Assembly: GCA_025210155.1 (NCBI GenBank) | Contig: JAOASE010000003.1 | Location: 11,519 to 75,518, forward strand | Direction of reading: 5' to 3' | From: Alphaproteobacteria bacterium | GTDB lineage: Bacteria > Pseudomonadota > Alphaproteobacteria > Rs-D84 > CASDRH01 | Length of the DNA: 64,000 nt | Shown: one piece after another, positions 1-64,000 of the stretch | Layout of the letters: every line of letters starts with the position of its first letter | Numbering within the stretch: position 1 is the stretch's first letter | The notes under the pieces: generated by a model | What the model was told of the DNA's origin: nothing | Databases searched by the model: none | Seen by the model: only the letters and a program-made list of their open reading frames with translations | Position numbers and translations under genes: made by a program

Positions 1-551
1 TGGACAGTAAATTCCCATTAGAAAACTATCAAACTTATGCAAATGCAAAAACAGATGTAGAAAAAATCTCATACGCAAGAGCTTTCAGAACTGACGTAGA
101 AAAACATATAAAAGACATATCTGAAAAATATATAATTTCAGGAGAAACTGCAGATTCAGCATTAATGTTCATTCCAAGTGAAGCAATATACGCAGAGATC
201 TATGCCAGCTTTCCACAACTAGTTGAAAAATCTTTTAAAGCTCATGTTTGGATTGTTTCACCAACAACTTTAATGGCAACTCTTAATACTGTAAGAGCCG
301 TTCTTAAAGACGCAAAAATGAAAGAGCAAACAGCTATTATACAAAAAGAAGTGGGAATGCTTATGACAGACTTAACTCGTCTGGACGAAAGAGTTCAAAA
401 GCTAGATACTCATTTCACACAAGCCTCAAAAGATATAGATATGATAAAAACATCATCAAACAAAATCACATCTAGAGCAGAGAAAATAGAATCTATAGAA
501 GTAGAGGATGGTATAGATACAGATGAAAGAAAGTCAATTAGTAACTCTTAA
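1..551 (+). CDS. rmuC: DNA recombination protein RmuC, C-terminal part (5' partial; the reading frame is open from the window start)
   Basis: The frame starting at position 3 is open through to the stop at 551. The sequence FIPSEAIYAEI...VWIVSPTTLMATL is typical of the RmuC C-terminal region. Confidence 0.7.
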   Translation, partial: DSKFPLENYQTYANAKTDVEKISYARAFRTDVEKHIKDISEKYIISGETADSALMFIPSEAIYAEIYASFPQLVEKSFKAHVWIVSPTTLMATLNTVRAVLKDAKMKEQTAIIQKEVGMLMTDLTRLDERVQKLDTHFTQASKDIDMIKTSSNKITSRAEKIESIEVEDGIDTDERKSISNS

Positions 552-1278
552 TCATAGCGAGGGCTATGAACTAATAGAAGGAATAACCTTGACTTTTAAC
601 AGGTCTGTAAGGGCGAAAAACATATCTATTCGCCCTAAGCCAGAAAAGAATGAAATCATAATTACTTATCCTGCAATCCCATTCGCTAAACAACAAGCAA
701 AGAAATTCTTAAAAAAGAAAGAGAACTGGCTTTGGCAAATTTTTAAAAAGCATAAAGACAATGGCAAAGATCACAATATAGAAGAAATCACTTTCGGTGG
801 TAAGGTCAAGCTATTTGGTAAAACATACAAAGTTGTTCAAGCCGAAAGAAGAGGGCAATCTCCTATAAATGAAGAAGATATGACTATAGCAATTTCAGGG
901 GACGAACAATTTCTACCTCGTAGATTAAAAACTCTTCAAAAGAATGAGCTTGATAAATATATCAAAAGCAGAATAGAGCATTATTATCATGAGATATCTG
1001 TTCTATACGATGTCAATATGATTCCAAGAATTAAAAAATATGGAAAAGTTACAATTCGTGATACATCATCTCGTTGGGGAAGCTGCGCATCAAATGGGAA
1101 CTTATCCTTTGCATTAAAACTGTCTCACTACGAACCATGGGTAATAGATTACGTGATAGCTCATGAATTATGCCATCTTATAGAAATGAATCACAGCGAT
1201 GCATTCTGGTCATTAGTAGATCAAGTTTACGACAATTCTGTCCGCCTAGCCAAATCAAAATTAAAGGGTGTCTTATAG
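523..1278 (+). CDS. YgjP-like metal-dependent hydrolase (DUF45/M48 family, HEXXH)
   Basis: C-terminal SRWGSC...HELCHLIEMNHS motif (HExxH zinc site), characteristic of the YgjP/DUF45 family. The true start may be a downstream Met because the 5' end overlaps rmuC. Confidence 0.65.
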   Translation: MKESQLVTLNHSEGYELIEGITLTFNRSVRAKNISIRPKPEKNEIIITYPAIPFAKQQAKKFLKKKENWLWQIFKKHKDNGKDHNIEEITFGGKVKLFGKTYKVVQAERRGQSPINEEDMTIAISGDEQFLPRRLKTLQKNELDKYIKSRIEHYYHEISVLYDVNMIPRIKKYGKVTIRDTSSRWGSCASNGNLSFALKLSHYEPWVIDYVIAHELCHLIEMNHSDAFWSLVDQVYDNSVRLAKSKLKGVL

Positions 1279-1379
1279 AAACAATAAAAATTACAAAGAT
1301 TTACAAAAAAATATAATTTTTTTTCATATAGTAGTTGACTTTTATTGAAGAATACATATTATATAAACATCAAATCAAA

Positions 1380-1456
1380 GGGGTTGTAGCTCAGTTGGTT
1401 AGAGCAGGTCGCTCATAACGATCTGGTCGCTGGTTCGAGTCCAGCCAACCCCACCA
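1380..1456 (+). tRNA. tRNA with CAT anticodon (Met-type, likely tRNA-Ile2/lysidine)
   Basis: Cloverleaf read by eye: 7-bp acceptor GGGGTTG/CAACCCC, D-arm GCTCAGTTGGTTAGAGC, anticodon loop CTCATAA (CAT), T-arm GGTTCGAGTCC, 3' CCA encoded. The anticodon stem is not the GGG/CCC of an initiator. The body closely resembles E. coli ileX (AGAGCAGG.GACTCATAA...TGGTCGCTGGTTC.AGTCCAGC). A TTGACT-N17-ATTATA promoter lies upstream at about 1333-1361. Confidence 0.85.
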
Positions 1457-1464
1457 TTTGATAT

Positions 1465-1492
1465 TCAGTTCCGCTAGGGACTTTTTTTATGC
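1465..1492 (+). terminator. Intrinsic terminator after the tRNA (agttcc-gcta-gggact + T7)
   Basis: 6-bp stem with one G·U pair, a tetraloop and a run of 7 T. Confidence 0.55.
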
Positions 1493-1620
1493 TCAAATTT
1501 TCATAATGAATAGCTTCCTATTGACATTTTATAGGTAACAAGATAACTTATATTTGGATTAAGTATCATTTAAACCTGTGCTAAGACACATTAAATACCT
1601 CAAAAAAAAATAAAATAACT

Positions 1621-1863
1621 ATGTTTTATTTTTATTATAAAAACAAAGATGGAAATCGTAAGCTAATCGACACTTTTTTAGGAATTGAAATTAGAAATAA
1701 TGAATACATTCTAACAAAAGACAATGTAAATCAAGTAGGAAGATTTATCTACCATGTAGTGAATACAACTTCAATATATGATTTTACAATTATGTATAAC
1801 GATTGCATAGAAATGATTTCAGAACCAGGTGATGTTATAATAACTAGATATAGATACTACTAA
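1621..1863 (+). CDS. Hypothetical small protein (80 aa)
   Basis: The ORF sits between a promoter-like TTGACA and a downstream hairpin/T-run. No recognisable motif. Confidence 0.3.
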   Translation: MFYFYYKNKDGNRKLIDTFLGIEIRNNEYILTKDNVNQVGRFIYHVVNTTSIYDFTIMYNDCIEMISEPGDVIITRYRYY

Positions 1864-1975
1864 CAAACACCAGACGTCCTTTCGAAAGAGAGGGCGTTTT
1901 TATTTTATTGACATTTTAAGTTGAATAAGCTTTTATATAAACAAACAAAAAACATTTAAATCTAATATAATTTAT

Positions 1976-2833
1976 ATGAAAAACAGCGAAGTATTAGAGA
2001 GTTTAAAAAACTCTAAATCAGATCATTTCAAGGCAGGTTTCTTTAAAATTCTAGGTATACTAGGAACCGGAAAGGAAATTTATGAAAATTATCTAAACGA
2101 TAAGGTTAATCTTTCCCCATCAAAGATAACATTTAAGGATATGATAAAAGAATCTTTTAAAGAATCTTTCTTTCCAGTTTTATCCAAGGATATTCCGCAA
2201 AGAAAAGAGTTCCTAGAAGACTTAGTAACCTTATGGAAGTTGTTGCGAAAACCTAAGTTAGTAAGCCGAGGGCCATTACCTGAAGACATAATTGTTCCAA
2301 GAAACCTATATTTTTTGGAAAGTTATTATGAGAATGACGGAAGAATCGAACCTGAGGATATTAAGCAGTTAATGCAGTATCCTGAATTTTCAAATCTGCT
2401 TCAAAACAAAATTGCGTGGCTCAAGGAAAAGAAATACCAAAATTATTTTGGTTTTAACTTTAAGGCAGATTATATAGCTATGATTACCTTCGAGCATAAT
2501 AAGTGGATGTTTCCATACTTTTTTAAAAGATATGAAAATATCGAAAAATTTATGGAAGAAGGTCGTAGTTGTAAATCATGGATAGATGTTTTCGTTAAGA
2601 ATTATGAAAGAATTGGAGAAGCATTCGATGATTTTTTTATAATACCAGAAGATACGCTTATTAATTACAGCTTAAGTTATTGGCCTGACGTTGATATCGA
2701 AAATCCAAAAGGGAACTTTAAAAAGTTTCTGGATAAAGCGAAAACACTGGATGAAAAAGACAGGAACAACGAAACCATTATAGGTAGAAGAGTAGATGAT
2801 TTAAAAATGTGTTATGACATTTTAAGTGATTAA
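1976..2833 (+). CDS. Hypothetical protein (285 aa)
   Basis: Long ORF with a clean intrinsic terminator immediately downstream. No recognisable motif. Confidence 0.5.
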   Translation: MKNSEVLESLKNSKSDHFKAGFFKILGILGTGKEIYENYLNDKVNLSPSKITFKDMIKESFKESFFPVLSKDIPQRKEFLEDLVTLWKLLRKPKLVSRGPLPEDIIVPRNLYFLESYYENDGRIEPEDIKQLMQYPEFSNLLQNKIAWLKEKKYQNYFGFNFKADYIAMITFEHNKWMFPYFFKRYENIEKFMEEGRSCKSWIDVFVKNYERIGEAFDDFFIIPEDTLINYSLSYWPDVDIENPKGNFKKFLDKAKTLDEKDRNNETIIGRRVDDLKMCYDILSD

Positions 2834-2859
2834 AATTTACTTCTCTTTAATTAAAGAAG

Positions 2860-2888
2860 CACCTGCAAATTCGCAGGTGTTTTTTTAT
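2860..2888 (+). terminator. Intrinsic terminator (cacctgc-aaattc-gcaggtg + T8)
   Basis: Perfect 7-bp stem, 6-nt loop, T-run. Confidence 0.8.
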
Positions 2889-2979
2889 TTCTCACAACAT
2901 ATTTCATAAAATATTTGATAAAACTCTGTTTTTATAGTAATATATACACAGACAAGTTAAACTTTAAAACACATCTGTC

Positions 2980-3372
2980 ATGGGGAATATACCATTAGAA
3001 TTATTTAGCCTTGGGCTTAGCAGCATTGGGGTTATAGCTGAAAATCCTCCTCCAATTAATGAAGGAATTAATCTTTCAGGGGTAGAGGAAGCTGATATTA
3101 TAATGGAAGTAGAAGGAGAAAATGGTTATGAAAGACTATTTCAATCTCCTAAAACAACATTTTGTCATGCGGCAAAGGGAAAAGAAATTCGTTTCGGTTC
3201 TAGATTAGACGGTGATAAAGAAGTAAAAATCAGTAGTTATAAAGCTCCTGAAGGAAAAAAACTAAAATTCAGGCTTTATCATGGAGGATGTTTTTTACAT
3301 TTATCATTTACTGAAATAGAAACCTACGCAAGTAGTAGTATGTTAGGAACTTTTAAAATTAACAAGGTTTGA
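2980..3372 (+). CDS. Hypothetical protein, tandem paralog A (130 aa)
   Basis: Shares QSP...FG..L..DK..K.SS.K...KFRLY...G with the next ORF. Followed by a hairpin plus T-run at about 3433-3477. Confidence 0.45.
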   Translation: MGNIPLELFSLGLSSIGVIAENPPPINEGINLSGVEEADIIMEVEGENGYERLFQSPKTTFCHAAKGKEIRFGSRLDGDKEVKISSYKAPEGKKLKFRLYHGGCFLHLSFTEIETYASSSMLGTFKINKV

Positions 3373-3544
3373 AAATTTCTATCATATTCCAAATCACCCT
3401 CACACAAAGACCCAAACGGAAAACATAATAACACTCGTAAGTATTTTAATTACGGGTGTTTTTATTTTATTAAATTCATTGACTTATGAAATATCTATAG
3501 TAATATGCCAGAACATTACAAACAATTTAAACTTAATTTAGAAT

Positions 3545-3925
3545 ATGAACGATTTAACATTTCTTTATGTTTCTTCAAGATTAAACGAGACAGGATGTGT
3601 AGTAGAAGGTGGTAACATAGTAGAGCCACCGGTTGACTTAGAAAATGCAGATTTCGGAGAATTCCTTCTTGAATACCAAAATGAAGACGGTAAATACTTA
3701 AGAGTGCTCCAATCTCCTCAAATCCTAATATGCATAGAAGAAGATAACATAAGATTAATATTTGGAAAGAACTTAAGCAAAGATAAAAAAACTTATAAGT
3801 CTTCTAAAGAAGATGAAAATATAAAATTCAGACTTTATTACAATGGAGTTGTAATAAATATGGAAGTTAAAGAAGCCGCTATATCTAGCGACACAAATTT
3901 AACAGGAACTTTATACGTAAAATAA
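3545..3925 (+). CDS. Hypothetical protein, tandem paralog B (126 aa)
   Basis: Paralogous to 2980..3372 (LRVLQSPQ...KFRLYYNG). Followed by the terminator gcgcccc-ataata-ggggcg plus T. Confidence 0.45.
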   Translation: MNDLTFLYVSSRLNETGCVVEGGNIVEPPVDLENADFGEFLLEYQNEDGKYLRVLQSPQILICIEEDNIRLIFGKNLSKDKKTYKSSKEDENIKFRLYYNGVVINMEVKEAAISSDTNLTGTLYVK

Positions 3926-4008
3926 ACACTACATGCAGTAGTCTTTCTTCAAACAAAAAGAAGCGCCCCATAATAGGGGCGTTTTCGATTTTCATAGATT
4001 TCATAAAA

Positions 4009-4635
4009 CTAAACTTTTTCGAAGTTGCCAGTTTCTTTATCCAAAGTAGATAGCGACGCATCTCCTATGTTAAAGTACCAACCATTTAATTTTAATTCAC
4101 CATTTTCAACTGCATCTTTAACAAAAGGGAATGTCATTAAATTTTCAATAGATTTTTTAATTCCAGCCTTTTCACAAGAGCAATACTTAGTTTCTTTATC
4201 ATTAGTTTTTAAGTTGTCTCTAACATCTTTCATAATGTTAATCCAACTTCTAATGAAGCTAGGTTTGTCAGTCATTTCCAATTGTTTATCTACAAGCGCT
4301 CTAATGCCTCCGCAATTAGAATGCCCCATAATAACAATGTCATGTACTTTAAGAACCGTAACAGCATATTCAATAGCTGAACTAGTTCCATGATAAGATT
4401 TCCAGTCTTCTTCATAAGGAGGAACTATGTTTGCAATATTTCTAATCATAAAAATATCACCAACATCTGCCTTAGTAATAATAGCTGGATCCACACGAGA
4501 ATCACTGCAACCAATAACCAAAGTTTTAGGACTTTGAGAATTCTTTAAATCCTTAAAAGGATCCGAAGCTCCATCTTTCAAACTTTCTTTTTTAAATTCT
4601 TTATAACCTTGTAAAAGCTTTTTAATCATAGCCAT
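4009..4635 (-). CDS. can: Beta-class carbonic anhydrase
   Basis: CSDSRV...HSNCGG zinc-ligand motifs of beta-carbonic anhydrases. Length 208 aa. Confidence 0.85.
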   Translation of the reverse strand: MAMIKKLLQGYKEFKKESLKDGASDPFKDLKNSQSPKTLVIGCSDSRVDPAIITKADVGDIFMIRNIANIVPPYEEDWKSYHGTSSAIEYAVTVLKVHDIVIMGHSNCGGIRALVDKQLEMTDKPSFIRSWINIMKDVRDNLKTNDKETKYCSCEKAGIKKSIENLMTFPFVKDAVENGELKLNGWYFNIGDASLSTLDKETGNFEKV

Positions 4636-4782
4636 TTATTTTTTCTCTCATTTCATTTAAATTAGTTAACTTTCAAAAAAGTATATATAATTGAATTTTC
4701 AAGTCAAGTAGAACCGGAATACTTCCAGCTAAAAAAATATTTCAATTAAAACTGATTTTTAAATAAGAGATTTTACCTAATC

Positions 4783-5466
4783 TTAATTAAAGAAATTTTC
4801 GTCCTCAACTCTTTTTTGATATAACCTTTCACCAACAAGATAACCAACTAACACAGTCATATAAACCTGTCCAGTCATAGCTTCTAAAGTAGATAGAGAT
4901 TGAGCAAAGTGAGTCACAGGAGTTATATCTCCATAACCAAGAGTAGTCAAAGTAACCATACTAAAATAAATAAATTTATTAATAGGGTCAATCAATCCAT
5001 TGTGAACTGCAAAAGAACCAGGAACTAAACTATCTAAGATATTATATAGGAAACCCCAGAAGATACCAATCAACAGATACACATATATAGCATCTAAAAT
5101 AATATTTAAATTTACTTTTTTTCTATTGAATATCTGCGTTAAGTTCAAACATATAACATAAAGGAAGAAGGCAGCTCCAGATGCAAGAGGCAGAGCCCTA
5201 GGCAAATAGTTTTCTCCAAAAATAAGGAAAGATACTGTAGTTATCAGAACAGGTATAGATATTAAGAACGCAGACAAAACAACTTTCTTATTATTTCCTA
5301 GAGATAAAAGAGAGAAAACTAATATAAATATAAAAGAAGAACTCATAAAGATACTAGCACCACCAATTCTTTCAAATATTGGTGCAGTAAAATATATAAA
5401 AAATGCAGATAATAAAAATCCAAAAAAGTATAATCTTTTTAGTTTCTCCGAATGAAAATCAATCAT
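4783..5466 (-). CDS. Potassium channel protein (Ion_trans_2 family, TLGYGD selectivity filter)
   Basis: Multi-TM protein containing TTLGYGDITP, the canonical K+ channel selectivity filter. Confidence 0.75.
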   Translation of the reverse strand: MIDFHSEKLKRLYFFGFLLSAFFIYFTAPIFERIGGASIFMSSSFIFILVFSLLSLGNNKKVVLSAFLISIPVLITTVSFLIFGENYLPRALPLASGAAFFLYVICLNLTQIFNRKKVNLNIILDAIYVYLLIGIFWGFLYNILDSLVPGSFAVHNGLIDPINKFIYFSMVTLTTLGYGDITPVTHFAQSLSTLEAMTGQVYMTVLVGYLVGERLYQKRVEDENFFN

Positions 5467-5910
5467 GTAATTCTTCCTCTAATAAATTAAATCAAATGCA
5501 TTATATCATAAAACTCATTTAATTACTACAAAAATTCAAACATTTATTTAAATTTTTATCAATTTAAACTTTCAATTCACATGTTTTTTACAGTTTAAAA
5601 ATATTCTGCAAAATCAATGATTTACTAATAAAATGAAATATTTCTTTAATTGTCATTATAGATATATAGCGCTAACATATAATTGTAACGTATTTGTATA
5701 CCTTGGAAATGAAAAATAAAATTAGTATTTTTGTCTCTCGGGTTTGTAGCTGGTCTCTTTGGATCATAAGTCTGCAATCGTTGTCACCCATTACATAAGT
5801 AGGATCTTGGGAGACAAATTAGAATATAAATATGTTTCCAATGAATTTTCCCCCGTAAGGAGGAATTTTCATGAGTCTAAAAAAGTGCTACACACAAGTG
5901 AATCTTTCCC

Positions 5911-5939
5911 CATTGACAACCCATTGCTTTTAGAGTAAA
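5911..5939 (+). promoter_or_regulatory. Sigma70-like promoter TTGACA-N17-TAAAAT for the downstream DJ-1/PfpI-family gene
   Basis: TTGACA at 5911-5916, 17-nt spacer, TAAAAT at 5934-5939, about 50 nt upstream of the ATG at 5987. Confidence 0.5.
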
Positions 5940-5986
5940 ATACATATAGATATTATAATTCTAATCTAAAATAAGAGGGAAATAAA

Positions 5987-6916
5987 ATGCCAAAGAAACC
6001 AACTAAAAATACTAAAGGCGCAATCAATACAAAACCTTCTCCAAAGAAGGCTGCACCTAAGAAAACATCAGTAGACTTAGAAGTTCAAGAACAAAAAGCA
6101 AGACATAAAGAGCTGTCTGAATTCCAAGGTTCAAAAGCATTAATCGCAGTTATATTAGTTGCAATCATCGCAATCGGATCTCTATTAATGAACTTATATA
6201 ACAATAGACCAATTGACTTAAGCTCAAAGAAAGTTCTATTCGTAATGACGTCTCATTCAGATATAAAATCAGATAATCCAAGAGAGACAACTGGCTACTG
6301 GTTATCAGAAGCATCTGAAGCATACGAAGCATTCAGAAACGCTGGATACGAACCAGTATACGTAAGTCCTAAAGGCGGATTACCTCCAATCGACGTAAAA
6401 AGTTTAGATTTTATAACTTATCCAAACAAAAAGTTCTTAAGAAATGAAAACGATAAACTAGTTGCAACATTCAAACCAGAAGACATCGATTATGCAAAAT
6501 ATAGAGCAATCTATTTCGTAGGTGGTCACGGAGCAATGTTCGATTTACCAAACAACGAAGCTCTACAAGAAATCACAGCTAAAATATATGACAACGGTGG
6601 TGTAGTTGCTGCAGTTTGCCACGGTGTGGCAGGTATCGTTAACGTAGAACTTAAAAACGGTAAAAAATTAGTATATGCTAAAGAAGTAACAGGCTTCACT
6701 AACGCAGAAGAAGAAAAAACAGGCTTAAAAGAAGTAATTCCTTTCATGCTTCAAAATGAATTAGAAGCTCAAGGCGTTATCTTCAGAGCAGGTAAAGACT
6801 TCCAAGAAAACGTTATAGTAAGTGGAAACTTGATAACAGGTCAAAACCCTCAATCTACTCATAAAGTAGTTCAAAAAGTTATCGATATTCTAGAAACTCA
6901 AAACTATAACAAATAG
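5987..6916 (+). CDS. DJ-1/PfpI-family (class I glutamine amidotransferase-like) protein with a basic N-terminus and one TM anchor
   Basis: AAVCHG nucleophile-elbow motif (Cys-His) of the DJ-1/PfpI/Hsp31 family. N-terminal Lys/Pro-rich segment followed by a hydrophobic helix. Terminator hairpin at about 6941-6975. Confidence 0.7.
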   Translation: MPKKPTKNTKGAINTKPSPKKAAPKKTSVDLEVQEQKARHKELSEFQGSKALIAVILVAIIAIGSLLMNLYNNRPIDLSSKKVLFVMTSHSDIKSDNPRETTGYWLSEASEAYEAFRNAGYEPVYVSPKGGLPPIDVKSLDFITYPNKKFLRNENDKLVATFKPEDIDYAKYRAIYFVGGHGAMFDLPNNEALQEITAKIYDNGGVVAAVCHGVAGIVNVELKNGKKLVYAKEVTGFTNAEEEKTGLKEVIPFMLQNELEAQGVIFRAGKDFQENVIVSGNLITGQNPQSTHKVVQKVIDILETQNYNK

Positions 6917-7107
6917 TTAAAGAATTATAAATCTGATAAAACTCTGCCATCCAGCAGGGTTTTATTTTTTGGTATAAAAACCGAATCTATAAAAAACCTT
7001 TAAAAACAAGGGGTTGAATAAATTCCTAAGTTAAAAAGTATCAAATAAAAGTTTCTTGCAATTTCAAATATTTACAACTATATTCGAGTTTTGTTCGGAT
7101 TTTGTTC

Positions 7108-7136
7108 TTGACTTTTAGAACATTTTATATTATACT
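7108..7136 (+). promoter_or_regulatory. Sigma70-like promoter TTGACT-N17-TATACT at the head of the phage-like module
   Basis: Exact 17-nt spacing. Followed by an ~80-nt leader and an intrinsic terminator. Confidence 0.55.
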
Positions 7137-7213
7137 CGAAAACATATAAAGGGGAGAATTGTATTAATTTTTTCCTTTAAATTAACAAATAAGTAAAACA
7201 ACACTCTCGAACA

Positions 7214-7242
7214 CCTACTTTTTATAAGTAGGTTTTCTTTTT
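7214..7242 (+). terminator. Intrinsic terminator or attenuator in the leader (cctact-ttttata-agtagg + TTTTCTTTTT)
   Basis: Perfect 6-bp stem plus T-run, located between the promoter and the first ORF's SD (GGGGAGAGA) and ATG at 7291. Confidence 0.6.
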
Positions 7243-7290
7243 GTGCTATCGGGAGTTGGTTTCATTTAATAGGGGAGAGAATTTAAAACA

Positions 7291-7599
7291 ATGTCAGCAG
7301 AAGTAGAAATGATGAGAACTGGAATAGACATCTATTGGTGGATATCTGTCATAGAAATCCCAATCTTAGGACTTCTATTCTATCTTATAAGGAATAATGG
7401 GGAAGCAACTATTAAAGGGGATGAAAAGTTAGAGAATAAACTAGACTATCAAATTTCAGAATTACTAAAAGAATTATCAGAATTCAAGCTATATTCAGCA
7501 AAAGAATATGCATCAATATCATACATAAAAGATCTAGAAAAACGATTGACAAATCACTTAATAAGGATAGAAGAAAAAGTAGAAAATACAAAATTATAA
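7291..7599 (+). CDS. Hypothetical protein with an N-terminal TM helix and a coiled-coil (102 aa)
   Basis: SD GGGGAGAGA precedes the ATG. Hydrophobic IYWWISVIEIPILGLLFYLI segment. Confidence 0.4.
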   Translation: MSAEVEMMRTGIDIYWWISVIEIPILGLLFYLIRNNGEATIKGDEKLENKLDYQISELLKELSEFKLYSAKEYASISYIKDLEKRLTNHLIRIEEKVENTKL

Positions 7600-7652
7600 A
7601 CAAGTTTATTTAAAGTAAAGCTAGAATCGAATTGCAGAGAAGGGAGAGAACA

Positions 7653-8177
7653 ATGAGGCAAAGCATAAAAAAGGCACAATTACCAAATAATTTTAAAATA
7701 AGATTTATCATTTCAAAAACAATATTTGATGAATTAAAGAGCATGCCTCACAAAACCAAACAAAACTTCGAACTAATAGAAACTATGGCTCAAAGCATAA
7801 TAAATCTTCTAACGAATAATTCAAAAGAAGTTATCAAAACGACATGCAAAACGCTGTATGAGAATATAAGGTATACGCAAAAATATTTAATGCATCACAC
7901 AGAAGATGACCTAAAAAAATTTAACTATGGACTTACAAAAGATGTGTATGATGAAGCTTTCCGACAATATAAAGAAAACAAATTTTATAAATCATATCAA
8001 AGAACTGTTACTAAATTATTAAAAGGGTATCACGAACACAAAACAGAAGATAAATATAGAGAAAAACTTTTTCACTATCATAAAGAACAACACTTTCCAG
8101 ATTGGGCAAAAGAACAGTCTGAAATATTGAAGCTCTCGGGCTTCATTTTTTATAACCAAATAAGATGGAGTAAATAA
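7653..8177 (+). CDS. Hypothetical protein
   Basis: ORF 7632..8177. The ATG at 7653 follows GAAGGGAGAGAA, the likely start. Confidence 0.4.
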   Translation: MRQSIKKAQLPNNFKIRFIISKTIFDELKSMPHKTKQNFELIETMAQSIINLLTNNSKEVIKTTCKTLYENIRYTQKYLMHHTEDDLKKFNYGLTKDVYDEAFRQYKENKFYKSYQRTVTKLLKGYHEHKTEDKYREKLFHYHKEQHFPDWAKEQSEILKLSGFIFYNQIRWSK

Positions 8178-8179
8178 AA

Positions 8180-8398
8180 ATGAGAATATTAATAAAAGAA
8201 CTACTAAAAGTACTAGTCGTAGATATTGCAAAATTTGTAATAAACATAGCTAGTAAACCAGTTAAAGATATTGCAAGTAGTGTTGCAAAAGCAAGCGCAA
8301 ATGCAGTCGCAGTAAGAGCAGAAAAAACAAAAGCAGATATAAAAGAAATGATTGAATCATCTAAAGAAAAGCTGGAGGAAAAACTAAATGACAAATAA
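8180..8398 (+). CDS. Small Ala/Lys-rich protein (72 aa)
   Basis: Overlaps the next ORF in ATGA...TAA fashion, suggesting translational coupling. Confidence 0.3.
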   Translation: MRILIKELLKVLVVDIAKFVINIASKPVKDIASSVAKASANAVAVRAEKTKADIKEMIESSKEKLEEKLNDK

Positions 8399-9164
8399 CG
8401 AAATCAAAAAAGAAGTTAAGGAAGAAACTAAAAAGGTTGAAGAAGTTACAATTTCTAAAAAACCAGATTTCTTACCAAAAAAATTCTGGGATGAAGAGCA
8501 GGGCACAACAAGGCTGGAAGAAATGTCTAAAAGTTATAAAGAGTTAGAAAAAAAACTTTCTCAATTAAGCCAAGAAGTAAATTCCCTTAAGGAGGAAAAG
8601 ATAGCAGCAGAGGATAAAAATCTTTTAAAAGGAGAAAGCTTACCATCATCTCCAAAACAATACTTAGACGAAATTGATTTCGATATAATAAATGCTTCAG
8701 AAGAAATTAACCAAGTTCTTTTCGATGCGAAATATTCCGTTGAGCAAGTAAGAACTTTCTACGATGTTTTAGTTAAGTTTATAATGCCTGAAATCTTAGA
8801 GCTATATCATGATGTGAAAGCATATAATGATCTAGAAAAATTAAAGGATTATTTTGGCGGAGAAGAAAAATTTGCTTCTATCTCTAGACAGATTAATTCC
8901 TGGGCAATTAAAAACCTTGAAAGCAGAGTTTACAAGAGTTTATCAAAGGATAGCAAAGGAGTTATTGCTATGTATAAAATGATGCAAGAAGAAAAAAACA
9001 ACAATTCCTCATCAATAAATTCTCTACAAGACGGACACAAAAAAACAAGAGAAGAAGAGGAAAAACATCTTAAAGATATGATGAAAAATCCTTCTTACTG
9101 GCGAGACAAAGATCCTGAATATAGAAACAAAGTAGAAGAAGGTTTTAAGAATCTATACACATAA
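8388..9164 (+). CDS. Putative scaffolding protein (T7 gp9-like C-terminus)
   Basis: Acidic coiled-coil protein. Its C-terminal MMKNPSYWRDKDPEYRNKVEEGF resembles the T7 gp9 C-terminus (…MSDPRYRTDANYRRQVEQKV), as recalled. Lies upstream of the capsid gene. Confidence 0.55.
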   Translation: MTNNEIKKEVKEETKKVEEVTISKKPDFLPKKFWDEEQGTTRLEEMSKSYKELEKKLSQLSQEVNSLKEEKIAAEDKNLLKGESLPSSPKQYLDEIDFDIINASEEINQVLFDAKYSVEQVRTFYDVLVKFIMPEILELYHDVKAYNDLEKLKDYFGGEEKFASISRQINSWAIKNLESRVYKSLSKDSKGVIAMYKMMQEEKNNNSSSINSLQDGHKKTREEEEKHLKDMMKNPSYWRDKDPEYRNKVEEGFKNLYT

Positions 9165-9378
9165 ATTAGTATAATAAATAGTATTTAAAGTATTTTGTGC
9201 GAATAGATGTAAAGATGATTTTTATATTTGGTATTGTGTATATTTTAATACTCAATTGCCAAAGATTAAAATCATTTTTTACGATTAGCTCGTGCAAAAG
9301 AGTTTAAATAATAATAATAGCTTGAAAAAAAGAACTAATAAGATATAATACGCTCATCAAAATAAGAAAGGAGCAATT

Positions 9379-9987
9379 ATGCCTTATAACAATAACAGAC
9401 GCGGTCCATATAAAAGTAACAACCGCAGAAGAGCAAAAAGCAAAAAAGGTTTGATTTATAAAATAAACGAAAACCTAATAATGAAATGGTCAATATTATT
9501 ACTAGTTATCTTCCATTTCGCAATGAGCGCTATGTTTAGAGCAGAAAACTTAAACCAAGTATTTGGTCTATCGGCAATAGCTGAATTTGGAGTTCTATCT
9601 TTAAGAATATTCCAATCATTCTTATTCATTTTCTTACCATTAGTATTAATCAAATACTTCAAAGTTAGAAAAGCAAGAATAAGCTTAAGCTCAATAGCAA
9701 GAAAAGCAATATGCAAAAGAATTGGCCTAGCAGTATTATTAGGTCTAGCAATCACATTGCTATCATTCTTCTCACCAAACAACGGTGGAGAATTCTTAGT
9801 AAGAAGATATGTAGGAATTTTTGCTATACACTCAATCTATGTGTTCTTAATGATTTCAGCATTAACAGGAATTTGGAAAGGTTTCTCTTTCATCTTCGAC
9901 GCTGAAAAACAACAAAACAGAAGAAGAAATAACAACGGATATAATAAAAATAATAGACGTCCAAGAAGAAATTATTCTAAAAAATAA
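9379..9987 (+). CDS. Membrane protein with four TM helices and Arg/Asn-rich N- and C-terminal tails
   Basis: N-terminal NNRRGPYKSNNRRRAKSKK and C-terminal KQQNRRRNNNGYNKNNRRPRRNYSKK tails flank the hydrophobic helices. Strong SD AAGGAG. Terminator at 10017-10050. Confidence 0.5.
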   Translation: MPYNNNRRGPYKSNNRRRAKSKKGLIYKINENLIMKWSILLLVIFHFAMSAMFRAENLNQVFGLSAIAEFGVLSLRIFQSFLFIFLPLVLIKYFKVRKARISLSSIARKAICKRIGLAVLLGLAITLLSFFSPNNGGEFLVRRYVGIFAIHSIYVFLMISALTGIWKGFSFIFDAEKQQNRRRNNNGYNKNNRRPRRNYSKK

Positions 9988-10016
9988 TTTTAGTTTCTAC
10001 TGAGAAGTAATTACAA

Positions 10017-10050
10017 AGCCCTAAGTTTTCCTAGGGCTTTTTTGTTATTT
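10017..10050 (+). terminator. Intrinsic terminator (agcccta-loop-tagggct + T-run)
   Basis: Perfect 7-bp stem, 8-nt loop, TTTTTGTTATTTTT. Confidence 0.75.
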
Positions 10051-10337
10051 TTCTAAATAGCAATTAAGAGACAAACCGAAAGGTCCTCTAAACAAAAAAC
10101 AAATAAAATCAAGGCGTTTTAATCAAATTAAAACACAACCTATCGCAATTAAATAAATCAAAAAAAATAATATCACGAAAATCTTCGCAAATAAGTATTT
10201 AGGGTTTAACCGAGTATTTTGTGCGAAGGAAGGTAAAATAAATTTTAAATCGCAGGGAGTTTATAGTTAATAAATGACCAAGATTTAATAATTGTAATTT
10301 TGCCTTAAATTCGTGCAAAAGACGAAAGGTAAAAAAA

Positions 10338-11165
10338 ATGGCTAATACTATAGACCAATCATTCATAAAAAACTTCGAAGCAGAAGTTCACTTAGCATAC
10401 CAACAAACAGGTACAAAATTAAGATCAACAGTTAGAGTTAAAAACGACGTAATTGGATCAGCAACAGTATTCCAATCAGTAGGTCAAGGAACAGCATCTA
10501 CTAAAGAAAGAAACGGCTTAATCCCAGTGATGAACGCAACACACACACCAGTAGAATGTGATCTACAAGACTACTACGCAGGCGACTGGGTAGATAAACT
10601 AGATGAATTAAAAACAAACATCGACGAAAGAGCTGTTATCGCATCAGCAGGTGCATACGCTTTAGGTAGAAAAACAGATGAGCTAATCATCACAGAACTG
10701 TCTAAATCTACTCAAGAAGTTGTTGAAAATTCAGAAGGCTTAACAAAAGGCAAAATCATGAAAGCTATCGAAACATTAAACGCAAATAATGTTCCAGACG
10801 ATGGTCAAAGATATGCTGTTGTAGGCGTTCACCAATGGACTGAATTATTAAATATGCCAGAGTTCACTTCAGCAGATTACGTAGGTGATAACTATCCACT
10901 AGTTAACGGTGCAGAAGCAAGAAAATGGATGGGGGTAATTTGGATCTTACACACAGATTTGCCATTAAGCACAACAACAAGAGAATGCTTCATCTACCAC
11001 AAGAATGCAATCGGTCACGCAATCGGACAAGATGTAAAAACAGACATCAGCTGGCAAGGTGAAAGAGCTGCAAACTTTGTATCAAACTGCATGAGCCAAG
11101 GTTCAGTTCTTATCGACGCAAAAGGCGTAGTAAAAGTATCTTGCGACGACACAACATCAGTTTAA
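10338..11165 (+). CDS. Major capsid protein, T7 gp10-like (short form)
   Basis: The C-terminal GERAANF...GVVKVS resembles T7 gp10 ...ERARRANF...AVVFKV. Position between the scaffold and gp11-like genes. A strong terminator follows immediately, as Tφ follows gene 10 in T7. Confidence 0.6.
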   Translation: MANTIDQSFIKNFEAEVHLAYQQTGTKLRSTVRVKNDVIGSATVFQSVGQGTASTKERNGLIPVMNATHTPVECDLQDYYAGDWVDKLDELKTNIDERAVIASAGAYALGRKTDELIITELSKSTQEVVENSEGLTKGKIMKAIETLNANNVPDDGQRYAVVGVHQWTELLNMPEFTSADYVGDNYPLVNGAEARKWMGVIWILHTDLPLSTTTRECFIYHKNAIGHAIGQDVKTDISWQGERAANFVSNCMSQGSVLIDAKGVVKVSCDDTTSV

Positions 11166-11189
11166 AAACTGCTTGAGATATAGAATATA

Positions 11190-11216
11190 AGACCGTTTTC
11201 AAAGCGGTCTTTTTCT
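11190..11216 (+). terminator. Intrinsic terminator directly after the capsid gene (agaccg-ttttcaaag-cggtct + T)
   Basis: 6-bp stem plus T-run. Same position as T7 Tφ. Confidence 0.7.
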
Positions 11217-11374
11217 CATTTAAAGCATACATTTTGAATCAACACTTTAACTAATTTACAATATCCAAGTTGACTCAACACTTCAATTGAATCAATTAAT
11301 TAAGAATATAAGCCTAAGAATCGGAAAAGACTCAAACTTTAACCAATAAAATCACCAATTTACAGGAGAACAAA

Positions 11375-11953
11375 ATGCCATCATCTACAACAAAAATCGA
11401 TATTTGCTCAAAGGCCTTAATGAAGATAGGAGCAAGTCCAATCCAATCACTAGAAGAGAATACTTCAGAAAGCATTATCTCATCTCAATTTTATGACATA
11501 GTAAAAGAGAGTTTATTATCAGAACATGAATGGTCTTTCGCAACAAAAACACAGGAATTAAATATCCTGAATGTAGAGAGTGATCAAGAAGGATACGAGA
11601 ATGTTTTCCAATTACCACATGACCTAATAAGAGTGTTAAGCATAAGCTCTTCAGCAAATGGAATTTCTATAGACTATAAACTTTATCAAGATGAAATTCA
11701 TACCAACGCAGAGAAAGTTTATATCACATACATATATAGAGTCGGAGAAAAATACTTTCCTCAATTCTTTGTAAATTTAATGACTACTTCTTTAGCAAAA
11801 GAATTTGTTATGCCACTGACGGAAGATAACTCAAAATATAACTCATTAATGAACGAAAGTATAATGCTTTTATCAAAAGCTAAAAACCAAGATTCAGATC
11901 AAACAAAAATTAAAAAGATAAAAACATTTAGTTTAATTTCAAGCCGTAATTAA
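11375..11953 (+). CDS. Tail tubular protein A (adaptor), T7 gp11-like
   Basis: 192 aa (T7 gp11 is 196 aa). ICSKALMKIGASPIQSLEE...SEHEWSF resembles gp11 VNDILASIGEPPVSTLEG...SRGWTF. Confidence 0.7.
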   Translation: MPSSTTKIDICSKALMKIGASPIQSLEENTSESIISSQFYDIVKESLLSEHEWSFATKTQELNILNVESDQEGYENVFQLPHDLIRVLSISSSANGISIDYKLYQDEIHTNAEKVYITYIYRVGEKYFPQFFVNLMTTSLAKEFVMPLTEDNSKYNSLMNESIMLLSKAKNQDSDQTKIKKIKTFSLISSRN

Positions 11954-11981
11954 AAAATTAAATTAATAAAGGATACAATAT

Positions 11982-14063
11982 ATGCAAAAGTCATACACAA
12001 AAAGCAACAACTTCAGATTTGGAGAAGTGAATTATTCTGGCTTAGAGAACTTAGGATCCAAGTATAAAAACAATACATCTTTCCTTCAAAGAAATATGCA
12101 GGTAGAAGAAACTGGTCAAATCAAACGAAGACCTGGATTAAAGAAAATTTCAGACCTTGAAGAGAATGCTAAGATTATTTCTATGCAGACTAGCATAGAA
12201 GACAAATATATTTTAGCTATAGGAGAAAGTAAGATAAGAGTTTTCAAGGACGATAAGCTAATCTGTACAATATCAAAAAGCCCCTTTAAAAAAGAAATAC
12301 TTTCAAGTTTGCAATATATCTCTAAAGATAATAAAATTTTCGTTACCCACCCAGACATAGAAACAAAAGTCATAGTAAAAGAAAGCGATACTAATTGGAA
12401 AATTCAAAATATAGAATTTGATATAGATTCTTATACGGGTGAAAGTTTTGAGCCATTCGCATACTTTGAAGATATGCAAAATAAAGGTATAAAAGCAACT
12501 CCTATAATAATAGATCCAGAAGATTTAGATTGGGATCAAGAGGGCGCTGGTGAATGGGTTTTAAATCCAGATTGGATGGAGAGAAATGAACCAGCATATA
12601 CTTTCGTAGAGGACGAATCTACACCTCCCCCTCAAGTAGAAATAACATGCTCCGATATATATGATATATTCAATTTCGATTGCAAAAATATAAAAATGAG
12701 AATTGGAGATGGGGAATATCGAATTACCCACGTAGTAACAACAAGGAAGTTACTAGGAGAAATAATAAAGCTTCCTACTGATTTTAAAGAGAAAAATCCT
12801 TCAGTCTCAGAACAAGCCTTTTCAAAAAAGCGAGGTTGGATAAGAAGTATAAATTTCTATCAAAACAGAATGGTGGTAGGTGGATCAAAATCGCTTCCCA
12901 AAAGAATATGGATGTCTAAAACAGATAACTTCTTTAATTTTAATTTAGGATCAGCATACGATGGAGATGCTATAGAATTTGATATACTTTCCCAAAATGA
13001 AGAAACTATTCAAACAATATTTACAGGAAGACATCTTCAGGTTTTTACAAATAATGCTGAATGGATAGTAACAGGATTTCCTATCACACCAACTAGTATA
13101 CAATTGCAGAAACAAACAGAACTAGGTTCAAACCAAGACAACTATCTTAGCCCTCAGTTTATAGAAGGTTCTACAATTTTTATATCTAAGAACAAATCAG
13201 AAGTTTGCGAATTCTTCTTTGGAGAAATAGAGGAGCAATATCAAACAGAAAACCTAGTTAGCTTATCTAATCATTTATTAAATAAACCACTAGAAACATC
13301 TTACAATAAAAATGAAAAAATATACTTTATAGTAAACAACGATGGAAGCCTAGCCACATTGACCATGAGTAAAAATTATGGAGTTAGATCTTGGGGACTA
13401 TGGGAAACAAAAGGTTCATTTATCTCAGTGGAAAGTTTGAATGAAGAAACTTATGTGGTAGTAAGAAGAAACGACAAACCATATTTAGAAAAGTTTGATT
13501 TCACAGAATTAAATACCTATACAGATTGCGAGATTACCATATCCAGAGAGGATGATAAAAGAGATAATATATTTGAAATTATAGATTATCCAGAACTTTT
13601 AAAAATAAAGGACTTAAAAGAGCAAACTAATGCAATAATTTTAGCAATAGGAGACGGCGAATTCCTAGGAGAACCTATCATAGAGAATGATGCTATAAAA
13701 CTTCAAAAACCAGTTAACAATCTAAGATTAGGAATAGCATATAGGCATATCCTTGCTCCATCACCAGAGATGATAGAATTTAAAAAGATAAGATTGCTGG
13801 AAGTTTCTTTCAGATTATCAGAAAGTAAAAACCTTTCAATAGATACTGGGCAAGGAATAAAGAATATATCATTAAAAGAATACGATAATTCAGAAACATT
13901 CCTTTCTTCAGAAAATATAAAAGGAACTTTCTCAGGGGATATAAATATAAAATCATTCGGATGGAAAAAAGCAGGAAGCCAAATACTTTGGAAAATAGAT
14001 GATTATTATCCAAACAATTTCAAGGTAATTTCATCACTCTCAAAATTTATTGTAAATAAATAA
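11982..14063 (+). CDS. Tail tubular protein B (nozzle), T7 gp12-like
   Basis: 693 aa. N-terminal ETGQIKRRPGLKKISDL...KIRVFKDDK resembles gp12 ETEGLQKRPPLVFLNTL...GIRVFDLSGNEK. Internal FYQNRMVVGGS...NFFNFNLGS resembles gp12 FFRNRLGFLSG...KYFNFYPAS. Confidence 0.7.
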   Translation: MQKSYTKSNNFRFGEVNYSGLENLGSKYKNNTSFLQRNMQVEETGQIKRRPGLKKISDLEENAKIISMQTSIEDKYILAIGESKIRVFKDDKLICTISKSPFKKEILSSLQYISKDNKIFVTHPDIETKVIVKESDTNWKIQNIEFDIDSYTGESFEPFAYFEDMQNKGIKATPIIIDPEDLDWDQEGAGEWVLNPDWMERNEPAYTFVEDESTPPPQVEITCSDIYDIFNFDCKNIKMRIGDGEYRITHVVTTRKLLGEIIKLPTDFKEKNPSVSEQAFSKKRGWIRSINFYQNRMVVGGSKSLPKRIWMSKTDNFFNFNLGSAYDGDAIEFDILSQNEETIQTIFTGRHLQVFTNNAEWIVTGFPITPTSIQLQKQTELGSNQDNYLSPQFIEGSTIFISKNKSEVCEFFFGEIEEQYQTENLVSLSNHLLNKPLETSYNKNEKIYFIVNNDGSLATLTMSKNYGVRSWGLWETKGSFISVESLNEETYVVVRRNDKPYLEKFDFTELNTYTDCEITISREDDKRDNIFEIIDYPELLKIKDLKEQTNAIILAIGDGEFLGEPIIENDAIKLQKPVNNLRLGIAYRHILAPSPEMIEFKKIRLLEVSFRLSESKNLSIDTGQGIKNISLKEYDNSETFLSSENIKGTFSGDINIKSFGWKKAGSQILWKIDDYYPNNFKVISSLSKFIVNK

Positions 14064-14150
14064 TATTAACTATTGATTTAAACTTTCATATGAGTAAACT
14101 ACGATGAGTTATTTTATATAACTAAATTTAAATATGAAGGAGAAATCATA

Positions 14151-14429
14151 ATGAAAAAAGTATTACTTACAGCTATTATAGCTTTAACAGCATCATGTGC
14201 TACAAGACCTCACCAAGTTACTAACGTTAAAGTAGCTCCAAGTGAATTAAAAGTTGGAAAATCTTGTGAAGATAGATTTTTACACATGTTCCCAATGGGT
14301 TCAAAAAATGGAAACTCAATTCTTAGAGCTAAAGAAAGTGCTGGTATTACACAAATTATGAGTGTCGATGTAGAAGGTAGAAACTGGATCTTAGGTTCAA
14401 CTGAATGTACTATCGTTACAGGTAAATAG
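14151..14429 (+). CDS. Small lipoprotein (signal peptide plus lipobox LTASC)
   Basis: MKKVLLTAIIALTASC. Strong SD AAGGAGAAATCATAATG. Own terminator hairpin at about 14445-14480. Confidence 0.5.
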   Translation: MKKVLLTAIIALTASCATRPHQVTNVKVAPSELKVGKSCEDRFLHMFPMGSKNGNSILRAKESAGITQIMSVDVEGRNWILGSTECTIVTGK

Positions 14430-14516
14430 TTTACAAAACTAAAGAATTAAAATTACAGTCGGAAATATCCGGCTGTTTTTTTTATACAATAATCAATCAC
14501 AAAAGGAGAGATAAAG

Positions 14517-14993
14517 ATGATATCACTAATATCTAGTGTCAACTCACTAGGATCTGATCTAATTTCAGGGAGCAGTTCAAAGGACGAAAGCCGATTGGCT
14601 AGAGAAAGAGCAAAAGAAGAAAGCAAAATAAATAAAGAAATAGCAGAAGTTAATAAGTACTATTCTGATTTAGAAAGTAGAAATCTTTTAGAAGAAAATC
14701 TAAGCAATATTTCAGCAAACTACGGAGCTTATAATATGAGTTCTACAGAAGGTTCTGCAAAAGCCGCAAAGAATAGAGCCGTTAGAGATTACAATAATGA
14801 CACAGCTCAAAGGCAAAAGCTATTTGATCTAAATATGGAAAAAGCAGACAAACAACTTCAATTTGATACAGAGGCAAATCTATTAGAATATGATAAAAAT
14901 TCTAAAAGAAATAGCCTTAACAATTTCGAAAATATATTAAAAGAAATCGAAAGCCACGACGAAACTCTAAGATCTCAAAGATATAGAACATAA
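14517..14993 (+). CDS. Hypothetical coiled-coil protein (phage module)
   Basis: SD AAAGGAGAGATAAAGATG. No recognisable motif. Confidence 0.4.
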   Translation: MISLISSVNSLGSDLISGSSSKDESRLARERAKEESKINKEIAEVNKYYSDLESRNLLEENLSNISANYGAYNMSSTEGSAKAAKNRAVRDYNNDTAQRQKLFDLNMEKADKQLQFDTEANLLEYDKNSKRNSLNNFENILKEIESHDETLRSQRYRT

Positions 14994-15005
14994 AGGAGAG
15001 AAAGT

Positions 15006-15719
15006 ATGATAACTAACAAATCAGTCCTAATAACATACCTAGCAAATGGAACTTCAAAACAATTTTCATTCCCATTTAAAATATATTCAGCAGATGAATT
15101 AAAAGTGTCCATAAATGGAAAAGAAATACAAACTACATTCATTATAGAATATCACGAAGATGTAGAAGGTGGAATGATAACATTTGAAACAGCTCCAGTT
15201 ACAAATTCAGAAGTCTCAATCAAGAGAGTTCTAGATATTACGAGAAAGCACGACTTTCAATCAGGTGGAAGCTTCAGAGCTGAAGACATAAATCAAGAAC
15301 TAGACTACCAAACTCTGTGCCTTCAACAAGTTAATTACGAACTTGGGAATGCAATGAAATTTGGATCAGATGTCGAAGATCAAGATATAGACTTAACTGT
15401 TCCAGAACCAAAAGCGGGTTGTATGATGGTTTGGAACAAAACAGAAAATGGACTAGAACTAAGAAACGCTGACCTAATAATAGAAGCAAGCAATGAAGCT
15501 CATGACTATGCAACTATCTGCCAAGATATGTACGATGCAATGTCTACATTATTAGGAACTTCAGAGACAGCGGGTTTAGCAGGAAAAATCCAAGACATAT
15601 TAACTTTCTTAAATAATAAATTCCCAGAAGACTTTGATGATAATGGTGAGATAAAAGATAGCTCATTAGTATCTAATGACTTAGGAGAAATCACAGAAGG
15701 CGATAATGGCGGAATTTAA
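15006..15719 (+). CDS. Tail fibre protein, N-terminal (tail-attachment) domain only, T7 gp17-like
   Basis: MITNKSVLITYLANGTSKQFSFPFKIYSADELKVSING...VSIKRVLDITRKHDFQSGGSFRAEDINQ parallels T7 gp17 MANVIKTVLTYQLDGSNRDFNIPFEYLARKFVVVTLIG...IELRRVTSTTDRLVDFTDGSILRAYDLN. The protein is 237 aa against 553 aa for gp17. Confidence 0.7.
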   Translation: MITNKSVLITYLANGTSKQFSFPFKIYSADELKVSINGKEIQTTFIIEYHEDVEGGMITFETAPVTNSEVSIKRVLDITRKHDFQSGGSFRAEDINQELDYQTLCLQQVNYELGNAMKFGSDVEDQDIDLTVPEPKAGCMMVWNKTENGLELRNADLIIEASNEAHDYATICQDMYDAMSTLLGTSETAGLAGKIQDILTFLNNKFPEDFDDNGEIKDSSLVSNDLGEITEGDNGGI

Positions 15720-16347
15720 AGATGAAAAAAATTTAAAAGAAAATATAGAAAAAATAACATTTTTAGATTTCATAGAATTATGGAATCAAGATCAGGAGCA
15801 AACAACTCCTGCCCACCATAAAAAGATTGCACGGTGGTTAGAAAAATTATGGCTTGAAGAAAAGTCAGACAGAAGAGGGGTTTTAATGTCCTTCAGAGGG
15901 TCAGGTAAATCTACCATAGTAGGTTTATTCTGCTGTTGGCTACTTTATCAAAACCCAAATCTAAGAATATTGGTAATATCAGCAGAAGAACGCCTAGCTG
16001 GTAAAATGAGCAAAAATGTCAAAGCCATAATAGAAAGACATGCGCTGCTTTCACATCTTATACCAAAGAAAAAGGGAGGGCGATGGGCAAGCAAAGAATT
16101 CACCATAGAAAGGTTCAAAGAAATGAGAGACCCTTCAATGCTTGCCATAGGACTTTCAGGAAACGCAACGGGATCTAGAGCCGATATAATAATATGTGAC
16201 GATGTCGAAGTCCCAAATACTTGCGATACTGAATTGAAAAGAGAAGAGTTAAGAGAGAGATTGGCAGAGTTAGAATTTATAATAACGCCAAAAGGAATGA
16301 TTCTATATGTGGGTACTCCCCATACAGAAAATAGTATTTATTATTAA
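15706..16347 (+). CDS. Terminase large subunit, ATPase domain (T7 gp19-like), N-terminal ORF of a split gene
   Basis: Walker A FRGSGKST and Walker B IIICDDVEV. LRILVISAEER, TGSRADIIICDDVEVPNT and LYVGTPHTE match T7 gp19 LKILIVSASKER, TGSRADIIIADDVEIPSN and IYLGTPQTE. Ends with TAA at 16345-16347. Confidence 0.85.
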   Translation: MAEFKDEKNLKENIEKITFLDFIELWNQDQEQTTPAHHKKIARWLEKLWLEEKSDRRGVLMSFRGSGKSTIVGLFCCWLLYQNPNLRILVISAEERLAGKMSKNVKAIIERHALLSHLIPKKKGGRWASKEFTIERFKEMRDPSMLAIGLSGNATGSRADIIICDDVEVPNTCDTELKREELRERLAELEFIITPKGMILYVGTPHTENSIYY

Positions 16348-16681
16348 AAAAAGAATCAGTAAAAGGGAAATATTCATTTTTGGACAAAAAAATATGTCAA
16401 GAAAGTTCTAAGAAAAAACAGTGGCTTACAACTTAAAAATAAGAAAAATGAAAAAAATGTCAAAAAATAGTTGACAAAATAAAATGAAAGTTCTAAACTA
16501 AACTTACTTTCGGAGATCTCCCTACTTATTTCTCTCTCCTCTTTAAGAAGACTCCGAAAGTTCTTTTTAATCCTCGGAGTTTCCTTTATATATCCTTTCC
16601 TCCTTTTTTTAAGAGCTCCGAGGTTTATTTAAAATGCGCCGCAAGGCGTTTTTTTATTGTCTAAAATCCAGGGGAGAATAA
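16348..16681 (+). other. 334-bp non-coding insertion splitting the terminase gene; carries two ~64-bp tandem hairpin repeats, a TTGACA-N17-TAAACT promoter-like site and a GCAA-tetraloop terminator
   Basis: Hairpin A 16506-16561 (actttcggag / ctccgaaagt, 10 bp, 36-nt CU-rich loop). Hairpin B 16572-16623 (cctcggag / ctccgagg, 8 bp, CU-rich loop). Units A and B align as direct repeats. 'gaaagttct' occurs three times. Terminator 16636-16657 (cgcc-gcaa-ggcg + T7). Then the SD GGGGAGAATAAATG. Confidence 0.6.
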
Positions 16682-17551
16682 ATGCAAAAGATTTACAACA
16701 AAACAATAGATAACGAATTAAAACCTAAAGAAGAAGAAACAGAAAAGCTTCTATCAGGATATAAAAGATTAAAAATTCCTTTGTTATCAGAGGCTGGAAG
16801 ATCAGCTTGGTCAAAAAGATTTCCTCTGAAAAGAATTAAAGAACTTCGTAAACGAGTAGGGGAAAAGAAATTCCAAGCTCAAATGCAATTACAACCAGTA
16901 AACTTAACAGATCCATTTTTCGATATAAATGATTTCAAAACATATGACATATGCTTTTCAAAAACAGAGCAAAACTTCCGATCAGTCTATAAAATTAATA
17001 ATGAAAAAGTCGTCCAGGCCTCATCCTATTGGGATCCATCTTCATGTGGAAGAAAAAGAGACGGTTCAGTTCTAGTCATAGCATTCAAAGATAACAAAGA
17101 CAGAATATACATAGAAAAAATCATATACTTAAACTCAATTATCAAAAGAGGCGAGGAAGGAATAACGAAACAAATAGAAGAAGTTATTTCTATATTAAAA
17201 AAATACGATATAGGAATAATTCACATAGAAACAAATGGTATAGGGAAATTTATCCCAGAATTAATAAACAAGGAAATTCGCCGACTACGACTAAAAATAG
17301 AAGTCTCAGAAATTTATAATCATAACAGCAAGAGTATAAGAATTATGGAAGGAATAGAACCTCTAGTTTCAGCAGAAATAATAAGCTTTAATAAAACAAT
17401 ATTTTCTAAGGCAAATCAGTTCATAAATGAAATTAAAAATTGGCGACCAAACATAGACGGAAAAGATGATGGATTGGATGCCGTTTCAGGCATAACATTA
17501 AATAGGTTTAAGAATATAATTCCATCACCATCAATTATGAAATTTTATTAA
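16682..17551 (+). CDS. Terminase large subunit, nuclease (C-terminal) part, T7 gp19-like
   Basis: RIKELRKRVGEKKFQAQMQLQPVNLTD matches T7 gp19 [28 protein letters not shown]. An in-frame TAA lies immediately upstream of the ATG. Confidence 0.75.
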   Translation: MQKIYNKTIDNELKPKEEETEKLLSGYKRLKIPLLSEAGRSAWSKRFPLKRIKELRKRVGEKKFQAQMQLQPVNLTDPFFDINDFKTYDICFSKTEQNFRSVYKINNEKVVQASSYWDPSSCGRKRDGSVLVIAFKDNKDRIYIEKIIYLNSIIKRGEEGITKQIEEVISILKKYDIGIIHIETNGIGKFIPELINKEIRRLRLKIEVSEIYNHNSKSIRIMEGIEPLVSAEIISFNKTIFSKANQFINEIKNWRPNIDGKDDGLDAVSGITLNRFKNIIPSPSIMKFY

Positions 17552-17630
17552 AACTTTTTACTTTTATAAATATATGATTTTTGTTATAATAAAGCCAAAA
17601 TATACTAATAATTTTAAAAGGAGTTAGATT

Positions 17631-18077
17631 ATGACAAAATTCAATCAAAGAGGTAGAAGTATTGTAGAAGTTATCGGTGTTCTAGCAATAGCTTCAATCG
17701 GTATCGCTCTTGCAATGAGAACTTATCAAAAGAATGATGCAAAAGTAAAAATTACAAAGACTATGTATAATATTTCAGAATTAACAGATAGTATTAAAAC
17801 TATATACTGGGGAAGAAACAGCTATAGTGGAATAAATGTTACTCGTCTAGAAAATAAAGGTGTGGATCCTAAATTCTTAAGAGATGCATATGGTACAAGT
17901 TTAGTAATAGGTTCTCAATCTCCATTTAGTTCATATACAATCCAAATTGTAAATATTGAAGATCAAGAAGATTGCTATAAATTTGCTGCTAAAAAACTAG
18001 AAGGTATGGATGAAGCTGAAACGACAGATACATGCTCATCTACATCTAATAAAACAGTTACTTTCACTTTTAATTAA
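17631..18077 (+). CDS. Type IV pilin-like protein (prepilin-type N-terminal domain), tandem paralog 1
   Basis: N-terminus MTKFNQRG|RSIVEVIGVLAIASIGIALA: a Gly followed by Glu at +5 and a hydrophobic helix, as in class III signal peptides (KGFTLIELMIVVAII...). SD AAAGGAG. Confidence 0.55.
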   Translation: MTKFNQRGRSIVEVIGVLAIASIGIALAMRTYQKNDAKVKITKTMYNISELTDSIKTIYWGRNSYSGINVTRLENKGVDPKFLRDAYGTSLVIGSQSPFSSYTIQIVNIEDQEDCYKFAAKKLEGMDEAETTDTCSSTSNKTVTFTFN

Positions 18078-18089
18078 GGAATTTATAAG

Positions 18090-18557
18090 ATGAGAAAAAA
18101 TAATCAAAAAGGTATGTCTATCGTAGAAGTTTTAGGAACTTTAGCAATAGTAACAGTAATGTCAGTTCTTATAGTTTCTTTCTATACGAAAGTATCTACT
18201 AAAGCTACATTCAAAAGAACAGAATTCTTATTAGAAGATATTAGAGGAAAAATAAATTCTATTTATATAGATGGTAATTATTCAACTCTAACACTAGATA
18301 ATTTAAATGATGAACTAGAAGGCCAAGAATTAATAAAAGCAAAGCACCCATTCGGTGGAGACGTTGCTCTTTGCGGTTCATCAGACGGTTTCAATATCCG
18401 TTTAAGTGACCTAACTCTTGAAGAGGCTACTAAATTAGAAGCACTTGGAGAAGGTGACTTAGAAAAAGTATCAGACGATGTTTATAGAATAATTGCTTAC
18501 AAATCTAATAGTAAAGCAAAAGATTACGACAACACAAGATTTTGTAACAACTTCTAA
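18090..18557 (+). CDS. Type IV pilin-like protein, tandem paralog 2
   Basis: MRKNNQKG|MSIVEVLGTLAIVTVMSVLIV, the same architecture. Followed by the terminator 18584-18608. Confidence 0.55.
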   Translation: MRKNNQKGMSIVEVLGTLAIVTVMSVLIVSFYTKVSTKATFKRTEFLLEDIRGKINSIYIDGNYSTLTLDNLNDELEGQELIKAKHPFGGDVALCGSSDGFNIRLSDLTLEEATKLEALGEGDLEKVSDDVYRIIAYKSNSKAKDYDNTRFCNNF

Positions 18558-18583
18558 TAAAGTTTAAACAAAACTAATGAAAA

Positions 18584-18608
18584 CGCCCTCAATTGAGGGT
18601 GTTTTTTT
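18584..18608 (+). terminator. Intrinsic terminator (cgccctcaattgagggtg palindrome + T7)
   Basis: Perfect palindrome followed by a T-run. Confidence 0.75.
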
Positions 18609-18793
18609 ATAAAAAACTTCATCAAGCAATCTCTCCCCAGAGAGTTTTGGATAGTTTGCTTTAGATAGAAGCGAAAATGATTTTTAAATTTAATATTGCG
18701 TATATTAATACTCAATCGTTGAATTTCAAAATTATTTCTCGCGATTAGATGAAGTTAAATATACGAAACATTAATATTATAAAGGATAATTAA

Positions 18794-20329
18794 ATGAAAA
18801 AAATACCAGAAATAAACTCAAACTTAATAAATAGAGATACTCTAATTAAAGAATATAAAAAGGCAAAAAACAAAAGAAGCAATTGGGAAAATCTTTGGGA
18901 AGATTGCATAAAATATTCATCCCCAGAAAGATATGGAAGCTTCTATAACTCATTCCAAGAAGCTAATAAAAACAATGTAGATATCTACGACTCAACTGCA
19001 ATTTGCGGGGTAGAAAATTTAGTATCTACAATAGCTTCAAGCCTAACACCATCATATGAAAAATGGTTTAATTTATCTCTAGGAAATATCACTGTTGAGG
19101 ATGAAACAACAAAAGCAAATATTGAAAAAGATATAGAGAAAATAGAAAAAACAATTTCAGAAAATATCTCACTTTCAAACTTCGCGACAGAAATACAACA
19201 ATGTTACTTTGATCTAGTTACATTGGGAACCTCTTGTCTGTTCTTCGAAGAAAACCAAATAGGTAAAAAATCTGCCTTCAGGTTTAAATCAGTTCCATTA
19301 AACCAACTGACTATAGATGAAGACAGCGAAGGTAACGTAAATAAAATCTATAGAGAAACAAGCATAACGGTAGAAAATCTACAACTTCGTTTCCCAGAAT
19401 TTTTTGAAGAAAATGGTTTAAGTAACCTCGCAACAAAGTTCAAAGAAGAGCGAGTTAAACTGATTGAAGCTGTAGTCCCTAATATGAAAGAAATAGGACA
19501 GCAAGGCTTTGTATATACAGCATTTATAGAAGATGAAAAAAATATCCTTACACCTAAAAAATCAGCAAAAGAAGATAACATATTAGTATTAAAAGAAGGT
19601 GTCTTACAAAGCTCTCCATTCATTTGTTTCAGATGGTTAAAAACCTCAAGCGAAGTATATGGAAGATCACCGGTAATGAAGGTTCTTCCAGATATCAAAA
19701 CAGCAAACAAGGTTGTAGAACTAACTTTACAAAACGCAACAATAGCAATCTCAGGAGTATGGCAAGCTGAAGACGACGGAGTAATTAACTTTAATAATAT
19801 TGATCTGTCACCAGGTTCAATAATACCAAAAGCAATAGGCTCTCAAGGTCTATCACCATTACAAACAGGAGCTAACTTCAACGTTTCACAACTAGTCCTT
19901 TCAGACTTAAGAAACAATATAAATAAAGCGTTCTATACAGATGTTCTAGGTAAGCCGGAAGAAAGCAAACAAATGACTGCAACAGAAGTTTCTGCAAGAA
20001 CAATGGAATTATATCAAACACTTACAGCAGTGTTCTCACGACTTCAAACGGAACTCCTTACACCATTAATCGAAAGAGCAGTAAGCATCCTTAAAAGAAG
20101 AGGGGAGATAGCAAACCTAATCATAGATGGAAATATAATCTCATTAAAATACAGTTCACCAATAATGAACGTAAACAACGACAGAGAAATAGCAAACATC
20201 CAAAGATTTATATCTTCACTAAGCATTCTAGGAGAAGGTCAATTATCCAACATAATAGATACACAAAAGTTAATAAACCACCTAGCAGAAATCACATCCA
20301 TCCCAAAAGGATTGCTAAAAACAGCCTAG
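18794..20329 (+). CDS. Portal (head-to-tail connector) protein, T7 gp8-like
   Basis: 511 aa (T7 gp8 is 536 aa). The N-terminal YKKAKNKRSNWENLWEDCIKYSSP...IYDSTAICGVENLVSTIASSLTPSYEKW parallels gp8 RLKNDRAPYETRAQNCAQYTIP...WQAVGARGLNNLASKLMLALFPMQTW. Confidence 0.7.
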   Translation: MKKIPEINSNLINRDTLIKEYKKAKNKRSNWENLWEDCIKYSSPERYGSFYNSFQEANKNNVDIYDSTAICGVENLVSTIASSLTPSYEKWFNLSLGNITVEDETTKANIEKDIEKIEKTISENISLSNFATEIQQCYFDLVTLGTSCLFFEENQIGKKSAFRFKSVPLNQLTIDEDSEGNVNKIYRETSITVENLQLRFPEFFEENGLSNLATKFKEERVKLIEAVVPNMKEIGQQGFVYTAFIEDEKNILTPKKSAKEDNILVLKEGVLQSSPFICFRWLKTSSEVYGRSPVMKVLPDIKTANKVVELTLQNATIAISGVWQAEDDGVINFNNIDLSPGSIIPKAIGSQGLSPLQTGANFNVSQLVLSDLRNNINKAFYTDVLGKPEESKQMTATEVSARTMELYQTLTAVFSRLQTELLTPLIERAVSILKRRGEIANLIIDGNIISLKYSSPIMNVNNDREIANIQRFISSLSILGEGQLSNIIDTQKLINHLAEITSIPKGLLKTA

Positions 20330-20409
20330 AATAAAAAAAATAAAAATTTTAATTGAAATTTTTAGTTGTTTATATATTAAATGCAATTTTAATTAAAATT
20401 TAAATAAGT

Positions 20410-21186
20410 ATGATTATTGAAAAAAGTTATTTGTATGAGGCATTGACAGGTAATGGTAACTGTTATGTTGTTGATCAAATGGAATCTACTATGGATCCTT
20501 TTAAAGAAATGAAGCTTGGAGATATAGAACTCTCGGAATGGGACGTTATTGTGGCTCGACTTCAAACTAAAGGAAAAGGAAGAACTGGTAGAAAATGGTT
20601 GTCAGAAAAAGATCAAACATTGTGTTTTTCTATGGCTTTACCAACTTCTTATGCAGCTTTAGCACTTAAAATAAACATTATTAGTGGATATGCTATCTGT
20701 GATGTTATTAAGGAGTTTGTAGGTGATAGGGCTAAAGTGAAATGGCCAAATGATGTCCTAGTTGATAAAAGAAAGTTATCAGGGATATTGTTTCATAATA
20801 ATTCTGGTAATTTATGTATGGGTATTGGTGTGAATATAAATCAAACATCATTCCCTGAAGAAATAAAGGATATTGCAACTTCATTGCGTATTGTAACAAA
20901 TAAGAATCATGATCCAATAGAAATATTAGATAAGATTTTAAAATCCTTTATTTATAAGTTAAAACTTCTTCTTTCCGAAGAGCTTAAAATTGAGGAAAAA
21001 TACCCAGAGTATTCTCAATACTATAATCAAAAAACTAAAGTTCACTTAAAGGATGGAAGTAGTTATAAAATTATAGATAAAGGGATAGATGAGGATGGTT
21101 TATTAATAGCTCAAAAAGAAGATGGAACTGAAGAGCATTTGGTTTCAGGAATAGATGTTGGAATAAACCTTTATCCGAAAAAATAA
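20410..21186 (+). CDS. birA: Biotin--[acetyl-CoA-carboxylase] ligase (BirA catalytic type)
   Basis: LQTKGKGRTGRKW is the GRGRxGRxW biotin-binding motif. Confidence 0.8.
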   Translation: MIIEKSYLYEALTGNGNCYVVDQMESTMDPFKEMKLGDIELSEWDVIVARLQTKGKGRTGRKWLSEKDQTLCFSMALPTSYAALALKINIISGYAICDVIKEFVGDRAKVKWPNDVLVDKRKLSGILFHNNSGNLCMGIGVNINQTSFPEEIKDIATSLRIVTNKNHDPIEILDKILKSFIYKLKLLLSEELKIEEKYPEYSQYYNQKTKVHLKDGSSYKIIDKGIDEDGLLIAQKEDGTEEHLVSGIDVGINLYPKK

Positions 21187-21837
21187 GTTTAACTTTTTTT
21201 GTAAATTTTCATCTTTAGATAGTTCAGGATGAAATCCAAATAGAAATACCTTTCCTTTACCATATATTTTATATATTGATGCGTATTTATCAATTTTGGA
21301 ATATAGGAAAGGTATTTCTACTTCTTCTCTTTTTTCTGGTATAAATTCAGGGCCTCCATTATAATATGTTTTAAATTTTTCCGAAAACCCATCAATAAAA
21401 ATATCAGTAGCAGAGGAAAAATCATTTCTATATAAAGGGGCAATTTCTCTAATAGTTCCTTTGCAAGTTCCAAAGAATAATTTAAGATCTCCATCTGTAT
21501 TTTGAACAGTGTTTATGACACCATCATTTCCTATAAAGTCAATGTGTGAAGATGCATAATATGCTCCGGCACAAATTCCAATATAAATACCTCCATTTTT
21601 AATAAAATCTCTAATAATAATATTTCCATTACCATAAAGTTTATCAGTATAAAACCTAGCTTCTCCACCAGGAATTATTAAGATATTATCTTTAGATAGA
21701 TATTTTTTAGATAGTATGTCTTTAGAATTAATTGTAAAAACATTTTTAGAATTAAAAGTTAACATAGCCCAATTTTTAACTTTTTTAATATGTTTTTTTA
21801 CAACACCATCATCATTATATATATAAATGTTTTTCAT
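21145..21837 (-). CDS. Class I glutamine amidotransferase-like protein resembling the BPL_N domain (the N-terminal domain of eukaryotic-type biotin protein ligases)
   Basis: LIIPGGEARFY...IRDFIKNGGIYIGICAGAYYAS matches the recalled BPL_N/GATase-1-like pattern (PGG...GG.YLG.CAG.Y). Convergent with birA; the 3' ends overlap by about 40 bp. Confidence 0.45.
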   Translation of the reverse strand: MKNIYIYNDDGVVKKHIKKVKNWAMLTFNSKNVFTINSKDILSKKYLSKDNILIIPGGEARFYTDKLYGNGNIIIRDFIKNGGIYIGICAGAYYASSHIDFIGNDGVINTVQNTDGDLKLFFGTCKGTIREIAPLYRNDFSSATDIFIDGFSEKFKTYYNGGPEFIPEKREEVEIPFLYSKIDKYASIYKIYGKGKVFLFGFHPELSKDENLQKKLNLFFRIKVYSNIYS

Positions 21838-21955
21838 ATTATTATTATATTTTACATGTTTGGATAAATCAACTTTTAAAAAACAAATATTTTATAAAAA
21901 AAGAGCTATGGATTTTTACATCTCATAGCTCTTTCTAATTTAAACCTAAAAAAAA

Positions 21956-22525
21956 TTAATATCCTTTATCCTGGAGGAATAGGTCTGCACCAGCAGGATT
22001 TCCAACAAATTCCTCAGCTAATTCAGCTCCTTCAGATATAACGTCGCTTCTTCTTCCTTCAACGAACTCATCAAATTCATCAGAGGAAAAATAGTTGTCC
22101 CATCGCTCTTTAATAGCATCTTCATTAACTGCTATTTTTTTATAAACTTCATTAAGGTTTTTGAACTCGAAGTCTATCTCAAGCTCTTTCTTAAACTTGT
22201 TTATATTAAAAAACATGGCTGACTCAGCATCGTCCTTTTCAAAGTTATACTTGAAAATAAGATCAAGTATGCTTTTGCCAGGAAACTTCCCAGACTCAAT
22301 TTCAGCCAGTTTCATAAAAGCATTTTTGCTTTCACATTCATTGCTACACATTACATTTAAAGAAAATTCAGTAAGCATAGCAAAAACAATGGCTTCCTCA
22401 TCTTCGGAAATACCAGCACTTTTGAGCATGGCAATAATTCCGTTATGAGAATAAGTTTCATTATTACTAAGAGATTTCATTATAGCATTTACAATAGAAA
22501 TCTTTTTAAAGTTAACTTTTTTCAT
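21956..22525 (-). CDS. Hypothetical protein (189 aa)
   Basis: ORF only. Confidence 0.4.
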   Translation of the reverse strand: MKKVNFKKISIVNAIMKSLSNNETYSHNGIIAMLKSAGISEDEEAIVFAMLTEFSLNVMCSNECESKNAFMKLAEIESGKFPGKSILDLIFKYNFEKDDAESAMFFNINKFKKELEIDFEFKNLNEVYKKIAVNEDAIKERWDNYFSSDEFDEFVEGRRSDVISEGAELAEEFVGNPAGADLFLQDKGY

Positions 22526-22850
22526 TTTATATATTTTTGGTTATTTATATTTTATCTACTATACAAATCAGCATATACTCGAAAAAATATTTGTCAAGCT
22601 ATTTTTCAAAAATTATTTCTCTAATCAAATCTCCCTTGAAAATTATTAAATGGTCTGGTATCTTATTCCCATAAAAGGAAAGGTATTTTAAGATATTCAT
22701 CCAATAAACGACAACTCTTGGAGTTTTGGATAGTTTGCTTTAAATATTTTTAAAATCGGCTTTCGTATAGTATAAATAATACTTGAGAAATCGATTATTA
22801 AAAATAGATATGAAAAATATACGAAACCCTAGTATTACAAAGGAAATATA

Positions 22851-23753
22851 ATGAAAGTTTACGTAATATATCACAGAACAGATTTTGATGGCAGAGGTTC
22901 AGCAGCGGTAATAAATGACTTCTACAGAAACAAAGAAGGTTTCGAAATAGTAAACATTCCATTAAATAATGAAGAAGTTCCTCATGATTATAAAGAATGG
23001 GATAAAGATGCCATGGTTTATATGTCAGATATATCTTTTCCGAAAAGAGAGCAAATGGAATATTTGCTAGAAACTTACGGTGATAACTTTATTTGGAATG
23101 ATCACCACGCATCATCTATGAAGAATTGCGAAGGTCTAAACATTAGAGGTATACAAAGAGCTGATTACGCAGCAATACAACTAACTTGGTTCTGGTTCAA
23201 TCAAGATAAATTTTCAAGTATAGAAACAGCTAAATTCCCAGAAGCAATAAATTACGTAGGACACGTAGACATAAAGAAACCTTTAAAAGATTCAGAAGAA
23301 TTCCTTACGGCATTAATTTTGCATACAGAGTTATATGACCCAACAAATCCAGATTGGGAAAAATTAATAAATAACGATGAAGGTATGCTTTCTACATTAT
23401 TAACAGAGGGCAGGGTAGCTCAAAGATATAGAGAGTCTATAGAGCAAGAAGCAGCTCAAGAAATCATTCATTTCGTAGAGTTCGAAGGTTACAAAGTTCC
23501 AGCAGCAAATATATACTTCTTCAAGTATGAAGTATTCTTCCACGCAAAAGAAGGAAACCTATATGAGGAGTATCCATTCGTAATAACTTATTATAGAAAT
23601 AACGAAGGACAATGGAAGCTTTCTCTAAGAGGAACTGGTAACGAAAAGTATAAAGATATCGATGTAAGTCTCCTAGCTAAAAAACATGGTGGCGGCGGTC
23701 ATAAAAAAGCTGCAGGCATCAGATCTAAAGAGCTTCCGTTCAAGTATCTATAA
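22851..23753 (+). CDS. DHH/DHHA1-family phosphoesterase (NrnA-like nanoRNase / pAp phosphatase type)
   Basis: HRTDFDGRGSAAV (motif I), NDHHAS (DHH), and C-terminal KHGGGGHKKAAG (the DHHA1 GGGH motif). Confidence 0.7.
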   Translation: MKVYVIYHRTDFDGRGSAAVINDFYRNKEGFEIVNIPLNNEEVPHDYKEWDKDAMVYMSDISFPKREQMEYLLETYGDNFIWNDHHASSMKNCEGLNIRGIQRADYAAIQLTWFWFNQDKFSSIETAKFPEAINYVGHVDIKKPLKDSEEFLTALILHTELYDPTNPDWEKLINNDEGMLSTLLTEGRVAQRYRESIEQEAAQEIIHFVEFEGYKVPAANIYFFKYEVFFHAKEGNLYEEYPFVITYYRNNEGQWKLSLRGTGNEKYKDIDVSLLAKKHGGGGHKKAAGIRSKELPFKYL

Positions 23754-23824
23754 AAAATACTAGAAACATCTTCAATTTTATGGTAAAATATCAACGGAAA
23801 TAAGTATTTCAGGAATATTACATT

Positions 23825-24553
23825 ATGAGTTTATACAATAAAGCCCTAACAAAAGAGGGTGAAAACTATTTGAATAAAATCTTAAAAATCCCAAGTGAAT
23901 TAAAAGACTTAAGGGAATATATTTCCAAAAGAAGCGAAATAGATCTTTCAATATCAGATTCTCAAGTGGCTTTCTTCAGATCATTCCTAAAATCCCAAAA
24001 CCCAAAAAACATTTTAGAGGTAGGAACTTTCTACGGATATTCTACTGCTTGCTTAGCGATTTACACTTCAGAAGACACAAAAATAACAACAATCGATAGA
24101 GATGAAAGAAGTCTAGAAAAAGCAAGAGAACAATGGGATAAACTTATACCAGAAGTATCAAACAAAATTACAGAAATAAACTGCAAAGATAGAAGAGATC
24201 CAAACAAAATAAATAGTGAAGCTCTATCAGAATTAAATTCTTTACTTTCACAAAATAAAAAGTATGATTTCATCTTCATCGATGCGGACAAGAACAATTA
24301 CAGAAATTACTTTGAAGTATCTTTAAAGATGCTGGAAGATGGTGGGGCTATAATAATAGACAACATTTTCCAAGAAGGAGAAATATTCTTTTCTACTGAG
24401 GAAATAGAAGAGAAATATAAGGATAACAATCCAAGAAAACTAAAAAGAATTTTGCTTATGAAAGAGCTAGTAGAGGATATATGCCAAGACAATTCTCTAT
24501 CTACAAGCATCTCTCCATTAGGGGATGGTATGCTAATAGTTCACAACTCATAA
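23825..24553 (+). CDS. Class I SAM-dependent O-methyltransferase (family 3, caffeoyl-CoA OMT-like)
   Basis: ILEVGTFYGYSTACLA (SAM-binding motif I) and IFIDADKNNY (the OMT family 3 pattern). Confidence 0.7.
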   Translation: MSLYNKALTKEGENYLNKILKIPSELKDLREYISKRSEIDLSISDSQVAFFRSFLKSQNPKNILEVGTFYGYSTACLAIYTSEDTKITTIDRDERSLEKAREQWDKLIPEVSNKITEINCKDRRDPNKINSEALSELNSLLSQNKKYDFIFIDADKNNYRNYFEVSLKMLEDGGAIIIDNIFQEGEIFFSTEEIEEKYKDNNPRKLKRILLMKELVEDICQDNSLSTSISPLGDGMLIVHNS

Positions 24554-24621
24554 GCCCCTAAAAAAATTCTTTTTATAAAGAAACAAAACGATTAGTCGTG
24601 CAAAAAACGAAGGAAAAAATA

Positions 24622-25737
24622 ATGAACGCAGCAGCGAAAAAAGACATAAAAACAATAGCAATATTTAACTCGGGTGGAGACTGTGCCGGTCTAAACCAAG
24701 CCATGTATGGTATTATGAAAAGAGCGCAACAAAAAGGCATAGAAGTTTACGGTTTATTTAATGGAGACGAAGGCTTCGGAACAGCTAACCCAGTTTGTGG
24801 TAAACTAAACTACAACCACTTTGATATTCACTTCGACAGATCTGGTACAATACTTGGTTCAAGAAGAGGTGGTGTTGTAGATCTAGGAGAAAGCGGTTTA
24901 GTTTCTGACTTTGGTGAAGCTACAATAGACGAAGAACAACTAAAAATTTTCAAAGAAAATATTAGAAAATATAACATCGATGGTATTATTTTCACAGGTG
25001 GTGACGGAAGTATATATGCAAACAAGTTCTTGGCGGAATTAATTCCAAACACACCAATTATAGCTATACCAAAAACAATCGATAACGATACACCTTGCAC
25101 AGATTATTCTCTAGGTTTTGATACGGCTTGTAACCAAGTTATAGACGTAATCTCAGCACTAGAAATGACATCTTACTCTCATGACATGATTATGGTTGTA
25201 GAAGTTATGGGTAACTCAGTTGGTCACATAGCAATCAACTCAGGTGTTGCAGGATGTGCAGACGCAGTTCTAATCCCAGAAATAGAATATGACTTCTGTG
25301 AACTATACAAACATATTCAAAAAACAAGAGCTTCATTCTTTAAAAAGGCAATTACTATCGTAGTTTCAGAAGGTATCAAAAAACTTCCTGAAGATGAAAA
25401 AGATCCTAAATACAAAGGTATGAGTGCTGGTCAATACATAGTTGAAAAATTCAAAGAAATGGGTGAGAAAAATATCAGATGTAACATTCCAGGTCACATA
25501 CAAAGAGGTGGAAGAGTTACAATCAAAGATAAAATTAAAGGTATCGAATTCGGTACTCACGCCCTAGACCTAATGATAGAAGGTAAAAGAAGTGTAATGG
25601 TTTGTGATGACGGTGGTAAGGTATCACATGTAGCATTTAGCAAAATGTTTAAGTCAAACACTACAGTTGCAGTCCAAAAAGACTCTGACATAGTTAAGAC
25701 AGCTAAAGATTTGGGAATTTACATAGGTAAAATTTAA
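24622..25737 (+). CDS. pfkA: 6-phosphofructokinase
   Basis: NSGGDCAGLN, FTGGDGS, PKTIDND and GHIQRGG motifs. The listed ORF starts at a GTG at 24598, which lies inside a conserved upstream leader motif; ATG 24622 (MNAAAKKDIKTIAIF...) is the likely start. Confidence 0.85.
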   Translation: MNAAAKKDIKTIAIFNSGGDCAGLNQAMYGIMKRAQQKGIEVYGLFNGDEGFGTANPVCGKLNYNHFDIHFDRSGTILGSRRGGVVDLGESGLVSDFGEATIDEEQLKIFKENIRKYNIDGIIFTGGDGSIYANKFLAELIPNTPIIAIPKTIDNDTPCTDYSLGFDTACNQVIDVISALEMTSYSHDMIMVVEVMGNSVGHIAINSGVAGCADAVLIPEIEYDFCELYKHIQKTRASFFKKAITIVVSEGIKKLPEDEKDPKYKGMSAGQYIVEKFKEMGEKNIRCNIPGHIQRGGRVTIKDKIKGIEFGTHALDLMIEGKRSVMVCDDGGKVSHVAFSKMFKSNTTVAVQKDSDIVKTAKDLGIYIGKI

Positions 25738-25763
25738 TAACCAAGTAGTTACAAAAGAAAAAG

Positions 25764-25790
25764 CACTGCCCAAAAGGACAGTGTTTTTTT
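25764..25790 (+). terminator. Bidirectional intrinsic terminator between the convergent pfk gene and ORF 25789..26205
   Basis: cactgcc-caaaa-ggacagtg + T7. Confidence 0.7.
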
Positions 25791-26205
25791 ATTGAAATAA
25801 TAAAGAGATCTGATTTTGATGGATAAACTTTAAATTTAAAAAATCTAAAATATTTTCTTTCAAAATTTCCCATTGAGAAGTATTAAATCTATCTTCATCA
25901 AAATACAATAGTTCAATTTCATTTTTAGTTATAAAAATAGCATTTGGTAATAGGTCTAAGTTATCCTCAATACTTCCATAGTCTTTAGAAAATTCCCAAC
26001 ACCATTCATCATTAAATATTTCCGCAATTTCATTTAAAAAATTAGGAGGCCTAATACCTCTATAAAAAGTATTAAAGCGACCAGTCCCAGGACAATCAAA
26101 TTGAAATTTAAGATCAGTTTTTTCTTTCTTAAAGTAGAACGAGTTCACTTCTATTTTAATCTCATCAACTATATTTAATGCTTTGTTTAGATCAATTTTG
26201 TTCAT
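25789..26205 (-). CDS. Hypothetical protein (138 aa)
   Basis: ORF only. Confidence 0.4.
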   Translation of the reverse strand: MNKIDLNKALNIVDEIKIEVNSFYFKKEKTDLKFQFDCPGTGRFNTFYRGIRPPNFLNEIAEIFNDEWCWEFSKDYGSIEDNLDLLPNAIFITKNEIELLYFDEDRFNTSQWEILKENILDFLNLKFIHQNQISLLFQ

Positions 26206-26348
26206 AGATATAATTTTTATATAAAAACTGTGTTCTTAAATAAATATCAACATCAAAAATATTTGTAAAGTAAAAAACAATTGACAAATTGATAGTATAA
26301 TAATATTTTCCTAAGAAGAAAAAAATATAAACCTCAAATTACAGTTAA

Positions 26349-26765
26349 ATGTCAAAAGCAAAAAAAGAAGCTCTCGAAGATGTTTTATCTTACATATCAA
26401 CCTTTATCAAAAAGCTAGACTACAGGCAAATAACCACTCTAGAAAAAGATATTGAGAAATTTTTCCAAAATAAAGACTTGGGAATGATGTGGATAGTTAA
26501 CAACTTCGGAGATATTAGAGAAAAATCTATTTATATATTTAAAAATCCAGATGATGAAGCTGTTGAAATAGCAGATATAGAAAGGCTAGTAAAAACCTCA
26601 ACTATAGAAAACATTACAACTAATGCCATGGAGATCATTATCAGAAATGATATTTCCTTGGAAAGGAAAAAATATACAAATATAGAAAAAAGAACATTCC
26701 CGAGGGGAAAATATCTCATAAAAAACCATCTTTGTAAGATAATTTCCACTCATAATCCAAATTAA
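26349..26765 (+). CDS. Hypothetical protein, tandem paralog (138 aa)
   Basis: Paralogous to 26891..27328 (…IEKFFQNKDLGMMWIVNNFGD…IYIFKN). The promoter region is duplicated with it. Terminator at about 26783-26812. Confidence 0.45.
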   Translation: MSKAKKEALEDVLSYISTFIKKLDYRQITTLEKDIEKFFQNKDLGMMWIVNNFGDIREKSIYIFKNPDDEAVEIADIERLVKTSTIENITTNAMEIIIRNDISLERKKYTNIEKRTFPRGKYLIKNHLCKIISTHNPN

Positions 26766-26890
26766 TATTTGATAAGATTTAAAAAGGCATCCCTCCAGGG
26801 GTGTTTTTTTGTGAAAAAAATATTTGACAAATTGGTAGGATAATAATATTTTCCTTTAGGAAAAAAATTTAAACCTTTAAAAAAAGTTAA

Positions 26891-27328
26891 ATGTTAAAAA
26901 CAGAAAGTTTCAGAGTTAAACCAAGTAAAGAAGTTTTAAGTAATATTTTTAAATATTTAAAGAATATAGATTGTACTCCAACACCTTCTATAAAAAAGGA
27001 AATTAAAAACTTTTTCGAAAATGAAAGTATTGGAACTATTAGACTAGTTATTAACCATGATGTGGGTGAAGACGTGGGTAATGAAAAAAATCTTTATATT
27101 TTTAAAAATAAAAAGGTCGGTAGATTTACTCTCCCACTAGAGAGGTTAGAAGATAATCTAGTGATAAACATGGTTAATGACAGTATTAGAGAACTAGTTA
27201 TTAATAAGAATAATGTTCAAGCTAAAGATTTTAAGTCTATTTCAACTTCGAGATGGACAATATCTTCAGGAAGTTACTTTGCTGGATTTCCAACTTGCCA
27301 AGTAGTATCAAATTATAACATGGCATAA
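26891..27328 (+). CDS. Hypothetical protein, tandem paralog (145 aa)
   Basis: …IKNFFENESIGTIRLVINHDVGE…LYIFKN. Terminator at about 27337-27370. Confidence 0.45.
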   Translation: MLKTESFRVKPSKEVLSNIFKYLKNIDCTPTPSIKKEIKNFFENESIGTIRLVINHDVGEDVGNEKNLYIFKNKKVGRFTLPLERLEDNLVINMVNDSIRELVINKNNVQAKDFKSISTSRWTISSGSYFAGFPTCQVVSNYNMA

Positions 27329-27458
27329 AATTTTAAATAGAGCACTATCCTAAAAAGATGGTGCTTTTTATTTATATTTGCTATTGAAATGAAAGGGCAA
27401 ATCGTTTATCATAAAGGAAATCGAGGATATAAAAATAAAACAGAAGAGGGACGGATTT

Positions 27459-28634
27459 ATGAAAAATCATTTTTTAAAAACAGCATTATTGACATTAACA
27501 CTTTCAGTAGCAGCAGTTAGCCAGTCCTATTCCTTTGAAACTACTGCAAAAACTGCTACATTATTAGACGTTCAAACGGGCGACATAATCTATTCAAAAA
27601 ATTCAGACACACCACTTCCACCATCATCAATGAGTAAACTTATGACAGCATACATGCTTCTTGATGCAATAAAAGATGGTCAAGTTACTTTAGACCAAGA
27701 GGTCGTAGTATCAGAACACGCAGGTCAAAAGTCTCTAGAAATGCAAAGAGAAGGCGGATCAACTATGTACCTTAAAGCAGGGGATATGGTAAAAGTAGAC
27801 GAACTACTTAAAGGCGTAATCATAGCATCTGCAAACGAAGCTTGCGTAGTAATCGCAGAATTAGTTTCAGGTTCAGAAGAACAATTCGCAATAGACGCTA
27901 ACAAAAAAGCAGAAGAAATCGGAATGACAGGTTCTAATATTGTAAATGCATCAGGCTGGCCAGTTCCAGATCACCTTATGACCTCTCACGACCTTGCCGT
28001 ATTAGGTATGAGGTTACAAAAAGATTTCCCAGATCATTTCGAATACTTTTCTAAAAAGAGCTTTGAATTTAAAACATCTTCAGCTCCATTCATAAATAGA
28101 AACAAACTACTTTGGCTGGATAAATCAGCAACTGGACTAAAAACAGGTCATACAACAGTTGGTGGTTACGGTATGACAGCATCTTTCGATAGAGGCGGAA
28201 GAAAGCTAGTTGCAGTTATGAACGGAATGACATTAGAAGCTAACGGCTCAGCAAGAAAAAATATTGAAAGATCTAAAAGATTAAAAGAATTTGCAGATTG
28301 GGGTTACGCAACAACAGAAAACTACAAATTCTTTACTGCAGGTCAAACAGTTCTTGAAGCTCCAGTTTGGTATGGTAAAAAAGCTACTGCTGAACTAACA
28401 ACTTCAGAAGATATAGTTTTAACTCTTCAAAAAGGTGGATACAAAAATGTAGACTTCATCGCTTACTACTTAGGTCCAATCAATGCCGGAGTTAAAAAAG
28501 GCGAAGTTATTGGAGAGCTTTCTATAGAGAAAGAAGGTAAAGTACTTAAAACATTTGATCTAGTTGCCAAAGAAGACATTAAAGCGGCAGGAATACTAGG
28601 TAAATTCTTAAACAACATTAAGAACTTATTCTAA
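27459..28634 (+). CDS. dacA: D-alanyl-D-alanine carboxypeptidase (PBP5/6 type, S11)
   Basis: Signal peptide. SMSKLMTAY (SxxK), IASANEA (SxN), KTGHT (KTG). Confidence 0.85.
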   Translation: MKNHFLKTALLTLTLSVAAVSQSYSFETTAKTATLLDVQTGDIIYSKNSDTPLPPSSMSKLMTAYMLLDAIKDGQVTLDQEVVVSEHAGQKSLEMQREGGSTMYLKAGDMVKVDELLKGVIIASANEACVVIAELVSGSEEQFAIDANKKAEEIGMTGSNIVNASGWPVPDHLMTSHDLAVLGMRLQKDFPDHFEYFSKKSFEFKTSSAPFINRNKLLWLDKSATGLKTGHTTVGGYGMTASFDRGGRKLVAVMNGMTLEANGSARKNIERSKRLKEFADWGYATTENYKFFTAGQTVLEAPVWYGKKATAELTTSEDIVLTLQKGGYKNVDFIAYYLGPINAGVKKGEVIGELSIEKEGKVLKTFDLVAKEDIKAAGILGKFLNNIKNLF

Positions 28635-28785
28635 AAAATAATATAATACTTAGATCTCTCGAATTATATTCGGGAGATTTTTTTATTACAATCAATAGTG
28701 TGAAAAACTCAATTTGCTATTGAAAAGATATTTTTAATCATCTACCATATAATTATAAAGAGGACAAAATTGAAAGGCTACGACC

Positions 28786-30693
28786 ATGGACGCACAAAAC
28801 ACTAAACCAAAAAAAGGCGTAAAAAGAATTTTCAGATTAAAGAAAGTTGTAAAACCAGGCAAAAGAGAAATATTCAAAAAGAAAAAGCCATTCATTCTCT
28901 TCAGACCATTTATATCAATATTTAATTATCTAATGAGAGGGCTAAGAGTTCTTGGTAATTTCATAGCAGCAATCTTCGCATTAATAGTAATCCTAAACAT
29001 AGCAGGTTTCATCGGAAGCCTATTAGAAGGAAAAGAAACAGAAGACGAAATGGTTCTAGTAGTTGACCTTAACAAAGGTGTAGCTGACAGCGAAGAAGAA
29101 TTCTTTATCAATATAGATTTCGATCAACCATATCATCTATCAAGCCTTTCTAAAAAAATTGAAATAGCAGCTAAAGACGAAAAAATTAAAGCAATAGTTT
29201 TCAAAGGTGAAGACAACCAGTTGGGTCTTGCATCAATAGAAGAAATCAAAAACGCTCTTAAGAAATACAACGAAAGCGGAAAGAAATCTATCTACTTCTC
29301 AAAAACTTTCGGAGCAGGTATGTCTAACGGCATAGCAGAATACTACTTAGCAACATCTCTAAAAGAAATCTGGATGGAAAGTAATAGCACATTAAACCTT
29401 CTAGGTATAGGCATAGAAAAACCTTATTATAAAGAATTGTTTAATAAGATTGATGTTAAGCCAGTCTTCTCAAAAAGACATGAATACAAAACAGGTCCAA
29501 ACACATACTTAGAAAACAACGCAACACCAGAAGAAATGTCATTCACAAAAGACTTCTCTAAAGAAGTATACGACATGATCATAAGTGAAATTGCCATCAA
29601 AAGAGGAATAAGCGTAGATACAGTTTCAAAAATTGTTGATACAGCACCTCTAAATGACAAAGAAGCCCTTCAACTAAAACTTATAGATAAAATCTCTACA
29701 AGAATTGAATTTAACGAAGAGCTTAAAAAACTATATGGTGAAGATATCAAATTTAAAGACATCGCTAGCTACAAACCAAATCTAGAAGATTTCGGATATA
29801 ATAACACAAAAGAAGATAAGGTTATCCTTTCTATCAATATAGATGGAATTATTATAGACGGAGAAGCTGAAGACGCTCCAATGGGATATGTTGTTTCAGA
29901 ACCAATAGTAACATCTATCTACCAAGAAGTTAAATCAGAAAGCATAGATGGTATAGTTGTAAGGGTAAACTCTCCAGGCGGAAGCTATACAGCATCAAAC
30001 GAAATATATAAAGCTCTTATGTGGGCAAGAGAGAAGGGCATACCTGTATTCGTAAGCCAAGGAGATTATGCAGCCTCAGGAGGATACTTCATCTCAATAG
30101 CTTCAGATAAGATTTTCGCGAACAAGGGTACTCTTACTGGATCTATAGGAGTTTACGGTGGTAAATTTGTTGGAACAGAAGAACTTTGGAATACTCTAGG
30201 TATAAACTGGTACAGACATTCAATAGGTAAAAACGCAGGAATGGGAAGCGTAACAAAAGATTTCTCAGAAACTCAAAAAGCTGCATTTGAAAGAAGCCTA
30301 GACTTAGTGTACCAAGACTTTACAACTAAAGTATCAGAAGCAAGAGGTATATCTCTTAAAGAACTTGATAAGTTAGCAAGAGGTAGAGTATGGCTTGGTA
30401 AAAACTCAGTTAGAAACAAATTAGTCGATGGTATTGCAGATTACAACACTGTAGTTAATAAAATGAAAGTAGAACTAGGATTAAAAGAAACTGATTTAGT
30501 AATCTTAAAATCTATCCCAGATTCATCATCTGAAATAGAGCAACTTAAAAGATTAATAGGCAAAAACATGTCAATCAAATCAGCAATAAAAGAAGAAATT
30601 GGCATAGATGATAAATCAGCACTATGGATTGAAAACTTCCTAATAGGAAAAGACATCAAGATGGTAGCAGAGCCAATCTTCATAGATATGTAA
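28786..30693 (+). CDS. sppA: Signal peptide peptidase SppA (protease IV, 67K type, S49)
   Basis: 635 aa. N-terminal TM. VRVNSPGGSYTASNEIYKAL and ASGGYFIS S49 motifs. Confidence 0.85.
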   Translation: MDAQNTKPKKGVKRIFRLKKVVKPGKREIFKKKKPFILFRPFISIFNYLMRGLRVLGNFIAAIFALIVILNIAGFIGSLLEGKETEDEMVLVVDLNKGVADSEEEFFINIDFDQPYHLSSLSKKIEIAAKDEKIKAIVFKGEDNQLGLASIEEIKNALKKYNESGKKSIYFSKTFGAGMSNGIAEYYLATSLKEIWMESNSTLNLLGIGIEKPYYKELFNKIDVKPVFSKRHEYKTGPNTYLENNATPEEMSFTKDFSKEVYDMIISEIAIKRGISVDTVSKIVDTAPLNDKEALQLKLIDKISTRIEFNEELKKLYGEDIKFKDIASYKPNLEDFGYNNTKEDKVILSINIDGIIIDGEAEDAPMGYVVSEPIVTSIYQEVKSESIDGIVVRVNSPGGSYTASNEIYKALMWAREKGIPVFVSQGDYAASGGYFISIASDKIFANKGTLTGSIGVYGGKFVGTEELWNTLGINWYRHSIGKNAGMGSVTKDFSETQKAAFERSLDLVYQDFTTKVSEARGISLKELDKLARGRVWLGKNSVRNKLVDGIADYNTVVNKMKVELGLKETDLVILKSIPDSSSEIEQLKRLIGKNMSIKSAIKEEIGIDDKSALWIENFLIGKDIKMVAEPIFIDM

Positions 30694-30694
30694 T

Positions 30695-30916
30695 ATGCAA
30701 ATATCGGTAAAAGTAATCACAAACAGCTCTCGTAACGCAATAGAAGAGGTAGGCAATAATGAATTCAAAGCCTACCTTACTTGCGTACCTGAAAAGGGTA
30801 AAGCAAATAAACAACTGATAAAACTTTTATCAAAACATTTCTCAGTTTCAAAATCTTCTATAGAAATAAAGGTTGGCGAACTATCAAAAAACAAAATCCT
30901 AGAAATAGAAAAATAA
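30695..30916 (+). CDS. DUF167/YggU-family small protein
   Basis: 73 aa. ...VPEKGKANKQLIKLLSKHFSVSKSSIEIKVGELSKNK matches the YggU pattern (P..GkAN..l...L...l.v.ks.v.i..G..sr.K). Followed by a terminator. Confidence 0.55.
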   Translation: MQISVKVITNSSRNAIEEVGNNEFKAYLTCVPEKGKANKQLIKLLSKHFSVSKSSIEIKVGELSKNKILEIEK

Positions 30917-30957
30917 ACCCCTCAAAATCGAGAGGGAGTTTTTATATTTTTTAAATC

Positions 30958-32175
30958 CTAACCTAATAATTGTTTTTTGATTGCATTCTTAATAGAGCCA
31001 GCAACTTCAGTTCTATACCAAAGTTTATTAAGCAAGCCTTCTTCCTTAGAATTAGAAAGGAACCCAGCCTCAATTAATACAGATGGGACAGAAGACTTAA
31101 GAACGGCAAACGGAGCTTGTCTATGAGGCTTAGATAATAATTTAATGTTTCTATTTCTCTTAACTTCTCTAACTATAGCATCTGCAAATTCCATAGAAGT
31201 TTCTTTTACAATAGTTTGATTTAATTCTCCTAAGATATTTTTTACCACAGGATCATATTCTTCAAAGTGATTGTCTCCAATTAAATCGGCAGCATTTTCT
31301 TTTTCAGCCAGTCTTCTAGCTTCTTCGTCGGATGCTTTATCAGAAAGTGTATACACAGATAAGCCACGAGCTCTTTTATTTCTATTAGAATCGGCATGAA
31401 TAGATAAGAATAAATCAGCTTTATTTTTATCAGAAATCATAGCTCTATCTTTTAACTTGATAAACTTATCAGAATCCCTAGTCATAATAACTTTAAAATT
31501 CTTTTCTTTCCTAAGTTGATTTCTAATGTTCTTAGCTAACAAAAGAACAATATCTTTCTCTCTAGTTCTCTTTCTTCCAATAGCACCAGGATCTTTACCA
31601 CCATGACCAGCATCAATAACTACAGTATAAGTTCTTTTTTCTTTAACAACAGGCTTGTTGGTATCACCTTCAACGGCTTCTTTCTCAGCAAGCTTTAAAT
31701 CAAATACAAGTCTATGCCCTTTATCCGCAGAAGGAGGTATAGCAAAGTCCTTTTGTATAGCAGCGCTATCAGATAAATCTAGAATTATTTTAATATTTTT
31801 ATTATTTTGGGGATCTACAATATATCTAGTCTTATTCACAAAACCGGTTTTAACAGTCGTATCATCTAATCCATTAAAATTAGCATTCTCAATATTGATA
31901 ATCATTCTATTAGGATTTTTAATGAAAGAATAAGTATATTTAATCTTATCAGAACTCTCTATCACAAACCTAATTAGCTTACCATTTTGCTTGCCAAGTC
32001 TGAATGCTTTCAGATTGTTTTTACCTTTACCACCATCACGGTTAGTGCCGGCTGCAAACGCAATCGACGGAGAGACTTTTGAAAATAAAACGCAAAAAAC
32101 AGCAAAATTAGATATCTTTGCTAAAACTTCTCTCCTAGTCACAAAATTTTTATTATTTTCCACCTTACTACTCAT
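30958..32175 (-). CDS. amiC: N-acetylmuramoyl-L-alanine amidase (AmiC-like, Tat-exported)
   Basis: TRREVL Tat motif in the signal peptide and VVIDAGHGGKDPGAIG Amidase_3 motif. Confidence 0.85.
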   Translation of the reverse strand: MSSKVENNKNFVTRREVLAKISNFAVFCVLFSKVSPSIAFAAGTNRDGGKGKNNLKAFRLGKQNGKLIRFVIESSDKIKYTYSFIKNPNRMIINIENANFNGLDDTTVKTGFVNKTRYIVDPQNNKNIKIILDLSDSAAIQKDFAIPPSADKGHRLVFDLKLAEKEAVEGDTNKPVVKEKRTYTVVIDAGHGGKDPGAIGRKRTREKDIVLLLAKNIRNQLRKEKNFKVIMTRDSDKFIKLKDRAMISDKNKADLFLSIHADSNRNKRARGLSVYTLSDKASDEEARRLAEKENAADLIGDNHFEEYDPVVKNILGELNQTIVKETSMEFADAIVREVKRNRNIKLLSKPHRQAPFAVLKSSVPSVLIEAGFLSNSKEEGLLNKLWYRTEVAGSIKNAIKKQLLG

Positions 32176-32491
32176 AAGACCAAATATAGCAAAAACCTAA
32201 GAAACTTTCAAATAAAAAATGTTGTTTATTAATAATAATGTGATTCGCAAAAAATAGTTTTTTAGTCATGAATTTATGTAAATAATAATTAAGAATAGGA
32301 AAAGTACCTAAAAAGCAAAATTTTATTAAAGGAGGTGAAATGCCCGAATACACTTGGGTTTTAAAGGTTTTATATATAAAAGCAACCCCATTCAAAAACA
32401 AAAAACTTGACAAATAAAAATGAATCGTAGTATATTATTGTCAATAAACACAATACTTTTTATACCCACAAAAACTTAAAATCGTAGAATA

Positions 32492-33262
32492 ATGAAAAAT
32501 TTAATTTCACTTATCGCCTTATTGTTAATCACAGTATTAACTATAGCACAGGAAAACAAGAAAGACCTAGGTCTCAGAATTAACGTAAGTAAGAGCAGTA
32601 TGAACACAGATCATCAACGAGGATCAAATATGGAACCTTGGACGTTTGATTTTGTCAGTATCGATCGCTTTGCCGGTTATTATGATGATCCAGCAAATCC
32701 TAATGTATACGGAATTATAAATCCAGGAGGAGAGGCTCCAACAACAATTAATCACATTCGCTTAGAAATAGAGAAGCGAATGTTTAAAGTTAATTTCTTC
32801 GAAGAAAAGTTTGATTTACCAATAAAAAGTTCTTTTTGGAGCTATCTTGGATACTCAACTTTCACTCATGAAGATATGGTTGGATACCAGCTCAGAGGAA
32901 TAAACTTCCATCTTCCTAAAGGAGAAGAATTTACCAGAGGTTATCGCCGGAGTGATTTCAAAATGAAGGGAACAGGGATCTTTATAGGTATTCGTCCTGA
33001 GTTCATGTACCATTTTAATGAAGAATCTAAACTTCGTGCCGGCTTATCATTTAGCCTTGGAGTAGCATTTAACAAGTACGAAATGGACAGCTCCTTTGAT
33101 GAATTCAAAGATCAAAAGGAAACACACTTCGACGGTGATGTAACTTTAAGATTTGGTTACGGTCCTGCTGAAATTTTCTTCAGTCCTGTAGTCAGCTCTA
33201 TGTATAAAAAAGACGGGAAATATGAGGGAAAGAATCGAATAGGCCTAGCCTTTACATTCTAA
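32492..33262 (+). CDS. Putative outer-membrane beta-barrel protein
   Basis: Signal peptide MKNLISLIALLLITVLTIAQ, alternating amphipathic strands, C-terminal ...LAFTF (terminal Phe). Terminator 33300-33328. Confidence 0.5.
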   Translation: MKNLISLIALLLITVLTIAQENKKDLGLRINVSKSSMNTDHQRGSNMEPWTFDFVSIDRFAGYYDDPANPNVYGIINPGGEAPTTINHIRLEIEKRMFKVNFFEEKFDLPIKSSFWSYLGYSTFTHEDMVGYQLRGINFHLPKGEEFTRGYRRSDFKMKGTGIFIGIRPEFMYHFNEESKLRAGLSFSLGVAFNKYEMDSSFDEFKDQKETHFDGDVTLRFGYGPAEIFFSPVVSSMYKKDGKYEGKNRIGLAFTF

Positions 33263-33362
33263 AATTTTTCAGCCGTAGTGGCTTGCGAATAAAAAGAAAG
33301 ATGTTCATTTATTGAGCATCTTTTTTTTACAAAAATAAAACCTCCCGAAGGAGGCTTTCTTA

Positions 33363-34820
33363 TTAATAGAATTCAATCTCTAACTCAGGCAATAGAGGAA
33401 CCGATGACATTTTATCTTCACCAATTTCTTCTACATCTACGCCAAGATTTCTAAGATTTTTAACTAGGTTAGGGTATCCTCTAATTGCCCATTTAGCATT
33501 AGAAACAGTACTAGTTCCTTTAGCTGCACAAGCTGCCCAAATTAAAGCACAAGTACCTCTTAAGTCAGGACCTTCCATGTCGGCCGCTTTAAATTCAAAC
33601 TCTGGGTTACCATGAATTTTGATATAAGCATGTTCACCTGTAGAATAAGAATTTACAGAATAAGACTCTTCACTCTTAACAATTTCAGCTTCAAACTTAG
33701 CGCCCATCTTAGATAGCTCAGGCATATGAACTATTCTTGAAATCCAAATAGGATCTATGATTTCAGACATACCATTCGCTTTAAGTAATAATGGAGCCCA
33801 CAATTGATGAAGATCAGTTTCATCACCAGGGAATGGAGTCATTAACATATGTTGTAGCGGAACATCTTTATAATCTTTATGAGCAGATACAAAGATACCA
33901 TTAGGCATAATTCTCACATCAGCACAATGCTTAAATCTACTTAGGAACGGCGTTAAAGTATTGTAATCACATTGTTCTATAAATACTTCACCTCCAGTAA
34001 CAGCAGCTAACAACGCATAACTAGCAGCTTCTAATCTATCTGGCATAATAACATAAGTCACACCTTTAAGAAGAGATGGCTTAGCTAATTGGTTTTTCAC
34101 AAGACCAGTAGAATTTCTACCATTAATCTTAATAATATCTTTACCCATTAAGTTTAACATATTAAGTAAATCTTCAATCTCAGGTTCTTGAGAAGCATTA
34201 AGCATAGAAATAGTTCCATTACCAACTGATGCTAACAAGAAGTTCATTGTAGCACCGTGAGACATTCTTACAGTAGAGAAGTAAGTAAGTTTATCATCCA
34301 TCTTTTTATTTTCAGGAAGAGTGAATACTAATAAAGCATTACCATCTTTATCAACTTTTTCTTCAGTAGTAACACCTAAAACTTTTTCTAATAATTTGAT
34401 ATGGAAGTCATATTTTCTAGTAGACTCACCAATTTTACATCCACCAGGACTTACAACAACTAAGCTATCAAACTCTCTAGTGATAGCAAATCTAGCTAAT
34501 AGAGCAGACCAGAAGTAATAAGATCCTCTAATTTTCTTTGAAGCATCTGCAGGTATAACATTCGTTTTTATTGTTTTAGCTTCAATTTCCATTTCTCTTG
34601 ATTCAGGACTGTGTTTAATATCTACACCAATGTGTTGCATAATAGAACCAAACAAAAGAACATCTGAGATTAATGGAACATTTTTCAATACAACTTTTTC
34701 TCTAGTCAAGAGCGATGCAGCCATCAATCCCATAACTGAATTTTTAGCACCTGAAATTCTAACTTTACCTGAAACTGGTTTACCACCAGTGATTTTAATT
34801 TTTTCTGGAATTTTAAACAT
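33363..34820 (-). CDS. murA: UDP-N-acetylglucosamine 1-carboxyvinyltransferase (MurA, long form)
   Basis: N-terminal KITGGKPVSGKVRISGAKNS, then GGCKIG (active-site Cys loop) of the EPSP-synthase fold. 485 aa, so it carries insertions relative to E. coli MurA. Confidence 0.75.
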   Translation of the reverse strand: MFKIPEKIKITGGKPVSGKVRISGAKNSVMGLMAASLLTREKVVLKNVPLISDVLLFGSIMQHIGVDIKHSPESREMEIEAKTIKTNVIPADASKKIRGSYYFWSALLARFAITREFDSLVVVSPGGCKIGESTRKYDFHIKLLEKVLGVTTEEKVDKDGNALLVFTLPENKKMDDKLTYFSTVRMSHGATMNFLLASVGNGTISMLNASQEPEIEDLLNMLNLMGKDIIKINGRNSTGLVKNQLAKPSLLKGVTYVIMPDRLEAASYALLAAVTGGEVFIEQCDYNTLTPFLSRFKHCADVRIMPNGIFVSAHKDYKDVPLQHMLMTPFPGDETDLHQLWAPLLLKANGMSEIIDPIWISRIVHMPELSKMGAKFEAEIVKSEESYSVNSYSTGEHAYIKIHGNPEFEFKAADMEGPDLRGTCALIWAACAAKGTSTVSNAKWAIRGYPNLVKNLRNLGVDVEEIGEDKMSSVPLLPELEIEFY

Positions 34821-34947
34821 GACTTAACCCTTTCGTATTGCAATTAAAAAATAATTATATCCTATATAAAAGATATAGCAGATTCTCTACATTTTTCAAG
34901 GCAAATAAATAAAATATTTTGCAAAAAAATATTATTATGATAAACTA

Positions 34948-36069
34948 ATGAAAAAAAGGGGCATAAAAAGAATGATTAAAAAGAATTTTCATCTTATATT
35001 AGCAACGCTATTATTAGCATCATGTGATCCGTTCGTAAACATGGGAGGTTATCCTGACTCAGTTCCTACAGACAGAGAGTTTTACGCACAAAGAATTAGC
35101 CATGGAGATATTCCAAATTGGTACAGAGAAGATTGGAAAGAAGTTGTAGCTCCATTCACTCGTTCATGTAAAGCATTCTTAAAAATGTCACCAAACAAAA
35201 AAATCTCAACTTCATACGTAGACGTAACAGTTGGCGATATGCAAACAGTTTGTGAAAGATGGAAAAGAGGTAGGTACCATGAAGCTTCATCTTCATCAAT
35301 CAGAGGTTTCTTCGAAAGTAACTTCGAAGCCAAGAAAATATATTCAAGAGGTAAACCAACTGGAACTATCACAGGATACTACGAACCTTATATGAAAGGT
35401 ACAAAGTTCCCAACTTGTGAAACTCTTACACCAGTATACGGTCTACCATTCAAAGAAGGTCATAGAAACTATACAAGGGCCAACATAGAAAGTGGTATCC
35501 TTACAGACAAAGCTCCAGTAATTTACTGGGTTGAAAATCCTGTAGACTACTTCATTATGCAAATCCAAGGCGGTGGTGTAATCTTAGACGAAGAAAGAGG
35601 GCAAACTCGTCTAGCATACGCAGGTAACAATAGCCACAAATTCTTAGGTATAGGAAAAATACTAAAAGATAAAGGTGTTAAACTAAACGATTGGAGTATG
35701 CAATCAGTTAAAGCTTGGTTAAAAGCAAATCCTGAAGCAGCTAAACAATACATGAAAGAAAACCCAAGATACATTTACTATACTCAAGTAAAAAGTCCTG
35801 GTCCTCTAGGAACAATGGGTGTGCCACTAACATCAGGTCGAAGTCTTGCTGTAGATAGAACATACTACCCATTAGGATTACCTATGTGGATTGACTTTAA
35901 AACTGTAGATAAAGAAACTATTTCTAAGATGGCATTTGCCCAAGACACAGGAACAGCTATCAAAGGTGGTATAAGAGCAGACTATTTCTGGGGAACAGGT
36001 TCAGACGCTTTCGCAGAAGCAGGAAGAACTCACGCTCAAGGAAGCTTATATCTACTATTACCTAGATAG
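34948..36069 (+). CDS. mltA: Membrane-bound lytic murein transglycosylase A (MltA-like lipoprotein)
   Basis: Lipobox LLASC. The length and the C-terminal 3D-domain-like segment (...DYFWGTGSDAFAEAGRTHAQGSLYLLLP) resemble MltA. Confidence 0.65.
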   Translation: MKKRGIKRMIKKNFHLILATLLLASCDPFVNMGGYPDSVPTDREFYAQRISHGDIPNWYREDWKEVVAPFTRSCKAFLKMSPNKKISTSYVDVTVGDMQTVCERWKRGRYHEASSSSIRGFFESNFEAKKIYSRGKPTGTITGYYEPYMKGTKFPTCETLTPVYGLPFKEGHRNYTRANIESGILTDKAPVIYWVENPVDYFIMQIQGGGVILDEERGQTRLAYAGNNSHKFLGIGKILKDKGVKLNDWSMQSVKAWLKANPEAAKQYMKENPRYIYYTQVKSPGPLGTMGVPLTSGRSLAVDRTYYPLGLPMWIDFKTVDKETISKMAFAQDTGTAIKGGIRADYFWGTGSDAFAEAGRTHAQGSLYLLLPR

Positions 36070-36211
36070 AAGGCTTTTAGATAAAATTAAGGAGTTACAA
36101 TTTGTGACTTCTTTTTTTCAATTGATTTCCCAGTAAAAGAATTTATAATAATTAAAGAAAAAAACTAGAATAGTTTCTATTTAAATTCGTGAAAAAGACG
36201 AAGGATTAAAA

Positions 36212-37228
36212 ATGAAGATATTGGGCATAGAATCATCTTGCGATGAAACAGCAGTAGCTATAGTAAATGAAAAAGGTGAGGTATTATCACATCAATTAAT
36301 ATCCCAAACAGAACACCTTGAATACGGTGGTGTAGTTCCTGAAATTGCATCAAGAGCACACGTAGACGCTATAGACTCGCTATTCAATAAAGCCCTAGAT
36401 GAAGCTAATTGTAAAATAGAAGACTTAGACGCAATATCTGCGACTACAGGTCCAGGACTTGTCGGCGGACTTATTGTAGGCACAACATTCGCCCAAGCTA
36501 TAGCAGGCTTCTCAAATAAACCATTCATATCAGTTAATCACTTACAAGCACATGGACTTATGGCAAGAATGGGAACAGATTTACAATTCCCATATATACT
36601 ATTGCTAGTATCAGGCGGACACACACAAATCCTTCTAGTTAAAGACGTAGATGACTTCGAACTTATCGGTGAAAGTATAGATGACGCCGCAGGAGAATGT
36701 TTCGACAAAGTAGCTAAGATTATGGACCTACCATATCCAGGGGGACCAAAGATAGATAAGTTATCAGGCGAGGGTGACTCAAATAAATATACCTTACCTA
36801 AACCTCTTATCAAAGAACCTAATTGCAACTTCAGTTTTTCAGGTTTAAAATCTGCATCATTAAGATTAGTTAATGATCTACAACCAATAGACGAAACAAA
36901 GAAAGCAGATATATCAGCCGTATTCCAAAAAACAGTTTGCGAAATAGTAGATGTAAAAATTCGCAGAGCTTTGGACGAAGTTAAGAGCAGGGGAATCAAT
37001 CCAACATCTTTAGTTGTTAGCGGTGGTGTGGGTGCTAATTCAGGAGTTAGAAAAACTCTTCAAAATATATCGGAAGAAAGCGATATAGACTTCATTGCCC
37101 CTCCAATCAAACTTTGTATGGATAACGGCGTAATGATAGCCTGGACAGGTTTAGAATTATTTAGAAAAGGTAAAACATCTCCACTAGATATAGTTCCAAA
37201 TCCAAGATGGCAATTAAAAGACCTATAA
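36212..37228 (+). CDS. tsaD: tRNA N6-adenosine threonylcarbamoyltransferase TsaD
   Basis: MKILGIESSCDETAVAI..., VSGGVGAN; the Kae1/TsaD family. Confidence 0.9.
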   Translation: MKILGIESSCDETAVAIVNEKGEVLSHQLISQTEHLEYGGVVPEIASRAHVDAIDSLFNKALDEANCKIEDLDAISATTGPGLVGGLIVGTTFAQAIAGFSNKPFISVNHLQAHGLMARMGTDLQFPYILLLVSGGHTQILLVKDVDDFELIGESIDDAAGECFDKVAKIMDLPYPGGPKIDKLSGEGDSNKYTLPKPLIKEPNCNFSFSGLKSASLRLVNDLQPIDETKKADISAVFQKTVCEIVDVKIRRALDEVKSRGINPTSLVVSGGVGANSGVRKTLQNISEESDIDFIAPPIKLCMDNGVMIAWTGLELFRKGKTSPLDIVPNPRWQLKDL

Positions 37229-37340
37229 AAGACAAAGCTCAGAAATAAAACTGAGCTTCTTTTTTCCAATTGACATCATCTTAATATAGAATTATATTCT
37301 AAGGAAACAATTCCTTTTAAAACAGAAAAATCAACTACCT

Positions 37341-37535
37341 ATGAAAACTAAATTTGAAAAGGGATTTTTCGTAATACAAGTCATTCTCATGGCGGTAGTG
37401 CTGGCACTATTTATAGCCAACAAAACTCCTGATGACTGGCGAGAAACCTTCAATTTTGAGCGCAAATGTAAAAAAGAAATAAAATCCGGACACTCCTCTG
37501 GATTTTTTTTATTAAAAACACAACTTTCTCGTTGA
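37341..37535 (+). CDS. Small membrane protein (64 aa), tentative
   Basis: TTGACA-N17-TATATT promoter at about 37270-37300 and a hairpin plus T8 terminator at about 37490-37520 bracket this ORF. Confidence 0.3.
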   Translation: MKTKFEKGFFVIQVILMAVVLALFIANKTPDDWRETFNFERKCKKEIKSGHSSGFFLLKTQLSR

Positions 37536-37594
37536 CAAAACATTGAAATAAGCTTATATTCTCAACAAACAATAACACTTTAAATCCCTTACAT

Positions 37595-38338
37595 ATGAAT
37601 CCAAAACGATTTTTTTTAATAATAGGGCTCTACCTATATATGAGCCGCTATCTGATAAATAAGATAGAACTATTAAAGATTACATTTTGTATAGTAATAT
37701 TTTCAGCTGTAATTTTTCTACATGGCAGAAACCTCTATAGCAAAAAATACCAAACAAAAATTTATTTTGAAAGCGGAGTTTTAGCCAGTGAGTTAAACTT
37801 CGAAAAAACTTATTTTGAAGTTTTCTTTACAGACACTTCAAAGTTCTTTTTCAAAAATGGAAATCCTAAAAAACAAATAATTCAACTAAAAAACTTAGAA
37901 ACAGAAAATCCTTTAAACAGAAGATATCTAGTGACAGATTTCTATGAAAAGGACAGTGGAAAAGTTTTCTGTAAAAGAGAATATCTTTACAGAATGATGA
38001 GTAATGATTTTAAAAAGCATTATCCAGGAAAAAGAGATTTCAAAATTCTATCTGAATTTGGCTCCAGGCCAAAAGATATAGATATGTTTGGTAATCAATT
38101 AGACACTACGTCTAATTTTAAGGCTAATCATAGATTTTTCTATGAAATTAGATTACTATCAAGAAAATTTAATGAAGATGGTATCATGAAAGAAAGTTTG
38201 GATCTGACAGATGCATCCTATAAGAAATGGGGCTACAGAGAAAATTTCATTATGGTGTCAAACGGAAAAAAATCAAGAATCATCTCCACTCGAATAGAAA
38301 GAGGTGAACTCGCACTTAATAAAAAGGAGCCCAGTTAG
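37595..38338 (+). CDS. Hypothetical protein with an N-terminal TM helix (247 aa)
   Basis: Promoter TTGACA-N17-TATATT upstream. Terminator 38327-38355. Confidence 0.45.
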   Translation: MNPKRFFLIIGLYLYMSRYLINKIELLKITFCIVIFSAVIFLHGRNLYSKKYQTKIYFESGVLASELNFEKTYFEVFFTDTSKFFFKNGNPKKQIIQLKNLETENPLNRRYLVTDFYEKDSGKVFCKREYLYRMMSNDFKKHYPGKRDFKILSEFGSRPKDIDMFGNQLDTTSNFKANHRFFYEIRLLSRKFNEDGIMKESLDLTDASYKKWGYRENFIMVSNGKKSRIISTRIERGELALNKKEPS

Positions 38339-38347
38339 GGCTCTTTT

Positions 38348-39502
38348 TTATTTTATATATTTCAAAACTTCCGTAGCTGCTTTGGTAGATGGCATTCCAG
38401 CCCCAGCCTTAAGCATATCTATAGAAGGTTTTATCTTCTTAGTATATTTCTTTTTGTAATCCTTGTCATCAAGAACCTTACAAGCTTCATTAAATACATT
38501 GTCAGCAGTTAACTCATCTTGGAATAATTCAGGTATAATCATCTCATCACTAAGTATATTAACTAATGAAAAATATTTAATACTGATAAATCTCTTTATA
38601 ATAAAGTGAGTTAATTTAGAAACTTTATAGCAAGCAACAGTAGGAACATTCCTGATAGCTAATTCAAGCGACACAGTACCCGAAGCACAAATAGCTAAGT
38701 TAGAACGCGCAAACATATCATATCGATCTTTACTACCTTTAACAAACGCAGGCTTGGCATCCCAAGTCTCGACAATACTACGAACCTTATCTTCAGTACT
38801 TTCAACTAAAGGCATAAAGAAAGAACAGTTATTATATTTATCTCTTAACCTTTCAGATACTTCTTTAAGAACAGGTAGCATAACATCAATCTCAGCCTCT
38901 CTAGAACCAGGTATTAAAGCAATAATCTTCTTACCTCTAACAAACTTATACTTATTAGTAAAAGCAGAATGATCGCCTTTATATCTTTCTATAGCTGGAT
39001 GTCCAATCGCTTTAATCTTCCCCCCATATTTGGTAAAGAAAGGTTCTTCAAATTTAAAGAAGCAAAGAATCTCATCAAAAACTTTAGCATATTTTTTAGC
39101 TCTTTTAGGTCTCCATGCCCAAACCTGAGGCGCAACAATATGAACACAAGGAACAGTAACACCACGCTTCTTAGCTCTCAATATAATAGCCTTTGCAAGG
39201 GAAGGGGCATCTACACTCATAATAACATCAGGCTTAGCCTTAACAATTTCATCTACAACAAAATCAATTTTTCTTTTCAAAGTTCTGTATCTTTTAAGAA
39301 CTTCGACAAATCCCATAACTGAAAAATCCTTAATATCTATGATACTTTTGAAGCCAGAAACTTTTTGCATTTCTTCTCCACCCATACCAACGAAAGCAAC
39401 ATCTTTCTTCTTATCAATGATTTTTTCCATAATAGAAGAGGCTAGAATATCTCCTGAAGCCTCACCCGCGATAATAAATATTTTTTTCTTCAATTTTACC
39501 AT
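38348..39502 (-). CDS. lpxB: Lipid-A-disaccharide synthase
   Basis: N-terminal IFIIAGEASGD. The length and the rest of the sequence are consistent with LpxB. Confidence 0.85.
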   Translation of the reverse strand: MVKLKKKIFIIAGEASGDILASSIMEKIIDKKKDVAFVGMGGEEMQKVSGFKSIIDIKDFSVMGFVEVLKRYRTLKRKIDFVVDEIVKAKPDVIMSVDAPSLAKAIILRAKKRGVTVPCVHIVAPQVWAWRPKRAKKYAKVFDEILCFFKFEEPFFTKYGGKIKAIGHPAIERYKGDHSAFTNKYKFVRGKKIIALIPGSREAEIDVMLPVLKEVSERLRDKYNNCSFFMPLVESTEDKVRSIVETWDAKPAFVKGSKDRYDMFARSNLAICASGTVSLELAIRNVPTVACYKVSKLTHFIIKRFISIKYFSLVNILSDEMIIPELFQDELTADNVFNEACKVLDDKDYKKKYTKKIKPSIDMLKAGAGMPSTKAATEVLKYIK

Positions 39503-39565
39503 GAGATATATTATAATGTATTAAACAAAAATTGCAAAACTATTTTTGAGAAAGGAAATCATCAA

Positions 39566-40246
39566 ATGAGAAATCTTTTAAAGAAATCACTACTATTTGT
39601 TCTAGTATCAATATTTTTATCTGCACCATTATTAACTACATCAGAAGCAGCATACAGAACATCTAATAGAACCTATCAAACTAAAGCTAAAGTAGCCCCT
39701 GAACTAGTAAAAAAATGTAAGCAACATTTATCAAAAGTTAGAAACAACACAAATCCATCAGTTGTTCCACTATGCGTATATGAAAAAAGAACTACTGTCT
39801 CAGATAAATATACAGAGCTAAGGCCATTCATCCAAAAAGCAGGTATGGTTTATAAGCTTTTGCTAAAAATAGTTTTCGTTTATGTTTTTGGTTATATAGT
39901 CTTTAATGTCTTCCATATGCATAAAGACGATTTAAAATTAGATAAATTCAAGAACATGGGTATAGCATTATTCGCATTAGTATTTGGTGCCGTTGCATTA
40001 GAATATTTCCTAGGTGAAGAATTCTCATTAGTAGATGTTGCACGTAATCATAACTATATAAATTGTACTCAACCAAACCAATTTTATAGACGTTGTGACT
40101 CCGATGAAGCAGGCGCTGTATTTATAAAAAAGAAGTATCTAATATCAGAAAGTGGCTACTCTTTAGTAGAATACAATGTAAAGAATTTGGATAAAGATAG
40201 CAAAAAAAATGAGAAATATGACCTATCTCCAAGAACTTTATTTTAA
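39566..40246 (+). CDS. Hypothetical exported/membrane protein (226 aa)
   Basis: Signal peptide plus an internal TM segment. Confidence 0.4.
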   Translation: MRNLLKKSLLFVLVSIFLSAPLLTTSEAAYRTSNRTYQTKAKVAPELVKKCKQHLSKVRNNTNPSVVPLCVYEKRTTVSDKYTELRPFIQKAGMVYKLLLKIVFVYVFGYIVFNVFHMHKDDLKLDKFKNMGIALFALVFGAVALEYFLGEEFSLVDVARNHNYINCTQPNQFYRRCDSDEAGAVFIKKKYLISESGYSLVEYNVKNLDKDSKKNEKYDLSPRTLF

Positions 40247-40407
40247 AAAATACAACCAAAATTAAGAAAAAAATGCATAAAAAAGCTCGGTTTTTCAATA
40301 AAATCTGGGCTTTTTTGATAAAATATACGTTTTTTTCTTGACTTGGGATTGAAATACCCCCAATATAGATTTATGTAAAAAAAACTATTAAGAAAAGGAG
40401 TTTTACA

Positions 40408-40680
40408 ATGAACAAAGCAGAATTAATCGAAGCAATCGCAAAATCAGCGGATTTATCAAAAGCAAAAGCAGGTGAAGCAGTAGATGCATTCGTAGAAGCA
40501 GTTACTAAATCACTTAAAAAAGGCGGCGACGTAAGACTAGTTGGTTTCGGTACTTTCTCAGTTAGCAAAAGAAAAGCTACAACTGGTAGAAACCCAAGAA
40601 CTGGTGAAGAAATCAAAATTAAAGCATCTAACCAACCAAAATTCAAAGCTGGTTCTGCTTTAAAAGACGCTGTAAACTAA
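40408..40680 (+). CDS. hup: DNA-binding protein HU
   Basis: [11 protein letters not shown]...[25 protein letters not shown], the canonical HU/IHF fold sequence. Followed by a terminator. Confidence 0.9.
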
Positions 40681-40814
40681 TTATAGATTGCACAATATAT
40701 ATAGAAGGGGTTCGCAATTGCGACCTCTTTTTTTATATAAATAAAAGTGAATTCTTTAGATATGAAAATAGGGCCCTTTAACAGACCCTATTTTTCAAAA
40801 AATATCTCAACGAG

Positions 40815-41567
40815 TTATTCTGTTAAAATTACACGTTCAGCATTTTTTTCCGGCTTCTTATTACTTACAGGCAATATTCTGATAAAGGAGCTTTCTTTTC
40901 CTCCTGTTTCGAATATGCCATCACCGAAGTTTAGACCAAACTGATGTAGGTTGAATTTTTTACTAGTGCAAACAATTCTGAATAAGTTTTCAGCTTTTTT
41001 TGCCTTTCGATCTTCATCAGTTAATAAATCATCAATAAAATCTATGGTAGGCTTTTCTTCATAATAATTTGAATAGCCCTGTTTCCCAGCTGAAATCATT
41101 TCAGAAAAGTTAATATCTTTTTCCAAGAAATCACATCTTGAGACATTAAAGTCTACATAGAATGCTTTCAAAGAAAATGAATTAAACTTTAAAATTTCAT
41201 CCGGAGATATTATTTCTGCTTTCACTTCTTCATCACGAGGATTTTCTTTCCTCGATATAAAGACAAGTCCAAAGATAAACACTTCACCATTATAACTTAT
41301 TAATAAGCTCTTACAGTTATCAGTGCTTAACTCTTTATCAAGGGAGCCTCGGTCTTTAAAGAATTTAGCTATAGAACTAAATTCACTTATTAAAACATTG
41401 AACTCTTTATCCTTGAAATCGAACTTTTTCTTCTCAAAAGAAGAAAATAACTTCATAAGGTAACTTTTAGCATCTTCGCCAAATGGATTTTTATCAATCC
41501 AATTTAGCCATGCCTCATTTATGCCTGGCATATGTGAGACACTTCTGTCATTTGAATCATTTTTCAT
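40815..41567 (-). CDS. Hypothetical protein (250 aa)
   Basis: ORF only. Confidence 0.4.
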   Translation of the reverse strand: MKNDSNDRSVSHMPGINEAWLNWIDKNPFGEDAKSYLMKLFSSFEKKKFDFKDKEFNVLISEFSSIAKFFKDRGSLDKELSTDNCKSLLISYNGEVFIFGLVFISRKENPRDEEVKAEIISPDEILKFNSFSLKAFYVDFNVSRCDFLEKDINFSEMISAGKQGYSNYYEEKPTIDFIDDLLTDEDRKAKKAENLFRIVCTSKKFNLHQFGLNFGDGIFETGGKESSFIRILPVSNKKPEKNAERVILTE

Positions 41568-41848
41568 ATTGTTTATAAAATTTAAAAAAAGGTGTATACA
41601 AATATTCGTATGGTTATCCTAATGATATAAGGCTTCTGTGTCAAGTATAAAAAAATATTCCTATAAAAAAAATATAGAAATATCAAAAACAAAAGCCTCC
41701 CAGGGAGGGAGGACTTTAAAAAATCGAGGATCAGATCGCTACAGAATGGCATTTCCAGGATTGCGATCTATTTCATCTTTAACTTTAAATTACTTACTAA
41801 CTAATAATAGTTATAAAACATATTCAACAGCTAGTCAATAGAATTATT

Positions 41849-42610
41849 CTAAGCTGTTTTAGTGAATATTTCTACTCCATCAGCAGTAATACCTATAGTA
41901 TGTTCGAATTGAGCAGAAAGCTTACCATCAGCAGTTCTAACAGTCCAGCCATCATTCTCATCAGTAATACCATCATAAACACCTAGATTAATCATAGGCT
42001 CAATAGTAAATACCATACCTTCTTGTAAAACAACTTTTTCCATTTCTTTAGTATAATAATGAAGTATATTTGGATCTTCATGAAATAGAGTTCCTATTCC
42101 ATGTCCACAGTAATCTCTAACAACCGAATAACCTTTAGCCTCAGCATAATCTTGTATAGTCTTTCCTATATCAGCTAAAGTAGTGCCAGGTCTACAAATT
42201 CCAATAGCATCCATCAAAGCTTTCTCAGTATCTTTAACAAGTGTCTCAGCCTTTTTGGAAGCCTTTCCAACTATGAAAGTACGAGATGTATCTCCATAGT
42301 ATCCTTTTTTAATAACAGTAACATCTATATTCACAATATCACCTTCTTTTAATACTTCTTCAGAAGATGGAATTCCATGACAAATAACTTCATTTATAGA
42401 AGTGCATATAGATTTAGGAAAGCCATGATAATTAAGTGGCGCAGGTTTAGCACCATTTTTAACTATAAAATCATGACAGATTTGATTTAATCTCTCAGTA
42501 GAAACACCCGGTTTAATATAACCAGCAACATAATCCAATGTTTGAGAAGCTAATTTTCCAGCTCTTCTCAATTTTTGAAAATCTTTAGGTGTATATATTT
42601 TTATATTCAT
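41849..42610 (-). CDS. map: Methionine aminopeptidase, type I
   Basis: MNIKIYTPKDFQKLRRAGKLA...; metal ligands DVTV.K..Y.GD, HG.GH.G, FT.EP.I. Start assigned to the ATG at 42608-42610, preceded by the GAGGA SD; 42622 is a GTG. Confidence 0.9.
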   Translation of the reverse strand: MNIKIYTPKDFQKLRRAGKLASQTLDYVAGYIKPGVSTERLNQICHDFIVKNGAKPAPLNYHGFPKSICTSINEVICHGIPSSEEVLKEGDIVNIDVTVIKKGYYGDTSRTFIVGKASKKAETLVKDTEKALMDAIGICRPGTTLADIGKTIQDYAEAKGYSVVRDYCGHGIGTLFHEDPNILHYYTKEMEKVVLQEGMVFTIEPMINLGVYDGITDENDGWTVRTADGKLSAQFEHTIGITADGVEIFTKTA

Positions 42611-43344
42611 TTTTATCCTCACATAATAAGCTCATTACGCCCATTATAGTTCCAGCCCTAAATATTTGCAAGAGAAATAAAAAACGCCCGAGTATCCCGA
42701 GCGTTCTTAATGAGTAAAATTTTTCCTGAATTCTAAACTATTTTGTTAGTGCAAAACATCATCCTAAAAATATTGTTACCTAACAAAATAAGATTTTTCC
42801 ATAGGCAGTGGATTTTAAAAATTAAAATTTAATTTCACAAGTAAAACTGAATGAGAAAATTATATCAATTTATAGTTGCCTTGTCAAATTATTATTATAA
42901 AAAAAACACCCTGTAAAATTTGGGAAAATTCCAGAGTGTTTTTCTTGAATAAAAATGTCTAATTGAACTAATGTCTTTGCATAAGCCTGGGTTTTTGTTA
43001 ATAATTGTTTTAATTAAAATCACAATATCAAATAAAAATTGATATTTAAATAGTTTGTTTCAAAACGCCTGGAAGTACCAGGCGCTTTATTGTTTAATAA
43101 TTATCTTTACCTTAAGCATTTATTGCTTATTGGTGAATTTTTTCAGAAAATATACTTTCCGACAGCTAACACCTCGACTTTCCCATTAACCGGTTCGTCA
43201 TACTTGAAAAATGTTTTTTTCATAAGCATCTAATTTAAGGATTGTTTTCGTTTAAATCATAATTCTCACTTAAAATAATATCAATTTCTGATTGACATGT
43301 CAAACAATTATTTTAAACTATTTTAATAAAAGAAGGAAAGTTTT

Positions 43345-44055
43345 ATGAAAGTATTGTTCAGCCTAAAAGAGAAAGAAATCTCATCTATAAATAAAAATTT
43401 ATTCAATGACATTTTATCATACCTAAGAGAAAATAATTTAGACTCAGATAGAATTTCTTCAGCAGAACTTTCTAAAGTTTTGAAAAATCCTCCAGTACTA
43501 ACTCCAGAAGAGTTCGCGCAAGAAATAATATATGTAATCTTAGCCTCAGGCTTCTCTCAAAGAACTGCCATAAAGAAGTGGAGAGAGATAATGAATGAAA
43601 TAAATTCTAATGGAGCTAACTTTGATGAGCTTATCCAAATATTTAAAAACCAAACCAAAATAAAATCCATAGTTAAAGCTTGGGAAAATAAAAAAGAGTT
43701 CAGAGACGGCTTCTATAATCTTCGCAATGAAAACAGACCTCTTCAGGAACAGGTGGATTATCTAGAAACAATTCCTTACATAGGTAAAACAACAAAGAAT
43801 CACTTAGCTCGTAATTTAGGTATAAGCATTGTTAAATATGATGTATGGATACAACGTCTAGGTATAGCTTTAAAATATCCAGAACTTTCTAAAAAAGAAA
43901 CAGAAACACTAATAAAATTTCCAGTAACAGATGATGTAAAAGTTATCTGTGATGACATATTTAATTCTCTTGAAGAACAAACAGGAGAGAGCAGAGGGTT
44001 CATAGATGTAATACTTTGGAAAGCTTGCCAACTTGAAATCCTATCTATAAAATAA
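43345..44055 (+). CDS. HhH-GPD superfamily protein (endonuclease III-like DNA glycosylase fold), tentative
   Basis: IPYIGKTTKNHLARNLG-ISIVKYDVWIQRLGIAL parallels the Endo III helix-hairpin-helix LPGVGRKTANVVL...IAVDTHIFRV. Confidence 0.45.
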   Translation: MKVLFSLKEKEISSINKNLFNDILSYLRENNLDSDRISSAELSKVLKNPPVLTPEEFAQEIIYVILASGFSQRTAIKKWREIMNEINSNGANFDELIQIFKNQTKIKSIVKAWENKKEFRDGFYNLRNENRPLQEQVDYLETIPYIGKTTKNHLARNLGISIVKYDVWIQRLGIALKYPELSKKETETLIKFPVTDDVKVICDDIFNSLEEQTGESRGFIDVILWKACQLEILSIK

Positions 44056-44090
44056 AATTCCTCCGTATATACGAAGGAAAGTTATATTTT

Positions 44091-44735
44091 TTAATGCACT
44101 TCAAGCATCTCTTTATCCCGTTTGAAATCGGAAAAATACATTCCTAAATTATCTTTAGGAGATAATTCAGCCTCTCTTTTCTTTATACCCCAGTCAATAT
44201 TAAGATTAGGGTCAAAAGCATTTATACAACGTTCTGCGGTAGGCTCATAAGAGTTATCCACTTGATAATGAAATATTGTATTATCTTCTAAGGAGATAAA
44301 GCCATGAGCAAATCCCCTAGGTACATAAAGCATAGAACCATCGGCTTTCATTTCAAAAACCAAATGTTCTCCAAAGGTCTTAGATCCATCTCTTAAGTCA
44401 AGGACGACATCCTTTATACTTCCCTTCATTACCTTTACTAATTTTGCTTGTGCAAATTTATCAGCTTGAAAGTGAAGTCCTCTAATGGTGTTTTTATGGG
44501 ATTCAGAAATATTATCCTGAATGAACTCAGAAGTTATCCCATTTTCGAAGAATTCATTTTTCTTATAGGAATCCCAAAATTCACCTCTATTATCTGTGTA
44601 TATTTTTGGTTTTACTACAATAAGTCCATCAATCTTAGTCTGTTCAAATGTAAACATGTGTATTTTGTTATTAGGTTTATATTTATTAATTAGCCCCCAC
44701 AACATAATGTAGTGAGGGCTCAAAGTCAATCGCAA
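44091..44735 (-). CDS. rmlC: dTDP-4-dehydrorhamnose 3,5-epimerase
   Basis: GLIVVKPKIYTDNRGEFWDSYK...RGLHFQ, the cupin-fold RmlC signature. Confidence 0.85.
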   Translation of the reverse strand: MRLTLSPHYIMLWGLINKYKPNNKIHMFTFEQTKIDGLIVVKPKIYTDNRGEFWDSYKKNEFFENGITSEFIQDNISESHKNTIRGLHFQADKFAQAKLVKVMKGSIKDVVLDLRDGSKTFGEHLVFEMKADGSMLYVPRGFAHGFISLEDNTIFHYQVDNSYEPTAERCINAFDPNLNIDWGIKKREAELSPKDNLGMYFSDFKRDKEMLEVH

Positions 44736-44748
44736 ATTTTAAAACTAG

Positions 44749-46185
44749 TTAAATCTTTTTATACAGATCTATAAAAGCATTACCACGAACTTCAAAACTA
44801 GGATACTGATCCCAAGAAGCAGTCGCAGGAGATAAAAGCACAACAACCTTCTTATCAGAAGTAATCTCTCCAGATTTGATATCTAATTTAATAGCTTTAA
44901 CGATTTCATCCATAGCTATGTTTAAAGTATTGCAAACTAGAGAAGGGTGATACTTTTCACAAACCTTGGCAAAGTCTTTTTCACACTGACCAATCATGAA
45001 AGATTTTTTAACTATGCCATCAGCAAAATACCTCTCAAGCATATCAAGTCCACCTTCTTTAGGAATACCTCCAGCTATCCAGTATATATAATAGTCTGCA
45101 TATGCCTTAAGAGCTGGCTCAACAGCTTCAGCATTAGTCGCTTTACTATCATTAACGAAAAGAACTTCAACTCCATCTATATTCTTAGTGCCAGCAATTT
45201 GTTGCCTATGTTCCAATCCAGTAAATTCTTTCACAGCCTTCATAGTCCTTTTACCACAAAGACCTAAGCCTTTCATAATCCCATATACAACCTCTATATT
45301 CTGAGCATTATGCAATCCTTTAAGATATTCAAGCTCAGCAAGATCTAAAACCTTTCTAGGTGTACCAGATAAATTATTAACTATAACGAAAGTCTTATCT
45401 CCACCTTTGACATCTCTTTTCTCTACATATAAAGTAGCCTCATTACCAAATGCCGACACGGTGGTAACGTCTTTACCAGCATCAGTACAATTTTCAGCAA
45501 CCTTCTTAGTATTCTCATCGTCAACTCCGATAACTAATTTATCAGATATATTACATATAATCTTCTTAGCATTTACATAACCTTCAAATCCACCATGTCT
45601 AGCTAGGTGATCAGGAGTAATATTAATCAATGCCCCAACAGCTAATCTCAAGTCAGGAGACAATTCCAATTGATAAGATGATAACTCTACAACACAAATA
45701 TCACCTTTACCCAATGAAGGATTTTCAAACATAATAGTAGAACCTATATTACCCCCAAGGTAAACATTCTTTTCCATTTGTTGCAAAGTAAAATAAGTCA
45801 ATTTCGTAGTAGTAGATTTACCATTGGAACCAGTAATACCCACATAAGTTGCTTCAGGATTTAGTAAATAAAATAGATTTATATCCGACATAAGTCTAAC
45901 GCCAAACATTCTAGCCTTCTCAGCAATAGGATGAACTTTATCAGTAGGGAATGTATGGGGTATACCAGGGCTCCACAAAACTAATTCCAAAGATTTAAAA
46001 TCTATATCTTCAATAGAAGCAGGGCATTCGAACCCATCTTTTCTTGCTTTCTCCATAGAAGCTTCTTTATCATCCCATAATAAAAGATTAGCTCCCATTT
46101 CTTTTAAAGCCTTAGCTGCTACAGATCCTGTCTTGCCTAGACCAACAATTAAAATGTTTTTATTTTCTACAGTGAATTTTCCCAT
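44749..46185 (-). CDS. murD: UDP-N-acetylmuramoylalanine--D-glutamate ligase
   Basis: ILIVGLGKTGS (N-terminal Rossmann) and GITGSNGKSTTT (Mur ligase P-loop). Confidence 0.9.
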   Translation of the reverse strand: MGKFTVENKNILIVGLGKTGSVAAKALKEMGANLLLWDDKEASMEKARKDGFECPASIEDIDFKSLELVLWSPGIPHTFPTDKVHPIAEKARMFGVRLMSDINLFYLLNPEATYVGITGSNGKSTTTKLTYFTLQQMEKNVYLGGNIGSTIMFENPSLGKGDICVVELSSYQLELSPDLRLAVGALINITPDHLARHGGFEGYVNAKKIICNISDKLVIGVDDENTKKVAENCTDAGKDVTTVSAFGNEATLYVEKRDVKGGDKTFVIVNNLSGTPRKVLDLAELEYLKGLHNAQNIEVVYGIMKGLGLCGKRTMKAVKEFTGLEHRQQIAGTKNIDGVEVLFVNDSKATNAEAVEPALKAYADYYIYWIAGGIPKEGGLDMLERYFADGIVKKSFMIGQCEKDFAKVCEKYHPSLVCNTLNIAMDEIVKAIKLDIKSGEITSDKKVVVLLSPATASWDQYPSFEVRGNAFIDLYKKI

Positions 46186-46380
46186 AATTTAATCCTTAAT
46201 ATTTTGCTAAATTATATAAAAATAAAAAAAATACTGCAATAGATAAAAATAATTTTCCAGTTCTTACAAAGACTTAAAAATCCACCTAAAATAAAAATTA
46301 AAAAAAATATAAAAAAACAAAAAAAAATGTTGCAATTCAATTTTATATCCATATAATACTCTCAGACATGGTTAATAAGT

Positions 46381-46456
<76 letters not shown>

Positions 46457-46663
46457 TTCTAAGTCTTTTATAAGAAACACCCAGTTGGGTGATTTTTTTT
46501 ACCAAAATCAAATACATAGATATATTTACTTAAACCTTTGAATAAAGGGTGTTTTTTTGTGATTTGATAAAATCAGAACAACTCTAAGTTTATTTTCCCC
46601 TTGAAATAGTTGGATTGATATTTTATACTCCCAACAATTAATTTTTTATAACTAAATTTAAAA

Positions 46664-47098
46664 ATGATGAACAAAGAATCTTTTTTTAATGTACAGAATG
46701 CTTTCAAAGACGTTAACTATCTTCATGGCTTTGGTTCAGGTGATTTATATAAAATCGCATATCCAAAGGCTGTAGAAGCAGTAGAAGAAGCTGACGCGGA
46801 AGAAGAGGAAAAAGATGTTGTAAAAATCTTTTCCATTCAAGAAGGAAATGTTCTTTCAAAGTTTTATTATCCAACTGAGTTAGGAGCTCTAACAAATAAG
46901 AGTACTTACGTTACTTTACTCCTTGGAACAGAGCAGGCGATTAAAGAAGAGGTCGTAGAGCAGATTACCGGTGAAAAATCAGGTGGATTGCTATTTATAT
47001 ACCAGGACTCTTGGTTTATAATGAAACGAAGCGACTTAAACGTTGAGGTGGTAGGAGATACAAACCTTAGAGTTGCCATAAAAAAACACGAAGAATAA
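46664..47098 (+). CDS. Hypothetical acidic protein (144 aa)
   Basis: ORF with a downstream long-hairpin terminator at about 47107-47143. Confidence 0.4.
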   Translation: MMNKESFFNVQNAFKDVNYLHGFGSGDLYKIAYPKAVEAVEEADAEEEEKDVVKIFSIQEGNVLSKFYYPTELGALTNKSTYVTLLLGTEQAIKEEVVEQITGEKSGGLLFIYQDSWFIMKRSDLNVEVVGDTNLRVAIKKHEE

Positions 47099-47148
47099 AA
47101 CAGAAAAAAACTCCCTTAAATCGTTTTGATTTAGGGGAGTTTTGCCAT

Positions 47149-47439
47149 TTAGGCTGACATTGCAGAAGAGTTTATTTTTAATTCGCTAACTTTTAATAAT
47201 ATATCCTTAGCATATAACTCCAACTTTTCTCCATCAGGAAAAATAACCTTAGCGGTTTTATCCGAAAAGAAAGAATTCAGCATATTTGAAAACGTTCCCT
47301 CAATTTTCCTTATTTGAGATTTTTTATTATTCCCATTATAACTAAGGGCATAAGCCAAGCTTCCTTTTTCAGTGTTGGAATAATAAAATTTTATATTAAA
47401 GTCTTCACTTTCTTGCTCTGTTTTTTTATTCTTGCACAT
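47149..47439 (-). CDS. Hypothetical protein, tandem paralog (96 aa)
   Basis: …SQIRKIEGTFSNMLNSFFSDKTAKVIFPDGE… is paralogous to the next ORF. Confidence 0.45.
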   Translation of the reverse strand: MCKNKKTEQESEDFNIKFYYSNTEKGSLAYALSYNGNNKKSQIRKIEGTFSNMLNSFFSDKTAKVIFPDGEKLELYAKDILLKVSELKINSSAMSA

Positions 47440-47456
47440 TCTAGATAAGTATTTGA

Positions 47457-47807
47457 TTAAAACATCCTGTTTCTCCTAGATCTTCTTCTAGAAGTTTTTT
47501 TGTCGTTACTATTTTGTTTGCTTAAAGCATTTTTCTTTCTTACTTCACGTCTTTTAAAGTATATAGCTTTATCTATAACTTCTTTAGCTGTAAGAAGTTG
47601 AATAGTATCCTTATTAGGAAGTATTACTCTAGCTTCTTTATCAGAAAAAAGTCTATAGATCTTCTCTGAAAATACTCCTTCAACTTTTCTCAATTGAAGT
47701 TTCCTGAAACCATCATGCTCATCTAAAGTATACATGAGTGTCCAGTTATCAGTGAAATAGAGTTTTAAATCAAACTCATCGTCTATTTCAATGTTTTTGT
47801 TTTTCAT
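47457..47807 (-). CDS. Hypothetical protein, tandem paralog with a basic C-terminal tail (116 aa)
   Basis: …LQLRKVEGVFSEKIYRLFSDKEARVILPNKD… plus a C-terminal KKTSRRRSRRNRMF. Confidence 0.45.
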   Translation of the reverse strand: MKNKNIEIDDEFDLKLYFTDNWTLMYTLDEHDGFRKLQLRKVEGVFSEKIYRLFSDKEARVILPNKDTIQLLTAKEVIDKAIYFKRREVRKKNALSKQNSNDKKTSRRRSRRNRMF

Positions 47808-48041
47808 TTAAATTATATTAGGTTCAAACTTATATTTAATTTCTTCAAAAATTATATCAAGCAAATTAAATTGTCAATGTAAATATTCCTATAAATAAAA
47901 AAAAAAGCCCCGGGAGAGGGGCTTTCTATTTAGTGTTTGCTAAAAAGGGTATGGGTTATACAATTAGCAAACCTTCACTAGGGTCCAAATAATTAATTGT
48001 CTGTAATATATAACAACTTTCTCAAATGTCAACCCTTTTAG

Positions 48042-48374
48042 CTAGTTTACCTTAACTTTTTTAACTTTGGTCTCCTTATTAAAGAATGTAAGGCAGATCA
48101 AAATACCTATTAAAGATGTACCCGCAGGAATTGCAGTGTTAATAAATTCTTTAAAGTATCCTCCTGTAAACATATAGAAGTATATAACGGTATTTACAGC
48201 CATATTAATAGTAACGGCCTTATCCAATCTTTCAGATTTCTTAAACTTACCCATAGCAGTAAGCAAGAATATAGGAGCAAATATATAAACTATACTAGTA
48301 ACTGAAAATACGAATTGAAGTACATCTCCAATAAATAGAGCTGCGATACTTCCAAAAGTAAGAGCGCCAGCCAT
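48042..48374 (-). CDS. Membrane protein, probable C-terminal piece of a split sodium:solute symporter
   Basis: Three hydrophobic helices. Begins 24 nt downstream of the stop of 48399..49427 on the same strand. Confidence 0.4.
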   Translation of the reverse strand: MAGALTFGSIAALFIGDVLQFVFSVTSIVYIFAPIFLLTAMGKFKKSERLDKAVTINMAVNTVIYFYMFTGGYFKEFINTAIPAGTSLIGILICLTFFNKETKVKKVKVN

Positions 48375-48398
48375 TATATACCTAGAAAATTTAATATA

Positions 48399-49427
48399 TT
48401 ATTTTTTATGTTTTTTAACATCATACTTAGTAAAGTCTTCAAGGTAAGTAGATGATAATAAGTAAGTATATGTATCCAAAGTAGACATAGTTATAGAAAT
48501 AATAACAATCGCTATATAAGCAAGAACAGCTACAGGAATTTCTGGACTTTTAAATAATAAGAAAAGTACATCATCAGAGTTAGTAGTAGTAACAAAATTT
48601 CTAGCACCCATTCCCAACCACATTAAACTCAATGTCATTATAAAAAGAAATATAGGAAACATAGAAATACTTTTCACAATAGTTTTCCCATCTTTTGCTG
48701 AGAAAATTCTTTGCCATATATCTGCGCCAGCAAGCATATACATAACACCTATAATTAATATAGCTATATTATTTTCAGTTCCCATTGCAAATACAGTAGA
48801 TAAATCTTTCATGTCTACTAATTTAGGCTGAATGAATAAAGGAATAAATATCAGCGATAATATAATAAAGAATTGTAAAGTATCTGTCTTAATCACAGCT
48901 TTGTATCCACCACTCATTAAATACATAGCAACAACTAATGCTGAGAATAAAATTCCAAACACTGGAGCTATATCAGCTATTTTAGAAATAAGATTACCGG
49001 CAACAAAAAGCTGCATAGCAATAACTAGAGTAGAGAATAGTATAATTATAAAAGATATATATTTAGCAGTTCTGCTTCCAATAAAATGCCTAACCATTTG
49101 TCCAATAGTAATGCAACTATTCTTAGCGGCAAGATCTCTCATCCTAGGACCATATAATCCTAATAATATTGTTCCAATAGTAAGTCCCAATATCAACCAA
49201 AGTATTCCAGCATAACCAAGTAAGAAACCCAATCCTACCCATACGACAATTCCAGCCCCATCTCTAAGCCCAGAAGCAATAGAAGCTACTGTAGGAATTA
49301 TACCTACCTTACGACTTCCAATTACAAAGTCATCTTCAGTTTCATGTTTTTTAGTTGAGTATGCTATCCAAAGCATCATTAAAAAATATATTCCGATCCC
49401 CATCAGAACAGCAGATTGTAAAGACAT
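48399..49427 (-). CDS. Sodium:solute symporter family (SSF) transporter, N-terminal ~340 aa
   Basis: DFVIGSRKVGIIPTVASIASGLRDGAGIVVWVGLG resembles the SSF N-terminal signature (GGR.lg....alS..At..Sa....G). 342 aa is short for this family. Confidence 0.55.
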   Translation of the reverse strand: MSLQSAVLMGIGIYFLMMLWIAYSTKKHETEDDFVIGSRKVGIIPTVASIASGLRDGAGIVVWVGLGFLLGYAGILWLILGLTIGTILLGLYGPRMRDLAAKNSCITIGQMVRHFIGSRTAKYISFIIILFSTLVIAMQLFVAGNLISKIADIAPVFGILFSALVVAMYLMSGGYKAVIKTDTLQFFIILSLIFIPLFIQPKLVDMKDLSTVFAMGTENNIAILIIGVMYMLAGADIWQRIFSAKDGKTIVKSISMFPIFLFIMTLSLMWLGMGARNFVTTTNSDDVLFLLFKSPEIPVAVLAYIAIVIISITMSTLDTYTYLLSSTYLEDFTKYDVKKHKK

Positions 49428-49603
49428 AATAACCCCCTTTTTTTATGTTACATAAAAAGCTTAATACAATCTAAAATTTAATACAAGAAAAACATGAAAT
49501 ATTGTTTGAAGAAAATAAATAAATATTCTTATTGACTCGAATCGATTCTTATTTTAATATTTAAATAAATATTGAAATGTTAAAATGAAACACGGAGGTA
49601 AAA

Positions 49604-49903
49604 TTGGATATTAAAACATCAGTTAAAGCATTTTCTGCATTAGCCCAAGATACCAGATTAGAAATAGTAAGGTTATTGGAGGAACACAATTCTGAAGGTC
49701 TTTGTCCTTGCAATATATTGGAGAAAATTGATTTAACAAACGCAAACTTATCATTCCACCTAAAAGAATTAGAAAACGCTGGTTTGGTAAGAAAAGAAAA
49801 AAAAGGTAAATTCGTTCACTATTATGCTGAATGTGAGTTCATCAGAGAGCTTGGAAACTTTCTATTAGGCAAATGCGAATTTACAAAAACAAAAAGCAAA
49901 TAA
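49604..49903 (+). CDS. ArsR/SmtB-family transcriptional regulator
   Basis: ALAQDTRLEIVRLL wHTH start. LCPCNI metal/oxidant-sensing Cys pair. 99 aa. Confidence 0.8.
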   Translation: MDIKTSVKAFSALAQDTRLEIVRLLEEHNSEGLCPCNILEKIDLTNANLSFHLKELENAGLVRKEKKGKFVHYYAECEFIRELGNFLLGKCEFTKTKSK

Positions 49904-49923
49904 TAAAGTAGGGGGATAGAGCC

Positions 49924-50367
49924 ATGTTAAAGAAAACTATGTTAATTGCGGTTTCAAGTTTAGTATTGCTAACAGCATGTAAACAAGAAACTAAAAAGTC
50001 AGCAACTGCTGAACAAATAAAACAAGAGATTGTTAAAAACAACTCCCTTAATAAATCTACAATTTATTACTTCCACGGAAACAAGAGATGTCAAACTTGT
50101 CAAAAAATAGAGGCGTATACTCAAGAAGTTTTTGATAACGAATTTAGAGATACTCTTGATATGAAGTTAATAAATCTAGATGCTCCAGAAAACAGACACT
50201 TTATAGAGAAGTACAATTTATATAGCAGGTCTGTTGTCTTAGCAAAAGCTGAGAATGGACAAGAAGTAGATTTTAGAAATCTTGATAAAGTTTGGGTCAA
50301 AGCAGGTGACAAACAAGATTTTCAAAACTACATAACAACAGAGGTGAAAAGCTTCTTATTTAACTAA
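49924..50367 (+). CDS. Thioredoxin-fold CxxC lipoprotein
   Basis: Lipobox LLTAC and IYYFHGNKRCQTCQK (Trx-like F....CxxC). Confidence 0.45.
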   Translation: MLKKTMLIAVSSLVLLTACKQETKKSATAEQIKQEIVKNNSLNKSTIYYFHGNKRCQTCQKIEAYTQEVFDNEFRDTLDMKLINLDAPENRHFIEKYNLYSRSVVLAKAENGQEVDFRNLDKVWVKAGDKQDFQNYITTEVKSFLFN

Positions 50368-50383
50368 ATCGTAGGAAAAGGAT

Positions 50384-50764
50384 ATGTACAAAATACTAGC
50401 ACTAGCTGGTATAGTCATCCTTGGATTTGCAATGAAAATCTTTAATAAAGATTACAGTGGAAATAAAAACCTAAAGGTTTACCACTTCTATCATAATCCC
50501 TATGGCTATACTTGCTCAGAAGCAGAAAGATGTATTAAAGAAATAGTAAAGGAATCAGATAAAGATCTTACCTTCTCATCTATAAATACATCAGAGGATA
50601 ATAAAGACTACATAGATGGATATCATCCAACCCAAAAAGAAGTAGTTATTTATAATCCTAACACAGAAGAATATAAAGTTTCATCTATCAGAAATCTAAT
50701 CAAAAGAGGTGCAACTGATAGTGAAGTAAAGCAACAATTCACAAAAGAATTAGATTCTATATAA
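50384..50764 (+). CDS. Membrane-anchored thioredoxin-fold-like protein, paralog of the preceding ORF
   Basis: N-terminal TM. VYHFYHNPYGYTCSEAERC aligns with IYYFHGNKRCQTCQK. Similar downstream pattern. Confidence 0.4.
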   Translation: MYKILALAGIVILGFAMKIFNKDYSGNKNLKVYHFYHNPYGYTCSEAERCIKEIVKESDKDLTFSSINTSEDNKDYIDGYHPTQKEVVIYNPNTEEYKVSSIRNLIKRGATDSEVKQQFTKELDSI

Positions 50765-50777
50765 GAAGGAGGAAAAA

Positions 50778-52415
50778 ATGATAATAGAACTATTTTTAGC
50801 ATCGCTATGGCTTGGAATATTGACATCAATAAGTCCATGCCCTCTAACGACAAACATCGCCGCGGTATCATACGTTGGACAAAAGGTTAGTAAACCATCC
50901 CACGTATTATTATCAGGTCTGTTTTATACTTTAGGAAGAGCATTCTTATATACAGTATTAGGATTTGCTTTATCACTAAGTGTAAGCTCAATACCAGTAG
51001 TTTCACAATTTTTACAAAGTCAGCTAGCTTACATAGCAGGACCATTACTTATAGCTATTGGTTTAATGATGCTAGGTGTGATAAAAGTAAAACTACCTAA
51101 ATTTCAAATAAAAGAGAAGTCTCAAGAGAACCTACAAAAGAAAGGTTTGCTAGGATCATTTTCACTGGGCGCACTATTTGCCTTGATGCTTTGTCCAGTC
51201 TCAGCTGCATTATTCCTGGGACATCTAGTACAAACACAAGGAAATATTCCAGCATTAATTGTTTACGGTATAGGTACAGGTATTCCAGTTATCATATTAT
51301 CATTCGTAATCGCCTTTAGTGTAAAGAATGTATCTAAAGTATATAACAAACTTGCTACTTTCGAAAAGTGGGCTAGAAGAATTACGGGCGTATTATTTAT
51401 GTTTGCAGGATATCACTACTTAGCACCAATGATTAATATAAACCTTAATATATTATCATTGTTCACGCTATTAGCAGATTACTTAGCATATGATCTACTT
51501 AATCTAGTGCCAGGATCTCACTTTGGTCATGCCGTTCACTTCTTCATAGAAGACGTTACTAAAATCCTATTCTTACTTACGGTAATGATAACAATAATAT
51601 CATTCTTTAGATCTCATCTTAAACCAGAAAAGATTAGAGAATACCTAGAGGGTAAACCAAAATGGATGGCATATATAATGTCCGTAGGTTTAGGAGCCGT
51701 AACACCATTTTGCTCATGCTCATCAATTCCATTGTTCATTGGCTTTGTAGAGGCAGGTATCCCATTTGGTGTAACAATGGCATTCTTGATAACATCTCCA
51801 ATGATTAACGAAATCGCCATAGCAGTCTTAGCATCCATAATAGGTTGGAAAATAGCGGTGGTATATGTCCTTACAGGAATGGGAGTTGGTATCATCGGTG
51901 GACTATTAATGGAAAAATTAGGCTTTGCAAAGTACGTAGAAGAATATGTATACAATATCAAAATGGGTAAAAACAATGTTGTAGAAGAAAAGATTTCAGG
52001 ATTTAAAGAAAGACTTTCATACGCATTCGAATACGCAAAAGATATGCTTAAAAAGATATGGCTATATATAGTTATAGGTATTGGAATAGGGGCCGCAATA
52101 CATGGTTTCGTTCCACAAGAATTCTTCGCAAAGTATGCAAGTGCGGATAATCTGTTCGCAGTACCTCTAGCAGTAATTCTAGGTATTCCTCTATACTCAG
52201 ATGCAACAGGAGTAATACCTATCGCAGAATCTTTGTTAGGTAAGGGCGTGCCAATTGGAACTGTACTAGCCATGATGATGAGTGTGGTTGCAGTATCACT
52301 ACCAGAAATGATTATCTTAAGAAAGGTGCTTAAACCAAGACTTATAGCATACTTCGCAACATTCCTATTAATAGCATTTATATTTGTAGGATACCTATAT
52401 AACGCAATATTTTAA
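50778..52415 (+). CDS. Fusion protein: CcdA/DsbD-like thiol-disulfide transporter domain (N) plus ArsP/DUF318-family permease (C)
   Basis: N-terminal ISPCPLTT (TM1 Cys) and LMLCPVSAA (TM4 Cys), as in CcdA. C-terminal half has TPFCSCSSIPLF, the conserved TPFCSCS motif of ArsP/DUF318 permeases. 545 aa. Confidence 0.65.
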   Translation: MIIELFLASLWLGILTSISPCPLTTNIAAVSYVGQKVSKPSHVLLSGLFYTLGRAFLYTVLGFALSLSVSSIPVVSQFLQSQLAYIAGPLLIAIGLMMLGVIKVKLPKFQIKEKSQENLQKKGLLGSFSLGALFALMLCPVSAALFLGHLVQTQGNIPALIVYGIGTGIPVIILSFVIAFSVKNVSKVYNKLATFEKWARRITGVLFMFAGYHYLAPMININLNILSLFTLLADYLAYDLLNLVPGSHFGHAVHFFIEDVTKILFLLTVMITIISFFRSHLKPEKIREYLEGKPKWMAYIMSVGLGAVTPFCSCSSIPLFIGFVEAGIPFGVTMAFLITSPMINEIAIAVLASIIGWKIAVVYVLTGMGVGIIGGLLMEKLGFAKYVEEYVYNIKMGKNNVVEEKISGFKERLSYAFEYAKDMLKKIWLYIVIGIGIGAAIHGFVPQEFFAKYASADNLFAVPLAVILGIPLYSDATGVIPIAESLLGKGVPIGTVLAMMMSVVAVSLPEMIILRKVLKPRLIAYFATFLLIAFIFVGYLYNAIF

Positions 52416-52444
52416 TTAACAATAAACCAGGGAGGTAACTTAAA

Positions 52445-52684
52445 ATGAAAAACATAAAAGTACTAGGAGCAGAAATGTGCTCAAGCTGTTCAAACTTAAA
52501 AGACCATATTGAAAAGTTTGTTAAAGACAATAACGTAGAAGCTACAGTTGAAAAGATCACTGATATAGCAGTAGTAATGAGCTACGGAGTAATGTCTGCT
52601 CCTGCCGTTGTAGTGGATGAAGAAGTTAAGTGCTTCGGAAGAAGTCCAAGTGACGATGAGCTTAAAGAATGGATACTAAAGTAA
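52445..52684 (+). CDS. Redox-active disulfide protein 2 (small thioredoxin-family protein)
   Basis: 79 aa. KVLGAEMCSSCSNL CxxC near the N-terminus and C-terminal ...KCFGRSPSDDELKEWI. The classic genomic partner of DUF318 permeases and ArsR. Terminator at about 52715-52750. Confidence 0.65.
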   Translation: MKNIKVLGAEMCSSCSNLKDHIEKFVKDNNVEATVEKITDIAVVMSYGVMSAPAVVVDEEVKCFGRSPSDDELKEWILK

Positions 52685-53075
52685 AATAAGTTTCCATAAT
52701 TTAAGAGCATAAAAAAAGGTCTTTTATACTTTTGTAAAAGACCTTTCTTAAAGTATTCAATGGCTAGAAAGAAAACTCAATTTCATTTATAACAAAATCA
52801 ATCCCTTCTAAAAAGGTGGATCCGAATAATCTTTATTAAACGGATCCACCCACTTTTAACCAAACCTAACCCTGTTTTGTTATATATTTTTATAAATAAT
52901 TTCGAATTTAAATTTTCAATTGGAAGCCCTCCTAAGAAGGCCCCCAGTTGAGAAAAAATTTCGTTGCTTGTGCCACCAAGCTCCTTTATAAGTAATCAGT
53001 GAAGTCTATCTTATTAGATTCTTTTCCTAAGTCAACAAAAAAATAAAACCTCCATATTTCAGACATATAGAGATT

Positions 53076-53486
53076 TTATTTTAAGGCATAACCTGCGTTG
53101 GCAATGTAAGCTCCGAGCTTAACATTTTCCATAAATTCAGGTTTTAATTTCATTTCTAATGATTCCATTATTCCAGCAGGAATTTCTCTACGAAGTTCTT
53201 TTTTAGAGAATATAGTTAGATAATTTCGCATATGCTGAAGACTAAGTTCTTCTCTCATATCTAACATAACTTTATTTTCTAAAATAATAATAACGTTCTT
53301 TATAGATCTCTCAATTCCTATTTCAATGTCATCATTGCTTTCCATTTCTTCCGCTTTAACCAAAAACACGGCCGTATTGCTATTAGTGTGGTCATTATTA
53401 GGCATAACCCACATAAAATCAAAAATAAGTTCCGTATCAATAGAAGGGATAAATAGAATGTTTTCAAAGGTTCCATCTAAAATCAT
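53076..53486 (-). CDS. Hypothetical protein (136 aa)
   Basis: ORF only. Confidence 0.35.
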   Translation of the reverse strand: MILDGTFENILFIPSIDTELIFDFMWVMPNNDHTNSNTAVFLVKAEEMESNDDIEIGIERSIKNVIIILENKVMLDMREELSLQHMRNYLTIFSKKELRREIPAGIMESLEMKLKPEFMENVKLGAYIANAGYALK

Positions 53487-53592
53487 ATTTAAAAGGATTG
53501 GTATAAATAATTTTAAATCAGTCTAGTATGGGATTTTGATCTTGTCAATAGAGAAAGGAAGCCCGCTATAAAAACGGGCCTCAAAAATTGTT

Positions 53593-54252
53593 TCAATTTG
53601 AACTGGTAAAATAGTTCAATAGATGGTTAATCTTTTCCTGTGCGGATTTAAGATTTTCCATACCTTCTTCAGAAAGTTCATTATGCCTTGCTGCGATGCT
53701 AAGTTTTATACCTTCATACTGAAGATCCAAAAGCTCCATGAAGGTTTCTTCATTACCTGAATCAGCCGCAATAAGTGTCTCATTTAAATTCTGAATTTTT
53801 TCAATCCAATCTTCAGTTTTCATGAAGTCAAATTTCGGTTCAAGCATACTTCGTAATGTTTTAAAAAGATCTTCAACTTCTTTATGGTTATTTTTATTAG
53901 TACCACATTTGATGCTATCTTTCATACTTAGGATTACCTGGTACAAGAATAATTCTTCAACTTCCATTAAGCCGACTTTTTCTTTATGAAACTTCAGCCA
54001 TTGATCAAATGTCTCAAATACGAAAGGCTTCTTAATATAACAGCTTTTTAAGCAAAGAAATCCATTCTTAAAAAATATACCAATTCCTTTTAATTCACAG
54101 TGATGATATGGTTTAACAAATTGAGCTTTTTCAATGAGCCCATCATCATTTCTAGAGATAGAGAGCCACAGCAAGTGATCAAAATCATAGCGTTCTTCAG
54201 CAAAATATTTTTTACCACCTCTAGTATGAGCAATTAAATAACTTCTACGCAT
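53593..54252 (-). CDS. Hypothetical protein, tandem paralog (219 aa)
   Basis: KGIGIFFKNGFL...FETFDQWLKF aligns with KSVGIYLKDGKLHY...FESYDEWAEI of the next ORF. Own terminator downstream. Confidence 0.45.
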   Translation of the reverse strand: MRRSYLIAHTRGGKKYFAEERYDFDHLLWLSISRNDDGLIEKAQFVKPYHHCELKGIGIFFKNGFLCLKSCYIKKPFVFETFDQWLKFHKEKVGLMEVEELFLYQVILSMKDSIKCGTNKNNHKEVEDLFKTLRSMLEPKFDFMKTEDWIEKIQNLNETLIAADSGNEETFMELLDLQYEGIKLSIAARHNELSEEGMENLKSAQEKINHLLNYFTSSN

Positions 54253-54375
54253 GTTAAAAAAGGTTTAAATTATACAATATTGACAATAACTTAAAATAAA
54301 ATATTAATTTTGTCAAGAATATATAAAAAACGCCCATGCTGTATATACAACACGGGCGAAAAAATAGTCAAAATT

Positions 54376-54984
54376 TTACAGTCGTTCTTTTAGGTAATCC
54401 TCCAGTTTCTTTAGTCTAAACTCAAGGTCCTCTCCATCTTCCCCTTTATTGGCAACTTTTTGAATATTTCTCCCTATAGAAATTAATCTAGCTAGGTAAA
54501 CAATATCAAGTTCGCCATTTTCGTCACGAGGAATGGATGATGTATCTGCTTCTTTCATATATTTATCAAAGAAGTTTAATCTCATCCTATCATCGAAATA
54601 CTCAAGAGCTTTTCTAAGAAATAGTTCGGGATTCTTCAATCCAACCATTTTCTTACTCTCAGCGAAAGCGGTGTGCAGTAGGGCTTCTTCTGAATGGTAT
54701 TCAAAAGTCTTAGGCTTATTAATTTCGGCCCATTCGTCGTAAGACTCAAATTCCCTATCATCTGCCGGGGAGGTTAGTGCATAATGAAGCTTCCCATCTT
54801 TAAGGTAAATTCCAACAGATTTATTGCTAATTGTATCATTAGCTTTATAAAACCTAGCAGAAATCATTTTTCCTTCAGGATTGTAATAAGCTTCATAAGC
54901 AATTACTCCAAAGAAGTTATGTCGAACTTCCCTAAGAACATTTTCGCCATTTTCATCTAGCGAAAACAAACTAAACTTTTCCAT
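54376..54984 (-). CDS. Hypothetical protein, tandem paralog (202 aa)
   Basis: See the previous entry. Terminator at about 54330-54365. Confidence 0.45.
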   Translation of the reverse strand: MEKFSLFSLDENGENVLREVRHNFFGVIAYEAYYNPEGKMISARFYKANDTISNKSVGIYLKDGKLHYALTSPADDREFESYDEWAEINKPKTFEYHSEEALLHTAFAESKKMVGLKNPELFLRKALEYFDDRMRLNFFDKYMKEADTSSIPRDENGELDIVYLARLISIGRNIQKVANKGEDGEDLEFRLKKLEDYLKERL

Positions 54985-55131
54985 ATTTTTGCATTTAACA
55001 ATTAATGTTCTTTAAATATATACCTTATTTTATTATTTGTCAATAATAATTTTTTGATTGTAGTTATTTTAATAAAAGAATAACCCCCGCATAAAGCAGG
55101 GGCATTCAGTAGATTTTTTTCATTTGTTTTT

Positions 55132-55881
55132 TTACTGCTGATTACCAACAGTTGGATTTTGGTTCCTTGGAGTTTGATTTCTCCTGCGGCGCCTACCTTC
55201 AGATACAAGTCCTTTGCCTTTTTCAAATTGAAGTAGGGCTTCTAGGTAACTACTTGCATCATCTCTTTCATACTTTTCATCTTTTTCATAGACTTCAATG
55301 TTATGAAACGGCTCATCCAGTAAACTTTCCCATCGGTGTTGCTTTTTATAAACGGCTACTTTTTTTGAAAGCTCCCAAAATTTATCAGTCTCATATTCGA
55401 CATCTAAATATTGGTTTTCATCCATAAAAATTTCGTTTATAATCAGATGCTCATTTCTCCAGTGAAGATCTGAGTCATCTCTAATTCTGTTATAGTCATC
55501 AATTCCGAGTTTCTTCAGATTTGATAGAGTATAATAGAATATGTTAATTTTATACTCACCGCCTGAAACAAAGATTTCAACTGTGCGGTCATTAGAATGA
55601 TCCACATAATAGCAGCCTTCGTATTTATCAGCACTACTTCTGACAACATAGAAAATGCTATCTGGAACAAACTTATAACCATCTTCTTTTTTAAATACCG
55701 GCACAGAAAGCTCTGTATATGCCGTTTCAAAAAGATTGTGGTCTTGTTCTGCAGCCTCAATTTCATTGTAAGCAAGGCGGGAAATTTTCTTTTCTCCTGT
55801 GGGTTGGTCACATGAAGTAAAAACAAAAACAAATGCTACGATAATTATCACTACGTAAGTGAAAGGGTTTTGACTTTTCAT
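55132..55881 (-). CDS. Hypothetical lipoprotein with a basic C-terminal tail
   Basis: Signal peptide plus lipobox FTSC. C-terminal RRRRRNQTPRNQNP. Confidence 0.45.
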   Translation of the reverse strand: MKSQNPFTYVVIIIVAFVFVFTSCDQPTGEKKISRLAYNEIEAAEQDHNLFETAYTELSVPVFKKEDGYKFVPDSIFYVVRSSADKYEGCYYVDHSNDRTVEIFVSGGEYKINIFYYTLSNLKKLGIDDYNRIRDDSDLHWRNEHLIINEIFMDENQYLDVEYETDKFWELSKKVAVYKKQHRWESLLDEPFHNIEVYEKDEKYERDDASSYLEALLQFEKGKGLVSEGRRRRRNQTPRNQNPTVGNQQ

Positions 55882-56112
55882 ATCTTATTTTTTGGTTATT
55901 GTACACAAATATTAGTAATTATGAATTAAATATATTTGACAAAAAATAATTTGTCAACAAAAAAAATATAAATTATTATAATAAAAAATAAAATTTCTAC
56001 AAAAGTGAGAGTTTTCAAGACTTTCCAGAGGTATTAAATAGTTGATTACTTTAAATATGTGTGTTATCTTTAAATAACTTTTTTATTATTTTTCAATTGG
56101 AAGGGAAAAATC

Positions 56113-57054
56113 ATGGATAATAAAGTATTACAAGACTTATCAATTATAGTAAAAACATTTCTTAGACCAGATATGTTGGACAGCTTTCTAAAGTCTGTTT
56201 CAGATTATCAAAAAAAACATAATATTAAGTTTCCTGAAGTATTAGTAGGGGATGATAGTCCTGAAGAAATTATAGAGGAAAATAAAAAGGTTGTAGCTAA
56301 ATATCCAGATGTAAATATAAATTTCCAAGCATTTGAATTTAATATAGGTCTTGCCGAAGGTAGAAATCGCCTAGTTGATATAGTTAAAACGAAGTATTTC
56401 CTTTTGTGTGATGATGATGTACTGCTAGATATAGACTCTAATTTCGAAGACGTAATAAAAGTTTTAGAAAAGAAAAATTTAGATATCTACGGTGGGTGGT
56501 GGAAAAACCAATATAATATGTCTACAGGTGAATATGAAGAGAGAGGCTTCGTAGCTAAATTCATAGAGTATGATAACAATCTAATACTGAATGTTGATGA
56601 ATTTTGCATTCCGGAATTTGCCTATACACATTGTATGATGAACTATTTCATAGCAAAAACAGATATCGTAAAAAAATATCCTTGGGATAATGAAATGAAA
56701 ACTCAGGAGCATTATATCTTTTTCTATGAAGCATGGAAAAACAATGTTAAAATGGCTGTAGGTAAAGAGCTTTTTGCAAAGCACCGTATGCGTACTGAAA
56801 ACCCTACATATAATCTTTATCGCAATGATATTAATAAGAAAGAATATGTGATTAAAATGGCAGACAAGGCCAATGTTAAAAATTGGGACATTTGTTATTT
56901 CCGTAAAGGCTTAGCAGTTACATGGAGCATAAACACAGAAGAAAGAACCTCAGTTATAAAACATTATAAAGAAGTTATAAAAGAGAAAAAAAAGAAAAAG
57001 AAGAAAAGTTTATTTAAACGAATATTTAGAATTAAGAAAAAGAAATCTGCTTAA
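56113..57054 (+). CDS. Glycosyltransferase (GT-A fold, DxD) with a poly-Lys C-terminal tail
   Basis: SIIVKTFLRP...FLLCDDDVLLD (DxD). The C-terminal KEKKKKKKKS is encoded by an A-rich tract. Confidence 0.55.
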   Translation: MDNKVLQDLSIIVKTFLRPDMLDSFLKSVSDYQKKHNIKFPEVLVGDDSPEEIIEENKKVVAKYPDVNINFQAFEFNIGLAEGRNRLVDIVKTKYFLLCDDDVLLDIDSNFEDVIKVLEKKNLDIYGGWWKNQYNMSTGEYEERGFVAKFIEYDNNLILNVDEFCIPEFAYTHCMMNYFIAKTDIVKKYPWDNEMKTQEHYIFFYEAWKNNVKMAVGKELFAKHRMRTENPTYNLYRNDINKKEYVIKMADKANVKNWDICYFRKGLAVTWSINTEERTSVIKHYKEVIKEKKKKKKKSLFKRIFRIKKKKSA

Positions 57055-57109
57055 TAAAAAAGCCTCTAAAAAAATAGGGGCTTTTAAATTATCTTAATAT
57101 ATATCTATC

Positions 57110-58069
57110 TTAGGAAAATTTCCATTCAACGAACTTTTTTAATCCATCTTTAATTGAAACCTTTGGTTCATATCCTAAGATCTCTCTAGCCTTAGATATA
57201 TCAGCATGTGTTAGAGGTACATCTCCAGGTTGCTCGGGAAGTCTTTTTATAATAGCTTTTTTCCCCATAGCATTTTCAATCTCATAAATTAAATCTGATA
57301 ATGAAACAGTTTTATCCCCACCTAGATTAAATACTTCAAACTTTTTCTCATTATAAGACATAGCTCTTTTAATACCATCAACTATATCATCTATATAAGT
57401 ATAATTTCTTTGAGTTGATCCATCTCCATAAACAGGTATTTCTTTGCCTTCTGCCATAAGTGAAGCAAACTTATTAATAGCTAAATCAGGTCTTTGTTTA
57501 GGGCCATATACTGTAAAAAATCTTAAGGCTACTATATTCATGTCATAAAGATTGGTATATGTTTTACAGATAATCTCCCCAGCCATTTTACTAGCCGCAT
57601 AAGGAGATATAGTATTCATGCTTGCCATATCTTCAGAAAAAGGACCTTTCTTCAACGCTCCATACACAGAGCTAGATGAAGCAAAAGCTATTTTTTTAAT
57701 GCTATACTTCTTACACATATCTAAAATATTAGTAGTTCCAGTAACATTGACATCCATATATAAAGAAGGATCTTCTATAGAAGGTCTAACTCCAGCTCTA
57801 GCAGCAAGGTGAACCACATTATCGATATTATTGTCAGAAAATATCTTTTCGAGTGCATCCAAATCTCTAATATCGTTTTCATAAAACTTAAAACTTCCAG
57901 AAGTCTTTGCAGCTTTCTCTAAATTAGATATATTATCTCTCTTTATTCTAACATCGTAATAATCATTCATAGAATCAATGACTAAGACATTACTGCCATC
58001 TATAAGCAAACTTTCAGAAAGAGTTGATCCTATAAAACCAGCTCCACCTGTAACTAAAATAGTTTTCAT
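57110..58069 (-). CDS. NAD-dependent epimerase/dehydratase (SDR, nucleotide-sugar 4-epimerase type)
   Basis: ILVTGGAGFIGS Rossmann and YAASKMAGE (YxxxK) motifs. Confidence 0.85.
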   Translation of the reverse strand: MKTILVTGGAGFIGSTLSESLLIDGSNVLVIDSMNDYYDVRIKRDNISNLEKAAKTSGSFKFYENDIRDLDALEKIFSDNNIDNVVHLAARAGVRPSIEDPSLYMDVNVTGTTNILDMCKKYSIKKIAFASSSSVYGALKKGPFSEDMASMNTISPYAASKMAGEIICKTYTNLYDMNIVALRFFTVYGPKQRPDLAINKFASLMAEGKEIPVYGDGSTQRNYTYIDDIVDGIKRAMSYNEKKFEVFNLGGDKTVSLSDLIYEIENAMGKKAIIKRLPEQPGDVPLTHADISKAREILGYEPKVSIKDGLKKFVEWKFS

Positions 58070-58094
58070 ATACTTCTACCTCTTTTTTAAAGTT

Positions 58095-59051
58095 CTAAAA
58101 AAAGCTTTTAAGCAACTTTTTAGTATTTTTTCTAATTATATATTTGATAAATGGTGTTTTAAAAGCACATCTCCACCATATTCTAGATTTTTTAACCTTA
58201 AAGTTATTCCATGGTTTCTTAGAACCAGTGCAATGTATTATAGCTGGATTTAAAACTGCTTTATCAAGATTTTCAGCTATCTCTGCAGGGAAAAATTTCT
58301 TCATACTTTTAAATTTAAATTTTCTATTAACATTAATATTATATCTCATATCAATTATTAATGTCTTTTCGTAAAATACAGAATTAAAAAAATCTTGATT
58401 GTGATATTCTATATCAGATTTAAAAGTCTTTAATCCAATTCTTTTCATCTCTTTTAAAAATAGAGTAGAGCATTTATCTTCTCTCATTTTCTTAAGATTC
58501 ATTAATTGAATACCTGCATTAAAGTAAGTTTCACAATTTTTATCTTCATAAAATTTAGCAAAGTATTCCTTAAAGTTCATACCATTTTTACATATTTTAT
58601 TTATTCCATGATAAGAATTATCAGTATGTCTCACAACGCCTGCATACTTATCTTTCAAATCAGTTTCATACATAGGAAGTAGATTATCATTAATTATTAT
58701 ATCTACATCCATATATAGTGCTTTATCTATCTCAGGGAAAGCATCTGCAACGAAATACAATGCATAAGTACCAATAGATAAATGCTCCCCATGATGAAAA
58801 TCTTTTAGAAACTCTAATTCCTTTTTGTTCTTCTTCGCCACATCATAAAACTTAATAGAAGAGTTTTCTAATTTATTATTTACAAAGTCTGTTAGGTTGT
58901 TTTTAACAACTTCATCATTACCAGAATATAATATATAAAAATCAGTTTTTATATTATTAGGTAAATATTTTCTCAAATTTACCATAGTTGTAGCCATATA
59001 AGGGCTATAATTATCATCTCCGGATAACACTACATTCATAGTCTTTCCCAT
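58095..59051 (-). CDS. Glycosyltransferase family 8 (LPS alpha-1,3-galactosyl/glucosyltransferase-like)
   Basis: MNVVLSGDDNY...YMDVDIIIN (DxD) and the rest of the GT8 pattern. Confidence 0.7.
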   Translation of the reverse strand: MGKTMNVVLSGDDNYSPYMATTMVNLRKYLPNNIKTDFYILYSGNDEVVKNNLTDFVNNKLENSSIKFYDVAKKNKKELEFLKDFHHGEHLSIGTYALYFVADAFPEIDKALYMDVDIIINDNLLPMYETDLKDKYAGVVRHTDNSYHGINKICKNGMNFKEYFAKFYEDKNCETYFNAGIQLMNLKKMREDKCSTLFLKEMKRIGLKTFKSDIEYHNQDFFNSVFYEKTLIIDMRYNINVNRKFKFKSMKKFFPAEIAENLDKAVLNPAIIHCTGSKKPWNNFKVKKSRIWWRCAFKTPFIKYIIRKNTKKLLKSFF

Positions 59052-59054
59052 TTA

Positions 59055-59522
59055 TTATATATCCTCTCTCTTTTTAAATTTATTAACTCCAAATACAATT
59101 GAATTACTTGGAACATCTTTTGAAACCACAGAGTTAGCTGCAATAATAACATTATCTCCTATTGATATATCCCCAACTATAACACTTCCAGAAAAAGCAA
59201 TAACATTATCTCCTATAACAGGTCTCTTTCCTCTGCCTCTAAAATCATCTTTACCACCAATGGTAACATTTTGATATATACAACACTTTTTACCAAGCTT
59301 TACATCTCCAGCAATAACTATTCCAACAGGATGAGGGAATTTAGTGCCAGCTCTCAGTAGTTTCATCAAATTATTTATCTGACAAGAATTTTTTACCCTT
59401 CTAAAAAAGCCACTTTTCTGACTAAATATTATTATAAATTCTCTTCTTAGAGGTTTAAAAATTAAAAAATTAGATAAAAATTTAACTACTTTTCTTCTTA
59501 CAAATAGAAGTTTGTTTTTCAC
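59055..59522 (-). CDS. Hexapeptide-repeat (LbH) acetyltransferase
   Basis: IGDNVIAFSGSVIVGDISIGDNVIIAANSVV hexapeptide repeats. Confidence 0.75.
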   Translation of the reverse strand: MKNKLLFVRRKVVKFLSNFLIFKPLRREFIIIFSQKSGFFRRVKNSCQINNLMKLLRAGTKFPHPVGIVIAGDVKLGKKCCIYQNVTIGGKDDFRGRGKRPVIGDNVIAFSGSVIVGDISIGDNVIIAANSVVSKDVPSNSIVFGVNKFKKREDI

Positions 59523-59538
59523 AACTATATCCTTTTCT

Positions 59539-60447
59539 TTATTCGTTAATCGGTAATATTAATAGATCACCAAACTTCTGATCCCAATCCAAAGGATTAA
59601 AATCTACCATACCACTCCCATTCCAAAAAGTAACCTCTCCAAAATAAATTTTTCCATTAGTAAAATAGAAATCAATTCTAGCGAAATAAAATTCTTTGCT
59701 AAGCTCTCTCGCAATATCAAGCATCCTATCAAACTCAGCAGGTTTTTTAAGCTTTTCATTAGTTAAAGGGTAGCCTGCTGAAGTAAATCTCATATCTTTC
59801 CATTTTGCATCAAAGAAAGTCCTCGTATGATTAGAGTTTCTATCAAAATCAACTTGTATGTATTTTGGATCTCCGTTAAAACAAAAGAATTTATAATCTT
59901 TAAGCTCTGATCCGTCATCTTCTTCTAAAAATTCTTCAGCTATAATTCTAGGTTTTATACCAACATAATTAAATTCAGCTTTTTGAGCTCCATACTTCTT
60001 TTTTAATTTTTTCTCAGCTTCAACAAAAAAGGCTTCTTTATCAAATTTATTTTTATCTTTAACTATCCAAACACCACCAGAGTCATGGGTTAGTTTAATA
60101 ACAAATCTTTTAGGTAATTTATTCCATTCAATATCTTCTAGCTTATCCCAAACACCATAGGATTTTACTAATATATCTTCAAAACCTTTAGAGGCAATAT
60201 AATCTCTAACAAGATGTTTATCAGCACATAATCTCATAGTAGAATTATTTTTGGTATAATATTTTAGCCATTGAACTTTCTCACTGAAAGTTTTTGGATT
60301 TTTAAGGTCCAGCTTATACCCCTTTCTCTTAAGAAAAAGCTTCTTAAGTTCCTTAACAGGAAGAATCTTATGTTTAGCTCTAAAACTACTTCTTTTTCTT
60401 TTGGAAAGTATTAAATAGGAAGCCAGCTCCAACAATTTATCTTTCAT
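59539..60447 (-). CDS. TupA-like ATP-grasp protein (glycan/teichuronopeptide-type modification)
   Basis: NPKTFSEKVQWLKYY, a hallmark of the ATPgrasp_TupA family. Confidence 0.55.
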   Translation of the reverse strand: MKDKLLELASYLILSKRKRSSFRAKHKILPVKELKKLFLKRKGYKLDLKNPKTFSEKVQWLKYYTKNNSTMRLCADKHLVRDYIASKGFEDILVKSYGVWDKLEDIEWNKLPKRFVIKLTHDSGGVWIVKDKNKFDKEAFFVEAEKKLKKKYGAQKAEFNYVGIKPRIIAEEFLEEDDGSELKDYKFFCFNGDPKYIQVDFDRNSNHTRTFFDAKWKDMRFTSAGYPLTNEKLKKPAEFDRMLDIARELSKEFYFARIDFYFTNGKIYFGEVTFWNGSGMVDFNPLDWDQKFGDLLILPINE

Positions 60448-60617
60448 ATTAAATTCTCCCTAAACATTAGTATTATAATAATCAGAGCAATTATACTTCT
60501 CTTAATAAAATAAGTCAATCCCAGGTTTATTAAAAAATACTTGACAAATATAATTTTGAGTATATATTGATTTGTACAAAGTAAGAATTTAAAAAATTTA
60601 ATAAAATTTGTACAATC

Positions 60618-61031
60618 ATGAAAAAGAAAGCGTTTATATTTCTGATATTATTTATCTTAACAGTCATTGTTGGCATATATGCCGTTAAAATCAGTACTAG
60701 AAAAAACTTCAAACCTCTTACAGAGAAGCAAGCCTTATCAAGTTATATAGGAGGTATGAGGTACCAGCTATTAGATTATATTAATGATGATACAGAAGGT
60801 TACACCGATGCACAACTTCGTGATATAGGAAAAGCTTATAAGGAGCTTTCCAAATATGTATCAGAGGTTAATATCGATAGGAGAGCCGAGGTTGCAGAGA
60901 TAAATAAAGAACGAGAAAAGACTTATGAAAGAATAGGGTACATAGTTTGGACCGTTTTCATAGTTTTAGTAATTGGCTTGATTATATCATTTATAAATTA
61001 CTATAGTGATTTATCTTTAATCGGCCGATAA
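60618..61031 (+). CDS. Hypothetical two-TM membrane protein (137 aa)
   Basis: Promoter TTGACA at about 60541. Terminator 61055-61090. Confidence 0.4.
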   Translation: MKKKAFIFLILFILTVIVGIYAVKISTRKNFKPLTEKQALSSYIGGMRYQLLDYINDDTEGYTDAQLRDIGKAYKELSKYVSEVNIDRRAEVAEINKEREKTYERIGYIVWTVFIVLVIGLIISFINYYSDLSLIGR

Positions 61032-61185
61032 TTAGGTTTAAATTTTTCGAGAATCCCCTTGCATTTTATATGTGAGGGGTATTTTTTTACCTACGAAAAA
61101 TAAAAGTCTTGACAAATGAAGAATCAAAATGTACAATGAGTTTAATTAATAATGTAAACATCTGACATAAATAAAAATTTACAAC

Positions 61186-61602
61186 ATGAACGCATCTGTA
61201 AATCAATTAGAAAGAATAGAGATAAACCTAAATCCATTGTTATTTAACGAGGAAGTAGGAAAATTTCTTGCTCCAAAAGGAAAAGTGGTTTTAAGTGGAT
61301 TGTTATCAGCAATCCTAAACACCTCTAAATACATGAGTGGAAATCCTGGAGAGGCCATAAGAGTTCTCATTGATAGGATTTTGCATGAATGTGAGAGTGA
61401 CAAGGCATACAGAAAAAGTATGTTAAATCGCCTAAGTATGCTACCTTTCACAGAGGAAATTCCTGATGTGGGAAAGGCTAAAACAAGAATTACAAATTCA
61501 ATTAATCGAGGAGTTAACATTCTAAGGATTGTTGATGGAAGTACATCTTTCATTCTGGAATTAGTTGATGGAAGCTCATCTGGTATTAGAACTGCCAGTT
61601 GA
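61186..61602 (+). CDS. Hypothetical protein (138 aa)
   Basis: Promoter TTGACA-N17-TACAAT at about 61101-61129 and terminator 61625-61659 on the + strand. Preferred over the overlapping antisense ORF. Confidence 0.4.
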   Translation: MNASVNQLERIEINLNPLLFNEEVGKFLAPKGKVVLSGLLSAILNTSKYMSGNPGEAIRVLIDRILHECESDKAYRKSMLNRLSMLPFTEEIPDVGKAKTRITNSINRGVNILRIVDGSTSFILELVDGSSSGIRTAS

Positions 61603-61777
61603 GATAAAACGCTAAAAAAAAGATATCCCCATACATTTTTGTAGGGGATGTTTTTTTTTGCATAAACTCCCATCTTGACTATTGTAGTCCTTTAATTTAT
61701 AATGTTTAGGAACTATTGCGAATGAAAATATTCGCAGTTTTATTTATAACAAATTATATAAGTATAAGGAAAAACAA

Positions 61778-64000
61778 GATGACTATGACAGTAAACCAAG
61801 TCCGTGAAAAATTTATGAAGTTCTTTGAAGGTAAAGGACATACGGCTGTCGCCTCATCACCAGTAATTCCTCAAAACGATAAAACACTATTGTTCATCAA
61901 TGCAGGTATGAACCAATTCAAAGATATTTTCCTAGGAAAAGAAACTAGAGACTACACTAGAGCATGCTCATCACAAAAGTGCCTTAGAGCCGGTGGTAAG
62001 CACAATGACTTAGAAAACGTAGGTTACACAAACCGTCATCATACATTCTTCGAAATGTTAGGTAATTTCTCTTTCGGAGATTACTTCAAAGAAGATGCTA
62101 TCAAATGGGCGTGGACATTCATTACTAAAGAAATGAAACTTCCAATCGATAAACTGTGCATAACTGTATACCATACAGACGACGAAGCATATAACATTTG
62201 GAAAGAAGTAGCTTGTCCAGACGGCTTAAAAGAAGAAAACATAATTCGTATTGCAACTAAAGATAATTTCTGGGAAATGGGCGAAGTAGGTCCATGTGGT
62301 CCATGTTCTGAAATCTTCTTCGATTATGGTCCAGAAGTATTCGGTGACAAACCAGGTACTCCAGACGAAGACGGTGACAGATGGGTAGAAGTATGGAACT
62401 TAGTATTCATGCAATATGAAAAGTACTACGGAGAAAATGGAGAAATCTTACAAAAAGATCTTCCTAAACCATGCGTAGACACAGGATCAGGTCTAGAAAG
62501 ATTTTCTTCAGTAGTTCAAGGTAAATCATCTAACTACGACACAGACCTTATTACAAACATCAAAGAAGGTATAAGCAAAATAATCAATGTAGACATTACA
62601 CCTGAAAATAATGTTCTATTCAATATCGTAGCAGACCATATCAGAGCGTGTTCATTTGCCCTAGCAGATGGAGCTGCATTCTCTAACGAAGGTCAAGGTT
62701 ACGTTATAAGAAAGATTATCCGTAGAGCATTAGGTACTCTAAATCGTCTAGGTATAGAAGAAGCTACTTTCTACAAATTCCATGACTTAGTAGTAAAAGA
62801 AATGGGCGACACATATAATGAGCTTAATGAAAAAGCAGATTACATTAAGAATGCCCTTAAGACTGAAGAAGAACTATTCCTTAGAACTCTTGGCGATGGA
62901 ATGAAAATACTAGATAAAGAGATTGCTAATATGCCAGAAGGAGATAAAATCCTTAAAGGTGAAACTGTATTCAAACTATACGATACTTATGGCCTACCAT
63001 CAGACATAGTAAGGGACGTTCTTAAAGACAAAGGTCTAGACATAGACGAAGAAGGCTTCCAAAAAGCTATGGAAGAACAAAAAGCTCGTTCAAGGGGAGC
63101 TAAGAAATCTGTATCAGGAACAGAAACAGAAAAGCTATGGTACGACATTAAAGCAGAACACGGTAGTACTAACTTCATAGGCGATAAAGAATATGAATGC
63201 GATGACGCAACTATCCTTTACATAGATGATGAAAAGATGGTATTCGATAAAACTCCATTCTACGCGGAAAGCGGTGGTCAGGTATCTGACAAAGGAGCTC
63301 TAGTATTCCTAGAAGGTAAACTAGATATCCTAGACGTACAAAAAGCAGTAGACGGTATCTTCGTACATTATTACCATATATGCGAAAGCTGTAAGAAATC
63401 TCCTGCACAACTTCAAGAAATCCTTAAAGTAGGCGATAAAGTAAAACTAGGCATAGACTCTCATAGAAGACAAAGAATTATGGCTCATCATACAGGCTGC
63501 CACTTATTACAAGCTGCCCTTAAAGAAGTGCTTGGTGACCACGTAGTACAAAGAGGTTCGAAAGTAGAACAATTCAAACTACACTTTGACTTCTCACACG
63601 GTAAAGGTCTAACAGACGAAGAAAAGGCTAAAGTAGAAGACTTAGTAAATACTTACATAGATCAAAAACTTCCAGTTAAACACGAAGAAATGACGTTAGA
63701 AGAAGCTCGTAAGACAGGCGCTATAGCTCCATTCGATGAAAAGTATGGAGATAAAGTTAAAGTTCTTACAATAGGAGAGGGCGAGAATCTTCCTTCTATA
63801 GAGTTTTGCGGTGGTACTCATATTGAAAACACATCTAAGATCAACTGCCTAGTATTTGAAAAAGATGAAAGTATCTCAGCTGGTGTTCGTCGTGTATCTA
63901 TGAGCAGATACTCTTTCGTTAAAGCTGGCGAAGCAGTAGAATTCGTACAAAATAAACGTAAAGAAGAGGCTGAAAAAGCTGAAGTTGAAAGACAAAAACA
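61778..64000 (+). CDS. alaS: Alanine--tRNA ligase (3' partial; continues beyond the window)
   Basis: MTMTVNQVREKFMKFFEGKGHTAVASSPVIPQNDKTLLFINAGMNQFKD is the canonical AlaS N-terminus. The frame is open to the window end. Confidence 0.9.

Follow-up and report, generated by a model that had tools for sequence, protein, structure and literature searches.

What are two pilin genes doing inside a phage structural module? In the window, as we call the whole analysed stretch of 64,000 nucleotides, the genes p1 and p2 lie between the terminase and portal genes of a T7-like cluster. The original prediction described them as two tandem genes with prepilin architecture and proposed that their products are built into the phage-derived particle. 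The description is borne out: both tandem ORFs are intact, their coordinates, plus strand and N-termini are confirmed, and a split terminase gene (TerL, 15706–16347 and 16682–17551) lies upstream with the portal gene (18794–20329) downstream. A role in the particle is without support, and export by the pilus machinery of the cell is most likely instead. The reading that we favour, with about even confidence, is that p1 and p2 form an accessory pilin cassette of a T7-derived cluster of structural genes only, assembled by the host pilus system and not part of the virion. The genes of the locus are as follows.

8388..14063, +: rest of the structural module, whole span
8388–9164, +: scaffold
10338–11165, +: capsid
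11375–11953, +: tail tube A
11982–14063, +: tail tube B
15006..15719, +: T7-type tail fibre, truncated, 237 aa (PF03906, E = 2.7e-6, residues 7–115)
15706..16347, +: T7-type TerL, N-terminal piece, 213 aa (NF033889, E = 5e-78, model positions 2–188)
16682..17551, +: T7-type TerL, C-terminal piece (TerL-C), 289 aa (NF033889, E = 1.7e-26, positions 207–498; Pfam Terminase-T7_RNaseH-like)
17631..18077, +: p1, 148-aa orphan type IVb-family pilin (leader MTKFNQRG, predicted cleavage between G8 and R9, Glu at +5)
18090..18557, +: p2, 155-aa paralogous pilin-like protein (leader MRKNNQKG, predicted cleavage between G8 and M9, Glu at +5)
18794..20329, +: T7-type portal (head–tail connector), next gene downstream of the cassette (PF12236, Head-tail_con, E = 1.6e-107)

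Anatomy of p1 and p2

In the ORF translations, p1 starts with MTKFNQRG followed by RSIVEVIGVLAIASIGIALA, and p2 starts with MRKNNQKG followed by MSIVEVLGTLAIVTVMSVLIV. Both have a short basic leader (seven residues beyond the initiator Met in each), Gly at −1, Glu at +5 and then a hydrophobic helix of ~20 residues. The residues after the cleavage point are RSIVE in p1 and MSIVE in p2, and the predicted mature sizes are 140 and 147 aa, respectively. Among the window ORFs of at least 40 aa, only p1, p2 and one spurious match contain G-x4-E with a run of at least 12 hydrophobic residues behind it. Shine–Dalgarno-like sites precede both genes (AAAAGGAG at 17616–17623 for p1 and AAGGAA at 18076–18081 for p2). 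The two proteins are paralogues with 28% identity (E = 7e-11). At the sequence level, Cys116 and Cys137 of p1 align with the conserved Cys pair of the alphaproteobacterial pilin family, and Cys95 and Cys152 of p2 are kept in the p2 orthologue; these conserved pairs imply an oxidising, extracytoplasmic location. The dN/dS values of 0.26 for p1 (against its orthologue in L004) and 0.17 for p2 indicate purifying selection on both genes, and the substitutions cluster in the C-terminal domain.

Membership of the type IVb pilin family

The proteins had been called pilin-like, and profile comparison places them in the type IV pilin superfamily, type IVb (bundlin/PilS/TcpA-like). With the N_methyl models proposed for checking this, the scores fall narrowly short of the cut-offs. 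For PF07963, p1 scores 15.5 bits (E = 0.013) and p2 scores 19.9 bits (E = 5e-4) against a cut-off of 21.2 bits, and for TIGR02532, p2 scores 12.1 bits against 16.3 bits. The single-sequence scores of p1 and p2 for PF05307 and PF08805 are ~14 bits with cut-offs of 22. Thus, both proteins stay below the curated cut-offs of all four models, with near misses for the N-terminal ones.

A HMMER search of 1.84 billion representatives returned 1035 matches with E-values up to 1e-3, which cover profile positions 3 to 120+. An alignment of 47 sequences, made up of p1 and p2 with one orthologue each and 43 relatives, has G(−1) and E(+5) in every sequence, and Pfam matches are found to PilS in 35, to Bundlin in 30 and to N_methyl in 22 (PF07963 at E ≤ 0.01). 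The p1/p2 profile matches the globular domain of BfpA (1zwt), which does not include the N-terminal helix, over positions 49–125 with an E-value of 1.1e-3, and the family profile matches BfpA (1.4e-19) and TcpA (2.9e-10) as well as PilS and CofA. In hhalign, p1/p2 are homologous to the alphaproteobacterial 'type 4 pilus major pilin' family, G↓RSM(V/I)EMLGVLAIIGVLS... (the arrow marks the cleavage point), over 110 columns (99.1%, E = 5.3e-19). Ordinary membrane anchors that resemble pilins by chance are ruled out by the E-values of the HMMER, BfpA profile and hhalign comparisons. By these profile matches, p1 and p2 are members of an alphaproteobacterial family of type IVb pilins that is very large. 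p1 shares with it the G-R-S-x-x-E start and the Cys pair; p1 and p2 differ in being 40–60 residues shorter, only 25–35% identical, orphan and attached to a T7-like terminase gene in place of a pilus operon. The +1 residues, which had been regarded as atypical, are unusual in general but normal for this family: Arg at +1 is invariant in the alphaproteobacterial members, and TcpA has Met.

The NCBI name of p2 is 'GspH family'. Against the GspH model TIGR01708, which has a cut-off of 80 bits, the score of p1 is 12 bits and p2 is not matched at all; only the generic prepilin-type N-terminus is shared with GspH of the T2SS, whereas the globular domain of p1/p2 matches type IVb pilins. The analysis corrects the 'GspH' annotation and defines a very large pilin family with invariant Arg at +1. 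Close-homologue searches returned one orthologue each for p1 and p2 and nothing more, and pattern scans of viral contigs, species-representative genomes and JGI metagenomes found no relatives. Searching 50,697 phage records with p1 by tblastn gave two matches, both to faecal contigs labelled 'UNVERIFIED Bacteriophage sp.'. Both contigs are really type IVb pilus operons of bacteria and thus give no precedent from a phage. No description of the p1/p2 pilin family was found in the literature.

Predicted structure of p1

The AF2 model of p1 has a pilin-like topology, with a predicted helix at residues 11–58 and a four-stranded sheet (pLDDT 78.3; a model from a shallow alignment gave pLDDT 50.8). 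The sole credible fold match in the PDB is the type IV pilin PilA1, with a probability of 0.84–0.94 and a TM score of ~0.5, and it is statistically weak (Foldseek E = 0.07). Comparison of the p1 model with the viral proteins of BFVD found no structural likeness.

Comparison with known pilins

We compared p1 and p2 with the type IVb pilins BfpA (1zwt), TcpA (8uhf and 1oqv), PilS (1q5f) and CofA (9iuf) and with PF05307/PF08805. In all of them, the class III signal peptide puts Gly at −1 and Glu at +5, and the +1 residue is not Phe; p2 has Met there, as does TcpA, and p1 differs in having Arg. The long N-terminal helix, the C-terminal Cys pair and the globular-domain motifs I-x-x-x-Y...Y-x-G(L/I) and (F/Y)-G-G are also shared. 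Type IVb leaders are typically 15–30 residues long, whereas those of p1 and p2 have 7 residues. The mature proteins of ~140–147 aa are shorter than the usual ~180–200 aa, and the D-W-G-S segment of the family is absent. Finally, p1 and p2 are flanked by terminase and portal genes, with no pilus operon adjacent.

p1 and p2 are pilins within phage-derived DNA without pilus assembly genes. Phage-carried pilins that use host machinery are already known, having been first described in 2025–26. P-FimU and P-PilA are type IVa minor and major pilins carried by prophages of Pseudomonas and Xylella, P-PilA occurring in a Xylella podophage prophage among others; they belong to complete phages, their incorporation into the host pilus has been proposed and an anti-phage effect demonstrated (Sztanko et al. 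2026; PMC12952977). Like p1/p2, they lie in phage-derived DNA without pilus machinery; p1/p2 are instead type IVb-like and belong to an element of structural genes only, and their function is predicted. The SNJ2 provirus of Natrinema encodes two tandem pilins, PilA1 and PilA2, which rely on the secretion machinery of the host and are not needed by the virus itself, and its pili were shown to serve a second virus, SNJ1, as receptors (Xiang et al. 2025; PMC12426801). The tandem pair is the point of likeness to p1/p2; the host of SNJ2 is an archaeon, the virus is non-tailed and there is no sequence relationship. Prophage and provirus pilins are a recently recognised way for viruses to rewrite the pilus surface of the host. 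With p1 and p2, phage-borne pilins are extended to type IVb, to Alphaproteobacteria that are uncultured and have small genomes, and to an element of T7 type with structural genes only.

The surrounding T7-like cluster

The cluster had been said to lack a receptor-binding fibre domain and core proteins, and this agrees with what we find. The fibre is a 237-aa stub, made up of the N-terminal tail-attachment domain and ~120 further residues, and the window contains no large internal-core ORFs. Fibre homologues in type C clusters have ~680 aa and a pectate-lyase-like domain; a stub fibre (191–237 aa versus ~680 aa) coincides with pilin linkage in four of four lineages. No endolysin is recognised in the window cluster, and PADLOC reports no defence system beyond a spurious 17-bit match to AbiEii. 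The dN/dS values are 0.07 for the portal and 0.12 for TerL-C. Relatives of the portal occur in at least 186 species-representative genomes, and the best 80 of the 186 (L013–L092) are almost all from Alphaproteobacteria with a conserved gene order. The clusters lie beside housekeeping genes at shared chromosomal sites. The flanks of L013, L069, L076 and L082 show no recognised integrase or replication genes over ~10 kb. The T7-derived cluster is possibly GTA-like (GTA, gene transfer agent); no account of a T7-like GTA of Alphaproteobacteria was found in the literature. The original view that nothing comparable exists between terminase and portal in T7-like phages needs qualification: the commonest sister clusters use this interval as an accessory slot for lysis genes. 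In type A sister clusters, an endolysin is found there together with a small membrane/coiled-coil protein and a membrane protein.

Genomic settings of the relatives

The tie of pilins to the T7-like cluster is not a one-off, as pilin genes lie directly behind the TerL-C piece of a split terminase gene in four lineages (the window, L004, L093 and L094); the short relatives nearest to p1 and p2 take this place in the three lineages other than that of the window. In all four, the strand is constant, the spacer between TerL-C and the pilin gene is 55–104 bp and a terminator lies 3′ of the last pilin gene. The TerL-linked pilins share 30–35% identity; p1, P0007 and P0019 are near-reciprocal best matches, and P0007/P0017 correspond gene for gene to the tandem p1/p2. 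Beyond the pilins, the flank differs by lineage, being the portal (in the window and L004 only), a bactofilin-like gene or a DEAD helicase. The pilins of L093 and L094 are at the outer edge of the cluster, and that of L094 (P0019) has TerL-C on one side and DEAD-OmpH-LpxD-FabZ on the other. Because the four cases share the split terminase and the stub fibre, they probably go back to one ancestral event.

Typical family members (for example L005, L007 and L103) lie in TcpQ–secretin–PilO–ATPase–PilC operons, with TcpQ, secretin, PAP_PilO, T2SSE and T2SSF as neighbours, and P0005/P0153, the best non-orthologous match, is the only pilin in an operon of this kind. The nearest sister short pilins occupy host loci without T7-like genes, in the order dnaX-pilin-OmpA-OmpH (L096–L099) or murA-pilin-amiC (L101 and L102). 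P0019 is nearest to the dnaX-linked group (33–34% identity, 96 bits). The murA–amiC locus of the window has no pilin remnant. No prepilin peptidase or pilus-assembly gene was found within the 64-kb window; in the Pfam comparison of 57 window ORFs, which include nearly all those of ≥200 aa, Peptidase_A24, T2SSE, T2SSF and secretin were not found. We assume from the relatives that a host pilus machine is encoded elsewhere in the genome.

Transcription signals of the cassette

Two candidate signals bracket the pilin genes.

17563..17590, +: promoter-like site, TTTATA-16-TATAAT preceded by TG, within the 79 bp that separate TerL-C from p1
18584..18608, no strand assigned: intrinsic-terminator hairpin (CGCCCTCAATTGAGGGTG and a T run) at the end of the pilin cassette

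The orthologous spacer in L004 has a matching promoter-like site at 1211–1238, and the L094 spacer has a TG-TATAAT site at 9947–9975. Such matches occur at chance frequency overall in this AT-rich DNA, so the cassette promoter is only suggestive. A hairpin homologous to that of the window lies behind p2 in L004 (2230–2253), and L093 (4549–4567) and L094 (10679–10698) each have an analogous terminator downstream of the last pilin gene. By these signals, the p1/p2 cassette appears to be a transcription unit in its own right. No terminator separates TerL-C from p1, and the pilins could thus also be read through with the late structural genes.

Proposed function of the cassette

As an accessory cassette served by the host pilus system, p1 and p2 would be made as prepilins, with the N-terminal helix anchoring them in the inner membrane. 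The host prepilin peptidase would cut after Gly8 (Gly-Arg in p1 and Gly-Met in p2), and a pilus machine of the TcpQ–secretin–PilO–ATPase–PilC type, encoded elsewhere in the genome, would add them to the pilus, on which the fast-evolving, disulfide-bonded C-terminal domain would be exposed. The cassette would be cargo of the lysogenic-conversion type at the terminase end of the T7-derived cluster. Its most likely effect would be to alter or supplement the host pili, for example by changing which pilus-binding phages or particles attach, in the mode of the prophage P-FimU/P-PilA and SNJ2 provirus pilins.

Two other readings keep the proteins closer to the phage. Class III signal peptides lead proteins to the inner membrane and the pilus machine, not to capsid and tail assembly in the cytoplasm, so the predicted signal peptides of p1 and p2 are incompatible with cytoplasmic tail assembly. 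This makes it very improbable that the pilin-like proteins are particle parts, either as a fibre or adhesin substitute or as a membrane anchor, even though they sit inside the structural module, the fibre has no distal domain and late co-transcription is possible across the terminator-free TerL-C/p1 junction. The Cys pairs also point away from the cytoplasm, the p1 model has no viral likeness in BFVD and the L093 and L094 pilins are at the outer edge of the cluster. With the promoter-like site, the terminator and the many fibre-less clusters without pilins, these points speak against the original prediction of pilins built into the particle. phiKMV-type phages hold lysis genes in the slot behind the terminase gene, and p1 and p2 might accordingly be read as uncleaved, N-terminally anchored lysis-type proteins (spanin- or holin-like). 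Their size of ~150 aa with one N-terminal membrane helix is i-spanin-like, the type A sister clusters have lysis genes in this interval and the window cluster has no recognised endolysin. This, too, is highly unlikely: the globular domains are significantly homologous to those of pilins, the predicted fold is alpha-beta without a coiled coil, G(−1) and E(+5) are invariant, no lipoprotein partner adjoins and the small membrane/coiled-coil protein of the sister clusters has its homologue elsewhere in the window (7291–7599).

The remaining readings differ in whether the pilins have any functional tie to the cluster. They may be ordinary host orphan pilins that merely neighbour it, which we regard as a real though lesser possibility; the cluster would have landed beside a pilin in an ancestor, and a rearrangement in the lineage of the window would have moved the portal to the far side and trapped the pilins. 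Since the sister short pilins lie at ordinary host loci (dnaX and murA–amiC), the link could be adjacency alone, and the flank of the L094 pilin resembles these loci, its pilin is nearest to the dnaX-linked group and only the window and L004 have the portal behind the pilins. However, the TerL–pilin junction has persisted while the pilins diverged to 30–35% identity and the other flank changed in each lineage, with strand and close spacing kept in four of four lineages and with near-reciprocal matches that include the gene-for-gene correspondence of the tandem pair. A functional tie of another kind is unlikely: the cluster would be a T7-type particle system, domesticated and GTA-like, with the linked pilins as its cell-surface partner, forming or decorating a receptor or DNA-uptake pilus for particles without a fibre receptor-binding domain and without ejection (core) proteins. 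The restriction to structural genes under strong purifying selection (portal and TerL-C), the many portal relatives with conserved order at shared chromosomal sites without recognised integrase or replication genes, the stub fibre that accompanies pilin linkage in every lineage and the role of SNJ2-encoded pili as receptors for SNJ1 are all consistent with it. This support is correlative, and many fibre-less sister clusters have no pilin. Known GTAs rely on capsule or competence proteins encoded at other loci, which also counts against a linked partner. The narrower form, a vertically inherited, GTA-like podovirus-type system of Alphaproteobacteria in which the sub-lineage with split terminase and stub fibre has the co-inherited pilin pair as its dedicated, kin-specific receptor or uptake filament, is quite unlikely; if true, the pilus would stand in for the lost receptor domain of the fibre and for the absent DNA-ejection proteins. 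Should the pilins have a functional tie to the element, they would give a handle on cell recognition by a possible podovirus-type GTA.

The insert in the terminase gene

The N-terminal piece of TerL stops at the counterpart of residue 204 in a contiguous homologue, and an insert separates it from TerL-C.

16348..16681, +: 334-bp insert splitting the terminase gene, with a promoter-like site, a terminator and two hairpins whose loops are pyrimidine-rich

A search of Rfam with the insert found no group I intron and no other known RNA; the idea of an intron was therefore unsupported and was dropped. Its promoter-like site, hairpins and terminator resemble those of an sRNA gene, and from its sequence features the insert looks like one. 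The conserved T7-like cluster and this sRNA-like insert may outrank the pilins as leads, and each merits separate study. The fold z-score of the insert is −4.4, and its tract CTCCCTaCTtatTTCTCTCTC is conserved in four lineages.

Gene organization around p1 and p2

The two pilin-like genes, p1 and p2, lie in tandem within a T7-like cluster of the window, and the relevant features are as follows.

Features of the window
7291-20329: T7-like cluster, structural genes only (relatives at L013-L092)
15706-16347 and 16682-17551: T7-type terminase large subunit, split into TerL-N and TerL-C (NF033889, E 5e-78 and 2e-26)
16348-16681: terminase insert (counterparts: L004 160-489, L093 1899-2153, L094 8635-9114)
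17631-18077, + strand: p1, intact ORF, 148 aa
18090-18557, + strand: p2, intact ORF, 155 aa
18794-20329: T7-type portal (PF12236, E 1.6e-107)

The N-termini of both products are exactly as quoted in the original prediction, and the NF033889 and PF12236 matches on both sides confirm the predicted position of the pair between terminase and portal. The genes are 12 bp apart, each preceded by a Shine–Dalgarno-like site, and are paralogues (28% identity, E 7e-11). Apart from one spurious match, p1 and p2 are the only window ORFs of 40 aa or more in which a pattern scan detected G-x4-E with a hydrophobic run after it. On the 5′ side of the pilins, the cluster encodes scaffold, capsid, tail tube A, tail tube B and a fibre shortened to 237 aa; a polymerase gene and a large internal-core gene are absent from the block, in agreement with the predicted lack of a receptor-binding fibre domain and core proteins. 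Ordinary host genes border the block, with carbonic anhydrase and DJ-1 upstream and BirA downstream. Two further products look unlike phage proteins: at 9379-9987, flanked by the scaffold and capsid genes, a 202-aa multi-pass membrane protein whose termini are Arg-rich, and at 14151-14429 a TRL-family lipoprotein of 92 aa, which separates tube B from a conserved 158-aa coiled-coil protein.

Pilin identity of p1 and p2

The curated type IV pilin models narrowly miss both proteins: PF07963 gives 15.5 (p1) and 19.9 (p2) bits against a cut-off of 21.2, and TIGR02532 gives 12.1 bits against 16.3, so the N_methyl check attached to the original prediction did not reach threshold. p1 also has weak PilS and Bundlin matches. 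The model scores do not support 'GspH family', the name that NCBI gives to p2. Word-based homology searches returned one orthologue for each protein, both on the metagenomic contig L004 in identical gene order. When these four sequences were used in an exhaustive HMMER search against 1.84 billion representatives, 1035 proteins matched at E<=1e-3, with alignments covering profile positions 3 to 120+, well past the hydrophobic helix. The matched proteins come from uncultured Alphaproteobacteria and start with ...QSG-RSM(V/I)EMLGVLAIIGVLS. Among 47 aligned relatives, 35 match PilS (best E 2e-19), 30 match Bundlin (best 5e-25) and 22 match N_methyl. The family has at least 7998 relatives in a 5.8-billion-protein collection, and one source names it 'type 4 pilus major pilin'.

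Profile–profile comparison links p1/p2 to this family with 99.1% probability (E 5e-19, 110 columns). With E 1.1e-3, the p1/p2 profile alone matches the globular domain of bundlin BfpA (the construct lacks the N-terminal helix), and the family profile matches BfpA (1.4e-19) and TcpA (2.9e-10), as well as PilS and CofA. In the TcpA alignment, the family's invariant Arg falls on +1, the Met of mature TcpA; therefore, Arg (p1) and Met (p2) at this position are normal for the class, contrary to the earlier view that they are atypical. In the type IVb family as a whole (P0171-P0286; pilus operons L005, L007 and L103), Arg is invariant at the predicted +1, with RSM(V/I)EMLGVLAIIGVLS directly after the Gly; a basic residue beside the cleavage/methylation site is unusual for prepilins. 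The two cysteines of p1 align with the conserved pair of the family, and p2 has a conserved pair of its own.

An AlphaFold2 model of p1, built on a 46-sequence alignment (pLDDT 78.3), shows a single long helix (11-58), then a short alpha-beta loop and a sheet of four strands. Among PDB folds, only PilA1, a type IV pilin, is matched credibly (probability reaching 0.94, TM ~0.5, with a weak E of 0.07), and a comparison with viral structures gave no match. On the homology evidence, p1 and p2 genuinely belong to the type IV pilin superfamily and are type IVb-like, and the profile matches to the bundlin/TcpA/PilS family thus bear out their predicted identity. Together with the model, they suggest that both proteins would work like type IVb pilins.

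Comparison with type IVb pilus operons

p1 and p2 deviate from ordinary type IVb pilins in their short leader, in their size, which is 40-60 residues under the family norm, and in having no operon context. Typical family members, including the best non-orthologous match of p1/p2, lie at the end of a canonical type IVb pilus operon (L005, L007, L103) with the order TcpQ, secretin, PAP_PilO, unknown gene, T2SSE ATPase, T2SSF platform, 1-4 pilins and second ATPase. Among the ORFs scanned in the 64-kb window, we found no pilus-operon genes and no prepilin peptidase; from the relatives, we infer that a host pilus machine exists. Two human faecal entries labelled 'UNVERIFIED: Bacteriophage sp.' (MT836177.1 and MT839721.1) were rejected as phage-borne pilins, since their gene content (secretin, PilO, ATPase, platform protein, pilins) is that of bacterial type IVb pilus operons.

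The T7-like structural cluster

Species-representative genomes contain 186 relatives of the portal, at 40-45% identity; the best 80 are almost all from uncultured Alphaproteobacteria. The conserved order is portal, scaffold, capsid, tube A, tube B, with or without fibre, and terminase; a LexA-like repressor and two small conserved proteins occur in 68-74 of these best 80 loci. No integrase, polymerase/replication or core-protein genes were recognized within ~10 kb in the flanks of L013, L069, L076 and L082. Chromosomal sites of the cluster are shared between species: for example, mreC-pbp2-rodA...purC-nadK adjoins it in L058 and L069, a prfB/AsmA site recurs in 19-25 gut MAGs, and in the window, L057 and L082 a YgjP-like gene lies close by. 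The cluster looks like a domesticated, vertically inherited podovirus-type element that may resemble a gene transfer agent (GTA). A Faecalibacterium element was called the first podovirus-like GTA in a 2026 paper (PMC12946183), and we found no literature description of such an alphaproteobacterial T7-like, GTA-like element. The cluster and its surroundings may be a larger story than the pilins.

Linkage of short pilins to the cluster

In other, quite divergent lineages too, the short pilins closest to p1 (P0007 and P0019; 145-155 aa) come immediately after a T7-like terminase gene.

Gene order in further lineages
L093 (30% GC): fibre stub, TerL-N, insert, TerL-C, P0007, P0017
L094/L095 (37% GC): scaffold ... 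capsid, tube A, tube B, fibre stub, TerL-N, insert, TerL-C, P0019, host genes

We compared the four terminase–pilin lineages (window, L004, L093 and L094). In all of them, the terminase gene is cleanly split at the same residue, the fibre is shortened to 191-237 aa, the pilin follows TerL-C on the same strand after a 55-104 bp spacer, and a strong intrinsic terminator stands right after the last pilin gene; in three of the four, the spacer also holds a TG-TATAAT promoter-like site. Since p1 pairs with P0007 and p2 with P0017, the tandem pair is old. Between the window and L094, capsids share 64% identity and pilins only 30%, a pattern that would be expected for surface-exposed proteins. Relative to L004, dN/dS is 0.26 for p1, 0.17 for p2, 0.07 for the portal and 0.12 for TerL-C, and all four are under purifying selection. 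The called start of the L004 portal (2226-3836) falls inside the terminator hairpin (2230-2253) after the p2 orthologue; the true start is probably further downstream, matching the 511-aa portal of the window.

Proposed role of the pilins

We see about an even chance that p1 and p2 are accessory pilin cargo processed and assembled by the host. The two genes would form a small, independently expressed promoter-to-terminator cassette, carried at the terminase end of the T7-derived cluster, and hence be cargo and not virion parts. The products would be made as prepilins and kept in the inner membrane, the host prepilin peptidase would cleave them after Gly8, and the host type IVb pilus machine would take them up, exposing their variable disulfide-bonded C-terminal domains. 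An altered pilus surface would be the probable consequence. This model follows two precedents: the prophage pilins P-FimU and P-PilA join the host's pilins or take their place, and block phages that bind pili (PMC12952977), and the SNJ2 provirus has two tandem pilins that rely on host machinery and form the dominant surface filament (PMC12426801). By genomic logic, p1 and p2 match this newly described class of phage- and provirus-borne pilins; what is new here is that the pilins are of type IVb, that they come from this host clade and that they are attached to a T7-type cluster with structural genes only.

It is rather unlikely that p1 and p2 are host genes merely neighbouring the cluster, a reading favoured by several observations. 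Short orphan pilins of the same subfamily (150-155 aa) lie beside cell-envelope genes at plain host loci of gut Alphaproteobacteria, as dnaX-pilin-OmpA-OmpH (L096-L099) or murA-pilin-amiC (L101, L102), and the stop codon of some overlaps the start of an OmpA-family gene. The L094 pilin adjoins OmpH-LpxD-FabZ, only the window and L004 have the portal after the pilins, and none of the best 80 of the 186 portal-related clusters has a pilin between terminase and portal. Two of these sister clusters carry long pilin-like genes with Cys-rich C-terminal extensions just outside the LexA-like repressor (L076 247-1227; L082 ~1489, - strand); P0017 of L093 (304 aa) has a similar extension. Since the commonest sister type keeps a small membrane/coiled-coil protein, an endolysin and a membrane protein in the terminase-to-portal interval, this is an accessory slot, which speaks against a functional tie. 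The original claim that T7-like phages have nothing comparable there accordingly stands only in part, as the interval is not empty. A cognate receptor or uptake filament for GTA-like particles is improbable. Incorporation into the particle, as first proposed, is not supported, and we regard true particle components as highly improbable, a judgement that applies equally to uncleaved lysis-type membrane proteins. Cargo handled by the host remains our preferred reading.

The insert in the terminase gene

The insert (255-480 bp) splits the terminase large-subunit gene between residues equivalent to 204 and 207. In all four lineages it contains a TTGACA-type promoter-like site and a pair of long hairpins; a pyrimidine, anti-Shine–Dalgarno-like tract, CTCCCTaCTtatTTCTCTCTC, is invariant in their loops. 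The fold z-score is -4.4, and a comparison with Rfam gave no match. A terminator stands just ahead of the TerL-C ribosome-binding site in three of the four lineages (window, L004 and L094). With these features, the insert may represent a new sRNA gene within the terminase gene.

Follow-up and report, generated by a model that had tools for sequence, protein, structure and literature searches.

Long sense-strand hairpins, most likely a small and recently spread family, upstream of podovirus-type structural genes and a DHH phosphoesterase gene in an alphaproteobacterial chromosome

Correia elements of Neisseria have TA target duplications and carry known IHF sites and promoters. These repeats (CREE/NEMIS) are ~100-150 nt long, end in inverted repeats and have no coding capacity; most of them lie immediately upstream of genes and form long hairpins, which are co-transcribed with the neighbouring gene and cut by RNase III in their inverted repeats (PMC10969869). 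Their subtypes combine different ends with different interiors, and copies are present in some strains and absent from others (PMC10969869). ERIC, REP/BIME and Rickettsia palindromic elements (RPEs) are imperfect palindromes of ~100-150 nt in AT-rich or intergenic DNA as well, which share a transcript with the genes beside them and may influence how stable the mRNA is; in Rickettsiales, RPEs in addition enter coding regions, where they are translated in frame. A comparable arrangement is found in T7-type phages, in which sense-strand hairpins with internal mismatches lie in the leaders or between the cistrons of the podovirus structural block, just upstream of the RBS, and serve as RNase III sites. 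The T7 sites measure ~50-60 nt and are conserved phage features.

Here, we describe hairpins with several of these properties from a 64-kb stretch of chromosomal DNA (~31% GC; "the window" in the following). A first-pass annotation had proposed a promoter cassette shared by phage-module genes and a host gene; what was seen there is most likely a set of long hairpins on the sense strand, each of 105-130 nt, which form a small family of recent spread and are located before four genes. Like Correia elements, the hairpins combine inverted-repeat ends of different types with related interiors, lie directly upstream of genes and, in two cases, are absent from the nearest relative. However, Correia elements occur in more than 100 copies per genome, whereas four copies and a fragment are known here, all of them within 15 kb, and neither a target duplication nor an internal promoter was found. 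The likeness to ERIC, REP/BIME and RPEs is one of architecture, no sequence relation to any of them being detected, and one hairpin (D) entered the 5' end of a DHH gene much as RPEs enter coding regions, although in this case the insertion displaced the start codon. The hairpins of the window differ from the T7 sites in having twice their length, in being missing where close relatives carry the same module, and in preceding chromosomal genes as well.

From ~7.3 to 20.3 kb, the + strand of the window carries a reduced podovirus-type structural block (Table 1), in which no polymerase or integrase gene is present and which is flanked by ordinary chromosomal genes. The block (7291-20329; also in the relatives' loci L012, L013 and L016-L019) is conserved in many Alphaproteobacteria/Rickettsiales MAG chromosomes. 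A search with its capsid matched 4,777 proteins at E <= 1e-30, the best 120 of which show 65-72% identity. In these chromosomes, ftsZ often lies between the genes for terminase-N and portal. Among phages, HTVC010P-type pelagiphages come closest, at 32-45% identity. The block looks like a vertically inherited, domesticated, GTA-like particle cluster; FpGTA was called the first podovirus-like GTA in a 2026 paper (PMC12946183). The first module gene (7291) is preceded by a sigma-70-like promoter, TTGACT/17/TATACT (7108-7136), and by a leader of ~150 nt, which is possibly SD-sequestering, since a long-range helix pairs UUUUUUCCUUUA with the SD region UAGGGGAGAGAA (MFE -32.9 on the + strand vs -24.6 on the - strand). 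In the 335-nt gap between the two terminase genes (16348-16681), a strong promoter, TTGACA/17/TAAACT (16471-16499), is followed by two hairpins with large CU-rich, anti-SD-like loops and then by a terminator (16636-16649). Similar hairpins with CU-rich loops lie at the equivalent place in a relative (loci L016 15400-16250 and L003 about 318-432), and the gap is predicted to encode a candidate small RNA without an Rfam match.

Table 1. Positions of the hairpins and of the features around them in the window; predicted MFE is given in kcal/mol for the + and the - strand
Feature	Position	Strand	Remarks
Scaffold gene	8388-9164	+	
Hairpin A	9182-9310	+	51 bp, 6 G·U; loop AUUUUA; top palindrome in window; 18 nt after scaffold gene stop (9164), ends 69 nt before ATG 9379; MFE -41.0 on +, -25.3 on -; z -6.0
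Base arms of hairpin A	9193-9202 (TTTTGTGCGA) and 9290-9299 (TCGTGCAAAA)	+	
Sigma-70-like promoter of ORF 9379	9322-9349	+	TTGAAA/16/TATAAT; 3' of hairpin A
Arg-rich membrane ORF	9379-9987	+	
Hairpin B	10209-10330	+	45 bp; interior differs from A; ends 8-18 nt before capsid ATG 10338, weak overlap with SD GG; MFE -38.7 on +, -19.0 on -; z -4.6
Base arms of hairpin B	10217-10226 and 10311-10320	+	same as A
Capsid gene	10338-11165	+	
Tail tube A and B genes, then short fibre gene	between capsid and terminase	+	
Large terminase, split in two genes	15706-16347 and 16682-17551	+	
Intrinsic terminator	18583-18610	+	after 155-aa gene; kept in L003; 5' edge of hairpin-C insertion
Cassette C	18642-18793	+	D-type base, A-type interior
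Hairpin C	18644-18769	+	48 bp, 7 G·U; loop AUUA; MFE -36.8 on +, -16.6 on -; z -5.7
Spacer of cassette C			24 nt with SD AAAGGA; abuts portal ATG 18794
Portal gene	18794-20329	+	
Predicted DHH promoter	22636-22664	+	TTGAAA-17-TATCTT; upstream of hairpin D; read from sequence and alignment
Relic DHH RBS (AAAAGGAAAGG) and relic start codon	22673-22692	+	from alignment with L003+L027
Relic DHH start	22690-22692	+	ATG changed to AAG; left upstream of insertion
Hairpin-D insertion	22714-22856	+	~143 nt vs nearest relative
Hairpin D	22717-22832, core 22723-22827	+	43 bp; MFE -24.5 (114-nt stretch) or -24.8 on +, -17.1 on -; z -3.8
D block homologous to C	22721-22850	+	
New DHH SD	22840-22845	+	
New DHH start (ATG AAA)	22851-22856	+	
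Solo fragment CGATTAGTCGTGCAAAA	24589-24605	+	matches hairpin A right arm (9282-9299), no left arm; 18 nt before pfk ATG 24623; 2 matches, 0 expected

The initial claim of an ordered, reused cassette 5' of phage-module genes and one chromosomal gene is supported, and the similarity of the shared regions is well above chance. In sensitive local alignments, A and C match over 117 nt at 70% identity (9203-9319 vs 18665-18779, E 8e-14), and the whole cassette aligns between C and D (18642-18796 vs 22721-22853, E 1.6e-9). A fourth full copy, which had been overlooked, lies before the capsid gene (10191-10343 vs 9171-9322, E 1.7e-9). The gene identities hold as well: the portal matches PF12236 (E 1.6e-107), the Arg-rich membrane ORF can be recognized from its translation, and the third gene is of the DHH/NrnB-like kind. 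The latter (22851-23753) carries a JGI annotation as an NrnB-type oligoribonuclease/phosphodiesterase and belongs to a rare family, with 38 homologues at E <= 1e-5 among 5.8 billion proteins; its adjacency to the portal region is kept in the nearest relative.

The four sub-elements from which the cassette had been assembled fared differently. The first, GAGTTTTGGATAGTTTGCTTTA, is an exact 22-mer present at only two sites (18642-18663 and 22721-22742; 0 matches in 100 shuffles), so it is real, although it had been placed 2 nt off, and the second is common to 9232-9256 and 18694-18716, inside the longer alignment of A and C. For the third, CGATTAG, four occurrences stand against 4.4 expected by chance, and one of those listed, at 22777, actually reads CGATTAT; the heptamer is meaningful only within larger blocks, such as CGATTAG(C)TCGTGCAAAA at 9282 and 24589 (17-18 nt, 0 expected). 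The fourth had been described as -10-like. Its sequence AATATACGAAAC does recur exactly at 18758 and 22816, within a 37-nt block that is 81% identical between C and D, but the label does not hold: in ATATACGAAAC we see a hairpin's 3' base arm, and ATATAATACGCTC at 9344, which had been grouped with it, is the -10 of the separate promoter before ORF 9379.

What had been missed is that every copy is a long imperfect palindrome, in which the first and the fourth sub-element are the 5' and 3' base arms and the second is the apical third. Compared with itself on the opposite strand, the stretch 9174-9318 gives an alignment at E 4e-15 and the stretch 18644-18769 one at E 8e-11, A and C being the two strongest palindromes in the window; the third strongest, of 88 nt (21238-21323), lies at the junction of the biotin-ligase-related genes BPL and BPL_N (20410-21837), which are located between portal and a minus-strand 189-aa gene and are absent in L003, where portal directly adjoins that minus-strand gene. 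All four hairpins have the base 5'-UUUUG...CRAAA-3' in common, of which there are two types: TTTTGTGCGA...TCGTGCAAAA in A and B, and GAGTTTTGGATAGTTTGCTTTA...AAATATACGAAAC in C and D. Within a type the terminal arms are identical (22/22 and 13/13 between C and D, 15/15 and 12/12 between A and B), and TCGTGCAAAA occurs exactly three times in the window, each time on the sense strand and upstream of a gene. The interiors are related, those of A and C most closely (~80% identity). Since two base types combine with related interiors, the copies are recombinant mosaics, and the fully identical bases beside diverged interiors could reflect recent gene conversion instead of selection. The homology of C and D begins sharply at GAG (18642 and 22721) and does not stop at the hairpin but takes in the next 24 nt with the SD, ending about 1 nt short of the ATG; in hairpin register, 17 of these 24 nt are identical, against an upstream-region background of 8.6 ± 2.5.

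A covariance model built from the four copies recovers them with 101.1 (A), 58.9 (B), 129.6 (C) and 63.1 bits (D). With filters off, the next best hit in the window reaches only 21 bits, and 171 kb of relatives' loci yield no match. A known RNA family was rejected, as the hairpins do not match Rfam at the gathering threshold nor at E <= 5; nor do they resemble any library entry in sequence. A phage origin of the hairpin DNA was rejected, with no match in 50,697 phage records and the 22-mer absent from IMG/VR. Scans with 20-mers of large genome and metagenome contig collections, neither of which includes the source genome, returned chance matches only, mostly to coding sequence of Bacteroidota. 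A second, unrelated pair of similar upstream regions was noticed at 26272-26364 and 26815-26906 (76-81% identical, including TTGACAAATTG.TAG.ATAAT); it precedes two adjacent small genes (26349-26765 and 26891-27328) that are candidate duplicates, and the pair probably arose when a gene was duplicated in tandem together with its promoter.

Whether the palindromes matter as DNA or as RNA can be judged from their pairing. Compared with dinucleotide shuffles, the predicted folds have z-scores of -3.8 to -6.0 (Table 1), and the antisense MFEs are 30-55% weaker than the sense values across the copies. Among 41 mismatched positions in the stems there are 20 G·U and 0 A·C (binomial p 2e-6, some of the G·U being shared by descent), whereas neutral decay of a DNA palindrome should yield the two equally. 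When A and C are aligned column by column from base to apex, 31 of the 41 common paired columns are identical, five show one-sided changes that are still paired, and five are compensatory. In a structure-blind MAFFT alignment 75.8% of cells pair, as compared to 38-50% with slid partners, and the covariation score of 0.236 (shuffles, 0.157 ± 0.021) was reached by none of 500 shuffles. MAFFT followed by RNAalifold gave no consensus for the four copies because the alignment ignored structure; the base-to-apex column alignment and a user-supplied structure took its place. From the G·U excess, the weak reverse fold, the compensatory changes and the covariation it follows that pairing has been kept on the sense strand, most simply as RNA. 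This strand-specific pairing points to an RNA, not to a DNA operator, and all four copies and the fragment lie in sense orientation.

The promoter/operator reading, in which one dimeric regulator or one sigma factor co-controls phage-module and chromosomal genes at the DNA level, is therefore very doubtful, although the copies are palindromic, lie upstream of genes and have exactly conserved base sequences. No -35/-10 pair with 16-18 nt spacing is common to the + strands of A-D inside the hairpins in a consensus promoter scan, and a search of the copies by eye for CtrA-box, EcfG-type and sigma-54-like patterns found none. Promoter-like sites are as frequent in the region as in shuffles (75 vs 72.9), and the only strong one between 8000 and 25000, which is also the best match (11/12), is the promoter at 9322-9349; this promoter is not part of the repeated element, since it lies 3' of hairpin A, which does not overlap it. 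Hairpin D lies downstream of the predicted DHH promoter, for which the nearest relative has TTGAAA-17-TATATT at the matching place, and between the relic SD and start and the new SD and ATG, so that D would lie inside the transcript. With 84, 85, 87 and 106 nt between them, the base arms have a spacing too variable and too wide for a dimer to bind both on duplex DNA, and their complementarity is strand-asymmetric: it depends on G·U and is lost on the opposite strand. Moreover, the closest relative has the same genes without any cassette. In favour of an operator, more distant relatives have a perfect palindrome, TTTTGCAAATATGCAAAA, ~90 nt before the capsid gene (L013 1785-1802, L016 9902-9919), with arms resembling the base of A and B.

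Other cis-acting roles were considered on the RNA level. A terminator or attenuator is rejected, as no U-tract follows any of the long hairpins, and so is attenuation via the small GAGAG-UUUUGG stem before C, which is weak and cannot be regulated by the long stem. SD sequestration was likewise rejected by in silico deletion: removal of the hairpin leaves the predicted probability that the RBS is unpaired at the same level (with/without, 0.44/0.52, 0.58/0.60, 0.69/0.67 and 0.41/0.39; background 0.53 ± 0.14). The hairpins are thus self-contained, leaving the predicted accessibility of the RBS unchanged and carrying no U-tract, and three roles are left: processing or stability as double-stranded RNA, binding of a factor at the conserved base helix, and tolerated selfish DNA.

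The closest relative for comparison is the Logan assembly of SRR13663708 (contigs L003 and L027, which overlap by 24 nt and represent one organism), with a portal 88% and a DHH protein 67% identical to those of the window. Gene order is kept there (portal, minus-strand 192-aa gene, DHH, O-methyltransferase, pfk), and yet neither hairpin C nor hairpin D is present at the orthologous sites. In the portal leader, the relative retains the terminator, which is followed by 44 nt up to the ATG vs 183 nt, hairpin C included, in the window. Its DHH leader leads from the promoter directly to SD and ATG; the window keeps this SD at 22673-22683, and the N-terminus MDNKTVYIIYH of the relative has become MKVYVIYH. 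The pfk leaders also differ, the version of the window being the one with the solo fragment. As the nearest relative lacks both, C and D are recent insertions, and by this alignment D is shown to have entered the start of the DHH coding region, with a new RBS and start codon just 3' of it. More distant relatives of the module (L013, L015-L019; capsid ~70% identical) have no comparable long hairpin, and a sliding-fold scan combined with the covariance model found none in L003, L012-L019 and L027. In other relatives, the capsid gene is preceded by a short or a different hairpin, or by none, so a long hairpin is not an ancestral requirement of the module. Shorter structures include a 72-nt hairpin on TTTTGCA...TGCAAAA (L015 295-366) and TTTTGCCA...TGGCAAAA before the post-scaffold gene (L017 8870-8913); repeats of the TTTTGCA...TGCAAAA type have 4-58 nt between their arms in relatives, vs 84-87 nt in A and B. 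The base helix is either older than the long hairpins or a preferred insertion target. In independent assemblies, a 50.6-kb contig (L005) starts at 18655, inside the left arm of hairpin C, and two others (L004 and L006) both break near 13735 (~13732-13737), within tube B; possible reasons for these breaks are repeats or strain variation at other places in the genome.

The two empty sites are also an argument for the view that the hairpins are purely selfish palindromic DNA, MITE-like or akin to Rickettsia palindromic elements, which is mobilized in trans and tolerated in AT-rich intergenic DNA without a function for the host genes. This alternative is unlikely. With 105-130 nt the hairpins are of MITE size (under ~300 bp), they have no plausible ORF, their terminal inverted repeats are conserved within each type while the interiors are variable and mosaic, a solo fragment occurs before pfk, and one copy has inserted into the beginning of a coding region. 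The host genome, a low-GC alphaproteobacterial MAG, has relatives among MAGs labelled Rickettsiales, a group in which such elements are known (PMC10969869). However, the excess of 20 G·U over no A·C and the compensatory changes indicate selection on sense pairing, and all copies and the fragment are in sense orientation and confined to 15 kb, none being found in the other ~49 kb of the window. There is neither a transposase or IS partner in the window nor a target-site duplication; comparison of the junctions with the empty sites in L003 and L027 gave no direct repeat, a weak negative because the flanks are diverged. Finally, the homology of C and D extends beyond the hairpin through the SD to the ATG, which that of a unit bounded by inverted repeats would not.

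Sense-strand signal, uniform orientation, placement at start codons and clustering favour a cis-acting RNA role. The hairpins end 8-25 nt before the start codon of the capsid, portal and nrnB-like DHH genes, and a distance of 18-25 nt separates the 3' base arm from the ATG in B, C and D as well as in the solo fragment, four of the five cases; hairpin A differs, being located after the scaffold gene and upstream of the ORF 9379 promoter. A MITE-like character shows in the presence/absence pattern, the mosaic copies, the solo fragment and the copy that entered coding sequence, and it is compatible with an RNA role. Both aspects are combined in Correia elements, mobile repeats upstream of genes that RNase III processes (PMC10969869), and the hairpins are therefore filed here as a new family of that general kind.

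The balance of probability thus tips slightly towards a lineage-specific, MITE-like family of leader hairpins that act after transcription, perhaps as RNase III or stability elements. By this account, the elements would have spread recently within the lineage by duplication or recombination. Their position suggests that they are transcribed within leaders or intercistronic RNA, where they might act post-transcriptionally as self-contained modules of double-stranded RNA. The most plausible role would be that of substrates for RNase III-type processing, or of stability determinants that set the mRNA end beside the RBS, by analogy with the Correia elements of Neisseria and with the sites at which RNase III cuts T7-type phage transcripts. 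Action at the RNA level can be proposed with moderate confidence, the specific nuclease RNase III with low confidence: the predicted sense stems of 43-51 bp exceed the minimum of ~20 bp that RNase III needs as near-continuous double-stranded RNA, and the window showed no rnc gene. Since hairpin A lies upstream of a promoter, it could belong to a leader only if transcription reads through from the scaffold gene.

Instead of a nuclease, an RNA-binding protein, e.g., a structural protein of the particle, or the nearby CU-rich small RNA might recognize the base helix next to the RBS and thereby set the translation of the four genes together. Such a translational operator would fit base helices that are fully conserved between copies while the interiors drift, and 3' base arms that end 18-25 nt from the ATG in four of the five cases; moreover, the candidate small RNA inside the module has loops that are anti-SD-like. 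However, the two base sequences would demand two modes of recognition, the predicted accessibility of the RBS is unchanged by the hairpin, and a promoter lies in the 69 nt that separate A from its ATG. The analysis found no binding partner, and in RNAduplex the values for the candidate small RNA against the leaders were within background. We therefore regard this explanation as very unlikely. A broader scheme, which is very unlikely, would have hairpin and RBS form a portable 5'-leader cassette recruited by the host, tying the NrnB-like DHH nuclease, and perhaps pfk, to a post-transcriptional circuit of the domesticated podovirus-like (GTA-like) cluster, with the exactly conserved base helices read by a dedicated RNA-binding factor or by the CU-rich small RNA from the gap between the two terminase genes.

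The four genes may be co-regulated via a putative shared RNA element. If the hairpins do act on mRNA, a reduced alphaproteobacterial genome would rewire expression by copying whole leaders, consisting of structure and RBS, and one of these copies displaced the original start codon of a gene. For annotators, the case carries the caution that "motifs" repeated before genes, instead of being promoter boxes, can together make up the arms of a single RNA structure. Taken alone, the hairpin family adds a modest, lineage-specific example to the familiar class of palindromic repeats; of greater interest is the conserved podovirus-like cluster of particle genes in which it lies.

Follow-up and report, generated by a model that had tools for sequence, protein, structure and literature searches.

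A predicted organoarsenical export operon with a covalent ArsG::ArsP fusion and a putative cysteine relay

In a stretch of 64,000 nucleotides of DNA from an Alphaproteobacteria bacterium (GCA_025210155.1; hereafter the window) the CcdA/DsbD-like protein ArsG and the permease ArsP are encoded as one polypeptide within an operon of the order arsR-arsF-arsF'-arsG::arsP-arsE (49604-52684, + strand). The operon is probably, with a likelihood of roughly 0.6, an ArsR-repressed, metalloid-inducible unit of organoarsenical export or resistance, in which a cysteine relay of ArsE, ArsG and ArsF would work alongside ArsP. What is new here is the covalent ArsG::ArsP join and a second ArsF-like gene, whereas the parts and their gene association have already been described; as far as gene architecture is concerned, it is only the join that is undescribed, and a literature search found no description of a fused ArsG-ArsP architecture. 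A first-pass annotation of this DNA had taken the fusion together with its partners for an undescribed arrangement, which stands for the covalent join and not for the partners, since these are the known ArsEFG module plus ArsP and are covered by curated NCBIfam models.

All five open reading frames proposed in that annotation were confirmed on the + strand. They are co-directional, separated by gaps of 13-29 nt, and each is preceded by a Shine-Dalgarno-like site. The features, with positions counted in the window, are as follows.

49532-49560, + strand: promoter-like TTGACT-17-TAATAT 5' of arsR, from a consensus scan (position only; such sites are no more numerous in the region than in shuffled sequence)
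49556-49573, no strand assigned: candidate ArsR operator, a perfect palindrome (AATATTTA-aa-TAAATATT) that overlaps the -10 hexamer
49604-49903, + strand: arsR, ArsR/SmtB metalloregulator (99 aa, TTG start, GLCPC metalloid-site motif)
49924-50367, + strand: arsF (ORF2), exported lipoprotein (147 aa, thioredoxin fold, CQTC)
50384-50764, + strand: degenerate arsF paralogue (ORF3; 126 aa, membrane-anchored, first Cys of CxxC gone)
50778-52415, + strand: arsG::arsP fusion (ORF4), membrane protein of 545 aa
50778-51443, + strand: ArsG domain of ORF4 (residues 1-222; CcdA/DsbD_2-like, six helices, Cys21 and Cys139)
51450-52415, + strand: ArsP domain of ORF4 (residues 225-545; ArsP_1 permease, TPFCSCS with Cys312/Cys314)
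52445-52684, + strand: arsE (ORF5), small cytoplasmic thioredoxin-like protein (79 aa, CSSC, no signal peptide)
52715-52746, + strand: terminator-like hairpin (14-bp predicted stem, -15.1 kcal/mol by ViennaRNA, then UUUCUU)

The assignment of the first gene to the ArsR family is borne out by a domain scan (HTH_5, E 9e-12) and by 71.5 bits on NF033788 (cutoff 55). The protein combines a winged-helix domain with a CxC metalloid site in helix 3, which together would mark, as judged from the sequence, an As(III)-responsive member of ArsR/SmtB, and the Cys of this site is conserved across the clade. In an alignment with what we take to be the sequence of R773 ArsR, including its LCVC As(III) site, the identity is 38% and LCVC lies opposite LCPC.

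The C-terminal half of ORF4 is an ArsP/DUF318 permease, as had been proposed: residues 248-542 score 242.9 bits on Pfam ArsP_1 (PF03773) and cover positions 1-293 of the 294 of the profile, and the half is 60-74% identical to stand-alone ArsP proteins of 321 aa. In the ArsP of Campylobacter jejuni the vicinal cysteine pair is reportedly the MAs(III) site. The likeness to that permease (Chen et al. 2015; PF03773), drawn through the family and not sequence to sequence, comprises a full ArsP_1 domain, an invariant vicinal cysteine pair, location in an ars operon and a small thioredoxin-like gene that follows; in contrast, the window ArsP is preceded in the same chain by the six-helix ArsG domain. 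ArsP has been shown experimentally to export MAs(III) and Rox(III), as stated in PMC6205960, and the ArsP half of ORF4 would most likely export trivalent organoarsenicals, its presumed substrates, via the Cys312/Cys314 pair. The small gene after it, ORF5, scores 89.3 bits on TIGR00412 (cutoff 62), also matches Thioredoxin_3, and matches MTH895 (1ILO) at E 5e-8; its CxxC is invariant and it has no signal peptide, which places it in the ArsE/MTH895 family and agrees with its earlier identification as redox-active disulfide protein 2.

A role which is not specific to arsenic, namely that of a thiol-based oxidant sensor or of an efflux unit for Cu, Zn or Hg with a DUF318-type permease as its basis, is very improbable. 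It is true that many metals are sensed by ArsR/SmtB regulators and that the ArsP_1 half gives sub-threshold matches to the SaoE and SO_0444 Cu/Zn efflux models, however these lie far under the cutoffs (117 vs 325 and 97 vs 300, respectively), the CxC of ArsR stands opposite the R773 As(III) site in the alignment, and the TPFCSCS pair is appropriate for R-As(III) as a two-coordinate ligand. The neighbours of related cassettes also speak for arsenic, as these adjoin arsC and ACR3 in Prevotella, ACR3 in L003 and LMWPc in L020. The oxidant-sensing unit considered in the first-pass annotation was rejected on this context, both the metalloid site of ArsR and the neighbours in relatives speaking against it. 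Within the 64,000-nt window neither an ArsC nor an ACR3 gene was found.

Residues 6-216 of ORF4 score 238.5 bits on NF040495 (ArsG; cutoff 200) and span model positions 7-222 of 225. When the ArsG domain is scanned alone against Pfam, DsbD_2 is reached with 59.0 bits (threshold 24.9) and DsbD_TM with 46.4 bits (threshold 27.1), and CcdA (PDB 5VKV) is its only PDB sequence match as well as its top Foldseek match, the structural similarity being modest (TM-score 0.49, E 0.14). It can thus be said that the N-terminal half is CcdA/DsbD-like, as first suggested, and not merely a set of additional permease helices. The Pfam scan of full-length ORF4 reports neither DsbD_2 nor DsbD_TM, both of which are given by the isolated N-terminal domain. 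ArsG consists of two internal three-helix repeats with one invariant membrane cysteine in the first helix of each; the two halves align by hhalign (E 1.2e-4) with SPCP opposite LCPV and Cys21 opposite Cys139, and the AlphaFold helices break at these residues. The transmembrane cysteines and the permease motif noticed in the first-pass annotation are all present (SISPCPL with Cys21, MLCPVS with Cys139, TPFCSCS with Cys312/314). ORF4 has just these four cysteines, which are invariant in 21 fusion homologues, and in 35 ArsG sequences, as in the 21 fusions, Cys21 and Cys139 show no variation.

The likeness to CcdA/DsbD, represented by Thermus CcdA, comprises six helices, two repeats, one essential-looking cysteine in the first helix of each repeat, and the company of cytoplasmic and exported thioredoxin-fold partners, which are also encoded in the window operon. 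In sequence and in structure the similarity is only remote, however, and the second cysteine motif of ArsG is (L/F)CP in place of the TPC of CcdA, with a two-position offset in the profile alignment. Unlike CcdA/DsbD, ArsG has no link to cytochrome c maturation genes: neither these nor Dsb isomerase partners stand beside it in any locus examined, where its partners are always ArsF, ArsE, ArsP and ArsR. The Cad cadmium-transporter family is also matched by 16 of the 35 ArsG sequences. As to the membrane topology of ORF4, the K/R-rich loops 36-40, 102-122 and 181-200 share one side and would give ArsG an N-out, C-out orientation. An N-out ArsG agrees with the topology of an ArsF::ArsG fusion, and the predicted orientation is also consistent with the stand-alone permeases of Fulvitalea and P0282, in which an extra N-terminal helix follows a positively charged N-terminus (N-in). 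The AlphaFold model of ORF4 has a pTM of 0.64, and the mutual placement of the ArsG and ArsP domains in it is uncertain.

ORF2 reaches 101 bits on NF040494 (ArsF; cutoff 60), and its earlier description as a Trx-fold CxxC lipoprotein is well founded, because it carries the lipobox LLTAC, CQTC at residue 56 and a thioredoxin fold in the AlphaFold model (domain pLDDT about 90 or higher), which was computed from a 5-row alignment after the homologue search had returned only 4 proteins. Almost all of the top 50 Foldseek PDB matches listed for this model are thioredoxins or other thioredoxin-fold proteins, and the ArsF family profile matches the active sites of thioredoxin/PDO. In 12 of 12 loci ArsF has an export signal and a CxxC and is predicted to be extracytoplasmic, and in every locus examined arsF adjoins arsG. 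According to the alignment, ArsF does not have the cis-proline carried by most redox-active thioredoxin-fold proteins before strand 3. ORF3 had been called a paralogous, membrane-anchored Trx-like protein; the hydrophobic N-terminal anchor is indeed present (without a lipobox), however the paralogy to ORF2 is weak (BLASTP E 1e-4) and the first cysteine of the CxxC is replaced in the alignments (YGYTC...C). With 34.2 bits on NF040494, under the cutoff of 60, and without a CxxC it does not qualify as ArsF, and an equivalent is absent from four related genomes (L001-L004).

The ArsEFG proteins of Shewanella putrefaciens 200 are said to have nitroreductase and permease functions, and to our knowledge that work is the only experimental study behind the NCBIfam ArsE, ArsF and ArsG names. 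By these names ArsG is an efflux permease for aromatic amino-arsenicals, and ArsE and ArsF are nitroreductase subunits. The published roles sit awkwardly with an exported ArsF. ORF2, the N-terminal half of ORF4 and ORF5 pass the ArsF, ArsG and ArsE cutoffs, respectively, and like the ArsEFG genes of S. putrefaciens 200 (Chen, Zhang and Rosen 2019) they belong to an ArsR-controlled operon; the window differs in that its ArsG is fused to ArsP and in having the extra degenerate ArsF-like gene. If the published roles were transferred to the window, the ArsG half would act as an additional efflux permease with trivalent aromatic amino-arsenicals as its substrates, nitro-group reduction of compounds of the roxarsone or nitarsone type would fall to ArsE and ArsF, and the fusion would unite in one chain two permeases of different substrate ranges. 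This is rather unlikely, as ArsF is exported in 12 of 12 loci and ArsE has no signal peptide, so they could not form a soluble cytoplasmic enzyme unless linked across the membrane, and domain scans found no flavin or metal-cofactor domain in either. The equivalog names derived from the Shewanella study support such roles, and so does PMC9144182 which, citing Chen et al. 2019, puts ArsG among efflux transporters and ArsE and ArsF among organoarsenical-resistance proteins; transporters also exist within the DsbD superfamily, to which the Cad matches of ArsG may be added. ArsG nevertheless keeps the CcdA hallmark of one invariant cysteine per internal repeat, and for an independent pump it would be strange to be accompanied by an ArsP-type permease at every locus sampled.

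In the preferred reading, Cys21 and Cys139 of ArsG would form, mid-membrane, the middle link of a cysteine relay, the path of which would presumably lead from the cytoplasmic CxxC protein ArsE through ArsG to the exported CxxC lipoprotein ArsF. By analogy with the transfer from thioredoxin through CcdA/DsbD to a periplasmic thioredoxin-like protein, the cargo would most likely be reducing equivalents, and on the oxidising side of the membrane the relay would hold ArsF, possibly also the cysteines of the ArsP pair, in the reduced state. Service of the permease cysteines by a cross-membrane reductant pathway, as envisaged in the first-pass annotation, is a plausible proposal. Electron transfer has been proposed for the CcdA homologue in ars operons by Castillo and Saier (PMC2963123), who noted that these three gene types occur in ars operons, with 8 instances across 7 organisms; that paper, however, tied the genes to ArsC and reported no fusion with ArsP. 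Several observations count against an electron relay: the curated name of ArsG as an efflux permease, the presence of true transporters in the DsbD/LysE superfamily along with the Cad matches, the altered and offset second motif with the modest TM-score to 5VKV, the missing cis-proline of ArsF, and the substrate that a reduced periplasmic ArsF would require.

The cargo could alternatively be the trivalent organoarsenical itself, handed from the CxxC of ArsE to the cysteine pairs that ArsG and ArsP have in the membrane, then to the CxxC of ArsF outside, as if the MerP-MerT-MerA route were reversed or by a hand-off of the ArsD-to-ArsA kind. Such ligand exchange would reconcile the reported ArsG efflux with the putative CcdA fold, and it is in keeping with exactly one invariant cysteine pair in each of the four proteins or domains and with an ArsF devoid of the cis-proline typical of disulfide oxidoreductases. 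Its probability is still small, because the similarity of ArsE to the ArsD metallochaperone is weak (E 1.3e-3 and 3.5e-4, under cutoffs), and a stoichiometric periplasmic acceptor would need a further step of release. Fusions of the F::G, G::P and P::E pairs are all known, which favours a passage of the ligand from one protein to the next, yet the ArsP::ArsE fusion is represented by one sequence, and in its predicted topology the ArsE domain lies outside the cell.

In a database search the ArsG::ArsP fusion was met in 24 further clusters of full-length proteins (42-72% identity), in which conservation extends across the junction, and the fused gene is also present within the corresponding operon of four other genomes (L001-L004). 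The 545-aa protein is moreover recorded in identical form on two contigs and by two sources (JGI/IMG and Logan). An artefact of assembly or a frameshift that joined two genes was therefore rejected and has a practically negligible probability, even though the gene call for one member of the same 90% cluster, from an NCBI MAG, comprises nothing but a 318-aa permease, and the L004 copy of the fusion looks disrupted. The join is rare, as only one junction-spanning representative (fragment P0018) was present among the best 150 of a 50%-representative search. ArsG::ArsP fusions occur in at least three lineages. For either half, there are unfused relatives that are closer to it than the other fused clades are.

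Five-gene cassettes without the fusion are widespread. In all six stand-alone arsG loci sampled, arsR, arsE (Thioredoxin_3), arsF and arsG occur together with an ArsP_1 permease, and arsG without an ArsP-type permease was never seen among these six; the arsF/arsG/arsE association of the window is found in 12 other loci, and the ArsF::ArsG fusion P0301 sits in the same type of cassette. The same five components are arranged as arsR-trx-arsF-arsG-permease on pFA1 of Fulvitalea axinellae, where 11 nt separate arsG from the permease gene directly downstream of it, and as wHTH-arsF-arsG-trx-permease-arsC-ACR3 in Prevotella nigrescens F0103. In contrast to the window the genes are separate there, and the Fulvitalea permease has an extra N-terminal helix of its own. 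The fusion probably originated when two adjacent genes of this cassette were joined, helix 6 of ArsG replacing the extra N-terminal helix found on some stand-alone permeases. Since arsR-arsP-arsE is present without arsFG in L005, L007, L009 and L012, arsFG looks like an add-on to an ArsP/ArsE core.

On the strength of the recurring ArsG::ArsP fusions, the ArsF::ArsG and ArsP::ArsE fusions and the constant co-occurrence of arsG with an ArsP-type permease, it may tentatively be suggested that ArsE, ArsF, ArsG and ArsP are one trans-envelope cysteine-relay machine rather than a nitroreductase plus two pumps, in which the CcdA-derived ArsG would shuttle electrons or covalently bound R-As(III) among the cytoplasmic ArsE, the cysteine pairs in the membrane and the exported ArsF. 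If so, the functions published for ArsG, ArsE and ArsF would need revision. The fusion is evidence of the Rosetta-stone kind, and together with the co-occurrence and the exported ArsF it suggests that ArsG works physically with ArsP in trans-membrane thiol chemistry. It gives a concrete reason to re-test ArsG as an independent pump and ArsE/ArsF as a nitroreductase, and the single chain would be well suited to structural and transport studies of organoarsenical export.

The terminator-like hairpin downstream of arsE is missing from the consensus-scan listing on account of its AT-rich stem. At the other end of the operon the palindrome at 49556-49573, a candidate ArsR operator by its sequence and position, is conserved at the promoter in six loci; upstream of arsR in L001-L005 a related inverted repeat, AATATT...AATATTGAA, occupies the same position, -40 to -48.

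The genes at 49604-52684 look like one operon, which is suggested by their close spacing (gaps of 13-29 nt), a Shine-Dalgarno-like site before each reading frame, a promoter-like site, a palindrome and a terminal hairpin. All five reading frames were found on the forward strand exactly where the first-pass annotation had placed them. A related palindrome is present at the matching position upstream of arsR in the four other genomes with the fused gene (L001-L004) and in L005, a locus with unfused ArsP.

Putative control signals of the operon
49532-49560, forward strand: promoter-like TTGACT-17-TAATAT from a consensus scan, overlapping the palindrome
49556-49573: perfect palindrome AATATTTA-aa-TAAATATT, overlapping the promoter-like site
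52715-52746: hairpin with a 14-bp stem, -15.1 kcal/mol, after the last operon gene

Genes were named with curated models (Pfam, NCBIfam), the score being compared with the cutoff of the model.

Gene assignments (score against model cutoff)
ArsR: NF033788, 71.5 against 55
ORF2 (ArsF): NF040494, 101 against 60
ORF3: NF040494, 34.2 against 60, sub-threshold
ORF4, residues 6-216 (ArsG): NF040495, 238.5 against 200
ORF4, residues 248-542 (ArsP): Pfam ArsP_1, 242.9 bits
ORF5 (ArsE): TIGR00412, MTH895/ArsE family, 89.3 against 62

Judged by these models, ORF5, ORF2 and the N-terminal half of ORF4 are ArsE, ArsF and ArsG as known from Chen, Zhang and Rosen 2019, to whom a passage of a later publication credits ArsG as an efflux transporter and ArsE and ArsF as organoarsenical-resistance proteins (PMC9144182). 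ArsR is 38% identical to R773 ArsR, with LCPC lying over LCVC. The identity of the operon and its role in arsenic are given a probability of roughly 0.9, and a role unrelated to arsenic is unlikely.

The motifs quoted in the first-pass annotation for the 545-aa product of ORF4 are present, and the sole cysteines of this protein are Cys21, Cys139, Cys312 and Cys314. Its N-terminal half had been regarded as CcdA-like, which is borne out by homology: residues 1-222 scanned alone passed the Pfam thresholds of DsbD_2 (59 bits) as well as DsbD_TM (46.4 bits), and CcdA 5VKV was matched. When the whole protein was submitted to hmmscan against Pfam at E<=0.1, ArsP_1 was the sole match (window 50778-52415); since the DsbD matches appear only with the isolated N-terminal part, a routine full-length scan would miss this domain. 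Of 35 ArsG-family sequences put through the scan (the window domain and 34 stand-alone homologues), 34 match DsbD_2, and the ArsG-family profile gave one match among PDB sequences, CcdA 5VKV (E 0.0055). The same structure is the top Foldseek PDB match of the AlphaFold model (mean pLDDT 85.7), with a probability of 1.00 and a modest TM-score of 0.49. Within the ArsG domain, hhalign aligns one half with the other (E 1.2e-4), SISPCPL standing against MLCPVS, and Cys21 and Cys139 are invariant in the 35 ArsG sequences and 21 fusions. The DsbD-type superfamily includes true transporters, and the Cad transporter family is also matched by 16 of the 35 ArsG-family members. In contrast to CcdA, where the second motif is PC, ArsG carries CP, and no cytochrome c maturation genes are found near it. 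Because of the CP motif, the Cad matches and the gene neighbourhood, the ArsG domain is, as far as homology indicates, CcdA-like and distinct from CcdA proper.

The fusion itself is genuine and does not result from a sequencing frameshift; it is also unlikely that an assembly artefact explains it. The identical 545-aa protein has been recorded on two contigs and, independently of that count, by two sources, JGI/IMG and Logan, the best 120 homologues include at least 24 other full-length fused clusters, and the fused gene lies in a matching operon in four other genomes. Fifteen of these 24 clusters have 540-546 aa and 58-72% identity, the remaining nine 546-563 aa and 42-45% identity, and in the aligned fusion homologues conservation is continuous across the ArsG/ArsP junction. 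The order arsR-arsF-arsG::arsP-arsE is kept in three of the four genomes, ACR3 replacing arsE in L003, while a clade of 561-aa fusions is ordered arsR-arsE-arsF-fusion. In L004 (6001-7588, P0394) the fused gene is interrupted, with a 525-aa ORF and a tblastn match split near residue 476/491, and MCT4552191.1, an NCBI MAG protein in the 90% cluster of the window protein, is annotated merely as a 318-aa 'permease', so some assemblies and annotations break or hide the fusion. One 561-aa fusion (P0070; L013, 254-3452) lacks arsR, arsE and arsF ahead of it; upstream lie instead genes for a classical thioredoxin (PF00085) and for an exported protein of 402 aa that bears a CPHC motif, and the fusion may have a different partner set. 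The closest fused-operon genomes, L001, L002 and L004, are complete MAG chromosomes of 1.55-1.58 Mb labelled 'Candidatus Cloacimonadota' or 'Cloacimonadales', whereas NCBI names of near-identical and related proteins point to Alphaproteobacteria, and one of the two labels may be wrong.

Each half of the protein is far closer to its nearest unfused proteins than to other fused clades, with identities of 64% against 39-43% for the ArsG half and 74% against 45-48% for the ArsP half, and one homologue, P0038, clusters with unfused sequences. By these sequence relationships, the fusion event or its reversal has occurred at least three times. It is nevertheless rare: searches with the ArsG domain and with the full-length protein gave about 7,100-7,800 matches each, and in a 50%-identity library the junction is spanned by 1 of the best 150 representatives.

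All five components (an ArsR-type regulator, an ArsP_1 permease, a Thioredoxin_3 protein, ArsF and ArsG) occur together in each of the six stand-alone arsG loci sampled, namely Fulvitalea, Prevotella and four metagenomic or MAG loci of other lineages. ArsF of these cassettes scores 87-117 bits with NF040494 in five loci and is annotated as such in Fulvitalea and Prevotella; in Fulvitalea the permease gene begins 11 nt past the end of arsG. The nearest unfused ArsP relatives (L005, L007, L009, L012) carry arsR-arsP-arsE only, hence arsF-arsG looks like an accessory joined to an ArsP/ArsE core. Other fusions are known from single cases. An ArsF::ArsG protein within such a cassette, P0301 (L022, 1195-2373; 392 aa, NF040494 112 bits, NF040495 207 bits), recalls DsbD with its periplasmic domain; it is encoded on a single 4.4-kb contig, where arsR and genes for an ArsP_1 permease and a Thioredoxin_3 protein come next. 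The ArsP::ArsE protein P0282 (452 aa) comprises an ArsP_1 permease, a proline-rich linker and a C-terminal ArsE-like domain (TIGR00412, 69 bits).

The K/R-rich loops of the ArsG domain (residues 36-40, 102-122 and 181-200) share one side, which suggests an N-out, C-out topology, and the order signal peptide-ArsF-ArsG in P0301 is consistent with ArsG being N-out. The ArsP domain (K/R-rich loops at 279-294, 381-408 and 515-521) would then begin outside the cell and also end there; it is compatible with a pair of inverted repeats, each made up of three crossings and a re-entrant element (TPFCSCS or its counterpart). An additional N-in helix is present in the stand-alone permease of Fulvitalea and in that of P0282; helix 6 of ArsG would substitute for it, making the fusion topologically sound. 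In one sequence, P0282, the positive-inside rule puts the ArsE domain outside, at odds with a cytoplasmic ArsE.

ArsF of the window combines a lipobox (LLTAC) with a CQTC motif, and an N-terminal export signal together with CxxC was present in 12 of 12 ArsF proteins collected from several phyla. The family profile aligns to thioredoxin/PDO active sites, the predicted model has the βαβαββα thioredoxin fold, and its top 50 PDB matches listed are nearly all thioredoxins or other thioredoxin-fold proteins; in the alignment the usual cis-proline before strand 3 is missing. ORF3, a paralogue with weak similarity to ORF2 (E 1e-4), has an anchor helix, has no lipobox and has lost the first Cys of CxxC, and from its sequence is probably redox-inactive; no counterpart was found in L001-L004, and it is unique to the lineage of the window. 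ArsE resembles MTH895 (1ILO, E 5e-8), its CxxC is invariant and a signal peptide is absent; its similarity to the ArsD metallochaperone is sub-threshold.

It is proposed that the operon would be repressed by ArsR and induced by metalloid, and that the ArsP half would export trivalent organoarsenicals, export of MAs(III) and Rox(III) being documented for ArsP (PMC6205960). A cysteine relay could run between ArsE in the cytoplasm, the ArsG cysteines in the membrane and ArsF outside, and its chances are put at about even. By analogy with the path from thioredoxin through CcdA to a periplasmic thioredoxin-like protein, its cargo would most likely be reducing equivalents, serving ArsF and perhaps also the exposed cysteine pair of ArsP. 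Alternatively, R-As(III) itself might be handed along by ligand exchange, as in a Mer system reversed. The relay competes mainly with the published assignment, where ArsG pumps on its own and ArsE/ArsF act as a nitroreductase. Both roles reportedly go back to experiments by Chen, Zhang and Rosen in 2019, which speaks for them, but they fit poorly with ArsF being exported while ArsE stays in the cytoplasm.

The first-pass annotation did not recognise this architecture as described. The cassette, its components and the CcdA idea are already in the literature and annotation pipelines, but in the literature searched no description was found of a covalent ArsG::ArsP protein or of the extra degenerate ArsF. 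The fusion is valuable mainly as Rosetta-stone evidence for joint action of ArsG and ArsP, and it motivates re-testing of the roles published for ArsE, ArsF and ArsG.

Tandem ORF pairs flank the operon on the reverse strand, at 47149-47807 (96 and 116 aa) and 53593-54984 (219 and 202 aa, neither with a Pfam match), the members of each pair resembling paralogues by eye. The gene divergent from arsR (48042-49427, reverse strand) encodes 342 aa covering positions 1-331 of 406 only of the sodium:solute symporter profile; a separate hydrophobic ORF of 110 aa (48042-48374) comes next, and the symporter gene may be split or frameshifted. Further upstream, a 511-aa ORF (18794-20329, forward strand) gives a full-length match to the phage head-to-tail connecting (portal) protein family PF12236 (E 1.6e-107), which suggests that a T7-like prophage or phage-derived region probably lies upstream of the ars operon.
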